DNA of 64,000 nucleotides from Mobula hypostoma (taxonomy: Eukaryota), in contig NC_086097.1 in assembly GCF_963921235.1 (NCBI RefSeq), positions 47,368,001-47,432,000 on the forward strand, written 5' to 3'. This document shows, one piece after another, positions 1-64,000 of this stretch. A program made the translations under genes and the position numbers. A model generated the notes under the pieces. It was not told the origin of the DNA. It saw nothing but the letters and a program-made list of their open reading frames with translations, and ran no database searches. Position 1 is the first letter of the stretch. Each line of letters starts with the position of its first letter.

Positions 1-2417
1 AAAATTATAATTTCAATTCAAATAAATATATTTGAGGATTGATCTAGATCCATGTAGGTTTCTCCAATATTCAATAACATTGGAAAATCTATTCGCAGTA
101 TAATGAAGTTATATTGCCTGGCATATCCTGAAATCAAAATGTAAATGGTGTTGCAAGAGCAACTCAAACCAAATGTACAGTGTAATATCACTGACACTCA
201 TAACATCACAATGAAGCCTACATTTGAAACTTTTTGTTTTTGGTGCCACTTTGAAGCAAAAAAACTCTCAAACTAGGGTCAAAATCATATATCTGTTTCC
301 AATGTAAAGATTGTCTTGTAGCTCAGATTTGTGAAACAAATTTCACAACACATGCCGGTGATAATAAACCTGATTCTGATTAGGCAGCATGTATTAAACT
401 TATAAAAGGGCAAATCATGTTTCCATACTTGCCCCATTATTTTTAATACAGATCAACAGAAGTATCTAGCTAGATTACAATCACGACAATAAACAAAACT
501 TAATAAATTAAAAAAATAAAATTATTATTTATTCTTTGAATGGTAACATTCAACAAAAATACAACTGTAAACATTCTGACCTGGGTTGATTGAATTATAA
601 TTATACACCACAAAATAACAGAAACCAAAGTTTTTTTTAAACAAGCGTCAATATTATGGACTAAAATCTTATTCTAACAAAGACAAATTGAAAGTACAAA
701 TTGGAAGTTGATTCAACCCAGAGAATGTTAGAAACATTCAGTGGGTCAGGCAGTATCAGTGGAAAGAAAAATGGCATTTATGTTTCAGGATAAGGACTCT
801 TCATCAGAATGAAGGACCATCTGACCCACTGAGTGTTCCCAACATTATTTTCTTTTTGTGTTTATTTCAGATTTCCTTCACCTTTAGATATTATTATTTT
901 CATAATACAGGACTTGTTTCACAGACAAGTGGAGCTTTTGAGTACAGTACAGCAAAAAAAATCATTGGAAATATAAATCATTCTATTGAACTTAATATTT
1001 ATATTAGTATCTTAAAGCAGAGAAAGCAAACTGGCAAACTCTGAAGGCTATGTCATCTTTCATGTAGCTTTTAGTTCTAAGTCTTGTTAGTGGTTGTTTC
1101 TGACTTGCTGGATTGCCACATTTGAAATTTAGAAGAGCAGTTTCTTGCACTGCACCACATGGTTGATAGTTTTTCAATCAAAACACCAAGATTATAATAC
1201 ACTTTATACATGCCCCAAAGAAAATCACTGCATAAAACAAACACAAAAGCATGGCTTCCACTAGCTTATTGTCAGCATAATAGATTTCAGTTTTGCTTAC
1301 TCAATGTTAGCAACTCTTAAAATGAACTGCCATAGAGCATAATAACTAAACCTTTCACTTTTTAGGTATTCATTTATAAAATGTCAGCAGTGATGCCCAG
1401 GCAGTAATTAATTGTCTTTACCCGTCATCTTCTTAAGTCCAATTTTACCCATATGGTAATGCAGCAGCAATTTTACAATAGCAACAATGGAGGAGTGACA
1501 ATTAAATTAAAACGATGTACTCCTTAGGCCAGGTGATGTTCCAATCTACTTTATCATTTTGTCCTTTGCAGGTTTGGGTTGTGTTGTTTGAAGGCTTCCA
1601 ATATATGTGAACAATGCAACTATGACATGTTGCTGGTCAGAAGGGATAATGTTGTCTATCCTTAGAGAGATTTAATACAGCACTAGATTTCTTACTCAAT
1701 ACCATTGTAGAAATATGGCTGGAAACTCAGTCACTTAACTTAATTGAATACCATAAGCTCCAACTTAGCCAAGGATAACATTTTAAATGGCAATTATATT
1801 AATATTTGCAATGGCAATTATATTAATCAAGAGCTAATTAAAATGCAATGTAATTTAATGCATTTCAATGGGTACAATCCATTAACACATGAAAACTGAT
1901 ATTTCTGATAACAGAATGATATTCAGTAAGTACCTACATTATTAATATTTTGAATACTAATACCTTATCAACTTTAACAATGTGAAATGTATTTCAATTG
2001 TAGATCTGTTAACAAGAACTACATACAAAATTATCATGAATTTCATACACAGAACTAATTTTAATAAACTATGCCAATGATAAAATGTAAATATTTCCAA
2101 AGAAATCAGAAATATTGAACATCTAAATGGAAGTAGCATGAATTACATTATCATTTTAGTTTGCAGGTGCATTCTGATAATGTACAAAAACAACCTCAAT
2201 AGTGTCAAAGGACACAGGAACCAGGCCTTCACCCTCCCCACCCCGAAGTCCTGGCTGAGCATCAGTTTAACCATCAGTATTTAATCCATTTGTCAGCACT
2301 TGATCCATAGCCTTCTAGGTTGTCACGATGTACAATTCAAGCGTTTGTCTAAATGCTACTCAAATGTTGTGAGGGTTTCCACAATGCATTTGTTCCCTGG
2401 GTGAAAATTCCTCCTGA

Positions 2418-3129
2418 AGGCTGATTTATACTTGTGCGTTCTAGCTTACGCCATAGCCTACGCAAGTGGGCTACGCCGTTGTGAGCATTTATACTTGTGC
2501 GTTGGTGTGCCTGCGTCACTCTGCAATTCACCACCAAAACGCTAGTTGGCGGTGGGGTTTCTATGCCACTGTGTTGAGTTTCTTCGTGTTGAAACTCAAA
2601 CTTCAAACAATGGTGACTGAAACTGAAGGAGGGTGAATTTTCTGTGCTTGTCCAGCCACTGAGAGACATGGACGAGGAAATGCATTTCAAATATTTTTGG
2701 ATGTCGGCAAGTAGATTTGACAATTTGGTTCATCGTCTCCAATCATTAATATTGCATCAGTGTACACACAGTATACTCAGAGACTGGCAATCACCATTCG
2801 AGTTTTAGCTTCAGGTGGAAGTCAACAGGCTGTAGCAGCTAGCTACAGACTGGTGTCAAGCACAGGGTCCTCCGTAATTTCAGAGGTCTGTAAAGCTTTA
2901 TGGAAAGCATTGCAGCCAGAGTTCCTTCCCTGCCCTTCAGTCACCCAAAGGGAAGCTATTGCAGCGTAGGAGGAAATGCGATGCTACCAAGTGGACCAAT
3001 CACAGTTTTGGGCTGCGTCGCCGCGATGCATAGTTAACATTTTGGGAGAGGTGCGCATTAGGCTACGGCGTAGGGTTCGGTGTAGAGTACAGTGTAAGGT
3101 ACGCTTGACGCACAGGTATAAATCAGCCT
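2418..3129 (+). mobile_element. Non-autonomous PIF/Harbinger DNA transposon derivative
   Basis: 22-bp TIRs aggctgatttatacttgtgcgt / acgcacaggtataaatcagcct (1 mismatch), flanks TGA and TTA (TNA-type target). Internal relic of a Harbinger transposase N-terminus ([25 protein letters not shown]...EVCKALW). It splits an older CR1-like fragment. Confidence 0.85.
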
Positions 3130-3599
3130 TTAGATCCCCTCTAAATCTCTTACCCTTCACCCTGAACTGTATCCTCTAGTTTTTACACACTCTTCTAAGG
3201 GGAAAATTTCCCCACCATCTGTTATATCCAAGCTCGTCAGAATTCTGATTCCCTCAAGATAGTGATAATGATTATTATACATAATGTAAGACAGAGTTCA
3301 AATGATTTAGTATGAAATATTATACTTAGGTTCTCTTATTAAATGAATGTTATCTCTCTCGAAAGGGTTCTCATCCCTGAGGCATCAGATATAAATGTGA
3401 TGGCTAGTGTATATTAAATATAGTTTTTGGTTCATGTATCTGCTTGTGTTACCATTTTAGTACAAACTATTGTAGCCACGAGTGCCCAGAATAACTTCCC
3501 TCAAGCTTCACAAGATTCCCACACTAAATGAGAGGTTAGAAAGACTCCGATTGTTTTCCCTACAGGGTCGGAGGCTGGGGGGGGGGGGGGCAGTCTTGA

Positions 3600-3950
3600 C
3601 AATTTATAAACTACCAGAGACAGATAGAGTCTATTTCCCAAGGTAGAAATATCAAATCCTAGATAGCATAGCTTTAAGACGAGAGGAGAGACATTTAAGG
3701 GAGATACAGTACATTGGGCAAGTTTTTTTTCAGCATTGAGTCCTTAGTGCCTGGAAAATGCCAGGAGTATGGTGGAAGCAGACATGGTAGTGGCATTTAT
3801 AAGGCATTTAGATGGACACACAAAGACAAAAGGAATGGAAAGATATGGAATCATGTACGAGCAGATAGGATTAGTTTCATTTGGTATCATAATTGGCCCA
3901 GACACCATGGGCTGAAAGGAAGGTTCCTGAATGTACAGTTCTATGTAACT
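3600..3950 (+). mobile_element. CR1-like LINE 3' fragment
   Basis: Degenerate CR1 RT C-terminus and 3' UTR (gggctgaaagga...tgtacagttctatg). Confidence 0.6.
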
Positions 3951-4055
3951 CTATGGAGTAGCAAGATGGTGGTGTTAATGTTTTCCTTAATTCCAGTTTA
4001 AATATCCCATCAATATATACATTTTTTGGTAAAATATGAAACATTATATTTCAAA

Positions 4056-4061
4056 TTTATT
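4056..4061 (-). promoter_or_regulatory. Candidate proximal BAG5 polyadenylation signal
   Basis: tttatt on plus (AATAAA on minus) about 315 nt past the BAG5 stop. A distal candidate lies at 528-533. Confidence 0.4.
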
Positions 4062-4376
4062 GAAATCTAGAGCAACACACATCTTCAGATTCTCTTCTGT
4101 AATTTAAATCTAATTTTACTGAGTATTATTAAATGACATTTAAGGTGCTCTCAATGATATCTTAATGAAACACCCAAAACACTCTCACAGTGTTCACTTA
4201 TTGCACTCAAAGTGCAAAAGTTTGCCTTTTTTGAAGTCCACTATTATGAAATGATGATATGAGATGAGAGTTTAATCTGCATGAAACTGTCAAGATAACC
4301 TGAACAATTTCCTTAAGCAATTAAAAATAGTGCAAAGGAAGGCACAAAAGCTACACTCCCCATCTAGAACTACAAT

Positions 4377-5723
4377 TTAATATTCCCACTCATCTGTTTT
4401 CATGTCTAGGTAATTAAGAATATTCTGTGCAAACTTCACTGCTTGTTTTCTGTCAGCCTTAGCACCATCATTCCCTTGGGTTTCCACAGCATCAAGTGCT
4501 AGAAGTTGTTTTGTGAGCATTTCTTCCAGTCTCACATAATTCTTGTCAGTTCTAGCTCCATCAAAAGACAGGACTTGCCTCTGAAATTCGGACAAGTGAC
4601 TTAGGACCCCCCATATAGCTTTCTGTGATGGATGTTCATCTTCCAGCTCTTCCTTCATGTTATCTCTCTTTTCAAGAATCTCCTTCAGGTCAAGATAAGC
4701 GATCACAGCCTGCACGTCAACTACAGATCTTCTCCTAGCTTCACGGATACATGGATTTTTGTTAATGTCTACTTGATCCAATTCTGAGAGAAGACTTTGC
4801 AGTTCAGTATGTGGCTTGAAATGCAAATCAAAAGCATGGTCCTGTCGCAAGAGCTGATGTTTTAATTGTGTTGTCTTCAGACGTATTTCTTCGATACGTT
4901 TGATAGACTGATTCTGGGTTAAGTCATAACGTCCTGAAGACTCTCCCTCGGATTCCATCTCCAAATGTCCCAGTAAGCAATTGATCTCATGCACCACACG
5001 TTTCCTGTAGTTTCTTACTTCCGAGTGTCCAGCCACATCTATTGCATCCAATTGCATTAACAATCCAGTGAGGACTCGGGATAAGTGTGCACAATTTTCC
5101 ATGGCATTTAGGCTTATTAACAGGCCAATTACATCACATCTTGCTTTGCTAACTTCAAATAAAACAGAATTGATTTTAGAAACAGAAGGATGTGTATTTG
5201 TGGATAGAGGTAAACTTAATGCTTGCTGACCAATGCAGTTTTCAATGATATCCTGGACAGCACAAATTCTTGTTAGTGCTCGATATCTGGCTTTCCTCAA
5301 ACCAATTTTCCCTCCTGTTTTTACTTGCGTCAGCTGAAAAATTATTTCTTGGATGTGATCAGCAAACTCTTCAGTTATCAAGCCCCCAGCAGAAGATAAT
5401 TCCCTGGTAACCAGCCGCTGTGCATCACCAAAGATACTTTCCACTCTTAGCCGTGATGGGTGAGTTGCAGCTTGCTCCAGCTCTTTCAATAGCTCCTCCA
5501 CAGTTTTTATGGCATTTTTGCGACCATTCTGAATTTCTGACTTGCTGTCTGTATCTACTGCATCTAACTCAAATAGCAACTTGGTCAACAAGCTCTCCAA
5601 CTGCTTATATTCTTTATCAGCCTGCGTACCACTGAATGATAATACAAGTTGTTTAGCTTCTTGTAGTTCCTTCTGAATTTCTTGAACCTTAATCAAAGAT
5701 GGATGTTGTTGACCCATGTTCAT
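4377..5723 (-). CDS. BAG5: BAG family molecular chaperone regulator 5 (multi-BAG-domain Hsp70 co-chaperone), single coding exon, 448 aa
   Basis: Intact ORF MNMGQQHPSL...LDMKTDEWEY with repeated BAG-domain motifs (LTKLLFELDAVDT, LMQLDAIDV, LSELDQVDI, LTKQLLALDAVET). N- and C-termini match vertebrate BAG5 from memory. Likely acceptor ttattattgcctctAG (minus) puts the exon start at 5820. Confidence 0.97.
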   Translation of the reverse strand: MNMGQQHPSLIKVQEIQKELQEAKQLVLSFSGTQADKEYKQLESLLTKLLFELDAVDTDSKSEIQNGRKNAIKTVEELLKELEQAATHPSRLRVESIFGDAQRLVTRELSSAGGLITEEFADHIQEIIFQLTQVKTGGKIGLRKARYRALTRICAVQDIIENCIGQQALSLPLSTNTHPSVSKINSVLFEVSKARCDVIGLLISLNAMENCAHLSRVLTGLLMQLDAIDVAGHSEVRNYRKRVVHEINCLLGHLEMESEGESSGRYDLTQNQSIKRIEEIRLKTTQLKHQLLRQDHAFDLHFKPHTELQSLLSELDQVDINKNPCIREARRRSVVDVQAVIAYLDLKEILEKRDNMKEELEDEHPSQKAIWGVLSHLSEFQRQVLSFDGARTDKNYVRLEEMLTKQLLALDAVETQGNDGAKADRKQAVKFAQNILNYLDMKTDEWEY

Positions 5724-6090
5724 ATTTTCTTTTTCCTTAATGAATCACAGTAATTTAAAAATTGAATGAAAATATGCTGGTCAGCATGTCACTTCTTGGC
5801 AGCATATTGCAACTTTAATTCTAGAGGCAATAATAAATATTGTTAAATGTTAGCAAGGTTGGCATTTTATACCAGTTGAAACCAAGCTCTGTAGTGAGCT
5901 TGCGACTAACTGCAAAATCTGTCTCAATGTAATACATAGATGAAAATGAAACTGTAAGGCTTTCATTGTTATTAATCAGCTTAATCTGCTTGGAGATTAT
6001 GCTTCACAAACATAAGAACTTTAATAAAAACTGAAGTATTGCTTGCATTAAAATACTATTAACATTAAGTTTAGACAAGTTTAAACAGAA

Positions 6091-6368
6091 GGAGGCACCA
6101 TGGTTGCACAGTGGTAAGCACGATGCTTTTACAGCTCAGGGCATCAGAGTTCTGAGTTCAATTCTGGTGTCTTCTGTTAAGGGTTTGTACGTTCCTCCCC
6201 TAGAACGCCTGGGTTTTCTCCTACAGTCCAAAAATGTTTCAGTTAGTAGATTAATTGGTCATTATAAATTGTCCTATGATTACACTAGGGTTAAACAGGT
6301 GGGTTGCTGGGTGGTACGGCTTGTTGATCCAAAGAGCCTGTGCTGCACCCTCCAAATAAATAAATAAA
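6091..6368 (+). mobile_element. tRNA-derived SINE (HE1/V-SINE-like)
   Basis: A-box-like gcacagtggtaag, B-box-like gagttcaattc, V-domain-like tttgtacgttcctcccc...ttttctcctacagtccaaa, (TAAA)n tail. Confidence 0.7.
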
Positions 6369-6656
6369 ATTAATGACCTTAACACTTGCATACAACTACT
6401 CTCTACTAGTCAAGCACTTGTGACTGCTAATAAACTACTAAATGCCAGCAACAGGCAGATTGAGGCTGTTCTGAGTCAATAACTTGCTTTTCTAGTTTCA
6501 AAGTTCTATTTCAAAAACTACATGTTAAATTTGTGCACAACATTAGTTTGATGATACATTGAACTATTGCGCATAACTACGGTATCCACAAATTAAAAGG
6601 ACACTGAGAAGGGTTGTAAAAATAAAACTCACATAAATGATGCTGAAATTGACGTA

Positions 6657-7180
6657 CGAGGGGTGATTGATAAGTTTGTGGCCTAAGGTAGAAGGAGTCA
6701 ATTTCAGAAAATCTAGCACATTTATTTTTCAACGTAGTCCCCTCCTACATTTACACACTTAGTCCAGCAGTCATGGAGCATACAGATACCTTCTTTGTAG
6801 AAGTTGGCATCTTGGACCTCCAAAAAAGTGGTCCACAGCAGGGGTGATTAATAAGTTTGTGGCCTAAGGTAGAAGGAGATGAGTTATACAGCTCTCGTTA
6901 TGTGCACATGCAATTCAACTCTTTGAGTGATTATGCATGAAGTTTGAAGTTAATAACTCATCTCTTTCTACCTTAGGCCACAAACTTATCATCACCCCTG
7001 CTGTGGACCACTTTTTGGAGGTCCAAGACACCGACTTCTACAAAGAAGGGATCCGTATGCTCCACGACTGCTGAACTAAGTGTGTAAATGTAGGAGGGGC
7101 TATATTGAAAAATAAATGTGCTAGGTTTTCTGAAATTGACGCCTTCTACCTTAGGCCACGAACTTATCAATCACCCCTCA
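6657..7180. mobile_element. Palindromic mariner-type MITE with TA target duplication
   Basis: TA|cgaggggtgattgataag ... cttatcaatcacccctca|TA. Arms of about 230 bp are reverse complements, and each arm contains a second internal copy of the terminal motif. Confidence 0.9.
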
Positions 7181-9039
7181 TATATAACAGGAAAGATTGA
7201 ATGGAGCTTTTTACTGTAAATCAACTGACCCAATCCCTTGATCTATCTATGCAGCTCTATTTGCATGCCTGGTCCTCCTTCTATTTCTATGAATACACAA
7301 CATATTCCTCATTGATCCCTTTGATTCCTCACGGTAGTGACCTACTGCTTTTACTTGTTATGTACAGGTATTTATATTCTCAGTTGGCCAAGACTTTGTA
7401 GGGACATGTCAGCAGACCTGCAAAAATCCCTCAAATAACTGACAGCAACTTAGTACAAATGCAGAAGTACCCCAGTTGCAGGGAGTTGTTAATAGTTGTT
7501 TTCCCTTGTAACATCTTTTGTGTTTTTGAATTCCTCAGAGTTTGGCAAAGAAACATGAAGGTGAAAGCACTTCCAACCACTTACTGTGTCGTTTCTGTAC
7601 AAACTCTGCCAAGTTGAATCTGATGAAGGGAAAACCTTCTCTGTTGATTTCAATGGAAAAGAATAGCCACAAGGAATTAAACATTAGTATTTTTAATTGT
7701 TTCCATTTAATCTCTTAACAGTTTTTCTCTTTACATTTAAGAATTTTTAATAATAACAAATTAATACTGAATTATTATTTTTTAAAATCAGAAAATTTAA
7801 AGTTCTGACAGCTACTTATGCCCTGGGATGTGGATTAAATTTAAAAGCTCTGTTGTGTTGTAGATTTGCTTATAAAGCTCATTGTTGATAGTAAATTCTG
7901 GGCCATTAACTTTCAGTAATGTCAACCTACTTAGAAATGTCTTTTATTTTCCTAAATATCACCCTTCTCTCTCTACTCTCCAACAGAAACGCCTAATGCA
8001 GAATTGTAGCAGACATTTGAAAAACAGAATTGTAATAGACAATACAGTATTTGATTTTTCTGGTAGCTAAATCAATGGCAATGAAGCTAATTAGGACAGC
8101 CTCAATCACGTTACCAGGTGAAATTAATCACGTGGGATTTAAAAACTGGGACAATCTTGTCCTGTATTGCTGAGTATCATATTAGCAATGCTACATGACA
8201 CTAGTCATGATACATTTACTTATTTAGATTCAGAATTTACAGCACCTCATACACAAAAAAGGATGCAGGAAAGTCTATATAAGAATGCTCAGACTTACAG
8301 ACTTGTAATGTCAAAACAAGGGCAACTTTAAGCAAGTCCTAATAAAAAGATTTATTCATGAGTGAAGATGCATTGAATTCTAACAAAAATTGATGTAACG
8401 TGTGCAAATGAAATGTAACAGTAGATACTTCATGTTGCTAAGCAATTTTGATATCATAAGACCAATTGTTTCACTGATGAAGTCATAATAAAACAAAAAC
8501 CCTGTAAATGACAAGTTAAAAATGGTGTCATTTGTTTTAGTACTTCCTTTAAATTTCTCTTTTCTAATTAAGGGTTTTCCTTCATTCGAATCAAAAGGAC
8601 AAATAGGAAATAGTTTCAATGTCAATGCAAAGAATTACAAAGCCTGACAGACAAATCAGTGAAATTTTCATTTTTCTCTTCTGAGGGAAAGAAATTAATC
8701 TGTATGTATGTATTATTCCAAGTCCAGCCAAAAATAACCAGATGATAAATCAATTGGAGGTTTTGATTACTATTTCTCTACTGAGTTTTATTAAGAACTT
8801 TGACCAAATTGAAAATGGTAGGCTTTCTTGTTCCTGTTACTATATTCTGAAAAAAAGGGAAATACTGTCTGACAAATGAATTTATTTTTGTGCTTATCCA
8901 ATGAAATTGCCTTAATTTCCTCACTCTCTTTTGGATTGTTGGACACAACAATGAAATATGCATTTTCTTTTGTTCCTGATGATCAAATTTCTATCTACGT
9001 AGAAGGGAAATTGAAATGTGTGAACACATCTACATGGAG

Positions 9040-9445
9040 TCCTGCCACAAGAAAGCAGCATCCATCATCGAAGGCCCCCACCCATCCAAGCAGTGCTCTC
9101 TTCTCATTGCTGGCATCATGAAGGAGGTAGAGAAGCCATAGGTCCCACACCACCAGGTTCAGAAACAGTTATTACCCTTCAACCACCAGGCTACTGAACC
9201 AGCACGGATAACTTCATTCACCTCAACACTATTCCTCAGCCTACTGTATGGCATCACTTTCAAGGACTCTGCAACTCATTTTCGCAGTACAGTATTTTTT
9301 TTAATCCATTATAATTATTATATTTGCACATTGGTCAGACTTTGTGTAGTTTTTCCTTTATTCTATTGTAAATGCTGACAAGAAAATGAATCTCAATGTA
9401 GTATATTGTGACATAAATATACTCTGATAATAAATTTACTTTGAC
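9040..9445 (+). mobile_element. LINE 3' fragment (Rex/Babar-like)
   Basis: gcagcatccatcatc...ttctcattgctggcatcatgaaggag...caggttcagaaacag, the 3' end shared with other copies in the window. Confidence 0.6.
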
Positions 9446-9949
9446 CTAGACCTGTAAACCGCACAGTATTTTTGAAATCTTCCCTCCTCGCTAACGTTCA
9501 CTTGATTTTAATGAACATTTAAAAAGTTCGGAATTTCATTTAGTGCATGTTGTCTCAAGGAAAGTTAATAGTCACTGTTTTCTTTTTCTGAAAAGAACTG
9601 ACAATAGCTGCTGTAGTTCCTGCCAGTTGAGGAATTGTGGGGCTTTGTGTTTGAATCGTGATCACCTATTGGAACATGGCAGGCAAGGTGCTTCTGAAGT
9701 TTACTGCATTTGTTTTGCCATATTCCCAAGCCAAGCAACCAGTTTTCCCAAGTATTTTCTCCTTCCTGTCTGCCATCCTCTTACATGCCCAATATTTCAC
9801 CTCTTTCAGTTATTCTCATTTCTCAGAATATGAATACTCTTAGAAAGACCAGTAGTTATTGCCCATCCCTGATTAGTGAGGTGATTCCTTGAAGCACTGC
9901 CACTTTTCTGGTGAAGCTACTAATCTGTTCGGGAGGGGCCTCTTATGCT

Positions 9950-10410
9950 TCAAGTCGTCAAGTCAAGTTTAATATCACGTAACTATATACAAGTATATAA
10001 CATATACAGAAATGAGACGTTTTTTCGAACTAGGGTGTAAAGCACATAACACACATAGCACACAATAATTTATGAAGGTAAGGATAAAATCTACAGATGA
10101 ATCACACATAAAAACAAATTGAAGTGCATTAATATTAAATATTGTAAGAAATGGAACTGATTAACCAGTGGCACTTCAAATATGATGCGGCAGGGAATTC
10201 TGAAGCCTAATGGCCTTGGGGGAGGAAACTGCTTCTCATTCTAACTGTTCTTGTTTTTATGCATCAGAGTCTCCTGCCTGATGGTAGAAAATCAAAGAGG
10301 ATGCTGAATGGATGGGTGGGATCCTTAATAATACTAAGGGCCCTGCGTACACAGTGCTCCTAATAATTGTCCCTGATGGATGGTAGGGAGACCCCCATGA
10401 TCTTCTCAGC
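9950..10410 (-). mobile_element. LINE 3' fragment (Rex/Babar-like) with short-repeat tail
   Basis: (caagt)n tail on plus and RT C-terminal relic on minus. Confidence 0.55.
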
Positions 10411-11016
10411 TGTTCTCAGAGTCCTTTGTACCAATGATTGGCCAGCAATCTACTTCCAAATGAGAATAGGGTGTAAAATGGATGGGGAACCAGCAGGTGG
10501 TGGTGTTCCCTTGCATCTGCCTAGGCAGATAACAATAGTGTTATTTCTTAATGGTGTACAGTGCAGCCATTGTGTATCAAGGATGTTCAGAGTAAAAATT
10601 TAATCTGGTGATTAACGTTACATTATGTAGGCTGTTCTATTCTGGATGATACTGAGCTTCTAAACAGTTCTTGGAGCTGCATACATCCAGACTATAATGG
10701 ACAGCATTTAATTGAGCTGTTCATTTGTACCTTGTAAATAATGGAAAAGCTTAGCAACCGCAGGAGGCACTTCACTCCCAGAACACCCAGCCTGTGATCT
10801 GTTCTTACACCACAGTATGGCTGGTTCAGTTGAAATTTTCATCACTAGTGACCCCCATGTTAATGACAGGGGACTCAGCAATGGAAATGCCATCAAATAC
10901 TCTCACTTATTGGGAGATGAATTTTTATAATGCAAATGTTACTTCTCACTCTAGCAGCAGAAACATTAATCTTGCTTCTAAACTGTCAAGCCCAGTTAAT
11001 AGTAAACACATACACG

Positions 11017-11021
11017 TACAT

Positions 11022-11064
<43 letters not shown>
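11017..11064. repeat. (TACA)n-(CA)n compound microsatellite
   Basis: Direct reading of the sequence. Confidence 0.95.
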
Positions 11065-12088
11065 GGAAGTGCTGGCAAAACATAGTAAACTGTCAAGCAG
11101 CAATTGTGCAAAGAGAAACAGACTTGTCATTGAAGGTCTTGAGTGCTGTTAAGGAGTCAATGACCTTAAATGTAAACTTGATTGCTCTCTTCACAGATGT
11201 TGCAAACAGGTTGCATATTTCCAGCATTTTCTATTTTCTTTTCTGACTTCCTCTTGCTTCCTATTAGAGATCTCTACATTTCACTAACATCACCTGCCAT
11301 TCTGAAATCAATATAGAAATGTTCTCATCATCATTCCCCATCAGTACATGCCATTGGCTGTGGTCTAGCCTCAAATCTCTCCTCAAAATATAAAATCCCA
11401 TATTCTAGGAATCAGTCTACATCCAGTTATGTTTTCCCTGGTTACAATCTCTAGAATCAGGGCCCATAGTCTCAAACAAGGGATTCAGAATAGAGATAAG
11501 AAATCGTCGCTTCATCTTAAGGGCAGTGAACCTTTGGAATTTTATAACCAAGAGAGCTATAGAGGATCAAGACATTACAACAGAACATTCAATTCACTCC
11601 ATGTAATATAAACTTGGTTCGCGAGACCAGACGGTCACGCAGTATTCAAGGTCAGTGTGGATTGAGATAGCTGTAATACGCTTTACTTGGGAGGAGTTTT
11701 TTCGAAGTATTCGACTCCAAATTGGTTCAATTATTTTGCCTGCTCTACGCTAGGAAATATCCACAGACTCAAGACCAGGTGTTGCGGATCCGCTGCCCGT
11801 AACTTTCATGGGGTTTAAAAGGTGTTTAAACAGAACTAGGGTATAAAAAGATCACAAATGACGAGTGGACGAGGCCACGGTCTGCTGGCGAGTCAGGACC
11901 GAGCAGTGGCTACCTGTTTCACCCCTCAGCCCGGCTGACAAGATAACACAGCCCAGACCCAGGTTAATCCAGATCCACTCCCACTACCATTAAATTCTAC
12001 AGTTAAAAAAACCCTTCCACTTCCACCGAAAGCAGACAGCTTAGACCACGCAATCCCACCACGGAGCTGGATAACACTCACCACTCAC

Positions 12089-12200
12089 CAACGACACCGC
12101 AAGACATTTGAGGAGTCCTGTCGCACGACAGGAACACATTCCTTTACGACAGGAAATGGTTTGGTCGCCTTACTGCCGTAAATTATAACCAGCGTCGAGC
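12089..12200 (-). other. BAG5: Putative non-coding exon 1 of BAG5 (5' boundary approximate)
   Basis: CpG-enriched region with two tandem GTGAGT donors on the minus strand (plus actcac at 12076-12081 and 12083-12088). Vertebrate BAG5 has a non-coding first exon divergent from COA8. Confidence 0.55.
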
Positions 12201-12237
12201 TTTTTGAGGTTTATTGGAATTTATATTTGGAAAAGTG
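12090..12237. promoter_or_regulatory. Bidirectional BAG5/COA8 promoter
   Basis: About 150 bp of CpG-enriched DNA between the BAG5 donor and the COA8 ATG. Three CGACAGGA motifs, two forming an inverted repeat at 12116-12133. Confidence 0.65.
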
Positions 12238-12396
12238 ATGAGCCATGAACTTAGGGCTTTGGTTTTATATTTCAGCAACCCATTTTGGAGAAGACTATTG
12301 CTGACTGCTTATGTAAAAAGAGCTGAAGCGCAGAATTATGGCTGTTGCCGTCCAATTTCAACTAGTTCCCCTGATGAAAGGGGAAAAGATACCGAG
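12238..12396 (+). CDS. COA8: Cytochrome c oxidase assembly factor 8 (APOPT1), exon 1 (mitochondrial-targeting-like N-terminus)
   Basis: ATG at 12238, MSHELRALVLYFSNPFWRRLLL...GKDTE, donor GAG|GTAAAG, phase 0 matching exon 2. Confidence 0.75.
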
Positions 12397-12738
12397 GTAA
12401 AGGACGAGTGTCTCTGACTTTAGGTCATTCAATGCAAATTTGAAGCGGAACTCTGTTCCGCCGTATATTTTCGCCAGTGGGTGAAGTTATCGAAGATTTT
12501 AGAGAATGGCAAATAGTATGTACACTGTGTAAGGTAAATTACGCAGAAAAGTTTTCATAACAGTAAAGCGTGTAGTTATGTAGCGTTATGTACAAGCATC
12601 TCATGGTGTTGCAACAAATGTCCTTTTACATGAGCCAGGTGTTTGGTTGAACTTTTGTAAACCCTTTCCATTATTTAATGTACAGAAAGTTAAACTTGGC
12701 ATTAATTTGGAGTTTTTAGTATGGGTACTTAACAGCTA

Positions 12739-12859
12739 CACGCATCAAAGTTGCTGGTGAACGCAGCAGGCCAGGCAGCATCTCTAGGAAGAGGTATAGT
12801 CGACGTTTCGGGCCGAGACCCTTCGTCAGGACTAACTGAAGGAAGATCTAGTAAGAGAT
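12739..12859 (-). mobile_element. 121-bp Penelope-like terminal-repeat fragment with 13-bp TSD
   Basis: Flanked by tacttaacagcta (12726-12738 and 12860-12872). The body matches the terminal repeat of the GIY-YIG-bearing element at 35127-36220. Confidence 0.85.
12797..12834 (-). ncRNA. Minimal type I hammerhead ribozyme motif (Penelope-type)
   Basis: Minus strand reads UAGUC-CUGACGA-A-GGG-ucucgg-CCC-GAAA-CG-UC^GACUA: intact core, 5-bp stem I, loopless palindromic stem III. Confidence 0.75.
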
Positions 12860-13331
12860 TACTTAACAGCTAGTTGCTTTTGTAGGCAGCTTTAAACTAC
12901 AAACTCAAGTAAATCATGGATCTGAACGGTCAGCCAAGCTACATTTGGCTTCTCTGTAGAAAATACCATATGGTGATCACCGAACCGAGCAAATTGTTTG
13001 GCAGAAATGCAAGAGAATCGCTGTTTTACTTTAATTGTTTGGTTCTATGGCTATTGGGAAGAAAAGAAGTGAGAGGACAGCTATTGCATCTGCAACGGTT
13101 GTATAGGACAGTGATACTGGATAGGGCAGAGTTGGTGGGGAAGGGAGAACAGACCAGGTAACTACAAAGGGAGCAATCCCTTCCTAATGCTGAAAAGGGA
13201 GAAGAGGGAAGGATATGCTTTTTTAAAAAATATGTTAAATGTAAGTATTATAATATATATCAGTTAATACATAAAGAACTCTTCTCTAGATTCACTTCTT
13301 ATCCTAGCCACACGGGATTGAATTAAGAATA

Positions 13332-14010
13332 ACACACACAAAGTGCTGGAGGAACTCAGGTGGGTCAGACAGCATCAATGGAAGTGAATAAACAGTAGCC
13401 GTTTTGGGCTGAGGCAGTTCTTCAGCACTGGAAAGGAAGGGGGAAGATGCCAGAAAAAAGATGACAAGCTAGAAGGTGAACGCTGAACCGGGGGTGAAGT
13501 AAGAAGTTGGGAAGTGATAAGTAGAAAAGCTGAAGTACTGGAGGAGAAGGAATCTGAATGGAGAGGATAGTGTATCATAGGAGAAAGGGAAGGAGGAGGG
13601 ACACTGGGGGAGGTGATAGATAGCTGAGGAGAAGTGGTTCGAGGCCAGAGTGGGGAAATGAAGAAGGAAGGGGATTGGGGAAATACTAGAAGTTGAAGAA
13701 ATCCATGTTAATGCCATCAACACACACAATGCTAATGAACTCAGCAGGTCAGGCAGCGTCTATGGAAATGAATAAACAGTTGACATTTTGAGTTGAGACC
13801 CCTCTTCAGGATTATTAGGTTGGAGGTCCATGAGATGTTGCTGTTCCACCCTGAGAGTGGCCTTATCATGGCAGAAGAGGTCATGAACTGGCGTGCCGGA
13901 ATGGGGATAAGAACTGAAATGGTTAGCCACTGGGAAATTCCACTTTTTGCAGACGGAGCTAAGGTGCTCAACAAAGTGGTCTCCCAGTCTATATCAGGTC
14001 TCACCGATGT
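13332..14010 (-). mobile_element. Two tandem Penelope-like fragments
   Basis: Two copies of the acacacacaa...gaactcag...cagc terminal motif (13332, 13720), degenerate hammerhead cores and GIY-YIG C-terminal relic. Confidence 0.7.
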
Positions 14011-14474
14011 AGGATTGATCTGATCGCCTTCCAACGCGACCTGGCATTCAATAAAGATTTACTTGTTTTAATATATTTCATTTCTTTTCTTCAGTTTCTT
14101 TTTACTTTGATAAAATTTCTTCCAAATATTGTTTAGTTTGCAAATATTTCAATCTGGCCAATTTGATTTGTCAATTTTAAATAATATATCTTCAGGCATC
14201 TAAGTAAATGTCAGTACTTTTCTGTAGCTATCTGACTAAATTACTTTTATTTACATTATAGCTTCCAAGGCATTGGAGAAATTAATATAACATTAAATAT
14301 TTTATTTAACCTGTTTTTTTTAACATAGAAAAACATGAAACATTATTGATATGTGAAAGCTGACAAATCGGCCAACGATTGATGCAATTCAAGTCCTTGT
14401 TGATCTGAACTATCACTTTTGTGAGCAAGTTTTAATTGTGATGTTGTGGAATAAAAGAATCAATCACAAGAATA

Positions 14475-16363
14475 CAGTGGTACTAAAAAGTTTGTGAAGC
14501 CTGTAGAATTTTCTCTATTTCTCCATAAATATGATTTAAATGTGATCAGTTCCTCATGTAAGTCCTAAAACTAGATAAAGAGAACCTAATTAAATAAGTA
14601 ACACAAAATACATTATACTTGTTTATATATTTATTGAGAAAAATTATGCAATATTACATGTAAATGTAGAAAAAAGGATGTGAACCTTTGGGGTAATGGC
14701 TTCTACAAAAGCTATTTAGAGTCAGCTGTTCCAATCAATGAGATGGGATTGGAAGTTTAGGTTGTAGAGGTGCCCTGCTCTATCAAAAAAAAACACACAA
14801 AGTCAGGTTGCTGGCAGAGTCTGCTCTTCTCAAGAATGATTATGTGCACCATGCCTTGATCAAAACAACTTTCAGAGGGCCTTAGAAGAAGAATTGTAGA
14901 GATGCGTGAGCTAGAAAAGGCTACAAAAACATTTCTAAAGACTTGAGTGTTCATCAGTCCACAGTAAGAGAAATTGTCTACAAATGGAGGAAATTCAATA
15001 TTGTTGCTACTCTCCCTGAGAGTGGACGTCCTGCAAAGATCACGCCAAGAGCACAACGTGTAATGCTGAAGGAGATGAAAAAGAACCCAACGGTAACAAT
15101 AAAAGACCTGCAGAAATCTCTAGAACTTGCTAAGGTCTCTGCTCATCTGTCCATAGAAACATAGAAAACCTACAGCATAATACAGGCCCTTCAGCCCACA
15201 AAGTTGTGCCGAACATGTTCCTACCTTAGAAATTTCTAGGCTTACCCATAGCCCTTTATTTTTCTAAGCTCCATGTACCTATCCAAAAGTCTCTTAAGAC
15301 CCTATCTTACCTGCCTCCACCACTGTTGCCAGCAGCCCATTCCACACACTCACCACTTTCTGTAAAAAAAAATTACCCCTGACATCTCCTCTGTACCTAT
15401 TCCCCAGCAACTTAAACCTGTGTCCTCTTGTGGCAACCATTTTAGCCCTGGGAAAAAGTCTCTGACTATCCACGTGATCAATGCCTGTAAGAAAAACACT
15501 GAACAAGAGAGGTGTTCATAGAAGGACACTGCGTAGGAAACCACTGCTCTCCAAAAAAACATTGCTGCATGTCTCAGGTTTGCAAAAGACCACCTGGATG
15601 TTCTGCTGTGCTTCTGGGACAATGTTCTATGGACAGAAGAGACAAAAGTTGAACTTTTGGGCAAAAATGCACATTGTTTGGAGGAAAAAGGACATCCCAA
15701 CTGTGAAGCATGGTGGAAGAAGCATCATGGTTTGGAGCTGCTTTGCTCCCTCAGGGCCTGAGCAGCTTGCAATGGTTGAGGGAACAATGAATTCAAAATT
15801 GTATCAAGAAATGTTACAGGAGAATATCAGAGTAGCAGTCCATCACCGGAAGCTCAATATAAGTTGGATAATTGCAACAAGTCAATAATCTGAAAGACAA
15901 AAGTAGATCAACAACAGAATGGTTTAAAAAGAATTGTGTTTTGGAATGGCTGAGTCAAAGTCCTGACCTTAATCTTATAGAATGTTGTGGAAGAACCTGA
16001 AACAAGCAGTTCATGCAAAGAAGCCCACCAACATCCCAATTTTCTAAGGAGGAAATGGCCTAAAATTCCTCCAAGCTGATGTGCAGGATTGATAAACAGT
16101 TACTGGAAACGTTTGGCAGAAGTTATTGCTGCACAAGGAGGTCACTCCAGTTACTGAAAGCAAAGGTTCACATTTTTTCCAACAAATACATGTGTTTTCT
16201 CAATAAATAAATGAACAAATATAATGCATTTTGTGTTATTTATTTAATTAGGTTCTGTTTATCTAGTTTTAGGACTTCCATGAAGATCTGATCACATTTT
16301 AGGTCTTATTTATGGAGAAATAGAGAAAATTCTACAGGGTTCACAAACTTTTTAGCACCACTG
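14475..16363 (+). mobile_element. Tc1-family DNA transposon with long (about 210 bp, IR/DR-type) TIRs; transposase pseudogene
   Basis: TA|cagtggtactaaaaagtttgtg ... cacaaactttttagcaccactg|TA. Broken transposase (SGRPAKIT, RRKPLLSKK, TVKHGGRSIMVWSCF). Confidence 0.93.
15152..15486 (-). mobile_element. CR1-like LINE 3' fragment inserted in the Tc1 transposase
   Basis: (catagaaa)n tail and GIDHVDSQRLFPRAKMVATRGHRFK relic; same family as 52029-52380. Confidence 0.85.
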
Positions 16364-16436
16364 TACATACCTGGGACAAGCAGGGAATTATTTATTCACC
16401 TGCAGGAGAGTGAGGGTCTAATAACCCTATAGGTGC

Positions 16437-16440
<4 letters not shown>

Positions 16441-16472
<32 letters not shown>
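16441..16472. repeat. (CA)16 microsatellite
   Basis: Direct reading of the sequence. Confidence 0.95.
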
Positions 16473-16473
<1 letters not shown>

Positions 16474-16841
16474 CTCTATGCAAGGAATGTTGTCTTAGTA
16501 TCTGCTATCCAAAATATATCAGGCTCCAGTCAATCTATTCATTAAAAGTGAATTATGACTTTGGTTTTAAAAATCGGTAAATTAAATTTTTAAATTAGTT
16601 TATTATTGTCACATGTAGTGAAGTATTGTGGATTTTTTTGTCTTGCATACAATCCATACAGATTAATTCATTACATTGTTGCACTGAGGTAGAACAAGGT
16701 AAACAGTGCAGAGTAAAATGTTACAGTGCAGGTAGACAGTAAGGTGTCAGATCACAGCGAGGTAGATTGTGAGGTCAATTTTGAATCTCACTACAGTTTT
16801 AAGATAAATAATAATTTGTGCCAATTGAAATAATCTTTTAG

Positions 16842-17039
16842 ATTTCAGACTTCCAGCCGCCAAAGGACTCACACTTTGACTGGGTTGGCCCTCCAGATAG
16901 ATTTTCAAACTTAAGATACGTGAAGTTTCACATTCCAAAGAATGAATCCAAACTGGAAAGGCAGCTGAGAAAATTAAGAATAGATACGCAGAATTGGAAC
17001 CAGAAATTTTGGTCAAATCAGAATGTAGTTTTCAACAAG
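16842..17039 (+). CDS. COA8: COA8 exon 2 (198 nt)
   Basis: ctttAG acceptor; [66 protein letters not shown] contains the COA8 signature DWxGPPDxxSNLR; donor AAG|GTGAGT. Confidence 0.95.
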
Positions 17040-17184
17040 GTGAGTATTGTAAATTCTTTATACTTTCATTTGAAATACTGTATGCTCTTAGTAGTTAAAA
17101 ATTGTCTGATTTGTTTATGAAACAACAATATATAAACAGATTTTGTATTACACATTGTACTATGCAAATATGTCAGAATTAACT

Positions 17185-17795
17185 TCAGAGTCAGATTTTT
17201 TATTACTGTTATATCGTGAAATTTGTTGTCTTGTGACAGGATGACCTGGTGGAAGATGCTGTCCTGGGGCCTGTTGCTGCTGGCTTTTATGCTGTGGTAC
17301 TGTTTGCTGGATGGTAGCAGTTGGGATAGTTTGTGGTTGGGGTGACACGGGTCCCCGATGATCCTTCAGGCCCTTTTTACACACCTGTCTCTGTAAATGT
17401 CTTGAATAGTGGGAAGTTCCCATCTATAGATGTGCTGGGCTGTCCGCACCACTCTCTGCAGAGTCCTGCAATTGAGGGAAGTACAGTTCCCATACCAGGC
17501 AGTAATGCATCTGGTCAGGATGCTCTCAATTGTGCCCCTATAGAATGTTCTTAGGATTTGGGGACTCATGCCAAACTGCTTCAACCGTCTGAGGTGAAAG
17601 ATGTGCTGTTGTGCCTTTCTCACCACAAAGCCGTTGTGTATAGACCAAATGAGATCCTCAGTGATGTGTATGCCGAGGAACTTGAAGCTGTTCACCCTCT
17701 CAACCATTGATGTCAATAGGGATTAGCCTGTCTCCAGTCCTCTTGGGTCCACAACCAGCTGCTTTGTTTTTGTGACATTGAGGGAGAGGTTGCCA
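17185..17795 (-). mobile_element. Rex/Babar-like LINE RT C-terminal fragment
   Basis: ORF 17366-17716: VERVNSFKFLGIHITEDL...HLRRLKQFG...CITAWYGNC. Confidence 0.8.
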
Positions 17796-17996
17796 GTATA
17801 AACATCATCCTACTTTGCCACTGGATGCAGAAGGACGCTGTTTGGCCTACTGGCTCCCAGGGCAGCAACCCCAACAGTCCTCTTCCCTTTTGTAAATTTC
17901 CTGTATTTCTGCAACTCATTCTTTATCAACTCCTCTTTGATTCTTTTTCTCATGAGCCTACATTGAAGGATAAGTTACAGTAAGGCATTAACCATG

Positions 17997-18134
17997 TCTT
18001 TGGATGTGGGAGGAAACTGGAGCAGCTGGAGAGAAGGAGCAAACTTCACTCAGTTAGCAGCTGTGGTCAGGATTGAACAGGTCCCTTGGAGCTGAGAGTC
18101 ATCGGCAATAATCGCTGTACTGCTGTGCCACCAT
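17997..18134 (-). mobile_element. HE1/V-SINE-like SINE
   Basis: Minus strand ggtggcacagcagt...ctccagtttcctcccacatccaaaga. Confidence 0.65.
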
Positions 18135-19210
18135 GCCACCCCGTTTTGCCAGGTTTCCTCAGCATTATGCTGGAGAATTTTCCTATCACATGTAACACTT
18201 GCTTCTTCTAGCGGCTTAATCTAGGGGGTGATAACCCCCCTGCCAGACCAAACTAAAGAAATCTCCTTTGGATTGATGCTGTGCGATGTGTCCACCATTA
18301 CAAATTTAGTACCCCGAAATAACAAACCGTGCACAATATGCAATTAAACGATTAAGCTTTATAACTTACTTTGACTTGCACGAACCCCGTGACGGGGATA
18401 AAGAACCAGCAGAGATGGAAAACACTTTGGAGTCTAGTATTGCTATAAACTAATAATATTTATTAGTGACTACGCAATACAGTAATATAAATGTAAATAA
18501 ATCAAACTGGTTAGCAATGATTTTATATATATATGTGTGTAAGTATATCAGAAAGTGTGGAAATACATGTATGAAAAACCAAGCTTTAAGTCTAAGGGTA
18601 AAAAGATACAGTCTTACGATGATGAGCAAAGTTCGGTTCAGTTCAGTTCATGGTATTTAGTTCAGTAGCGATGGGGGGAGAGAGAGAGATTTGAGTCTTC
18701 AGGTGAGCTGATGCCGTCGATCTTCTTGAAGTCCTTCACAAGCCACCGACTGTGACTTTTCCCGTGGTGGAGCTATCACCCCAGCAAGGGTGGACACATA
18801 GACAACTCCCCACCAGTCAACCCCTTCTCCTTCTTCCACTGCAAGAGCAATTGGATCGATCCTCCAAAACCCACTTTCTCTGCGGGCACAACAATGCTCA
18901 TTTAGTGTCCAGATCAGGTGTCTGAGGTCTGTATCATCTGACATCCTATTTATCTCACTGTGCTGAGCATCACCTGTCATTCAAAGAGTCCCTCCTTCCT
19001 TTGTCTGTGAGGACATGCAAGCAAGCAGAGCTGTCCTTGAAAGTAACATCAAAAATGTGCTGTCGGTCACCATAGCAACCTTCAAGCTGCTTGGTGCTAT
19101 CTCCAAAGTAGAAATCCAAAGTTACCTCCCGTACCCTAACGGGACAGTCCAACCGTTAACCTTTGTCTCTCTCTCTCTTTTCAAAACAAACCATCGGTGA
19201 TAAGTAACTC

Positions 19211-19421
19211 AAACAACAGGAATTCTGCAGATGCTGGATATTCAAGCAACACACATCAAAGTTGCTGGTGAACGCAGCAGGCCAGGCAGCATCTCTAGGA
19301 AGAGGTGCAGTCGACATTTCAGGCCGAGACCCTTCATCAGGACTAACGTTAGTCCTGATGAAGGGTCTCAGCCTGAAACGTCGACTGCACCTCTTCCTAG
19401 AGATGCTGCCTGACCTGCTGT
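19211..19421. mobile_element. Inverted pair of Penelope-like terminal repeats with two hammerhead motifs, inserted in the LTR of element A
   Basis: Near-perfect palindrome centred at 19347/19348. Hammerhead cores at 19309-19344 (minus) and 19351-19386 (plus). Absent from the sister LTR. Confidence 0.8.
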
Positions 19422-19570
19422 NNNNNNNNNNNNNNNNNNNNNNNNNNNNNNNNNNNNNNNNNNNNNNNNNNNNNNNNNNNNNNNNNNNNNNNNNNNNNNN
19501 NNNNNNNNNNNNNNNNNNNNNNNNNNNNNNNNNNNNNNNNNNNNNNNNNNNNNNNNNNNNNNNNNNNNNN
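19422..19570. other. Assembly gap (149 N)
   Basis: Run of N. Confidence 0.99.
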
Positions 19571-22500
19571 GGCACTCCAGGATCCCCTCACAGGACAAGT
19601 ATAAACCTCAAAATGTTGTAAGGCCAGAATAAGTGCCAATAACTCCTTTTCAACAGTTGAATAATTCTTCTGGTTCATGTTAAATTTCCTTGAGAAATAA
19701 GCTACTGGGTGTTCAATATCGTCCGCACCCTTCTGTAACAGTACTGCCCCAGCAGCTTCGTCACTAGCGTCTGTTGCTATCGAGAATGGTTTTGAAAAAT
19801 CCGTTGCTTTGAGCACAGGATGATAACACAGGATGGTTTTCAAATGTTCAAATGCCTCCTGGCAAAGGTCATTCCATACAAATCTTTCACTCTTCCCGAG
19901 GAGTTTTGTTAGGGGGAGAGCAATGTCAGCAAAGTTCTTACAAAATTTTCTATAATATCCAACCATCCCTAAAAACCTTCTCAAAGCTCTCTTGCCAGTT
20001 GGAACAGGAACTTCAGCAATAGCTTGAACCTTGGCCTGTACAGGAGCCAGCTGGCCTTGGCCCACCACATAACCCAGATATGTGACTGTGGCATGGCCAA
20101 ACTCACTTTTAGCGAGGTTCACCCTAAGATTGGCCTTAGAAAGTCTGTCAAACAGTTTTTCTACCGCTACAATATGTTCTTCCCACATGTCACTCCAGAC
20201 CACTAAGTCATCAATTTAAGCCCCTGTGTTTTCTAACCCTCTAATCACCGAATTGATCATTCTTTGAAATGTCCCTGGTGCACTTTTCATCCCGAAGTGT
20301 AAAACATTGTATTTATACAGTCTAGATGGTGTCACAAATACTGACATCTCCTTAGCCCTCTCTGTTAAAGGAACACCCCAGTATCCTTTTAACAAGTCAA
20401 TCTTTATAAGGCATTTAGTCTTCCCCACTCTATCAATACAGTCATCCATTCTCTCTCTTTGTTCTTTCTTGTTTCTAATTTCTTCAACCATTTTACTTTT
20501 CTCAAAGTTCACTCTGTGAAGATGCCATTTCATAGGCTGGGCTGAATTCATAATGACATGATGCACTGCACCTGTGCACCATTTCAAAACACCAATTAGT
20601 CCTTTTACTTGTTTTTTTGGTTTTGGGTCCAACTGATGGACCTTATCAGTAATATTTTTCAAAACAATGGAATTCTGACATCTGGGTGAGTCTAGGTTCA
20701 TGGGTAAACATGTTTTTCCATTCCACTATCAGATTTCACGACTCCATCTTGTTCCATAACAATTCTCCCAGCTGCAATTCTAGCAAACGAGTGTCTTATT
20801 TTGACTCCACCATTTTGTAAACTTTCCTTGGCAAAGTCACAAAGCCTACTAAATCCCTTCCAGCGTTCTCTGAGTAGGGTCAAAGGTCCTTTTGGCCTGT
20901 AACTGAATACAAGTTCCAACAACCTACCCTTCACTGCCTTCTGAATCAAATCTCCAACAATAAATAAGAAGAGGGGAACCTCCTCGTTCCAATTTTCTCC
21001 AATTCTCACACCATAATGTGCTTTAATCATGGTTCTAAGAGTTGAGTTGAGCTGTTCCAAAGCTCCCTTGGACCCTGTGTTATATGTAGATGACATCATG
21101 TGCTTAGCTTCCAGTTCTCTAACTATCCCCTGGAATGTTCCTGAAGTAAAGTTACTGCCCTGGTCAAATTGAATTTCTCTGGGCAGACCTACCAGTGTGT
21201 AAAACTTACTGAATGCTGTTACCACCGTCTTGGCCTCCGTATTTTCAAAAGACATTGCTTCAGGGGACCTACTGATAACCAATGGGCCCACACAATTCAC
21301 TACATCCTTCCTTAACCTAGGCCAGTAAAATTCCTTCACAACCCTGTTCACTGTCTTTCTCACTCCATGATTTCCATCTAAAGGCATACTGTAAGCCATA
21401 TTTAAAATTTCAGCCCTGTAACCTTTCAAAACCACCACGTGACTTGCAGGCACAGTGGCTGGTCTCCATTTCCTCATCAACACCCTATCTTTAAGATAAT
21501 ATTCTGCTGACTCTCTCTGAACCTCCTCTCCTGTGAGAGCTACCTCCTTTAATGCCACCATTTCAGAATCTTGCTTCTGTTCCTCTATACATTCCTTCCT
21601 CAATAAAGACAAACCTTTCTTATACACCTTACCCTTATCAGCTGTACTACCGTCTTAGTCCTGCTGAAATCTGGAAGGTAGGAAAGTCTGTGACACATCA
21701 TAATAATTTAAACCTCTGGTTCTGCCATAGGCCTCAACAGGCTGCTTACTCATCAGCTGAACAGCCTTATCCATCAGCTGAATTGCTGAAACACTCTTAT
21801 CTTGGAGAGCTGTCAACATGCCTCCATTGTTTATTAAATTCAGCACCATCATCAGGCTGATCAGAATCATGTATACATTATGAAAGAAACCAAATAAACT
21901 ACCCATCTGATTATGACCTATGCTTCGACTTGCTTCCACAGCAACTTCCACTCCAAAACCATAATAGTTTTCTTCCTTCTCCATAACATTACACTGCCTA
22001 ACATTATGACCTTGCAGGTGCTCAAATGTCCAAACAAAATTCAACAAACTAGCACATCTTTTCTCAGCGCGCCTTTGTCCTGCAAGCAGGGTCAAAGGTC
22101 ACGCAACCAATCCAACCTTTTCCAGCACTTTACCCAAAAGTCCAGGAACAGCACTTTTGCCATTATTTTCAACAACACTGACCTCACCAATTTTCACCTC
22201 TCCACCAACCTTTAAAACACAGTCTAATAGCAATGACTGAGAATCCTTCCATTCCACTGGTACCAAAGTTAACCCCTTATTCACTGAACCAAGATCATCT
22301 GACACAAAAACTGCATTCCTTTCCAACCAAGTCAGACACTTCAGACTTCAACTGAGCCTCAGCCTAAGGTTTAGAATCCTGTGAACTCACAGGTACTTCA
22401 ACAACCTGAACACGTTCAGTCGGAACAACTGCCTCTTCTAGGCTGTCATCACTTGTCCCAGTTTCAAATTCAAGGTCTTCCCGAACCTCCCAGCTATTCG

Positions 22501-24469
22501 CTGGCAAACTCTTTTCTGGAGTAAACTCAACCTTGTGGGTTAAAACTTCTTCGTGTGCTTTCCTATCAGACCCCCTCAGGGTAGTGGCATCCTGTGCAAC
22601 TGGGTATGCCCCTACCTCATCAGGAACACAACTTTTAAATTCATCACGCAAGACTAGCCCTTCCGAGCTGTAAAAATCATCAGGGTCCGACTCTAAACCT
22701 CTTTGCTGCAACCTCTCTCTTTTAAACTGTCTCTGCCTTTCTGCCACATGGTCTTCACGTTGCCATTTCTCCCTCTCAAGCGGTCTGTGTCTTTCTGCCT
22801 CTTCTCTCTGTCTTTCTGCCTTTCTAGCCTCACGGACCCTCCTCTTTTCTGCTTCAACAGCCTCGAGCTGTATTAAATCCAATTTCAGTTTCGACTGAGC
22901 TTCAGCCTCAGCATGTACCTTACTTTAAGCAAATAACTCTAACGCTTCTTCCTCAAACGTTCCCTTAGCTACATAATGCTGGGCTACTGACATATGTATC
23001 TGAATTTTCCTCATTTTAGTGGTCACCTTTGAGCAATTCCCCACAGCACAACCCTCGTAGCATTATCCAACGCTTCCGGGGTTGGTTCCAACATAAACTC
23101 CTCAACACTAACGTCCATTTCTGCTGTATTTCCACACAACCAAAACAAAAGGAAATTTCCCCAATCAATTCAAACCAGCCTCCCGACCAATTTGTTCATA
23201 TCGCGGACGCAGGCCCCAATTTTGTCACAAACCCCACGACGGGAATAAAGAACCAGCAGAGATGGAAAACACTTTGGAGTCCAGTATTGCTATAAACTAA
23301 TAATAGTTATTAGTGACTACGCAATACAGTAATATAAATGTAAATAAATCAAACAGGTTAGCAGTGATTTTATATATATATATGTATGTGTCTATGTATA
23401 TGTGTGTGTATATATATGTAAATCAGTAAGTGTGGAAATATATGTATGAAAAACCAAGCTTCTTTAAGTCTAGGGGTAAAAAGATACAGTCTTACGATGA
23501 TGAGCAAAGTTCGGTTCAGTTCAGTTCGTGGTATTTAGTTGAGTAGCGATGGGGGGAGAGAGAGAGAGAGAGAGAGATTTGAGTCTTCAGGTGAGCTGAT
23601 GCCAATCTTCTCGTCATTCTCCGAAATCCTTCACAAGTCACCGACTGTGACTTTAACAAGGGGGACCGGTTTTCCCGTGTTGGAGCTATCACCCCGGCAA
23701 GGGTGGACACATAGACAGCTCCCCACCAGTCAACCCCTTCTCCTTCTTCCACTGCAAGAGCAATTGGATCGATCCTCCAAAACCCACTTTCTCTGCGGGC
23801 ACAACAATGCTCATTCAGTGTCTAGATCATGTGTCTGAGGTCTGTATCATCTGACCTCCTGTTTATCTCACTGCGCTGAGCATCACCTGCCATTCAGAGT
23901 CCCTTCTTCCTTTGTCTGTGAGGACATGCAAGCAAGCAGAGCTGTCCTTGAAAGTAACATCAAAAATGTGCTGTTGGTCACCATAGCAACCTTCGAGCTG
24001 CTTGGTGCTATCTCCAAAGTAGAAATCCAAAGTTACCTCCCGTGCCCTAATGGGTCAGTCCAACCATTAATCTTCCTCTCTCTCTCTCTCTCTCTTCAAA
24101 ACAAACCATCGGTGATAAATAACTCTCTCTTCAAACAGTTATTAGGGGCACTCCAGGATCCCCTCACAGACTATATGGTTAGTAGAGAATGAAAACATAA
24201 AAGAAAAGGTGCTAGTAATCTTATTAAACGGTCATGTGCACGCAAAGTTGAAGCTCACGCAATTCAACAGTTCTTCTTCCACCATCGATCTCCTCCTTTG
24301 GACCCCCGCTTGGATTCCCCTCTGGTCGGGCGGCCCACCGATTCACTCAAGTCACATCTCCTCTCTTCATTCCCCTCGCGCCTTCTGGCAAAACCCCAAA
24401 ACCAACAGCTTTCAGACACACAAGAAAGAATAACATTTCCCCCATTGAATAGTCACCCATTATCTCTAG

Positions 24470-25110
24470 TTTAGATTAGATTAGATTATGAGGATGCGCA
24501 GTCCTCTTTTATTGTCATTTAGTAATGCATGCATTAAGAAATGATACGATGTTTTTCCAGAATGATATCACAGAAGCACATGACAAACCGACTTAAAAAA
24601 CTAACAAAAACCACATGATTATAACATATAGTTACAACAGTGCAAAGCAATACCGTAATTTGATAAGAACAGACCCTGGCACGGTAAAAGTCTCAAAGTC
24701 TTTCGAAAGTCCCATATCTCACGCGGACAGTGAACCTCCAGTGCTGCCAACTTGCCAATGCAGCATACTGGAAGCATCTGACCACAGTCTGACTCCAAGT
24801 CCGTCCGAAAACTTTGAGCCTCCGACCAGCTGTCCGACACCGAGCACCATCTCTGCTGAGCGCTTCGGCCCTGGCAACAGGCAATAGGCAAAGCTGAGGA
24901 TTTGGGGCCTTCCCCTCCGGAGATTCTCAATCGCACAGTAGCAGCGGCAGCAAAGCGGGCATTTCAGAAGTTACTCCAGATGTTCCTCCGTGCTTCTCAC
25001 AGCTGTCTCCATCAAATCCAGATTGTGCACGGCCCCCTAGTTAACACATATCGATATCAATTTGGAACGGCCGCGCGTGCTGCGTCCCGCCACCATCTTC
25101 TTCTCCCTCC
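24470..25110 (-). mobile_element. Non-coding short retroelement with (TCTAA)n tail, inserted in LTR B
   Basis: ttagattagattagatt tail plus polyA signal on one end, GC-rich aagatggtggcgggacgcagcacgcgcggcc head on the other, no credible ORF. Confidence 0.6.
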
Positions 25111-26316
25111 TATAACCCAAACATTGCTGCTACAGAGAAACCATTACCTCATCAGTTAACATTACAGAGAAACCATTACATTCTCTCCCCACTGAATTAA
25201 GTCATGCCCTCATGACGAGATAATTCGCCAACCCTTCCTGCAAAACACAAAGCCCAATCCAGGTGCAGAATGCAGTGACATAGCTCCCCAAAACAGTAGA
25301 GATCACGCCCTGTTCCCCAGGCGCTACATAGGCCAACTTATCCAGTGGTCTCCTAATTCTCTGAGACCTCCGTACCTGCTCACCTAACTCTTCAGACTCA
25401 GACGCTACCGGGGGTACTTCGGGTCTGCTTGCTGAGTCCTCCCCCGATCTATCACTCTTGCCCCCCTGCATCTCGGAGCCCTCTGTCCCGTGCCCAGGCC
25501 CCGCTTTCTCTCCTTCAGTGTCCTGCTGTAACCACGCTGCCCATAGCTAGCCCACTTCACTTCACCTGACTCAGTGGGAGAAGGGCCAGGGGTCTCTTCC
25601 TTAATCAATGGGGAGTTAGTGAAGGGCAGCATGTATCACACATCCAGATCATCATCCTTGGAATCAGTATCCCTGTCATGGGCGGGGCCCAGCCCAGCGT
25701 CTGCCTCTGTGGGCCCTGCAGTCGCCCCGTGTTTTCGCAGAGTCCTCTTACTAGGTGTAGGCTCCAAGTCGGACTCTTGGTCTACCTGCACCTCTTGTCC
25801 CAGGGGCAACAGGTAGTTCCGATGGAGAATCTTGACAGGCCCCTTCTCCTCCTCTGGTCTCGCCCGGAAAACCAGTAGGTTTGGCATCTGACTCTTTACC
25901 ACATAGGGTGTGGCCACTCAGCGGTCAGCCAACTTGTGCTTTCCTGGTCGTCCCAAATTCCTTATGAGGATTTGGTCTCCCAGCAGGAGTTGGGAGAACC
26001 TCACTTTCTGATCATACCTCCTCTTATTCCCTTGATTCTGCTTGGCGGCCGCAACCCCAGCCAATTCATGAGCCCTTTTCAGCTCTCTCCTCATATCAGA
26101 CACGTACTTCAGATAAAGCTTCAGTGGTAAGTCACCCGCGTTAGTCCCAAAACAAAGGTCAATGGGCAACCTTGCCTCACGCCCAAACATCGGATAATAT
26201 GGCGAGTACCCAGTAACTTCATTTCATGTACACTTGTAACAGTGAAACACATGCCCAATATGTTGATTCCACCTGCTCTTCTTGCTGATCTCCATGGTCC
26301 CGAGCATGTCTAGCAA

Positions 26317-26659
26317 CTACTACTACTACGTCGACTCAGGCCTAGGGGGCCGGCGTCGGGCACGATGACGGACTCTCCACTTCTCCCTCTCCCTCATCAG
26401 TGTGTTCAGTTCATCTACATTAGCTGCGCCGCTGTCTTCTAGGAGTGTGTTGACCATAGTCTTGTGAGGGCGCCCATGGTTCATCCTCCCGTGCTTGGGC
26501 TCCCGTTTGATGACTAGGTAGGCAGGCAGGTAGCCCGGGGTGGCATAGATAGTGCCCCGCTAGTTGCAGTCTTCTCACCTCGATTTTAGTGGTGAGCTTC
26601 TGTAGCCTGTTATAGAGCTCGATGTTCGTCATGTGCTGTTGCCAACTCACGTCAAGAGC
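26317..26659 (-). mobile_element. 5'-truncated RTE-clade LINE with (TAG)n tail and 12-bp TSD, inserted in the integrase of element B
   Basis: TSD catgtctagcaa at 26305-26316 and 26660-26671. Encodes VSWQQHMTNIELY...RRLQLAGH, typical of the RTE C-terminus. Confidence 0.85.
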
Positions 26660-27619
26660 CATGTCTAGCAAGGTCTGATGAAACCTTTCAGGCTGGGGAT
26701 CTCCCTGTGAGTGATAGGGCGTGGTCCTCGATTTCTCAACTCCCAGCATGCCCAGTAACTCATAGATGAGTCTGCTCTCGAAGTCCCGTCCCTGGTCACT
26801 ATGTATCCACCTGGGAAGGCCATAATGAATGGAATACTTCTCCCATAATACTTTTGCCACCATAGACGCCCTCTGGTCCCTGGTAGGAAAAGCCTGAGTA
26901 TATCTGGTGTAGTGGTCTATGATGACTAAGACATTCGCCGTGTTGCTGGCATTGGGTTCTATGGACAGGAAATCCATACACACCAGGTCCAGGGGCAAAT
27001 GGGACAAAGGAGCTGCCTGTGTAGGCAGTGTCTTCCGGCGTATGCAGCGAATGCACAACTTGCAGTATTCTTCAACCTCAGACTTCATTCGGGGCCAGTA
27101 AAACTGATCATTGAGCAAACCATAGGTCTTTTCCACCCCCAAATGTCCAGAAACATCATGAAGTAACTTCGACGCAATCCTCCGATACTTCTCGGGCAGA
27201 ACCAGCTGGCAACGCTGAGGTCGGTCCGGGGGTGACGTGACCCGGTATAAGATCTGGTTCTTCAACTCCAACTGAGGTCATTCTTTCAGTAATGGAGGCA
27301 CCAAAGCGTGTTTCATCTTCTCCACCTGAACCATGTCTCCCTTTTCAGCCGCAGACCAAATGGTGCCAATGCCCGGGTCACTAGATCAAGTAGCACCTGT
27401 GAAGCAGAAAATTATTACGTTTACGACCTTACATTAGAATGGGCCTCCCATTTCTAATTATTACAGAAAAAGCCAGTTATAGGACACAGTTAGATTCCAT
27501 ATTCAATCCTGAAGGCTGCAAAATGGCTGGACAAAAGATGAAATGTCGTTCCTTAGGCTCACATGGGATTCTTAGGAACAATTTAGGAAGCTGAAGACAT
27601 GGAGGTCAGAGTGGGAATG

Positions 27620-27880
27620 GGAATAAGGCCATAAAACAGAGGAGCAGAATTAGGCCATTTGGCCCATCAAGTCTGCTCTGCCATTTGATCATGACAGAGT
27701 CATTGTCTCTCTCAATCTTGTTCTCCTGACTACCCCTACCCCCACCCCCGTAACCTTTGATGCACTTACTAATCAAGAATCTATAAACCTTGTCTTTCAA
27801 TATACCCCATCTATGGCAATGAATTCTACAGATTCATCACTCTTTGGCTAAAGAAATTCCTCCTCAACTCTGTTCTAACT
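27620..27880 (-). mobile_element. CR1-like LINE 3' fragment
   Basis: RTELRRNFFSQRVMNL relic and ggagcagaattaggccatttggcccatc 3' UTR. Confidence 0.75.
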
Positions 27881-29050
27881 GGGATGAAGAAGTGACAGGA
27901 GACCAACTGGAACTGCAGGGTCATCCTTGCAGAGTGACCAGAAGAAGAAGATATATAGCTCCAATGTAGATAAAACCACATTGTGATCACCAAATGCAAT
28001 ACACTTGATTGGAAGTAAAGAGTGATAATGCGAAGTAACAATGTTTAGAAGGCAGGTTTTCTTCAGCTGCATAGGAAATTGCTAAGAGAAGGAGCGTGTT
28101 TATTGGGGATCGAATAGTAGATCAGGAAATTGTGAAAATAACTTTAAGGTTTTCACTTGAATGGGGCAAACTCCCAATGAAATAAACTTTACTTTGGCTA
28201 GGATCATGTTACCTTTGTCATAATTTAATGTTTCAGAAGAAGCTGTTCCTTAAGAGTCTTTAGGCTCTTGTACCTCTTTCCTGATGGTAGCAATAAGAAG
28301 AGGGCATGTCCTGGATGGTGAAGGTCATTAATGATGGATGTGACCTCCCTGAGGCATCACCTGTTGAAGACGTTCTTGATAATGGGGAAGCCAGTGCCCA
28401 AGATGAAGGTGGCAAGAGGAGAGTCTACAACTCTGCACCTCTTTCCCATACTGTACATTGGTGCCTCATACCAGATGGTGATGCAGCCAGCTAGAATGCT
28501 CTCCACAGTCCACTGTAGAAATTTGCTAGTCTCCTCGGATTCCTAATGAAATATAGCATGCCGCCTTCGTAACTGCTTCAATATATTGGGGCCAGGATGG
28601 ATATTCAGAGCTGTTGCCACCCAGGAACTTGAAGTTTCAGTGACACCACTGATTTATATTTTTCATTACAAACCCAATATACTGCAGCAGCAAACTGTTT
28701 TGGCCTTTCTTCCCTGCATCACACCTGCTGAATACCATGCATGGTAACATACAACCTCCATTGCCATCATCACTGAACCAAAACACGTGACGTCTTGGAA
28801 TAAAATCTGCCTATTCAAGTGTTTTGTTGCAACTGATAGAAAACTGTTTAATATCTAAAAACTTTTATGATAGTATATGAAATAAATATACATGAATACT
28901 CAATTAGTGCTCAGTGCTAATCATTTAGAGTAGGTGAACTCCCCTTGCATGTAACATTAGAGTGTTACAGTTGAATTCAAAAGTAGATGAAATTATTAGA
29001 GAATAATTTTGAAAATGTGTCCGATCTTAATGTAAAATATTTGTTTTAAG

Positions 29051-29114
29051 GAAAAAGAAGAGTTTATACACTCATGCTTACGAGCAAAGGGATTGGGATT
29101 AAGAGATGAAGAAG
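29051..29114 (+). CDS. COA8: COA8 exon 3 (64 nt)
   Basis: ttttAAG acceptor; EKEEFIHSCLRAKGLGLRDEE-G; donor G|GTGAGT, phase 1. Confidence 0.94.
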
Positions 29115-29231
29115 GTGAGTAAATTATTTCTTTTGAATTTTGATTTCAAATGTTAAAGATCAAATTGTAAAAGACATTTTATGGTTCAACAAAATTGTGT
29201 AGAAATTCTGTTTTGGAAATTTATGGGCATA

Positions 29232-30766
29232 CAGTGCCTTGAAAAAGTATTCAGCCCTGACTTTTTGCATATTACTGTCTCATTTCTCAATTTAAATATA
29301 TATTGATTTTAAGCTAAACTACAAAACCTTGTGCATCATGTCAAATCAAAAGAAAAATTCCAAAACTTGTCAATAATTTACTAAAAATTAAAAACCAAAA
29401 TGATGAGGATGAAAAAGTATTCATCCCCTTTGTAATTACTATGCTAACTTTCCTCAGGTGCAATATATTACATTACCACCTCACCCAAATTGTTGATGTA
29501 GAAAATTGGAGGATCACCTTTTTTCAATGAACTCAGTAGAATAAATACCTGCTCTCTCTGTAAGGTAGATTTTCAACAGACAAAACCAAAATGAAGACAA
29601 AAGAGCATGCAAGACAAGTTTGTGAAATGATTATAGAGAAGCACAAACCTGGGGAAGTGTACAAAACCATTTTAAAAACACTGAATATACTGCAGAGCTC
29701 AGTGCAGTCCATTATGAAAAAGTGGAGGAAAAATGGTCAGAACACCCCTCTAAACTTAGTCACCGGAGAAGAATGGCACTTGTAAGAGAAGTAACTGTGA
29801 CTCCAGTAATCACTCTGAGTGAGCTGCAGCAGTCATTGGCTGACCTGGAGATGAAATTCATGGCTCCACAGAAAGGGTATATGGAAGAGTGGCAAGGAAG
29901 AAGCCCTGGCTTAAAAAAAACATATTATTGCTCATAAAAACTGCAAAGCATCACTTAAAAGATACTGTGAAAATGTGGAAGAAAGACTTGTGGTCAGATA
30001 AGACTAAAGTGGAAATTCTTGGCCTCAACATAAGCAGTATGTGTGGTGTAAATTTAATACTGTGCATCAGCCAAGTAACACCATCCCTGCTGTAAAGTAT
30101 GGTGAATGTAGCGTCCTGCTATGGGGTTGCTTTTCAGCTGCAGGAACTGCAAATCTGATCAGGATTGATCGGAAGTTGAATGCTGCTAAATACAGATAGG
30201 TCCTGGATAAAAACCTGCTAGTCTCTGCCAAAAAGCTTAAAGTGGGGAGGAAGTTCTTGTTTCAGCTGGACAACGATCTGAAGCACACTGCCAGAGCAAC
30301 CGTGAATGAAGAAAATTGATGTTCATGATTGGCCTAGTCAGAGTACTGACCTTAATCTAACTGAACATCTCTGGCAAGACCTCAAGATTGCTGTCATCAC
30401 TGCTCTCCAATTAACCTGGCACAGCTTGAGCAATTCTGCAAAGAGAAATGGGCAAATCTTGCTCCATCACGTTTTGTGAAGCTAATAGAGACTTATCCAA
30501 AAAGACTACTCTCTGTAATAGCTGAGAGAGGCAGTTCAACTAAGAATTGAGCAAATACTTCTGAACTGGTGATATATCAGGTTTTGAATTTTTAGGTTTT
30601 CATGCTTTACAGTTTTCCCTGTCTTTTTGAGCTCTACTGTGGGGGTGGGGTGGGGAAAGAAGCATGTAATTCACAAATAAAAATTCTCAGTTAAATTGAT
30701 CAATATCTCTGGTTGTAATACTCATGTGAACAAAGTTTGGAAGCTGAATTCTTTTACAAGGCACTG
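29232..30766 (+). mobile_element. Tc1-family DNA transposon, transposase pseudogene
   Basis: TA|cagtgccttgaaaaagtattcagc ... gctgaattcttttacaaggcactg|TA. Relics [24 protein letters not shown]. Confidence 0.92.
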
Positions 30767-30936
30767 TATCTTAGAAGTTCGCTCACTTGGATAGTTTGTA
30801 TCTATTGGTTTGAAGGTTGGGAATCACCTGATGACATGTGCTCCTGGCTGAAGGCTACGGTTACCTTATAAGATAACTAGAGAACGCACCCTAACAGGTG
30901 TATGTAACAAATAATTTCTGGTTTGTACCAGTGGCT

Positions 30937-31079
30937 TCCAGGAAAGACTGGATGGTAGCCGAGCCGAGGAAGGTCGGTGACACTGTAGAGACAGCTGACC
31001 TCCAGGAAAGACTGGATGGTAGCCGAGCCGAGGAAGGTCGGTGACACTGTAGAGACAGCTGACCTCCAGGAAAGACTGG
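30937..31079 (+). repeat. 64-bp tandem repeat (about 2.2 identical units) in the HERO 5' UTR
   Basis: tccaggaaagactgg... units start at 30937, 31001 and 31065. Confidence 0.92.
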
Positions 31080-34000
31080 CACGGGCTCACAACGCTAGCA
31101 ACCTTGTGGGCAGCACTCGCAAAAGGGCACCACTCAAGCTACGACTGAACACGAAGAGCAGTACCCCCAGAGTCTCCCTAGAGGGGGGGAGGATGAGAGA
31201 CTCAACAGGATGGTGGTACCAGCAACGGCCAGGACAGGAAACACGAGGAAGCTAAAGCGAACAACACTGACCGGAGAGGAATTCACGGTAACGTGTCATT
31301 GCGGGCAAGTCTGCAAAAACATCAGAGGGCTCGAGATACACCAGAGCAAGTCTAGATGTGGATCAATGGTGACCCAAGTGCAGCGCACGGACTTAGTGTC
31401 CGGTGAGACGAAGGAGAATTCCAGCCAGGAAGCACCCCACAGAGCTGAAGATCTCTCCGCACTTGAGTCGCCTCAGCACCGAACAACAGACCTAACGAGT
31501 TCCTCTTCGGTTACCCCAATCCATTCATCAAGGAAAGACAGGATCAAATGGCCTAGATTGTCAGACAACGTCGCCTGGATGCAGTTCGATGATGATCTAG
31601 ATGGCATCCTGGAAGTTGCCTTAGCAGGTCCAGTACACAGAAAGATCGACTCACTCACAGCCATAGCGTACAATCTAGCTAAGGAACGATTTGGCCCAAT
31701 GGAGCGGAGAAGCTAGCTGGAGTTACTGCGGCAACCAAATAGGAGGGAAATGGAGATTTGTCGCTTGAGAGGCGAATTAAAGGCGCTCAACAAGAGGTTT
31801 AAAACCAGCCCACTGGCTGAAAAAGAAGGTATCAAGGACTTAACCAGTATGCTGCGGGAAAAGCTGTGCAAACTCCGGAGGGCGGAACATCTGTGACAGC
31901 AAAGAAGGAAGAAAGAGAAAGGGCGAGTGCAGTTTGTGAGAGATCCATTCAGCTTCAACAGGACTCTTCTCGGCCAACAAAAATCTGGTATACTATCCAG
32001 CTCAAAGCCAGAGGTAGAGGAGTTCCTGCGGGAGGCACACAGTGACCCACGGAGGGGTCAGGGACTAGGAACCAGTTGGGCTGTGCGTAGACCAAAAAAT
32101 CCATCAATTGAGCTGAATGTGAAGGAGCCTACATGGCAGGAAATCCAGGACATCATCCGGAAAGCTAAAGCATCAGCTGCCCCAGGCCCAAGCAGCATAC
32201 CTTATAAGGTGTATAAGAAATGCCCGATACTTCTTTGGAGGCTGTGGAAGGTCATGAGAAAGATCTGGGCCAAAGGTACTATTCCATCAAGTTGGAAATT
32301 GGCAGAGGGTTGCTTTATTCCAAAGGAAGAGGTTTCTTCCACAATTGCCCAGTTTCAGACAATTTCTCTCCTGGATGTGGAATGTAAGATTTTCTTTTCT
32401 GTGCTCGCAAGAAGGCTGACTTCTTACGTGATGCAGAACTGCTATATCAACACATCCGTCCAGAAAGGCAGTATTCCAGGCTTTTCGGGGTGTCTGGAAC
32501 ACACCTCAATGATTAGCCATTTGATCCGTGAGGCCAAGCAGAAAAATGGTGACCTAACAGTTGTCTGGTTAGACCTCGCGAACACCTACGGGTCTATTCC
32601 ACGTGACCTCATCCTAGAAGGACTTGATCACTACTACATCCCAGTGGCTATTTGAGACATGATCACCAGCTACCTAGGAGGATTCAAACTCAGATTTACA
32701 TCAGCCCATTTCACAACTAGTTGGCAGGACCTCCAGAAGGGGATTCCAACAGGGTGCACCATCTCCCCCATTCTATTTATTATGGGAATGAATTATCAGC
32801 AGCAGAAAATGTAACCCGCAGCCCCACGCTGGAGTTGGGTATTGTTCAGCCGGCTCTACGAGGGTTCATGGACGACATCACTATAACAACCGTGTCATAT
32901 GTCCAAGCAAGATGGGTATTGGAAACCCTGGACAATGTAGCCACTTGGGCGAGGATGTCCTTCAAGGCCAAGAAGTCCATGTGTATGGTGATCAGAAAGG
33001 GCAAAGTTACTAGCAAGTTTAGCCTCCAAGTTCAGGGTGAGGTCATCCCTTCCCTGAACATAACCTGATAAAATGCTTGGGGAAAAGTGGTTTAATATGT
33101 CACTGACAGATGGGGCCAATGTCACCAATGCTGTGAAGCAGGCAGACAAATGGTTGAAGAAGATCGACAAATCCGGACTTCCGGGTAAATTCAAGACCTG
33201 GCTGTACCAATACGGCATTCTGCCCAGGCTTCTCTGGCTCTTCACACTTTATGAGTTCCCCATGACTGTCGTAGAGGGCATCAAGAGGAGAACCAACAAA
33301 CATCTGCGGAGATGGTTGGGAGTTCCCTCAAGCTTCTCTTTAGTGGGCCTCTACATTTGTTCTGGGCAACTGCAGCTTCCCCTGTCATTTGTGTGGAGGA
33401 ATTCAAGGTGGCAAAATGCGGAGCCTTATTAAGCTTGAGAGATTCCAATGATGTCTTGGTAAAGCAAACAGGCGTTACAACCAGATCTGGGCGCAAGTGG
33501 GCAGCCAACGCAGCTGTGGAGGAGGCAGTGTGTTCTCTGAAGCTGCGACATATCATTGGCAACCCCTGCGTCGGGTGGCAAGGCCTCAGCTCAGTTCACT
33601 TCCAGAAGTGGGGAAACGTAAGCATAAGGAACAGGCGAGACATGATACAGGCAGAAGTACAGATCCGTGAGGAAGAGAAGCGGATTTCAAAGGCAGTGGA
33701 ACAGGGGTCCCAGGGTGCCTGGATAAAATAGGATCTGCCTAAGCGCAAGATCTCATGGGCAGAGTTATGAAGACGGGAGCCCTTCCATATTTCCTTCCTC
33801 TTGCGATCCGTGTATGACACCCTTCCTTCACCATTACATCTGTACACATGGGGGATGAGGGAGGACCCGAACTGTAAGCTCTGTGGTCAGAAGGGGACAC
33901 TGGCTCATATACTGTCTGGGTGTAAAACAGCTCTAACTCAAGGACGGTATAGCTGGCACCATGATAAGATGCTTCTGGCTCTTGCTAACACACTAGAGCG

Positions 34001-34572
34001 GGAGAGATGCAAGAAGAGGACAGCTGGCACAGATTTGAGGAAGGCCATCACCTTCATCAAAGAGGGAGCCAGGCCTTCCGTAACCAAACAACCAAAGCCC
34101 AAACTGTTGCTAACGGCCAGGTCCTGGAAGATGAGGGTCGATGTGGGAAGGAGATTGCAGTTCCCAGATGTGGTGCACACAACCCTATGCCCGGACATTG
34201 TACTGTGGTCAACCGAAGACAAGAAAATAATTCTGGTTGGGCTGACTGTGCTGTGGGAGGAGGGATGGGAAGAGGCCCATGAGAGAAAGGCCTTGAAGTA
34301 CCAGCCCTTGGTGCAGGAGTGTAAAGACAAGGGATGGCAGGCATGGTTGTTCCCTGTGGAGATTGGCTGCAGAGGTTTCCCAGCCAAATCAGCATGGTGG
34401 TTGTTGTCAGATCTGGGCCTGGACAAAAGGAGCGAAAAACAAGCAGCTTGTAGGATGGGGGAAGAGGCAGAACGAGCCTCTTGTTGGATTTAGAGTAGGC
34501 GAGAGGAGGGAAGCTGGAAGCCAGGAGCAGATGGGCAGTGATTTGGCCACCACTGCTGGCCAACCAACTGGA

Positions 34573-34632
34573 GAGTGTCATGGTTAAGGGTCGAGACACT
34601 CGGTGAAGGTTGGGAACCACCTGATGACATCT
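34573..34632 (+). ncRNA. Candidate rearranged hammerhead ribozyme in the HERO 3' UTR (degenerate in this copy)
   Basis: GAGUG-UC^AUGGUU ... GAGA-CACUC ... AACCAC-CUGAUGA. Stems I and III pair, but GAAA reads GAGA and the 1.1 and 10.1 pairs are mismatched. Confidence 0.45.
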
Positions 34633-35126
34633 GCTCCTGGCTGAAGGCTACGGTTACCTTATAAGGTAACTGGAGAATGCACCCGAACAGGTGTATATAA
34701 CAAGAGAGATTTATTCCTTAAATGTATCTTTTGTTGCCATATCATGTTTTAAAAATTGTGTTAGGTTTATTTTAATTTTTGTGGAAATTCCACTGTGAAG
34801 GATGGGAAGTATGGAACACTGTGACATCTTTGAAGGTAATGTACAATATAAAAGACAATGGTTCAGTTGAGCAACTAATAGAGGATGAACCACATTATCA
34901 TATCAAATTTGGAAACCTTTTTTTGGAAGTGTGCAGATTATTTAAATTCTTACATTCATGAGATAAACACTTGGACATTTACTGTAACTTGGGCTATACT
35001 TGTTATTAGATAATCTGATAGTTATATATTACATATATTAATATAGTACATTAATATATGCGGAGGATTAATTGCATTCTTTTTGTTAGTGTGCATTTTG
35101 ATAAGATAAACCTCAATTAATTTCGC

Positions 35127-36220
35127 AAGAAAATCTGCAGATGCTGGAAGACCAAAGCAACTCACACAAAATGCTGGAGGAACTCAGCAGGTCAGGCAGC
35201 ATTTATGGAGAGAAGTAAATAGTTGACGTTTCTGGCTGAAACCCTTCATCAGGACTGTTTTTTTAAAAAAAAAGATGAGAACTCAGAGTAAGAAGGTGGG
35301 GGAGGGGAGGGGAGGGAGAAGTACAGCGTAGTTGGTGATAGATAAAACTGGGAGAGGGGGAGGGATGAAATAAAGAGCTGCGAAATAGATTGGTGAAAGA
35401 GAGACAGGGCTGGAGGAAGGGGAATCTGATAAGAGAGGGTAGAAAGCCACGGAAGAAAGGGAAGGAGGAGGAGCACCAGAGGGAGGTAATGAGCAGATAA
35501 GGAAAAAAGTGAGAGGGGGAATCGGGAATGGGGAACTGTGAAGGTGGGGGAGGGCATTACCAGAAGTTTGAGAAGCCAATGTTCATAAAATCAGGTTGCA
35601 GTCTACCCAGACAGAATATAAGGTGTTGCTCTTCCAACCTGTGTGTGGCCTCAGCGCGGCAGTAGAGGAGGCCATGGACTGATATTTCGGAATAAGAATG
35701 GATAGTAGAACTGAAATGGGTGGCTACCGGGCAATCCCGCTTTTTCAAGTAGATTGCGCGTAGGTGCTCAGCGAAGCGGTCTCCTAGTCTATATTGGGCC
35801 TCACCTACATACTGGGGCCATGCCAAGAGTACCAGATATAGTAGCTAACCCCAACAAATTCACAGGTGAAGTGTTGCTTCACCTGGATGTATTGTTTGGA
35901 GCCCTAAATGACAGTGAGGGAGGAGGTGTAGGGGCAGGTGTGACACTTGTTCTGCTTGCAAGGATGAGTACCAGGAAGGAGATCAGTGGGGAGGGATGAA
36001 TGGACAAGGGAGTTACGTAGGGAGCGATCCCTGTGGAAAGCAGGGGGGAAGGAAGAATGTGCTTGGTGGTGGGATCCTGTTGGAGGTGGTGTGAGTTACA
36101 GAGAATTATGTGCTAGATGCAGAGGCTAATGAGGTGGTAGGCAAGAACAAGAGTAACCTTACCCCTGGCATTGCAGTGGGAGGATGAAGTGAGAGCAGAC
36201 GTGCGTGAAATGGAAGTGGT
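35127..36220 (-). mobile_element. Penelope-like element 3' portion (GIY-YIG endonuclease relic plus terminal repeat)
   Basis: YVGEAQYRLGDRFAEH...PVATHF...LEEQHLIFCLGRLQP..MN. Degenerate hammerhead core at about 35221-35257 (CUGAUGA...GAAACGUC on minus). Confidence 0.85.
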
Positions 36221-38559
36221 TACATTTTTTTTTACTTTTTGTAGCTTTGCAAAATACAGAAGTATTAACCTTTTAACAATTGATTTTAATTTTTGAATTT
36301 TATATACTTTTTTAAACTTTCTATATAATTTACACTTTCCATATTTATTGCAAATCTCCCAAGCATTATTCTCAAATGCTATTATTTGTACAGGAGCATC
36401 TTTAGTGAATATTTTGCTTTGTTTCTGTCAAGCAGAGCAATTTTATTCCTCCATCAAGCATCAGGAACGTTAGCACATCAGTTGGGAATTTTCAACACCA
36501 TTATCACCAATATTATGTTCCACTGTACAAATCAATTTCTCCTTTATAAGGAATTTACACAGGAAATAAATGAAATGTAAATCTAATTTAAATATTTCAG
36601 TTGTAACAATTCATCATAATTCAGCTTTGTTATGGTTAGGTTTTAAAACTGTATAATCCATCCTTTAAGTCTTTACAAAATAGACTACTGTTTGTGTTTT
36701 AATAATATGGAAAATTTGTATCAAATCTAATTTTGACTTGTGAGAACTTTGTACCTTGTGGCAAGAAGAACATGGTTGTATATTACAGTGCAATAATAAC
36801 TCGTCCATCATGTCTTTGCCAGCTGTACAGCTGAAGCTATTTGATTTTATCTCTCTATCCTTTCCTTGTATCCATGTATGTTCCTCCTTTCTAAAGCTGT
36901 CTAATTCATGTTATAAAGGCATCAATCACCTAGTTAAGCAGTGTTTATTCTAATAATAATCTGAGGAATAATTTTAGTTTGTTTTAATTTTCAATTGTGA
37001 CACCTTTTCCATTAAATGTTTATTTTTCTATCATGATGAGATAGTCATAGTCATACTTTATTGATCCCGGGGGAAATTGGTTTTCGTTACAGTTGCACCA
37101 TAAGTAATAAATAGTAATAAAACCATAAATAGTTAAATAGTAATATGTAAATTGTGCCAGGAAATAAGTCCAGGACCAGCCTATTGGCTCAGGGTGTCTG
37201 ACCCTCCAAGGGAGGAGTTGTAAAGTTTGATGGCCACAGGCAGGAATGACTTCCTATGGCGCTCTGTGTTGCATCTCAGTGGAATGAGTCTCTGGCTGAA
37301 TGTACTCCTGTGCCCACCCAGTACATTATGTAGTGGATGGGAGACATTGACCAAAATGGCATGCAACTTGGACAGCATCCTCTTTTCAGACACACCATCA
37401 GAGAGTCCAGTTCCATCCCCAGGACATCACTGGCCTTACAAATGAGTTTGTTGATTCTGTTAGTGTCTGCTACCCTCAGCCTGCTGTCCCAGCACACAAC
37501 AGCAAACATGATAGCACTGGCCATCACAGACTTGTAGAACATCCTCAGCATCGTCCGACAGATGTTAAAGGACCTCAGTCTCCTCAGGAAATAGAGACGG
37601 CTCTGACCCTTCTTGTTGTTACGAGAATACACATAAAATTAAGATGTTTGCTGGCCTGGGCTAGCATCAGTGGCATCAGCAGTTGGTCTGCCACCTGCCC
37701 TCAGGGGAAGGAGAGATAAGGAACAATGGAGCAGCGTCTGGAGATGTGTAATGAAGGGATGTGGGAGAGAGAGCTGTCTGGAGCGGCTCCCCCCTTTGAA
37801 CCCTGAACTGTTTGAAGTGATGGACAGGCGATACCCCAGCAGGGGGATAAAAAGGGACAGGTTCGCTAAGACAGACACACACGCCACCCGAGGTAACGAG
37901 ACCCTGGAAGCGGTGCGCCTCTCACGAGTGGTGAGAAGTACCGGACAACGCACCAGGGTGGAAAGGTACGATCAGCGGGAACCCGGTGTGTGTCCGCCCT
38001 TGCCTGGGTGCCGGGTTCACTGCAGAGGATCGACCGCATCTGGAGGAGGGGTCACAGTCGGTGACCTCAGGTGACATCACCAAGGACCCGCCCAAATGCT
38101 GTTTGTGAGCCATCTTGCTGGTCTGTGACTGAAGCCGTTCTGAATGATCAGTTGTTCCTGTTCTCTCTGTCTCTCTTCCCCCACCTTGTCCATCGCCATG
38201 GCAACGATTACTGCGAACTGAACTTTGAGTCATTTTGAAATTGGTCATTTACCCCTAGACAACGATAGAGCTTGATTGATGCTGTTATCTTAATTCTGTG
38301 CACATGTGTGGTTATCATTGTTGAATTGTTGCATTTATTATCCTTTCGATTACTGTGTTGCTTGTTTCTTTAATAAAACTTTCTTAGTTCTAGTACTCCA
38401 GACTCCAACTGAGTGATCCATTTCTGCTGGTTTGGCAACCCAGTTACGGGGTACGTAACATAAGTGGGGTTCTCATCCGCGATTTTGAACGCTAAATTTG
38501 GGACGGAGTAAATTGATTGGGTTAAAATTCCCGAAAGAAAGAAAAGACAAACAGCAGAA

Positions 38560-40851
38560 ATGGAGGTTGAGGAATTTATAAAGGCGCCGACCTTGGAGGC
38601 ATTAGAGGATGCCAGGAAATCGGAATTGATAGCTGTGGCCAAACGGGTGAATCTTGCTAAGGTGAAGTCGACAATGAGGAGAGAGGAGATACACAGAGCT
38701 ATTGTAGAGCACTATGTATCTAAAGGTGTGTTTCCCCAAGGTGAGCTGGGGGTGGTGTCTATTGAAAAACCTGCTGGAGACGCGGTACAGGTACAGCTTG
38801 AAAAACTGAGACTCGAGCACGAGTTCCGGGTACGGCAGTTAGAACACGAAGAGAAGCAGTTAGAAAGGCAGGAGAAAGAGAGAGAGTTAGAAAGGCGGGA
38901 GAAAGAGAGAGAGTTAGAAAGGCGGGAGAAAGAGAGAGAGTTAGAAAGGCGGGAGAAAGAGAGAGAGTTAGAAAGGCGGGAGAGAGAGAAAGAGTTAGAA
39001 AGGCGGGAGAGAGAGAAAGAGGTAGAAAGGCAAGAGAGAGAGAAAGAGGTAGAAAGGCAAGAGAGAGAAAGACAGTTGGAGAGAGAGGAGAAACAGAGGG
39101 AAAGGGAATTTGAGCTGGAGAAGTTAAAGATAAGGGCCGAGCAGGGGCTCGTGCCGAACCAAGGTGGAGGGTTCCGGGCGACCCAGGAGGTTAGGCTGGT
39201 TCCCCCATTTGACGATACCGATGTGGATCGGTACTTTCTCCACTTCGAAAAGGTGGCTATAAGTCAGGAATGGCCGAGGGATAAGTGGGTTGTTTTACTT
39301 CAGAGTGTACTGAAAGGGAAGGCCCAACAAGCTTACTCCGCTTTATCCGCGGAAGATGCCCAGAAGTATGAGGTGGTGAAGGAGGCCATCCTCAGGATTT
39401 ATGAGTTGGTCCCGGAGGCATACCGGCAGAGGTTCCGGAATGCGAGGAAGCGGTGGGACCGCACGTATTTGGAGTTTGCTCGCGAGATGCAAACATATTG
39501 TGAGCGTTGGTGCGCCTCGAAGGGGGTAGAGGGGGATTATGACAGACTGCTGCAGCTGATTCTGTTTGAGCAGTTTAAAGGTTGTGTCCCTGAGGGTATG
39601 AGACCCTACCTCGATGAGAAAGAGGCAGCCACGTTAGCCGCAACTGCTAAGTTAGCGGATGAGTATGCGTTGACGCATAAAATGAAGTTTGCCCCGAGTA
39701 AAGGCTACCAGAAGGGTAGTCAGGACGGAGGGGAGAGTCCGCCGGAAAAGTCAGAAAGTAAGCCGGGGACTAGTGAAAAGGATAAGGTAGACCGGGAGCA
39801 GTCTGGTAGGAAGTCTCCTGGGGTCGTCTGTTATAATTGTGGGAAAGTCGGACACTTTGCGTCCAGGTGCTTTGCCCCAAGGAAGGAGACGGGGAAAGGA
39901 AAAGCGGAAATTTTGAATGGCTGTATCGAGCTGTTAAGCGAACCGCTAGGGAAGGACAGGTCTGAAAAAGTCCAGGAAGGGCGCGAGAGGTTTATCTCGG
40001 CCGGACTGGTGTCAGTGAAGGAGAGGTTAAAACCAGTTCCAGTGCGGATCTGGAGAGACACGGGAGCGTGTCAGTCACTAATACTGAAGAGTGTATTAGA
40101 GTTTAGCTCAGAGACCCAGACTGGGGAGGTAGAGGTCAAAGGTGTTGGGGAAGGGACAGAGTCAGTCCCTTTGCACCAGATACACTTACAGAGCAACCTG
40201 GTCACTGGACTAGTCACGATCGGGGTGAGGTCCGAATTACCGATGAAAGACGTGGAAGTCTTGCTCGGTAATGACATCGCCGGAGGAATCGTGTTCCCAG
40301 TCGTGAGATTGACGGGTCAGCCTGCCAGCATGGAGGCCCCGCCCGCGATGGTGAATTTGGCTGAAACATTTCTGCCAACCTTGTATGAGACAGGGTGTAG
40401 TGAGATAAGAGGTAGTGAGGGAGCTGGGACGGACGTAGCAGTAGCCAGGAAAGAATTTGTGCAGACGCAGGAGCGAGACGAGGGGCTGATGGTTTTTGCC
40501 GAGACCGCTCTCTCTGACACAGCCTTGACAAGCTATTGTGCGGAGGAGGAAGTGCTAAGGAAGAAAGGGAAATCAAGTACAGTACCCGCAGATGAGGAAT
40601 GGGGGGTGGTGCAAAAGAGTTATGGGGATGAGGTTTTTAACATGGCCCACGAGGTACCCCCCGGTGGACATTTTGCGGTGCTGGAGGAAACAGTTGGTGG
40701 AATCATGAAAGAGAGTTACCGGCTGCCCAGGGGGAAAAATGTTATTGATCATGACCGACGCGAACTGAGACGGTCACCGGCTTTTGATATGCTAACAAAC
40801 CTAGTCGGTGTTAGCGTAGGGTGGAAATCAATGAAGCTAGGGGCCCCTTGA
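38560..40851 (+). CDS. Retrotransposon Gag (SCAN-like capsid, CCHC knuckle) plus aspartic protease, running into an integrase relic; 763 aa
   Basis: PEAYRQRFR...LILFEQF capsid region, CYNCGKVGHFASRC, RDTGA protease motif, AHEVPPGGHF integrase relic; no internal stops. Confidence 0.85.
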   Translation: MEVEEFIKAPTLEALEDARKSELIAVAKRVNLAKVKSTMRREEIHRAIVEHYVSKGVFPQGELGVVSIEKPAGDAVQVQLEKLRLEHEFRVRQLEHEEKQLERQEKERELERREKERELERREKERELERREKERELERREREKELERREREKEVERQEREKEVERQERERQLEREEKQREREFELEKLKIRAEQGLVPNQGGGFRATQEVRLVPPFDDTDVDRYFLHFEKVAISQEWPRDKWVVLLQSVLKGKAQQAYSALSAEDAQKYEVVKEAILRIYELVPEAYRQRFRNARKRWDRTYLEFAREMQTYCERWCASKGVEGDYDRLLQLILFEQFKGCVPEGMRPYLDEKEAATLAATAKLADEYALTHKMKFAPSKGYQKGSQDGGESPPEKSESKPGTSEKDKVDREQSGRKSPGVVCYNCGKVGHFASRCFAPRKETGKGKAEILNGCIELLSEPLGKDRSEKVQEGRERFISAGLVSVKERLKPVPVRIWRDTGACQSLILKSVLEFSSETQTGEVEVKGVGEGTESVPLHQIHLQSNLVTGLVTIGVRSELPMKDVEVLLGNDIAGGIVFPVVRLTGQPASMEAPPAMVNLAETFLPTLYETGCSEIRGSEGAGTDVAVARKEFVQTQERDEGLMVFAETALSDTALTSYCAEEEVLRKKGKSSTVPADEEWGVVQKSYGDEVFNMAHEVPPGGHFAVLEETVGGIMKESYRLPRGKNVIDHDRRELRRSPAFDMLTNLVGVSVGWKSMKLGAP
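38857..39090 (+). repeat. 27/30-bp coding tandem repeat (ELERREKER)n in gag
   Basis: About 8 units of gagttagaaaggcgggagaaagagaga and variants. Confidence 0.92.
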
Positions 40852-41534
40852 TAAGAGAAAAAAACCATTTTGAAAAGATTAGGATGGGATCGGTCAGATG
40901 GGAGAAGGCTATTGTTTTGGCCAGGTCTACTGATAAGGTCTCTCCCTTAATCCCCGAAGGAGTAATTAAACGACTCGCACCCATGTGTTTGATTGTCCCG
41001 AGGAAATGCAAAGAACTGGGACGTTGGGTGATTGTGGTTACAATAGGGCAGCCAAGCAAACAACACCCATATTTTTCGAGTAATTCAGTGACTAAAGGGC
41101 TGATGAACACAGAGGTGTGTATTGGCAATTTAATACGGCTGTCTGAAGCCAGCTTGATAGTGAACCTTGAAAAAAATGAATTCGGCCACACGAAGGTCAC
41201 TTACCTGGGAATTGTGGTGACACAGGGGCAGCTGGCAGTGATGCAAGCTACAGTGCAGGCTATCGCTGACCTCCCAACCCCGACAGACAAGAGGGCCCTC
41301 AGAAGGCTTTTGGAGATGGTGGGGTACTGCAGGAAGTTTTGCAATAACTCTGCGGTCAATACCCGTCCCCCTCCTACTAAGCCCTTGCGAGAGAAAACTA
41401 AGTCGGAATGGGACGACCCTTGTTGTTGTGGTCCGGGACAAAACCAGATGAGAGGTTACATTGGTCGCAATTCATCAGTGTTTTTGGCCACTATGAAGTT
41501 TGCTGAGTTGGAGCCGGGTCTAAGGGATTATTAA
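40821..41534 (+). pseudogene. Deleted RT relic of element C
   Basis: Retains VNLEKNEFGHTKVTYLG...RRLLEMVGYCRKFC but lacks the YxDD motif and RNase H. Confidence 0.75.
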
Positions 41535-43099
41535 TAACACGTGTAAAAGGAACAGAAAATGTGATGACTGTCTGTCAAGGTGTTGACAGCTTCAAATTCT
41601 CTGTATTAGCTAAATAACTGTTAAAGATGTATATTGTGTATGTATCAGATAATGTAGTCATATTTGTAATTTTTACCTCCCGGTAAAAATCCTTAAAGGG
41701 GGGAAGTGTTACGAGAATACACATAAAATTAAGATGTTTGCTGGCCTGGGCTAGCATCAGTGGCATCAGCAGTTGGTCTGCCACCTGCCCTCAGGGGAAG
41801 GAGAGATAAGGAACAATGGAGCAGCGTCTGGAGATGTGTAATGAAGGGATGTGGGAGAGAGAGCTGTCTGGAGCGGCTCCCCCCTTTGAACCCTGAACTG
41901 TTTGAAGTGATGGACAGGCGATACCCCAGCAGGGGGATAAAAAGGGACAGGTTCGCTAAGACAGACACACACGCCACCCGAGGTAACGAGACCCTGGAAG
42001 CGGTGCGCCTCTCACGAGTGGTGAGAAGTACCGGACAACGCACCAGGGTGGAAAGGTACGATCAGCGGGAACCCGGTGTGTGTCCGCCCTTGCCTGGGTG
42101 CCGGGTTCACTGCAGAGGATCGACCGCATCTGGAGGAGGGGTCACAGTCGGTGACCTCAGGTGACATCACCAAGGACCCGCCCAAATGCTGTTTGTGAGC
42201 CATCTCGCTGGTCTGTGAGCCATCTTGCTGGTCTGTGAGTGAAGCCGTTCTGAATGATCAGTTGTTCCTGTTCTCTCTGTCTCTCTTCCCCCACCTTGTC
42301 CATCGCCATGGCAACGATTACTGCGAACTGAACTTTGAGTCATTTTGAAATTGGTCATTTACCCCTAGACAACGATAGAGCTTGATTGATGCTGTTATCT
42401 TAATTCTGTGCACATGTGTGGTTATCATTGTTGAATTGTTGCATTTATTATCCTTTCGATTACTGTGTTGCTTGTTTCTTTAATAAAACTTTCTTAGTTC
42501 TAGTACTCCAGACTCCAACTGAGTGATCCATTTCTGCTGGTTTGGCAACCCAGTTACGGGGTACGTAACATTGTAGACAGCCTCAGTGTTCTTTGACCAG
42601 TCCAGTTTTTGTCAATTTGTATCCCCAGGTATTTATAATCCTCCACCATGTCCACACTGACCACCTGGATGGAAACAGGGGTCACTGGTGCCTTAGCTCT
42701 CCTCAGGTCTACTACCAGCTCCTTAGTCTTTTTCACATAAAGCTGCAGATAATTCTGTTCACACCATGTGACAAAGTTTCCTACCGTAGCCCTGTACTCA
42801 GCCTCATCTCCCTTGCCAATGCAATTTGAAAACATTACTTTTCCAAAAAGGAAGTAAGTAATTCTGTTAAAAGTTAGCCAAGCCACATCAATCTGGATCC
42901 CAGTTTGGGAATCTCCAATTTGAAACAAGGCATCTGAAATGTTGAAGAATTTGCAAACAATTTCTACAAGCTCTATAATTTTTAAAACGATAATATTTTT
43001 ACGAGATGCATTGTTACTTTTGAATCTGGTTAAATTTGGGAGTAAAGTTTCACTAATAGCTGTTTTGTTAGTACACTACTTTGAGAAGTTGCGGTACAG

Positions 43100-43385
43100 C
43101 TCTGAGGGACAGCCTCAGAACAGAAGGACATTTCTTTAAACAGAAGTAAGGAGGTATTTCTTTAGCTAGAGGATGGTGAATTTGTAGAATTCATTGCCAC
43201 AGACAGCTGTGGAAGTCAAATCATTGGGTATATTTAAAACAGTTTGGTAGTTTCTTGATTATTAAGAGTGTCAAAGGTTACAGGGAGAAAGCAGGAGAAT
43301 GGGGTTGAGAGGGATAATAAAACAGCCATGATGGAGCAGACTTGATGGGCTGAATGGTCTGCTTCTGCTTCTATGTCTTATGGCC
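43100..43385 (+). mobile_element. CR1-like LINE 3' fragment
   Basis: ggacagcctcagaa...tttctttagctagagg...gggctgaatggtctgcttctgcttctatgtcttatgg. Confidence 0.7.
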
Positions 43386-43703
43386 TTTCTGGCCTTAAAC
43401 TCAACTTTGTATGCTCCCAGACAATATGATTTTAATTGATTTTCTTTTTGGGAAATGGTATTTTGTTTTTCCTAGCTCGGAAATTTCATTGTTGTAATAC
43501 CTGAGAGAGTTCCAGAGTTAATTGAATGTTTATTTGTTTCCATATTTTATGCATGTGTTTAGAAATTAGTTAGCAAGGGCTAAATGATGAGCAGAATCGA
43601 GTTATGTTTCTCGATCCTATTGGATCACCTTGAGTCATTGGGCAGTAAGTTTAATAATTTAAAACTTGATTTCTTACACAATTTTCCATATTACTTTTTC
43701 TAG

Positions 43704-43794
43704 GGAGGAAAAACACTTTAACTGCTGAAGAGATGGCTGAATTTTACAAGGAGTTTCTTAATAGAAATTATGAAAAACATGTGAACTACAATAA
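43704..43794 (+). CDS. COA8: COA8 exon 4 (91 nt)
   Basis: tttttcTAG acceptor; [31 protein letters not shown]; donor AA|GTAAGT, phase 2. Confidence 0.95.
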
Positions 43795-44418
43795 GTAAGT
43801 AAATCAATTTATCACTTCTGAGTTAGAGCAAACAATATATAAGCAATTTAAAAAGAGGACTGAAAATAAATTAACAACAACTGTATTAAGGCACAAGTTC
43901 TTTCATGCCATAATGAATAAGTTCACTGTAATTCTTCAGTCATTATAATTGTATGTTTCCAAACAATTAAGTAAAAGATAACCTATAATTTCTCTTCTTC
44001 GCTACTTATCTGCTATTGAGATCTCTCTTTAATTCTGCTAGTCATAAGGAAGTTGCTTGAATGGAACACCAGTGACATGTAAACGCCCTTGGCCTTTTCA
44101 AGGGTGTTTACCTAAAGAAAAGGTGAGGCTGAGGCCTCACCTAAAGAAAATTCTTTTGAGGTGAACAATAGGGATTTGAAAACAAATGGTGATTTTAAAA
44201 TGTGCACTTGAAATTAGAAATTGTATTTAGAATTGTTCACTTTAATATCCTTACAAATAATATTTTTAAACTAGAAAGCAGAGAAAAATACTCAAAAACA
44301 ATATGATAAATTGTTTTGCTCTAATGTATGAAGCCAGAATTAAGTATCTTTTAACTTTGAAATATGTTGAATGCTGTTCGATATTAAAGAACCTTTCCCC
44401 CCATCTTCCTTCAATAAG

Positions 44419-44521
44419 GGAATGGTACAGACGTAATTTTACTATCACGTGGTTAATGGGTCGAGCTGTATTGCAAAATGCTTGGAGAAGACTGAGACGG
44501 AGGAAGGAAATCAGACAATGA
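44419..44521 (+). CDS. COA8: COA8 exon 5, coding part to stop
   Basis: Pyrimidine tract plus AAG acceptor; EWYRRNFTITWLMGRAVLQNAWRRLRRRKEIRQ*. The five exons sum to 615 nt (204 aa plus stop) in one frame. Confidence 0.93.
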
Positions 44522-44649
44522 AGATCCTGTACTGGAAGTAAACATTTTAGTGCTTGAATTTAATTGTTCTGTGAAAGTACTTGGGTGTTGGTGATACTCT
44601 AAATGTTTCTCAGTGAAGGATTCTTAAAATACGATGGTGATCAAAGTAT

Positions 44650-44655
44650 AATAAA
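44650..44655 (+). promoter_or_regulatory. Candidate COA8 polyadenylation signal AATAAA
   Basis: First AATAAA about 130 nt after the stop, followed by T/GT-rich sequence. Confidence 0.55.
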
Positions 44656-45232
44656 ACTTGTTATATATTGTTTACATTGCATTCTATTTGTGTTTTTCTT
44701 GTATTTTACCAGAGTACAATAATTGATTGCATTGTTCAGAAACTGAAGACCTTCAGACTAATTAAACAATCAGTAATGAAACAATAACTGAACAATAGCT
44801 AAAAATCACTAATGAAAAATAGAACAAATCTGTTATTTGCCACAATATACAACCATAATCCATTGCTGTGATCTTTGAAAATTAAATTTCCTTAGTGAGG
44901 TCAAGGAAGAAAAGAACATTCACCAAATTCATTGCAATATTACATTCATTTAGTTCTTCTCACATCCTGTACATGTCCCAGAACATGCAGAAGCATGCAG
45001 GATAATGATTGCTTGTAAAGTGTCTGGTAAGCAAACTGTTAGATCCCATACCAAGAAGATATGACCAATTGATTTGTATTTTATTGTTGTTTGAAGTATA
45101 AATGTGAACCTGAATAACATGAGATCGTCTATACTTCAATAAGTAGTAAGGAATTTTAAAGATCAAATAATAATTAGTTGCAACATATATATTTGAATTA
45201 CTTAGCTGTTATTATTCACCTTTCTAGTAAAA

Positions 45233-45975
45233 AACCAAAGGTTCAATTTAATGTCAGAGAAATGTATACAGTATACATCCTGAAATTCTTTTTCTTTGCA
45301 ACCATCCACGAAAACAGAGGAGTGCTCCAAAAAATGAATGACAGTTAAATGTTAGAACCGCAAAGTTCCCCCCAGCTCCCTCCCGCATGTAAGCGGCAGC
45401 AAGCAACAACCCCCCTCCCTCCACCGGCAAAAAAAAGCATCGACACCTGCCACTGAGGACTCAGTGTGAGCAAAGCAATAGCAAAGACACAGACTTGCAG
45501 TTACCCCAAAGACTTAACGTTTCACCCGGTATTTGACATATCACAGGTACTCTCTCCCCCTAATAAGGGAGAAAGAGGTATCTCGGTTTTCACAGCGAGA
45601 GGGAAGACATAACATCAACTGAGTTGTTTGTTAAAAGGCCGCTATGTCGCTTTTTTTTTTCAAGTTCTGTGCCCAAAGGTCTTGGGTCTCTGGGGACACA
45701 GCTGCAAATATTTCGACTGCCCTGACAACACATAGGTCTCCTGCCGTGACTTTGACCCTTGATCCACCCATCTCCAGAGCCCCGAGATCCTAGGCTTCCA
45801 AATCGAGCCAGATTCTTAAGCCGAGCCCATGGCATGCCAAACACAAATGGCCAGTTATGAAACCCCGAGAGTGGGTCCCATTCCCGCAAAGAACCAAAGT
45901 CAGGGTGTAGGTCCAGGTCAGGGTCTTCAAAAGAACCCTGAAAGGGAAAAATAAAGATATTAAAGATCAGAACTA
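45233..45975 (-). mobile_element. Non-coding short retroelement-like insertion
   Basis: GC-richer block in AT-rich DNA with a tail-like end (aaccaaaggttcaatttaatgtc); no credible ORF. Confidence 0.5.
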
Positions 45976-48779
45976 ACATCAATATAAAAAAAAGTTAATG
46001 CTTAATATTACTAGTGTAGTGTTAATTTATCAATGTTTAAAACTTGACCTAAATACCAATCATGTAACTTAATTGTTAAATCCAAAATGCATACTTAGCA
46101 CCTAAATTACCCAAAAGAATACTATCTAATCTTTAAAAGTTAAAACCTAATGAAAATTGTTGATGCATTTGTTTGAGATATTGAACTGCACTGGTGATTA
46201 AATATTTAAAGGTTAACTGGATGCATCTACTAGCGATTTAAGATGTACTTACTGTACTTTATGCAGTTTCTGTTGTACAAATTAGGACTGAACAGTTTGT
46301 TTCTTAACCTGGCTTGCCAGATAGAACACTTTGCCGCCAATAACGGAGTATGTCAGTAGGGGGCAACAGATTCTACCAGATGACCTGAAAAAGTCATTGC
46401 ATACATTCAAGATGTGTATTTAGTATTAAGGGTGTCCTATGTAGCAGAATCCTGCATTTAAAAATACAGTTTTATATCAGTTAAACATTTTTTCTTGGTT
46501 TGTTTACAGTAAGAATAAAATTAAGTCAAATGATTTTATCAAACTGAAAAAAATCTTAAGTGACCTCTATGTTATTTTCACAAACATGAAGAATAGTTAT
46601 GTAACATTTAAATTGATTTATCACTTGACTAGACATTATTCCTCTTGAGCCATCTTAGCCAAATATAAAATGACAAGGAAGGCCAAGTATGATTATAGAT
46701 GTGGATATGAAGTATTTATTATATATATTTCATGAAACTGCATGTCTCCAAGTTATTCTTTAAGAAGCATTGTATTTCTAAAGTTGCATTATTAAATATA
46801 GAATAATATAAAATACTATTCACAACAAATCTGCATTATTTAGAAGTACAAAAGGAAAAGTGCTCCCGCCATGGATTGCAGTAAAGAAAGGATTGGTATT
46901 GGTTTATTATTGTACCATGATACAGTGAAAAGTTTGCCTTGTATTGCTTATACAGATCAAATCATTACACAGTGCATTGAGCTAGAATAAGGTAGAACAA
47001 TAAGAATGCAGAATAAAGTGTAAAACCTACTGGAAAAATACTGTTCAGGTAAACAAAATATAAGATCATAAGGAGGTAGATTGTGATGTCAAGAGTCCAT
47101 CTTATGATACAAGAGATCCATTTAAGTGTCTGATAACAGTGGGATAAAGGCTGTCCTGCAGTAGTATGGAAAATTATCATATGGGAAGTGGTCGAAATGA
47201 TAAAAGAGAAGACCTGGAAGTCCAAAGGGAACACTATCTTTGAAATGCTGAAAGGGGAAATCAGACAAAGGTCTGTCTGATGATGTGATCTTGTTGAAGG
47301 TGGTAGGTGGAAAGTGAGGACCAGAGAATTGTATTCCTCCTCTGTTTAGGAGGAAGGCGGATGAGAACAAGAAATAAATGCTCAAAGGTGGTGTTAAGAA
47401 TGATGGAAGGAAGCCACAGTTCAGGAAGAAGAAAGAAATCTTAGAGGCACTCATGTGGAAAGACTTATCAATGGTGATTGAATACTGGGAAAATGGAATA
47501 GAGTTTTTACTGGAGGCTAGGTGGAATGGACAGGAATACGGATAGCTGTGGGAGTACGTAGGTTTGTAATCACGAGCCTAACTCTTGAGATGGAGACAGA
47601 GAGATCTACAAAGGGAAGAGTAAAAGATGAACTATGTGAAAATAAAAGCAGGATAGAAAATTTCAAGTTCTGATTGAGTGTGAGAAGCAGCATCAATATG
47701 GTCATTAACATAACAGAAAAAGAGTTCAGGAAATGGAGCTGAGTGGAATTGAAGCATGAACTAATCCATGTAAAAAAACATTTGGAATAATGTCCAAAGT
47801 CTTGTTAAGGTCAATGTAGACTACATCCAATGCACAGGCCTCATTGACCTATCTCAATTCAATCAAATAATGTCATGACCTTCCCAAAATAAATTTCTGC
47901 TGATTGTTCCAGAAATTCATTGTGCCTTGCTTAATAAATCTTTCAGAAGCAATTCTACTTATCTCTTTTATAGGAAGGATACGCAGGCATTGAAGTGGGT
48001 CCAGAAAAGATTGAGAGCCTAGATTAGAAAGGATGGGATTGTTTTCTTTAGATAACACTAGGGGTTTGTCCTTTGTGCAGACCTTTACTGGAGGTGTATT
48101 ACATAATGAGGAGTGTGGATAAAGCGAATAGTGGGGGGCTCTTACCTTTAATTATGATGTCAAGGATCAGATGCTATAACTAAAAAATGAAGGGGAAAAT
48201 AATTGAGAGTTCATGAGGAAAATCTTTTTTATGTGGCATGAGGTTGAAATCAAGAATGCCCTAGCTGAGGGTATGGCAGAGGAGACACTTCCCATAATGG
48301 CCTTCAAGAGGGAATTCGATAAATATATGGGAAGAAAATGTCTTAGGCTACAGAGAAAGAGTAGGGACATAATTAGAGAGTGGCTCTTCGAGTTATGAAG
48401 CCATTCATGATTCTATGATATCCGTAAGCATCCATGTATGGCATCTAAGTCAGTGATACAATGTCAGCACGTCTCTGGCATCTCTGCTGTTGCCAAAGTG
48501 GATTGAAAAGTTTTAAGGTTGAGGATGCGATTAAGTGTGAAAACCGCCTAGCCCATTGCTTCAAATCGTTATCTCCATTCTTTCACATAGAATACAACAG
48601 TAGTCAATTGATTTGAAAGTACAGTGACTGGCAAGCTGGAATCTGGACGAACTCAATAGGTCGAGCAGTGTCTTGCGGGGTGGGGTGGGGTGGGGGGATG
48701 GCGAAGAGAGAATGGATTGCTGACGTTTGGGGTTGAAGCTTCGCATCGGGACGCCATTGTTCATTTGAAACTATGATGT

Positions 48780-49480
48780 AACTGCAGGCCGAGTGCACAG
48801 TGTCCACAATTTAAAGGGGCGTTGCATGTGTGAATGCAGCAAGCTGAGTGCAGACGTGCTCCGCCGGGGGCACAACACTGAGTGCATTTCGTCCCTAGAC
48901 GGGTGAGGATGCTGACGCGCGAAGCCCGGCGGGCGGGCGGGCGAGGCGGCCGAGGCGGCCGGGCGATGTCAAAGCCATCGGGCTGAGCACTGTGGGTAGG
49001 GAGGAGGCGCCATCTTTTACTGTGAAACCACGGGAGTTGGGGCGTATCGAGGTGGGTGGGCATCGCTGAGAAAAATCTGGAACATTGGCGTGCAGGGTAG
49101 TTTGCATGAAAATACTATCTCTTCCCTATCACAGTAACATATTATACCCCCAGCTCAGGGTGACATGACGTCCTGCTAGTGTGTCCGTGCTGGTTGGCTG
49201 TAGTTTAACCGGCTCAAGGATCCAGCCCGGCCCGTTAGGGAGGCGATTTGTCGGGAGGAAGGCGAAGGGCACCACATCACCGGCCCCGTTATCGCCATCT
49301 CCTCCCCCCAACGTGACAAGAAAGGCCGCCGGCTGCACAACTCCTCACGGAGATTGGACCGTGATTTTGAAGCAAACGGCAACCGGTTGTACGGACGGAG
49401 GTGAGGATGTGGGATGACGACTCGCTGTTTTGATTGTTGTCTAAGCTGTTGATGTAATGAATCTTTGCGGAGCATACGGC
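48780..49480 (+). promoter_or_regulatory. CpG island with GC boxes; probable promoter and non-coding first exon(s) of the next gene, likely KLC1
   Basis: Sharp rise in GC and CpG, GGGCGG repeats at about 48930-48945, donor-like GTGAGG (48903, 49401) and GTAGGG (48996). KLC1 identity rests only on the known BAG5-COA8-KLC1 order; I found no KLC1 coding exon in the window. Confidence 0.6.
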
Positions 49481-51912
49481 GAGGTTTTGCAATTATTGTT
49501 TTCCTTGTTCAGTGAAATGAGTAGCATGCACAGCTGCAGGTTTACTTTGAGGCTACTGCTGTACTGACGTTCTTTTTCTGGAAGTGTCCCTCGATGTTTG
49601 ACAGATCACTTAATTATATTTGTGCGTTGAATTTTCTTTTAGAGCTACCAACATCAAGTAACTGAATGTTTTATATGGTAGGGCAAAGCTTGTCAGTATA
49701 TTTTGTGGCCTGTCCGAGGGGCTGGCGGTGGTGTAATTGACTCATTTCCTTGTAAAATGAGAACGCCAGTGACACTTGCTTTGCAGGGTAACTGCTGCTT
49801 GCATCACTTGGCGTGTTCAGCAAATCTCGTACAGAATTGCTAGCGGCTGCGGTTTGAAATTGTCGCCTCAATCTGTTCTTAGTTGATGTTTCAATTGTGG
49901 AAAAATAGTACAAAGTAGAAAGTAAAGAGCACAGAATATATAAGAAGGTAGTTTCAAAGTTGACTGCCGTACGCAGCAATATCAATGGAACACGAAACGG
50001 CCAATATTTCGGATCAATTTTTACATCAGAACTTATCATGGAAGTTAGCCATAAGCGTTTACAGTTAATAATTGTGACTCAAGGATGCAGCTCGACCGTT
50101 AGGTAATGCAACTTTCAGATCCTCTTTGATTCTAAGATCCATGAATCGAAAGTTTTAAAAATATATACAATGAGCAATAATATGGCACACATTTGTGAGT
50201 AGTACAGATTTAGGTGGTGGTTATGCAGAATTTTTAAAGAATTTGGATTAACAAGCTCATACTGGCTAGCGTGTTCCTTTTGCGAGTGTACGTGCATCCT
50301 GGAAATTGTCTTTGTTATGGCATGCGATAGCCCATGTTGAAATTGAGGAAACTAAGTAATCATCTAAATGCAAGTTTTCTTTTCTGTGGGCTATGTTAAG
50401 ATTGGTGCTGCAGAAGCTAGTATCACTGAGGGTTTTTTCAGAAAAGTAATGAGAGTTTAGACTGATGCTGCATGTGAGCCCATCACTGCTTTCACTGAAT
50501 TCAAAACAGTGATTTTTGTGGAATTGACAGCGTGCTCTTCTTCCACAGGTTCATAAATGGCAAAGAGCTGATTAACATATTTGACAACCAGATAAAGCGA
50601 TCTTCACTGTTTTGCTCAGTCAAGGAAAGTTGGCTGATCTTGCTATGTTCAAGTAAGAACTAGTGTCCTCTTTGAGGGGATTTCTGAAAATTTGGCATTA
50701 TATTTTTGAAATAGATGGGCATTCTTAATATTCATTTGACATTTGATTTTATTACATTTGCCCAGTTGGCATACAGAGTAGTGCCTGGCTGCTCACTTGT
50801 TGAATTTCAATTTAGGTTTGCTTCAAATTACTTTGGAGTGGCCCTAGACAAATTATGGTTTGGGGTAATAGTTTGGGATCTTGCAAGGGAGATGGCAGCA
50901 TCTCTGTCTATAAGTAACCGCAGGTTCAAGATTAAGGGAGGGAAAGTCCTCCTTGAGGGGTCAGTGGTGGAAAGGATGGGTAGTTTCAAGTTCCAGGTCA
51001 GCATCTTAGATAATCGAGCTGTGGGCCAACACATTCATGCAGTCATGAAGAAGGCACTAGTATGTCCCTTCCCTCAGACAACCTACATATTAATTCAAGA
51101 AATCTTCCTAGATGTTCCTAACAAATTCCTCCACTAAGAAAGTCCTAGTCAAAATTGGGGATGTTGAAGTCACCATCTACAACAATTCTGTTTTTATATC
51201 TTTCTGTGATTATAGCTACATAATTGTACCTCTATTGCTGGCATAGTATCAAAATCAAATTTATCACAGATGTATTTCATGAAATTTATTGTTTTATGGC
51301 AGCAGTACAGTACGAGACGTACAAGTAACTCTAAATTTCAAAATAAGGAGAAAGCATTCATTGAATCATGGGCTATTCAGAAATCTGATGGTCCAGTGGA
51401 AGAAGTGGTTTTGCAGATGTTGTATATGGGTCTTCGGGATTCCTGATGGTAGTAATTCAAAGAGGGCATGTTTTGGATGGTGATGGTTTTTAATGATGGA
51501 TGTTACTGTCTTGAATCACCATCCGTTGAAGATGTCCTCGATAGCAGGGAGGGTTGTGCCCATGATGGAACTGGCTGAGTCTACAACTCTCTGCAAACTG
51601 TGCATTGGAGGCCCAGTACCATACTGTGGTGCTGCTAGTCTGAATGCTGTCCTAGAGTATAAAACCATAATAGTTATTTTTCCTGACTCCGCTTGTACGG
51701 CCTTGCTGGATAGGTTCTACAAGATGTCCTCTCTACTAGTAGATGTAATATTCTTTCTAATCAATAATATAACCTTGCCACCTCTTTAGCATCACATACA
51801 ATGTCAGAAAATGTTGAAACCGTGGAATGATGGGCTACCGACCTGCTCTTCTGTAATGGTTACGGCATTGCAGTTCCATGTACTAATCTACACTTTAAGC
51901 TCATTTGCCTTA

Positions 51913-54580
51913 TTCAGAATCAGAATCAGGTTTATTATTGCCAGCATGTGTTGTGAAATTTGTTAACTTTGCAGCAGCAGTTCAATGCAATACATAATGT
52001 AGAAGTATAAATAAATAGTATATTGAAGCGCATAAGATGATAAGAGGTATTGATCATGTGGATAGTCAGAGGCTGTTTCCCAGGGCTGAAATGGCTGGCA
52101 GGAGAGGGCACAGTTTTGTGCTTGGAAGGAGGTTCAGAGGAGATGTCGGGGTAAGTTTTTACGCAGAGAGTGGTGAGTGCATGGAATGGGCTGCTAGCGA
52201 TGGTGGTGGAAGTGGATACAATAGGGTCTTTTAAGAGACTCCTGGATTTAAGGTACATGGAGCTTAGAAAAATAGAGAGCTGTGGGTCACCCTAGGTAAT
52301 TTCTAAAGTAAGTATATGGTCGGCGCAGCATTATGGGCCGAAGGGCCTGTATTGTGCTGTAGGTTTTCTATGTTTCTATATGTATATTAGAGATTAAAAA
52401 TCTTGCCGAAAACAGAAATAATACATCTTGAAAAAGTGAAGTAGTGTTCACGGGTTCAATGTCCATTTAGGAATCAGACGGCTGAGTGGATGAAGTGGTT
52501 CCCTGAATCGCTGAGTGTGTGCCTTCAGGTTTCAGTATCTCCTACCTTATGGTAATAATGAGAAAAGGGCATGCCCTGGGTACTGGGGATCATTAATAAT
52601 GGACTCTGCCTTTCTGAGACACCGCTCCTTGAAGATCTCTTGGGTACTTTGAAGCCTAATACCCAGATGGAGCTGACTAAATTTACAACCCTCTGCAGCT
52701 TCTTTCGGTCCTGTGCAACAGCAACCCCCCACCCCACCCCCAATATCAGACAGTGATGTAGCCTGTCAGAATGCTCTCCACAGGTCATCTATAGACGTTT
52801 TTGAGTGTTTTTGTTGACATTCGAAATCTCTTCACATTCCTAATGAAGTATAGTTGCTGTCTTGCCGCCTTTATAGCTGCATTGATGTGTTGGGACCACA
52901 TTAGGTCCTCGGAGATCTTGACACCTAGGAACTTGAAACCGCTCACTCTCTCCACTTCTGATCCCTCTGAGGATTGGTATGTGCTCCTTCATCTTACTCT
53001 TCCTGAAGTCCACAATCAGATCTTTCATCTTACTGATATTGAGTGCAAGGTTGTTGCTGCGACACCACTCCTCTAGCTGGTATATCTCACTCCTGTATGC
53101 CCTCTTGTCTCCATCTGAGACTCTACCAACAATGGTTGTATAGTCAGCAAATTTATAGATGGTATTTGAGTTATGCCTAGCCACACAGTCATGGGTAAAG
53201 AGAGAGTAGAGCAGTGGACTAAACACATGCCCTGAGGTGCACCAGTGTTGCTTGTCAGCAAGGAGAAGATATTATCAGCAATCTGTACAGATTGTTGTCT
53301 TCTGGTTAGAAAGTCAAGGATCTAATTACAGAGGGAGGTACAGAGCCCAGGTTCTGCAGCTTCTCAATCAGGATTGTGTGAATGATGGTGTTAAATGCTG
53401 AGCTATAGTTGATGAACAGCATCCTGATGTAGGTGTTTGTGTTGTCCAGGTGGTCTAAGACCGTGTGAAGAGCCATTGAGATTGTGTCTGCCATTGATCT
53501 ATTGTGGCGATAAGCAAATTGCAGTAGGTCCAGGTCTTTGCTGAGGCAGGAGTTGAGTCTAGCAATGACCAACCTCTCAAAGCATTTCATCATTGTAGAT
53601 GTGAGTGCTACTGGGAGATGGTGATTAAGGCAGTTCACGTTACTCCTCTTATGTACTGGTATAGTTGTTGCCTTTTTGAAGCAAGTGGGAACTTCCACCC
53701 GTAGCAGTGAGAGGTTGAAAATGTCCTTGAATTCTCCCACCAGATGGTTGGCACAAGTTTTCAGAGCGTTACCAGGTACTCCGTCGGGGCCATCCACCTT
53801 ACGAGGGTTCACCCTCTTGAAAGACAGTCTAACATTGACCTCCGAGACAGCGATCACAGGGGACATCAGGTGCAGCAGGGATCTTCACAGTGAGCATAGA
53901 AAGCGTTGCGTTCATTTGGTAGTGAAGCATTGCTCCCATTCATGCTATTGGTTTTCGCTTTGTAGGAAGTAATGTATTGCAAACCCTGCCAGAGTTGCCG
54001 TACATCCGATGTTGCCCCCAACCTCGTTCGAAATTGTCTCTTCACCCTTGAAATAGCACTTTGGAAGTCATACCTTGTTTTCTGGTACAGACCTGGGTCA
54101 CCAACCTTGAATGCCATACATCTAGCCTTCAGCAGACGACGTACCTCCTGGTTCATCCTTGGCTTTTGGTTTGGGAATGTACAGCAAGACGTTGTAGGCA
54201 CACACTCATCCACACAGGTTTTAATGAAGTCAGTAACAACAGCAGCATACTCATCCTGATTCAAAAATGAATCCCTGAATACAGTCCAGTCCACCGATTC
54301 AAAGCAGTCCTATAATCGCTCCTGTGCTTCTCTTGTCCATACCTTCCTGGTCCTCACTACTGGTGCTGCAGTCTTCAGTCTCTGCCTATGCTCAGAGAGT
54401 AGATGTACAGCCAGGTGATCAGATTTCCGAAAGTGAGGACGTGGAATAGTACGGTAGGCATCCTTGGTGGTGTAACAATGGTCCAGGATGTTGTTTCCTT
54501 TGGTATTGCAAGTGATCTATTGATGGTAATTGTTTACTAATTTTTTTTTCAGATTGGCCTGGTTAAAATCCCCCACTTTT
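51913..54580 (-). mobile_element. Rex/Babar-like LINE, 5'-truncated (endonuclease C-terminus plus RT), interrupted by a CR1 fragment
   Basis: (ATTCTG)n tail at 51913-51930; RT relics (GPDGVP, PVALTS..MKCFERL, QFAY, SSAFNTI, KFADYT); GDFNQ endonuclease motif near 54560. Confidence 0.88.
52029..52380 (+). mobile_element. CR1-like LINE 3' fragment
   Basis: MIRGIDHVDSQRLFPRAEM relic and (tttctatg)n tail. Confidence 0.85.
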
Positions 54581-55516
54581 GTATTAAAATAAATACATTC
54601 CAGACCATTAGTCCCACCATGTTTATTGATCTGACCCTGTCTGTTCTTCCTACTGAACTTGCTTGACTTGATCTCTATGATTGATCTCCCCAGCTACTCA
54701 GGTTTACATTCCTTTCCACATTAGTTGAAGCCTTCCCAGGTGGCACTAGCAAACGTCCCTGCACGGACATAGTGAAACGTCACTGCTCACTTTCCCTTGC
54801 ATTTCTCACGTGATCTGAAATGTAATTTTTTACATGAGCAGGCATAGTAAGTCATTGATGGAAATTTGATTAATCTTTCACAGCATAGTTGCTAAATATT
54901 TGATTTTTTAAAATCTTTAATTTTTTGAAAGATTATTTGGCATTCATCACAATATAATTGCTCTGCCAGCAAAGTATCACTGACTGAGTTTAAGAAGTGA
55001 TGCCATTACTGGGGACTCTTTGCTTTAACCTAAAGATGTTTAGGTTAAACATATCATTAGCCTATTGCTTTGCCAAAAGGTATTGTGGAATAGCAGATAA
55101 GAAATCACAGCTCTAAATTACAACAAAAAAAAATTGGTAATTAACAGTAAAAGGCATCATTGTTGGGGGAGAAAGTGGCTTTCAGCAAGGTGATATTGAC
55201 CTTTTTATTATGCAGGTAACCTAATGTAATGAGTATGATATTTAGCTCCCTTGACCTGCTAACATATGTATTTCCCAAGTGCTTTAAATGCTGGGTGGTA
55301 ATGGATGGAGCTGGAGGGATTAACTTTATTTCAGTGAATTCAGAGAAGTTGCCTTTCACCATTTTTCATATTTAAAGAGTACCTTGAATTTTCAGTTTGG
55401 AAATGAAATGGCTAATCCATGGAAATATAAAAGTTTCTGTGAACTGCACTAAATAGCCAAGGGAAAATTGAGTGGTAATCAGTAATTCAGTGCAACGTGT
55501 TCAGTATTAAAGAATA

Positions 55517-56140
55517 ACACACAAAATGTTGGGGGAACTCAGCAGGCCAGGCAGCACCTATGGAAAAGAGTACAGTGGATGTTTCAGGCAGAAACCCCTT
55601 CAGCAGGACTGGAGAAAAAAAGCTGAGTAGATTTAAAAGGTGGGGGGGGGGAGTGAACACAAGGTGACAGGTGAAACCTGAAGAGACAGGGATGAAGTAA
55701 AGAGCTAGAAAGTTGATTGTTGAAAGAGACAGAAAACCACGTAAGAAAGAAAAGGGTGGACGAGCACCAGAGGGAGGTGATGGGTGGGCAAGGAGATGTG
55801 AGAGGGGGAAAGGGGATAAGAAATGGTGAAGAGGAAGTGGGGTGGGGGGCACTACCAGAACTTTGAGAAAATGATGTTCATGCCATCAGGCTTGAGGCTA
55901 CCCAAACAAAATATAAGGTGTTGTTCCCCCCAACCTAGGTACGGCCTCATCACGACAGTGGAGGGGGCCATGGATGGACACATAGGAATGGGAAGTGGAA
56001 TTAAAATGGGTGACCACTGGGAGATCCCACATTTTCTGGCGGAAGGGACATCAGATCCAGTGAAGCGGTCTCCCGGTCTGTATTGGCTCTCATCTATATT
56101 CTGGAGGCCACACCAGCAGTACTAGATGTAGTAGATAACC
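55517..56140 (-). mobile_element. Penelope-like fragment
   Basis: Same terminal motif as 35127, degenerate hammerhead at about 55574-55610, GIY-YIG C-terminal relic. Confidence 0.75.
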
Positions 56141-56149
56141 CAACCAGCA

Positions 56150-57420
56150 GCTGACTATAATCAGGCACTTGAGGTGCTGCATGATGGTGTCTCCAAACAA
56201 GAAATTGTCTATTCCAATGCATTTCAAATCATAGCCGCAGACTTCCAACTAGGAATTTTGAAGAAAACTCTACCCAATTACCTTCAACGTATAACCTGTA
56301 GCACCTGAGGTCTCAAGACACTAGACCACTGTTATACTAAGATAAGGTATGCCTAACATTCCATTCCCAGATTGCATTTTGGTAAATCAGATCACTTGGC
56401 TGGCTGTCTTCTGCCTGCACACAGGCAGAGACCAAAGTAAAGCACCAGGGATTAGGATAACAAAGAGGTGGTCATGGGAGGCAGAGGTGCAGTTACAGGA
56501 TTGCTTCAAGTTGGTGGACTGGGCTGTGTGCAAGGACTCATCTGTAGACCTCGTTGAATACACCATGGTTGTTATGGACCTTATGAGAACAGTTGTAAAC
56601 GTGTCCCCCAAAATCATTCAGAGACTTGCCCCAACCAGAAGCCCCCAATGAACCATGGGATCTACAATCTGTTGAAGACCATATCAGAGGTATTCAAGTC
56701 TGGTAACCAAGCAAGTTACAAGAGGTCCAGGTATGATCTCCGGAAAGCCATCGTAAGGGTAAAATGGCTATTCGGGACTAAACCTGAATCAGTGAAGGAC
56801 AATTGTGGCAGGCTTGAATACTGTTACCTTTTATAATGTTAAATCAAGCAACTTAGCTGACACCAGGGCTTTGCTTCCAGGTGAGCTCAATGACTTCTAT
56901 GCTTGCTTTGACTGTCAAAACATGGAGGAGCCATCATGAACACCCACAGCCCCCAATGATCCTGTAATTTCCATCTCTGAGGCTGACGTGTGAGCAGCCT
57001 TCAGGATGGTGAACCTACGAAAAGCATCTGGTGGAGATATGGTACCTGGCCAAATACTAAAAACCTGTAATAAACTGGTTGGAGTGTTCACTGAGATCTT
57101 TAACTTCTTACTTGGGCAGTCTGAGGTGCATCAAACCTGGTATGGAAACACCAATGTCCTTCAACAGAAAATCCTCCAAAAAGTAGTGGATATAGCCCAG
57201 TCCATCACAGGTAAAGCCTTTCCCACCACTGAGCACATCTACATGAAGTGTTGTTGCAGGAAAACAGCATCCATCATTAGGGACCTCCACCACCCAGGAC
57301 ATGCTTTCTTCTCGCTGCTGCCATCAGGAAGAAGGTACAGGAGCCTCAGGACTAGTTATCACCCTCAACCATCAGGCACTTGAACTAAAGGTGATAACTT
57401 AGCTCAACTTCATTTCATTA
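56150..57420 (+). mobile_element. Internally deleted Rex/Babar-like LINE
   Basis: Relics LQDCFKLVDW, VNLRKASG, LQKVVDIAQSITG, FSLLPSGRRYRS. Confidence 0.75.
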
Positions 57421-57462
57421 TTGAAATGTTCCCACAACATATGAAAATCAAATATTTAGCAA

Positions 57463-57885
57463 CTATGCTGCTCCAAAATGATAGGAGAAGACAGGAGGGG
57501 GAGGGATGGAGGGAGGGATGGAGCCAAGAGCTGGACAAGTGATTGGCAAAGGGGATATGAGAGGATCATGGGACAGGAGGTCCGGGGAGAAAGATGGGGG
57601 GAGGCGGGGGGTAGAACCCAGAGGATGGGCAAGGGGTATAGTCAGAGGGACAGAGGGAGAAAAAGGAGAGTGAGAGAAAGAATGTGTGTATAAAAATAAC
57701 GGATGGGGTACGAGGAGGAGGTGGGGCATTAGCGGAAGTTTGAGAAGTCAATGTTCACGCCATCAGGTTGGAGGCTACCCAGACAGAATATAAGGTAGTG
57801 TTCCTCCAACGTGAGTGTGGCTTCATCAGCAACTTTGATGTGTGTTGCTTAAATTTCCAGCATCTGCAGAATTCCTGTTGTTTTC
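57463..57885. mobile_element. Penelope-like fragment with an inverted terminal piece, abutting a truncated Tc1
   Basis: GIY-YIG C-terminal relic on minus joined to the opposite-orientation repeat end agcaactttgatgtgtgttgc...cctgttgtttt. Confidence 0.7.
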
Positions 57886-59346
57886 TTTTAATTCTTGTTT
57901 GGGGAATTTTTGCTCGTTCTTCCTTGCAAATGGCTTCTAGTTCTGTGAGATTCTTGGGCTGTCTTGCATGCACTGCTCTTTTGAGGTCAATCCACAGATT
58001 TTCAATGATATTTAGGTCGGAGGACTGTGAGGGCCATGTTAAAACCTTCAGCTTGTGCCTCTTGAGGTAGTCCATTGTGGATTTTGAGGTGTGTTTAGGA
58101 TCATTATCCTGTTGTAGAAGCCATCCTCTTTTCATCTTCATTTTTTTTTTAACAGACGGTGTGATGTTTGCTTCCAGAATTTGCTGGTATTTAGTTGAAT
58201 TTATTCTTCCCTCTACCAGTGAAATGTTCCCCGTGCCACTGGCTGCAACACAAGCCCAAAGCATGATCGATCCACCCCCATCCTTAACAGTTAGAGAGGT
58301 GTTCTTTTCATGAAATTCTGCACCCATTTTTCTCCAAACATACCTTTGCTCATTGCAGCCAAAAAGATCTATTTTAACTTCAGTTCACAGAACTTGTTTC
58401 CAAAATGCATCCGGCTTGTTTAGATGTTCCTTTGCAAACTTCTGATGCTGAATTTTGTGGTGAGGATGCAGGAAAGGTTTTCTTCTGATGACTCTTCCAT
58501 GAAGGTCATACTTGTGCAGGTGTCACTGCACAGTAGAACAGTGCACCACCACTCCAGAGTCTGCTAAATCTTCCTGAAGGTCTTTTGCAGTCAAACGGGG
58601 GCTTTTGATTTGTCTTTCCAGCAATCCTATGAGCAGTTCTCTGGGAAAGTTTTCTTGGTCTTCCAGACCTCAACTTGACCTCCACCGTTCCTGTTAACTG
58701 CCATTTCTTAATTGCATTACGAACTGAGGAAACAGCTACCTGAAAACGCTTTGCTATCTTCTTATAGCCTTCTCCTGCTTTGTGGGCATCATTTATTTTA
58801 ATTTTCAGAGTGCTAGGCAGCTGCTTAGAGGAACCTATGGCTGCTGATTGTTGGGACAAGGTTTGAGGAATCAGGGTATTTATAAAGCTTTGAAATTTGC
58901 ATCACCTGTCCTTTCCTAACGATGATTGTGAACAAGCCATTCCCCTAACAAGCTAATTAAGGTCTGAGACCTTGGTAAAAGTTATCTGAGAGCTCAAATC
59001 TCTTGGTGCCCAAACTAAAATTGTACAAAACAAAAATAATACACTAATAGAACATAGAATAGTACAGCACAGTACAGGTCCTTCGGCCCACAATGTTGTG
59101 CCGACCCTCAAACCCTGCCTCCCATATAAGCCCCCACCTTAAATTCCTTCATATACCTGTCGAGTAGTCTCTTAAATTTCACTAGTGTATTTCCCTCCAC
59201 CACTGACTAATCTTGCTTACACTGTTGAAAAGAATGTTTCATCTTTAACTTTATGACTTTTGGAGATCAGTTCATCTTCTACTCACTTAACTATTCACAA
59301 TAACAGAAATTTTGACCAGGAATGCCCAAACTTTTGCATGCCACTG
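57886..59346 (-). mobile_element. Tc1 transposon lacking its 3' end, with a CR1 3' fragment at about 59047-59208
   Basis: TIR end aaacttttgcatgccactg|TA at 59346. Relics GEGYKKIAKRF, RSGRPRKLS, QQDNDPKHTSK, WPSQSSDLNIIENLW. Confidence 0.88.
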
Positions 59347-60156
59347 TATATGTTAAAGACTTATGCACAGTACTGTATATCTTATGATTTAATCGTTGTC
59401 TAATTGCCTGGGCCCTAACATTCCCCTTCTAAATTAATTTGTCCACTTTTCTTTCTCTGCTTCAAAGCAGTCCTTAAAACTTTAGTTATATTTATGTTCA
59501 TTTTTCCTCTAATGGCTGAGTGTGAAATTCTGTTTGATGACGCTGCTGGTAATTGCCTCCGAAATTTCAGTACATCAAATAAATACAAGCCATGTTGTTT
59601 TAAATCAAAATCTCCAATGAATTTACTGTTGATCAGAACCAATGCAGTAGAGTAATTCAATCCTTTTCCAGTCAAAGTAAAATTTATTATCAAAGTTATG
59701 CTACCACCCAATATCTTGAGATTCATTTTCTTACAGGCGTTTACAGGAAAATAAAGGAATACAATAGAATTTATGAAAAACTGTTTATAAACAAGGACTG
59801 ACAACCATTGTGTAAAAGACGACAAATTGTGCAAATTAAAAAAAATATATTGATACTGAGAACATGAATTGTAAAGAGTTCTTGAAAGTGGTTGTAGAAT
59901 CAGTTCAGAGTTGTGGTGAATAAAGTTATCCACACTGTATAAGGAGACTGATATTTGTAGGGTAATAAGTGTTCCTTTACCTGGTGGTGTGGGACCCCCC
60001 AAGACTTCTGTACCTCCTTTCCAATAGTAGCGATGAGAAGAGAGCAAGACCTGGATAAGCTGTCTGCAGTTTATGAATGCATAATTTATAGACATCCAAA
60101 TGTACAATAGAGCTGTCATGATATTACTGAATTTAAAAGTTTGACATGCAAACATG

Positions 60157-60681
60157 CACTCAGTGACCACCTTAATAGGTACCTTCTATACCTAATAAAA
60201 TTGTCACTGAGTGTATTGGTTGTGCTCTTCTGCTACTGTAGCCTATCCACTTCAAGGTTCAATGTATTGTCCTTTCAGAGATGCTCTTCTGAACACCACT
60301 GTTGTAATGCGTATTTATCTGAGTTGCTATTATCTTCCTGTCCATTTCAAACCAGTCTGGTCATTCTCCTCTAACCTCTCATTAATAAGATATTTTCACC
60401 CACAGAGCTGCACTCACTGGATTTTTTTTTGTTTTTTTTCACCATTCTCTGTAAACTTTATAGACTGTTGTATGTGAAAATCTCAGGAAATCAGTTTCTG
60501 AGATACTCAAACCACTTAGATCGCATTTCTTCCCCATTCTGATGTTTTGTCTGAACAATTGAACCGCTTGACCATGTCTGCATGTTTTTATGCATTAAGT
60601 TGCTGCCACATGAGTGGCTGATCAGATATTTGCATTGATGACCAGATGTGCAGGTTTACCCAGTAAAGTGGCCACTGAATG
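60157..60681. mobile_element. Tc1-type MITE
   Basis: cactcagtgaccaccttaatagg ... cagtaaagtggccactgaatg|TA, with an extra internal right-TIR copy at about 60189-60213. Confidence 0.75.
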
Positions 60682-62371
60682 TACATTCTTTCCTTTGAAT
60701 GGCAGAACTGGTTTTTTTCTCTTTCTCTTTTTTAGCAAGTGTTTCTTATCTTATTTGCTTTTGATACCTCTCATTACAATACTGCGGAGCTATGATCGCC
60801 ATATTGAGTGTTCTTTTTTAAATGTTTTCTTCTGATTTGTGGACAAACAGAGACCGAACCTGTTCATTATGCATAGATTGTTTGTAGTGTGGTTACAACT
60901 GTGTGTTGCTGGAATGAAGAATTGTTTTACTTTGGTCCAATGGAATCTGACATAAACCACTGCAAGAGTTTGGAAAATATTTAGGCCAGTGGCATGTGGT
61001 TGTCCATGGAGCAGTAAGGGCAATAAGAGCAAACACTTTACATAGCTAATTTTTTTGTATTCGAAGTAGGACAGCAGCAAGCACTTAAACCCTGAGGCTG
61101 ATTCTTAAAGATGTTGAAACTGGAAGTTATACATGTTCTTGTTTGGTCCTAGTTTTGCTTCCTGTAGTGTTATTTTTCAAGCCTCTGTTGTTTTTTTACA
61201 AGTAAGGTCAGATGAGCCGGTAAGACCAAAATCATTGGCGGCTTTCTCGTTCTCTAGTCAAGGCAAAGGAAACAATAGTGAGCAGTCCATCTGCACTACA
61301 TTTGAAAATTTCTGATGTAAGCCTCTGCAAGCACTTTGAACCTTGGGGCATTCTGAGCTTTTTTTTTACAGAGCTGCAATAATTATATTACTGGTGTGGT
61401 GTTGAATAAAAATAGTTGAAAGCCAATCGGGTAATTATGTGGCCGGAAGAATATATGTTGAAAATGTCAATATAACCAATCCATACACAAGGATATGGAC
61501 TTTAGCACCAGACATTTTGCTGTTGCATTGACTTTGAGCATTTCAATCCTACATAGGTAATTTCACATGAGGAATACCAATGATTTTCACATGTTTTGAC
61601 TTGTACGATTAGTTAATTGAAAGTGACCATATTTTGGTTAGTTATTCAAAACAAATTGATGCAGCATGTTCAGATCAGAATATTTTACTGCTAAGATAAT
61701 GAAATACTTGAAATCTGTTCAATTTCAGTTTGTTTATATTCTTGTACAAATCAATTGGAAATTTGATATTTTAATTAAATTCAATTATAACTAGACAAAT
61801 TAATATGGACAATAATAATCCAAGAACTGGTGTATTAAATATGTTCTAATTTTGCTCATAAAGTTTAAAGGGGTGGAAGCCAAACTCTTTGCTGATATTA
61901 TTGAGCCATTTGTATCATTTTTTAAAGTGCTTTACAGTCTGGTGTGAATGAAATACTTATCAAGATTTCCATGTGATGCAATCTTTTGATTCAATACAAG
62001 CTCAGTTCTGACACAACAAAATTATATCATCAAGCATTTACAGATTTTCAGATGGAAAAAAATACCCAATTCTTAACTAGCACTGACTTGGTAGTTTATA
62101 AATAATAAAATCAATTTTAGTTTTGCTTGAATGTTGCACTCCCAGTTCATTTTCTGTAGGCTTGATTTTAAGGTAACACTAAAATGTTATATAGCAAAAT
62201 GCTACTTGATCTTTGCCTGGCCCAATTGTTTAGAATATTTTGCATGCATCAGTTTTGAAATGAAGTAGTCTATTAAAAATTAGATAAGGTTACTATAATT
62301 AATTTTGCTGGGCATCAAAACAATTTGAAGTTACCAGAATGGTAAATGGTTCTGATGCCCCCCCCCCCCCC

Positions 62372-62965
62372 CCCCGGAAGCATCAAGTACCTTGTCCACA
62401 TTGTCATCGAACTGATGCCACTCATCCTCCTTGTTTGCCAGAGGCCACTTCACCCAGTGATGTTCTGATGCTGTAGTTGAGCTTGGGGTTTGGGGTACAT
62501 GGAAGTTCTGGGCACTCCGGTGATTCCGGGCCTGACTGCTCCTGCGTCTCACCAGGGGTGATTCCTGTGCTCTGTATCCGTTGTTCCTTGCTCAGACGTC
62601 TCATCTTGGCCTGGTGGATCCTCAGACCATCTGGGTTCTTACAAACTTTGCCGTAGCCACGTTCCCTACTCGTGGTCAATTGATCATTACCGTAGGTCTT
62701 CATCTGCAGGTCTGTTTAGTCTGGGTTCTCATTCTTCCACGCCCCACCCCCCTCCCTGGCTCCCCTGGGGGTATACTTTCAAATGTTACGTAGCTTTGAT
62801 GGGTTCTTCTTTACAGGAGAAGCAGCTCGGGTTGCTAGCCCTTATAGTCCTGGGTCTGTCTTTCCAAGCCATCCGTCATCTCCCCAGTTGTCGCCTCTTT
62901 TTTGTGATAGTCATCTAGTCTCTTCCTGAACGATATGGGCCTGGCCAGGTGGACTGACAGACTGA
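62372..62965 (-). mobile_element. 5' fragment of a second, diverged HERO-type retrotransposon
   Basis: GKVCKNPDGLRIHQAKMR and VKWPLANKEDEWHQFDDNVDKVL parallel the 31210 ORF; shared gctagcaacc...aagctacg...tacccccag 5' motifs. Confidence 0.8.
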
Positions 62966-63611
62966 TAGTTATTGTATCATCAGTGATGTAACCCATTATT
63001 TCTGCAATATTACTTTGCTGTATGAGATTACTCAGTCAGCTCCATCATGGGCACTAGCATCTGTAGCGTCCTGGACATCTTCAAGGAGCAATGCCTCAAA
63101 AAGGACCTACCCTCCCATCACCTAGGACATGCTCTCTTCTCATTGCTACCAACAGGAAGGTGGGACAGGAGCCTGAAGGTGCACACTCACCGATTCAGGA
63201 ACAGCTTCTTCCTCTCGCCATTGGTAAAGCAACTGTAGCTACCCATTTGGAAGTTTTGATAGCAAAATAGAGCCATGGTATGAAACGACTTTCAATTAAT
63301 TCTTCCTTTCCCAGAAACTTGAGTTCAAGAAATTAGTAATTTGGTCTTGGTCCAGTCTTCAACCACATCATACCTTGTGCCCAAATGTGCTAATGTGCTT
63401 GGATATGGTAGGCTCGCAAAGCTCTCCTGCCCTTAACAGACATCTCTTGAAGAATAGGTCCCATTCTAGGACATTACTTTTAAAAGGCTTTGAAGTGGTT
63501 TTAAATGTGTCGCAGAGAAGCACTTAACTACCAAATAGATGTAAATGATATAAAGTAGTAAAAACATGTCATCTATTTAATATGCTGCAGAATTATAGTA
63601 AGTAATTATAT

Positions 63612-63820
63612 GGGCTGGCCAGTGGTGTAGTGGTATTAGCGATGGACTTTGAGGCAGATGGTCCTGATTTTGAATCCAACCAGGTCTCAACCTGGGCCGC
63701 AGCGGTATCTGTGTGGAAGAGAGGCCTGGCAATCTACCTTCCGTATCTTGCCATGAAAACTCTATGGACAACTACATTATCCATGGGGTTGCCATGAGTT
63801 GATGAGAACTCAACGGCATT
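63612..63820 (+). mobile_element. tRNA-derived SINE with an RTE-like 3' tail
   Basis: tRNA-like head (gtggtgtagtggt...tttgaatcc) followed by ggcaatctacc...gtatcttgccatgaaaac...tccatggggttgccatgagttg. Confidence 0.55.
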
Positions 63821-64000
63821 CGAGTTGTCTACAATTAGGTGAATGGTATCTTAGGCATAAAGCTGACCCTTTGTTCTATCGCAGTTCTCCACTACTAGAT
63901 TCAATGAGTAGTTGAGTGGGAAGATTATGTGCTGGTAATGGAACAGCCTGCCACCCAGCTTCTCTTGGGCTTTTGCATTTGGACATGCTTGCATGGAGGG

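Follow-up and report, generated by a model that had tools for sequence, protein, structure and literature searches.

The window, meaning the whole 64,000-nucleotide stretch of Mobula hypostoma DNA analyzed here, contains a decayed LINE whose single open reading frame (ORF) encodes a reverse transcriptase (RT), a zinc knuckle, and a restriction-like endonuclease (RLE). The RT is of the non-LTR type and nearest to that of R2 (top PDB match, R2; E 1e-46), and a CCHC knuckle followed by C-terminal PD..E..K endonuclease motifs is found both in homologue P0008 and in the window ORF (33771-34493). The nearest named homologues of the element come from fish, lancelet, and molluscs, with no named HERO sequence among the matches; we take it to belong to the HERO clade, the label used in the initial annotation. 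The element is laid out as follows.

30811 to 30911, forward strand: upstream 3' piece (pseudo-LTR), the ~100 terminal nt copied in a second pass, from 25 nt past the predicted ribozyme cut
30905 to 30920, forward strand: head-to-tail junction, with the family form ..AACAAG/TAAT..
30912 to 31080, forward strand: 5' UTR, with four short hairpins that have GAAAGA-type loops and are kept in distant relatives
31099 to 34541, forward strand: single ORF, interrupted by stops and frameshifts, in the order N-terminal Cys motif, RT, CCHC knuckle, restriction-like endonuclease
34539 to 34541, forward strand: family stop TGA, deduced from the reading frame and the end of the homologue
34604 to 34704, forward strand: element 3' end, without poly(A); the first-pass terminus is ..TAACAAG, and short re-start repeats are frequent

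A 64-bp duplication in the 5' UTR (30932-30995 and 30996-31059) is present in the window copy only.

The direct repeats of 100 bp to which the initial annotation drew attention (30811-30910 and 34604-34703) are 93/100 identical without gaps and, as it stated, the downstream repeat is the element's own 3' end, with the same terminal base in other copies. The 7 mismatches are consistent with the age of the family, whose copies show a non-CpG divergence of 2.8% per copy from the majority base. No target site duplication (TSD) was evident at the window copy, as previously noted, or across 42 copies, for which the best flank match was no longer than in mismatched-flank controls. The 8- and 11-mers in the TSD listing derive from short 3' pieces and not from flanks. 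Family copies share their 3' end and vary in 5' truncation, the pattern of 3'-anchored copies typical of RLE non-LTR elements, and their insertion flanks are unrelated, which argues against a fixed multicopy target site. We rejected an LTR retrotransposon, given the variable repeat length, the lack of a TSD, and the lack of integrase and RNase H domains, and a Penelope-like element, given the lack of a GIY-YIG endonuclease and a telomerase-like RT.

Most copies of the family are partial head-to-tail tandems

In a census of 50 family copies chosen by their 5' end, a 3' piece of 15 to 1691 nt lay upstream of the unit in 42, so the 5' repeat is a recurrent property of the family. The junction was in register in 48 of the 49 copies with a piece, the remaining one being a deletion, and none carried added bases or repeats. 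One copy had two junctions. First-pass 3' ends, by contrast, carried extra ..CAAG repeats in 30/83 cases (2 expected). Since the junction is in register while first-pass ends so often carry extra CAAG, the junction looks copied rather than jumped. The flank after the last CAAG was enriched for T (41/83, P = 3e-4) and then for A (20/41, P = 0.011); the full TAA (9/20, P = 0.12) was not significantly enriched.

Copies starting at unit positions 1 to 7 were in excess (7/50 versus about 1.3 expected), and second passes fell short of first passes (medians, 212 [n = 39] and 587 [n = 87], respectively; P = 2e-5 with censoring ignored). A head-to-tail junction was found in 11 of the 28 motif instances that had enough sequence.

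Covariation supports a hammerhead fold with a split core in the 3' UTR

The initial annotation had also placed a hammerhead-like motif in the 3' UTR, and covariation supports this fold, with a predicted cut at 34579/34580. The alignment joined the window sequence to 29 distant relatives (30 sequences in all), selected for CUGAnGA plus GAAA. Overall, 91% of its cells pair, and both sides have changed in 29/32 pairs; stems I, II, and III, which flank the core, have 89 to 94% of their cells paired, with covariation. All 14 pairs formed in 61% of true combinations versus 1.5% when the halves were mismatched. The core has the hammerhead consensus elements CUGAnGA, GAA, and A15.1-U16.1, and U16.1, which unlike CUGAnGA and GAAA was not a selection criterion, is present in 30/30. 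Among 31 sequences, the cut triplet is always NUH (GUU, 12; GUC, 10; GUA, 6; AUA, 3), and G10.1-C11.1 is found in 29. The covariation thus shows that the 3' UTR holds a split-core hammerhead fold, for which cleavage is predicted 125 nt from the element 3' end. An Rfam scan of positions 29000-36500, with E values allowed up to 10, gave no match to a hammerhead family, nor did it match any ribozyme family. We also considered an HDV-like ribozyme at the head-to-tail junction, which found no support in the Rfam scan, the homologues, or the 5' UTR hairpins. The parts of the predicted hammerhead are listed below.

34520 to 34533, forward strand: 5' strand of the closing helix P(-1), which pairs with 34628-34641 immediately after A9 and overlaps the final codons
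34534 to 34557, forward strand: inserted hairpin 5' of G10.1, topped by a candidate kissing loop with the palindrome TGGCCA (34544-34549)
34558 to 34562, forward strand: stem II strand 10.x (G10.1 = 34558; partner, 34588-34592)
34564 to 34572, forward strand: stem III extension helix, which pairs with 34608-34613 and includes the GA of the kink-turn-like motif
34573 to 34585, forward strand: block S, with a stem III strand, U16.1 (34578), C17 (34579; predicted cut 3' of C17), and a stem I strand
34588 to 34601, forward strand: block G, with 11.x, G12-A13-A14-A15.1, and 15.x
34615 to 34627, forward strand: stem I strand 2.x and CUGAUGA (34621-34627)

The partner strand of the motif at the end of stem III has a 3-nt bulge and GA at 34602-34606; by comparison with the kink-turn consensus, we take this motif to be kink-turn-like. 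The hairpin between A9 and G10.1 has a loop of 7 to 10 nt whose 6-nt palindrome is maintained despite sequence change. A ViennaRNA fold of the window copy recovered P(-1), the kink-turn helix, and stem III, the program being blind to pseudoknots; it paired the palindrome with 10.x, which would be a possible off state.

The blocks follow the order site-GAAA-CUGAnGA (S, G, C), as in type SGC of Eckert 2023 (PMC10085705). There, type-SGC hammerheads (HRIMA-1 and variants) are assumed to have CUGAnGA contiguous with stem II; the likeness to them extends to crossing stems I to III, a short stem I-stem II linker, and a full core with NUH. In contrast to type SGC, the strand after A9 is here unpaired with 11.x, the stem II partner lies far 5' (20 to 21 nt before the cut in most sequences), a helix and the palindromic-loop hairpin sit between A9 and G10.1, and stem III has the kink-turn-like cap. 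A canonical stem II, formed by the strand after A9 with 11.x, was rejected, as it was 48% paired, equal to shuffles, and its first pair failed in 29/30 sequences.

The hammerhead core is intact in 20/41 family units, and the ribozyme is kept in 34/44 related units. Since A14 is a G (34595), the core of the window copy is damaged, and a G>A change at 34580 disrupts its pair 1.1-2.1. The upstream piece in the window is without the cut-site and GAAA blocks and is thus incapable of cleavage.

The predicted cut does not limit the piece, and piece and unit share variants

The upstream repeat begins 25 nt past the predicted cut triplet GUC (34577-34579), and the initial annotation had proposed a template cut by the upstream ribozyme, so that pieces should never extend upstream of the GUC. 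The family contradicts this rule. Of the 42 pieces, 24 start upstream of the cut and 20 contain the whole ribozyme; among the 26 long enough to reach the cut, 24 run past it and 2 stop there (lengths, 124 and 125). Where a piece begins is therefore not fixed by the cut, and the window's start at +25 is an ordinary truncation. Ends near the cut were weakly clustered (8 versus 3.1 expected; P = 0.014 for an interval picked post hoc).

In the segment downstream of the cut, rare variants were common to a piece and its own unit at 10/3138 sites, compared with 0.06% for shuffled pairs, a level of sharing that was reached in 0/300 shuffles; alleles at site 3759 were likewise shared (P = 0.004). These shared variants imply that one template lineage gave both copies. 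At common variant sites, piece and unit disagreed in 42/163 comparisons (26%), versus 4.8% at other non-CpG sites and 47% for random pairs. Since a single circle predicts near-zero differences beyond age, either a second template or hypermutable sites would be needed. Discordance did not differ upstream and downstream of the cut (27/108 versus 6/30). Four-gamete conflict, considered as a sign of fine-scale mosaicism peculiar to the family, was high, but a control LINE from the window gave 53 to 59%, against 47 to 89% when subsamples were matched; such conflict is therefore not specific to the family, and we do not count it as support.

A circular template may account for the partial tandems

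We propose that the family inserts as partial tandems because its 3'-UTR ribozyme releases a unit-length RNA that becomes a circle, around which the RT passes for more than one turn; we give this reading about an even chance (roughly 0.5). Most full-length copies consist of a 3' piece and a unit with a single fixed junction, and in the hammerhead fold supported by covariation, 125 nt separate the predicted cut from the 3' end. A host read-through transcript whose piece contains the whole ribozyme would be cut in both piece and unit, yielding a permuted monomer freed of host flank. Either the ribozyme or a host ligase would seal the ends of this monomer, which are able to pair via four helices, and the palindromic loops may join two ribozymes or two RNAs. 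Target-primed reverse transcription would then begin at the fixed ..CAAG site and pass the sealed cut. After one turn, the RT would frequently halt on reaching the point where it began; otherwise it would continue by less processive strand displacement, producing the piece. The cycle would be open again only to daughters with a piece longer than ~150 to 180 nt (20 to 22 of 50).

The fixed junction, the seamless crossing of the cut, the pile-up of stops at one turn, the shorter second pass, and the two-junction copy all count for the circle model, as do the variants shared by piece and own unit downstream of the cut. The T and then A after the last CAAG look as if the template ran on into UAA. 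Against the model, this enrichment could instead reflect endonuclease preference, the first-pass re-start repeats are more simply explained by a free RNA 3' end, and RNAs that start at the unit's 5' end could likewise give the pile-up seen at that end. The weak clustering of ends near the cut also counts against it, and the 26% discordance counts against a single circle. An assembled contig starting at the cut site was discarded as evidence, as a CpG variant alongside explains its start and it is present in a probable DNA run too; the four sequencing runs that we guessed to be RNA offer contigs only, which are uninformative on RNA ends and circles.

A rather unlikely alternative is that the template was a linear, terminally redundant RNA from which the upstream ribozyme removed the host flank while the downstream one stayed uncut. 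The RT would reach the cut and then use homology to move to a 3' UTR, either that of the same RNA or that of a dimer partner, as in retroviral first-strand transfer. Such a transfer would suit the repeats that resemble a free 3' end, the two pieces that terminate exactly at the cut, the palindromic loop that suggests dimers, and a common-site discordance of about half the random value, the two-template expectation. Yet under such a transfer the cut should be a strong stop, but 24/26 pieces pass it, and the two downstream-of-cut segments should be inherited separately, but they share variants; the transfer also leaves the stops at the junction unexplained, and no RNase H family was matched in domain searches.

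Read-through of a tandem master array, or recombination of neighboring copies, with the pieces being 5' truncations within the upstream unit, seems improbable. It would provide for a templated junction, for a piece and unit that are related and non-identical, and for the two-junction copy, but the 54 hits included one adjacent pair and no long array in an assembly that may collapse arrays. Furthermore, an active ribozyme would cleave the array RNA in every unit, and the higher stop rate past the junction would go unexplained.

We likewise doubt that the RT, on reaching the 5' end of a unit-length linear RNA, jumped to the 3' end of the same or another RNA in the end-to-end manner of R2, with the ribozyme serving only regulation or RNA turnover. 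Stops at unit positions 1 to 7, the defined 3' end, and a common lineage with partial discordance would all fit such jumps. However, the junctions are free of the added bases and repeats seen at 30/83 first-pass starts, and the ribozyme kept in most related units would have no role. An independent second insertion, whether the element targets one of its own ends (5' or 3') or happens to land beside an older truncated copy (the latter suggested by the initial annotation), is largely refuted: piece lengths are scattered as in truncations but are unlike first-pass lengths, private variants are common to piece and own unit, the frequency is 84%, and truncated copies were not found after 3' ends, a 3' end lying directly upstream in 1/88 3'-anchored copies, that copy being full length.

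Comparison with known systems

Partial tandem insertions were reportedly described in Zebulon by Bouneau in 2003, and we take Zebulon to belong to the HERO clade. The window element resembles Zebulon/HERO in its single ORF, its RT with a C-terminal restriction-like endonuclease, its dispersed, non-specific insertion, and its partial tandems. The HIV-1 DIS, the retroviral dimer initiation site, is a hairpin whose loop carries a 6-nt palindrome; the hairpin described here, with its 7- to 10-nt loop and 6-nt palindrome, is by its sequence a candidate dimer loop of the same kind. The literature searched, with partial coverage and with Repbase Reports outside it, yielded no ribozyme or circular template for Zebulon/HERO elements, and the same partial coverage yielded no palindromic dimerization loop in non-LTR elements. 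HERO is described as a mostly non-specific RLE clade in PMC4640811.

Hammerheads are found in the pseudo-LTRs of Penelope elements and in retrozymes (Cervera and de la Pena 2014, PMC4209133; bioRxiv 10.64898/2026.07.22.740005), and PMC4209133 proposes the same model for Penelope, namely, cleavage, circularization, and more-than-unit reverse transcription. The analogy with Penelope pseudo-LTRs that was initially drawn holds for the partial head-to-tail tandems with a hammerhead within the repeat. Penelope elements and retrozymes have a GIY-YIG endonuclease, a telomerase-like RT, and minimal type-I hammerheads, whereas the present family has an R2-like RT, a restriction-like endonuclease, and a permuted ribozyme. 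R2, which has a related RT, carries a 5' self-cleaving ribozyme that removes cotranscribed host RNA (PMC13580325) and is HDV-like (PMC4209133). Removal of host RNA would be a shared role; in R2, however, the ribozyme is 5'-terminal and the element site-specific, whereas the hammerhead here lies within the 3' UTR, 125 nt short of the end, a position that is only sensible with tandem or resealed RNA.

Implications

Taken further, and as a tentative reading that we hold to be less probable than not by a clear distance, these data may describe a widespread autonomous, protein-coding LINE clade with covalently closed circular RNA, a seventh hammerhead wiring (stem III kink-turned, the core split between A9 and G10.1), RNA dimers formed by a retrovirus-like palindromic kissing loop inside the ribozyme, and reverse transcription that runs past one turn and switches between two templates. 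If the ribozyme cleaves, it would break the rule, given in Eckert 2023, of a CUGAnGA adjoining stem II, and it would constitute a non-circularly permuted hammerhead present in many copies in animal genomes. The palindromic loop predicts LINE RNA dimers. The circular-template mechanism would supply a concrete explanation for Zebulon/HERO-type partial-tandem insertions, and it would extend the use of circular templates, hitherto proposed for Penelope elements and retrozymes, to an R2-related RT. It bears on how non-LTR elements acquire terminal repeats and on the design of templates for RLE-based gene insertion.

A 3' piece upstream of the unit is a family trait

The two 100-nt repeats described in the initial annotation, an upstream 3' piece (30811-30910) and the element's own 3' end (34604-34703), were borne out by alignment within the window, with 93/100 nt identical and a spacing of 3793. 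A decayed single-ORF element fills the space between them. Its ORF fragments weakly matched RVT_1 and zf-RVT, a CCHC knuckle and restriction-like endonuclease motifs were found, and a profile built from 26 RT homologues had R2 proteins as its best PDB match; HERO is the label that we assume for the element. The RT fragment had 313 longer homologues, the named ones coming from fish, lancelets, and molluscs (47 to 81% identity). Proteins of two teleosts (P0001 and P0013) were 77 to 81% identical to it, above all other matches, a similarity that makes horizontal transfer possible. The element and its neighbors in the window include the following.

4377-5744, minus strand: 455-aa open frame with four BAG-domain matches
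19400-27277, minus strand, and 38512-41531, plus strand: Gypsy-type RT/RNase H/integrase fragments and a 779-aa SCAN and zinc-knuckle frame
29229-30769: Tc1/mariner-like element bounded by 27-nt inverted repeats; it stops 41 bp short of the upstream piece
30930-31080: 5'-UTR hairpins, with counterparts at L213:2506-2635 and in L216, L243, L247, and L248 (fetched loci)

The Tc1/mariner-like element is unrelated to the tandem, the BAG-domain frame is presumably a BAG5-like host exon, and the 779-aa frame looks like a SCAN-bearing Gypsy gag. The four repeated 5'-UTR hairpins have GAAAGA-type loops that are kept in distant relatives, and the element's protein may bind them.

A 22-mer located immediately inside the 5' end was matched exactly at 54 sites of the 3.5-Gb host genome. 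The 53 beyond the window's own were fetched as 52 regions (one holds two), along with 8 further copies; the piece counts use the 52 regions plus the window minus 3, i.e., 50 copies. Those dropped were L141, a segmental duplicate, and L135 and L144, which belong to an older subfamily (~70% identical) and each also have a piece. A 3' piece of 15 to 1691 nt lies directly 5' of the unit in 42/50 copies, in line with the annotation's expectation that 5' ends recurrently carry a 3'-UTR piece. Its prediction that the piece never reaches upstream of the GUC at the predicted cut site (34577-34579) fails: 24 of the 42 pieces start upstream of it, 22 contain G10.1, and 20 contain the entire ribozyme fold.

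The head-to-tail junction was in register in 48 of 49 piece-bearing copies, a count that takes in the 8 extra copies; a short deletion explains the remaining one. One copy contains the junction twice and terminates in a proper 3' end. No poly(A) was present at the copies' ends, and target site duplications in family copies did not exceed the control; the annotation, too, had noted none at the element in the window. Among the 8 piece-less copies, 7 start at unit positions 1 to 7 and 1 starts at position 16; the second-pass stop rate gives ~1.3 expected starts per 8 nt and, by arithmetic, ~3 over the 20 nt allowed by selection. Internal deletions are present in many family copies. At L123:5610-5730, a large internal deletion in a third unit leaves just the 5' UTR and, fused to it, the final ~19 nt, with the 3' end intact.

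The 3'-terminal 22-mer has 507 genome matches, and 90 of the first 100 listed were examined (30 loci with 1.5-kb flanks and 60 fetched). Three were junctions, leaving 87 ends made by the first pass, the copying of the unit from its 3' end. Median length was 587 nt for the first pass (n = 87) versus 212 nt for pieces of at least 24 nt (n = 39; P = 2e-5), and only one 3'-anchored copy, a full-length one, directly follows another 3' end. An additional short ..CAAG repeat was seen in 30 of the 83 first-pass copies ending in CAAG (2 expected), and the bases after the last CAAG in these 83 ends lean toward T, then A. The partial tandem is reportedly known in outline from Bouneau in 2003.

The 3' UTR very probably encodes a hammerhead ribozyme

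A scan of metagenome contigs yielded 68 loci. GAAA-N(18-30)-CUGAnGA lies right behind the ORF in 34 of the 44 units having the ORF C terminus; 4 have one core base changed (L223, L232, L259, and L274), the contig stops too early in 3, and the motif is absent from 3 distant units (L237, L252, and L273). At L237:3474-3740, the 3' UTR has CTGATGA and other repeats in place of the permuted motif and may have a different ribozyme layout.

In an alignment of the window and 29 instances, with near-duplicates and instances cut by contig ends left out, 91% of cells were paired in a 32-pair structure (66% in shuffles and 38 to 43% in slid controls), with both-side changes in 29/32 pairs; because the structure was derived from this same alignment, and instances were selected by the two core words, neither is an independent test. 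Outside that criterion lie U16.1, the helices, the NUH triplet (31/31, never G), and G10.1-C11.1 (29/31). All 14 core-flanking pairs were present in 61% of true halves versus 1.5% of mismatched halves from different elements. We consider it very probable that the motif functions as a hammerhead. In the window's own copy, A14 is replaced by G and pair 1.1 is broken; all core bases are intact in 20/41 family units.

Among the 28 instances with at least 200 nt downstream, 11 have a head-to-tail junction 3' of the motif; although copies may be collapsed in short-read contigs, the junction as such has to be real. Contigs of 3.6 to 4.1 kb, roughly unit length, carry many of the homologues from metagenomes and run assemblies, as would result if assemblers closed a head-to-tail junction.

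From 5' to 3', the ribozyme comprises a strand of the closing helix P(-1), a hairpin, the stem II strand (10.x), a helix plus GA, the cut site block, the GAAA block, a bulge-GA with the helix partner, the stem I strand with CUGAnGA, and the P(-1) partner. This block order matches that of type SGC as described by Eckert et al. 2023 (PMC10085705); there, members cleave in vitro, no such RNA is reported from known genomes, and CUGAnGA is assumed to be contiguous with stem II. The present motif differs in the last respect, as stem II pairing directly behind A9 was at chance level.

In 21/31 script calls (14% in shuffles), the loop of the hairpin that separates P(-1) from G10.1 bears a 6-nt palindrome, one call being a stem artifact and one true case being missed. 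Four different palindromes occur among the instances, and TGGCCA is found in 38/41 family units. Since the sequence changes while self-complementarity is kept, the loop points to a candidate kissing loop, the relatives being non-independent. Such a loop resembles retroviral dimer signals. The ORF stop codon sits within this hairpin, so translation could, speculatively, unfold the 5' part of the ribozyme. No paper in the literature searched connected such elements with a hammerhead, a kink-turn, or a kissing loop.

Piece and unit are related but not identical

Each piece is related to its own unit, though the two are not identical: they disagree at 40/157 common non-CpG variant sites versus 47% in shuffled pairs (0/2000). 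Rare variants are common to both at 29/8631 sites upstream of the cut and 10/3138 downstream, ~6 times the shuffled rate on both sides. Common sites disagree in 26% of cases and other non-CpG sites in 4.8%; a single template plus aging is therefore insufficient, and the data call for two templates, conversion, or hypermutable sites. Mosaicism among units was also found outside this family and is not special to it. A second, high-copy LINE (window 52900-54300; L340-L368) showed four-gamete conflict in 53 to 59% of site pairs, which may stem from recombination between LINE copies or from hypermutable sites.

A circular RNA template as the leading model

Cleavage 125 nt from the 3' end would ruin the template, but all insertions extend across the site, so the cut would have to be resealed or bridged. 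We give a probability of about 0.5 to a circular RNA template: RNA would be cut at two ribozymes, sealed to a circle, and reverse-copied beyond one turn. This would explain the fixed junction, the seamless passage of the cut, the stops after one turn, the reduced length of the second pass, and the variants shared downstream of the cut; the re-start ..CAAG repeats and the 26% discordance count against it. Strand transfer on linear redundant RNA is a less likely alternative. Tandem masters are more doubtful, and end-to-end jumping is slightly more so. Independent insertion of piece and unit is highly improbable. For Penelope elements, Cervera and de la Pena (PMC4209133) put forward the same scheme of a circular template copied past one turn.
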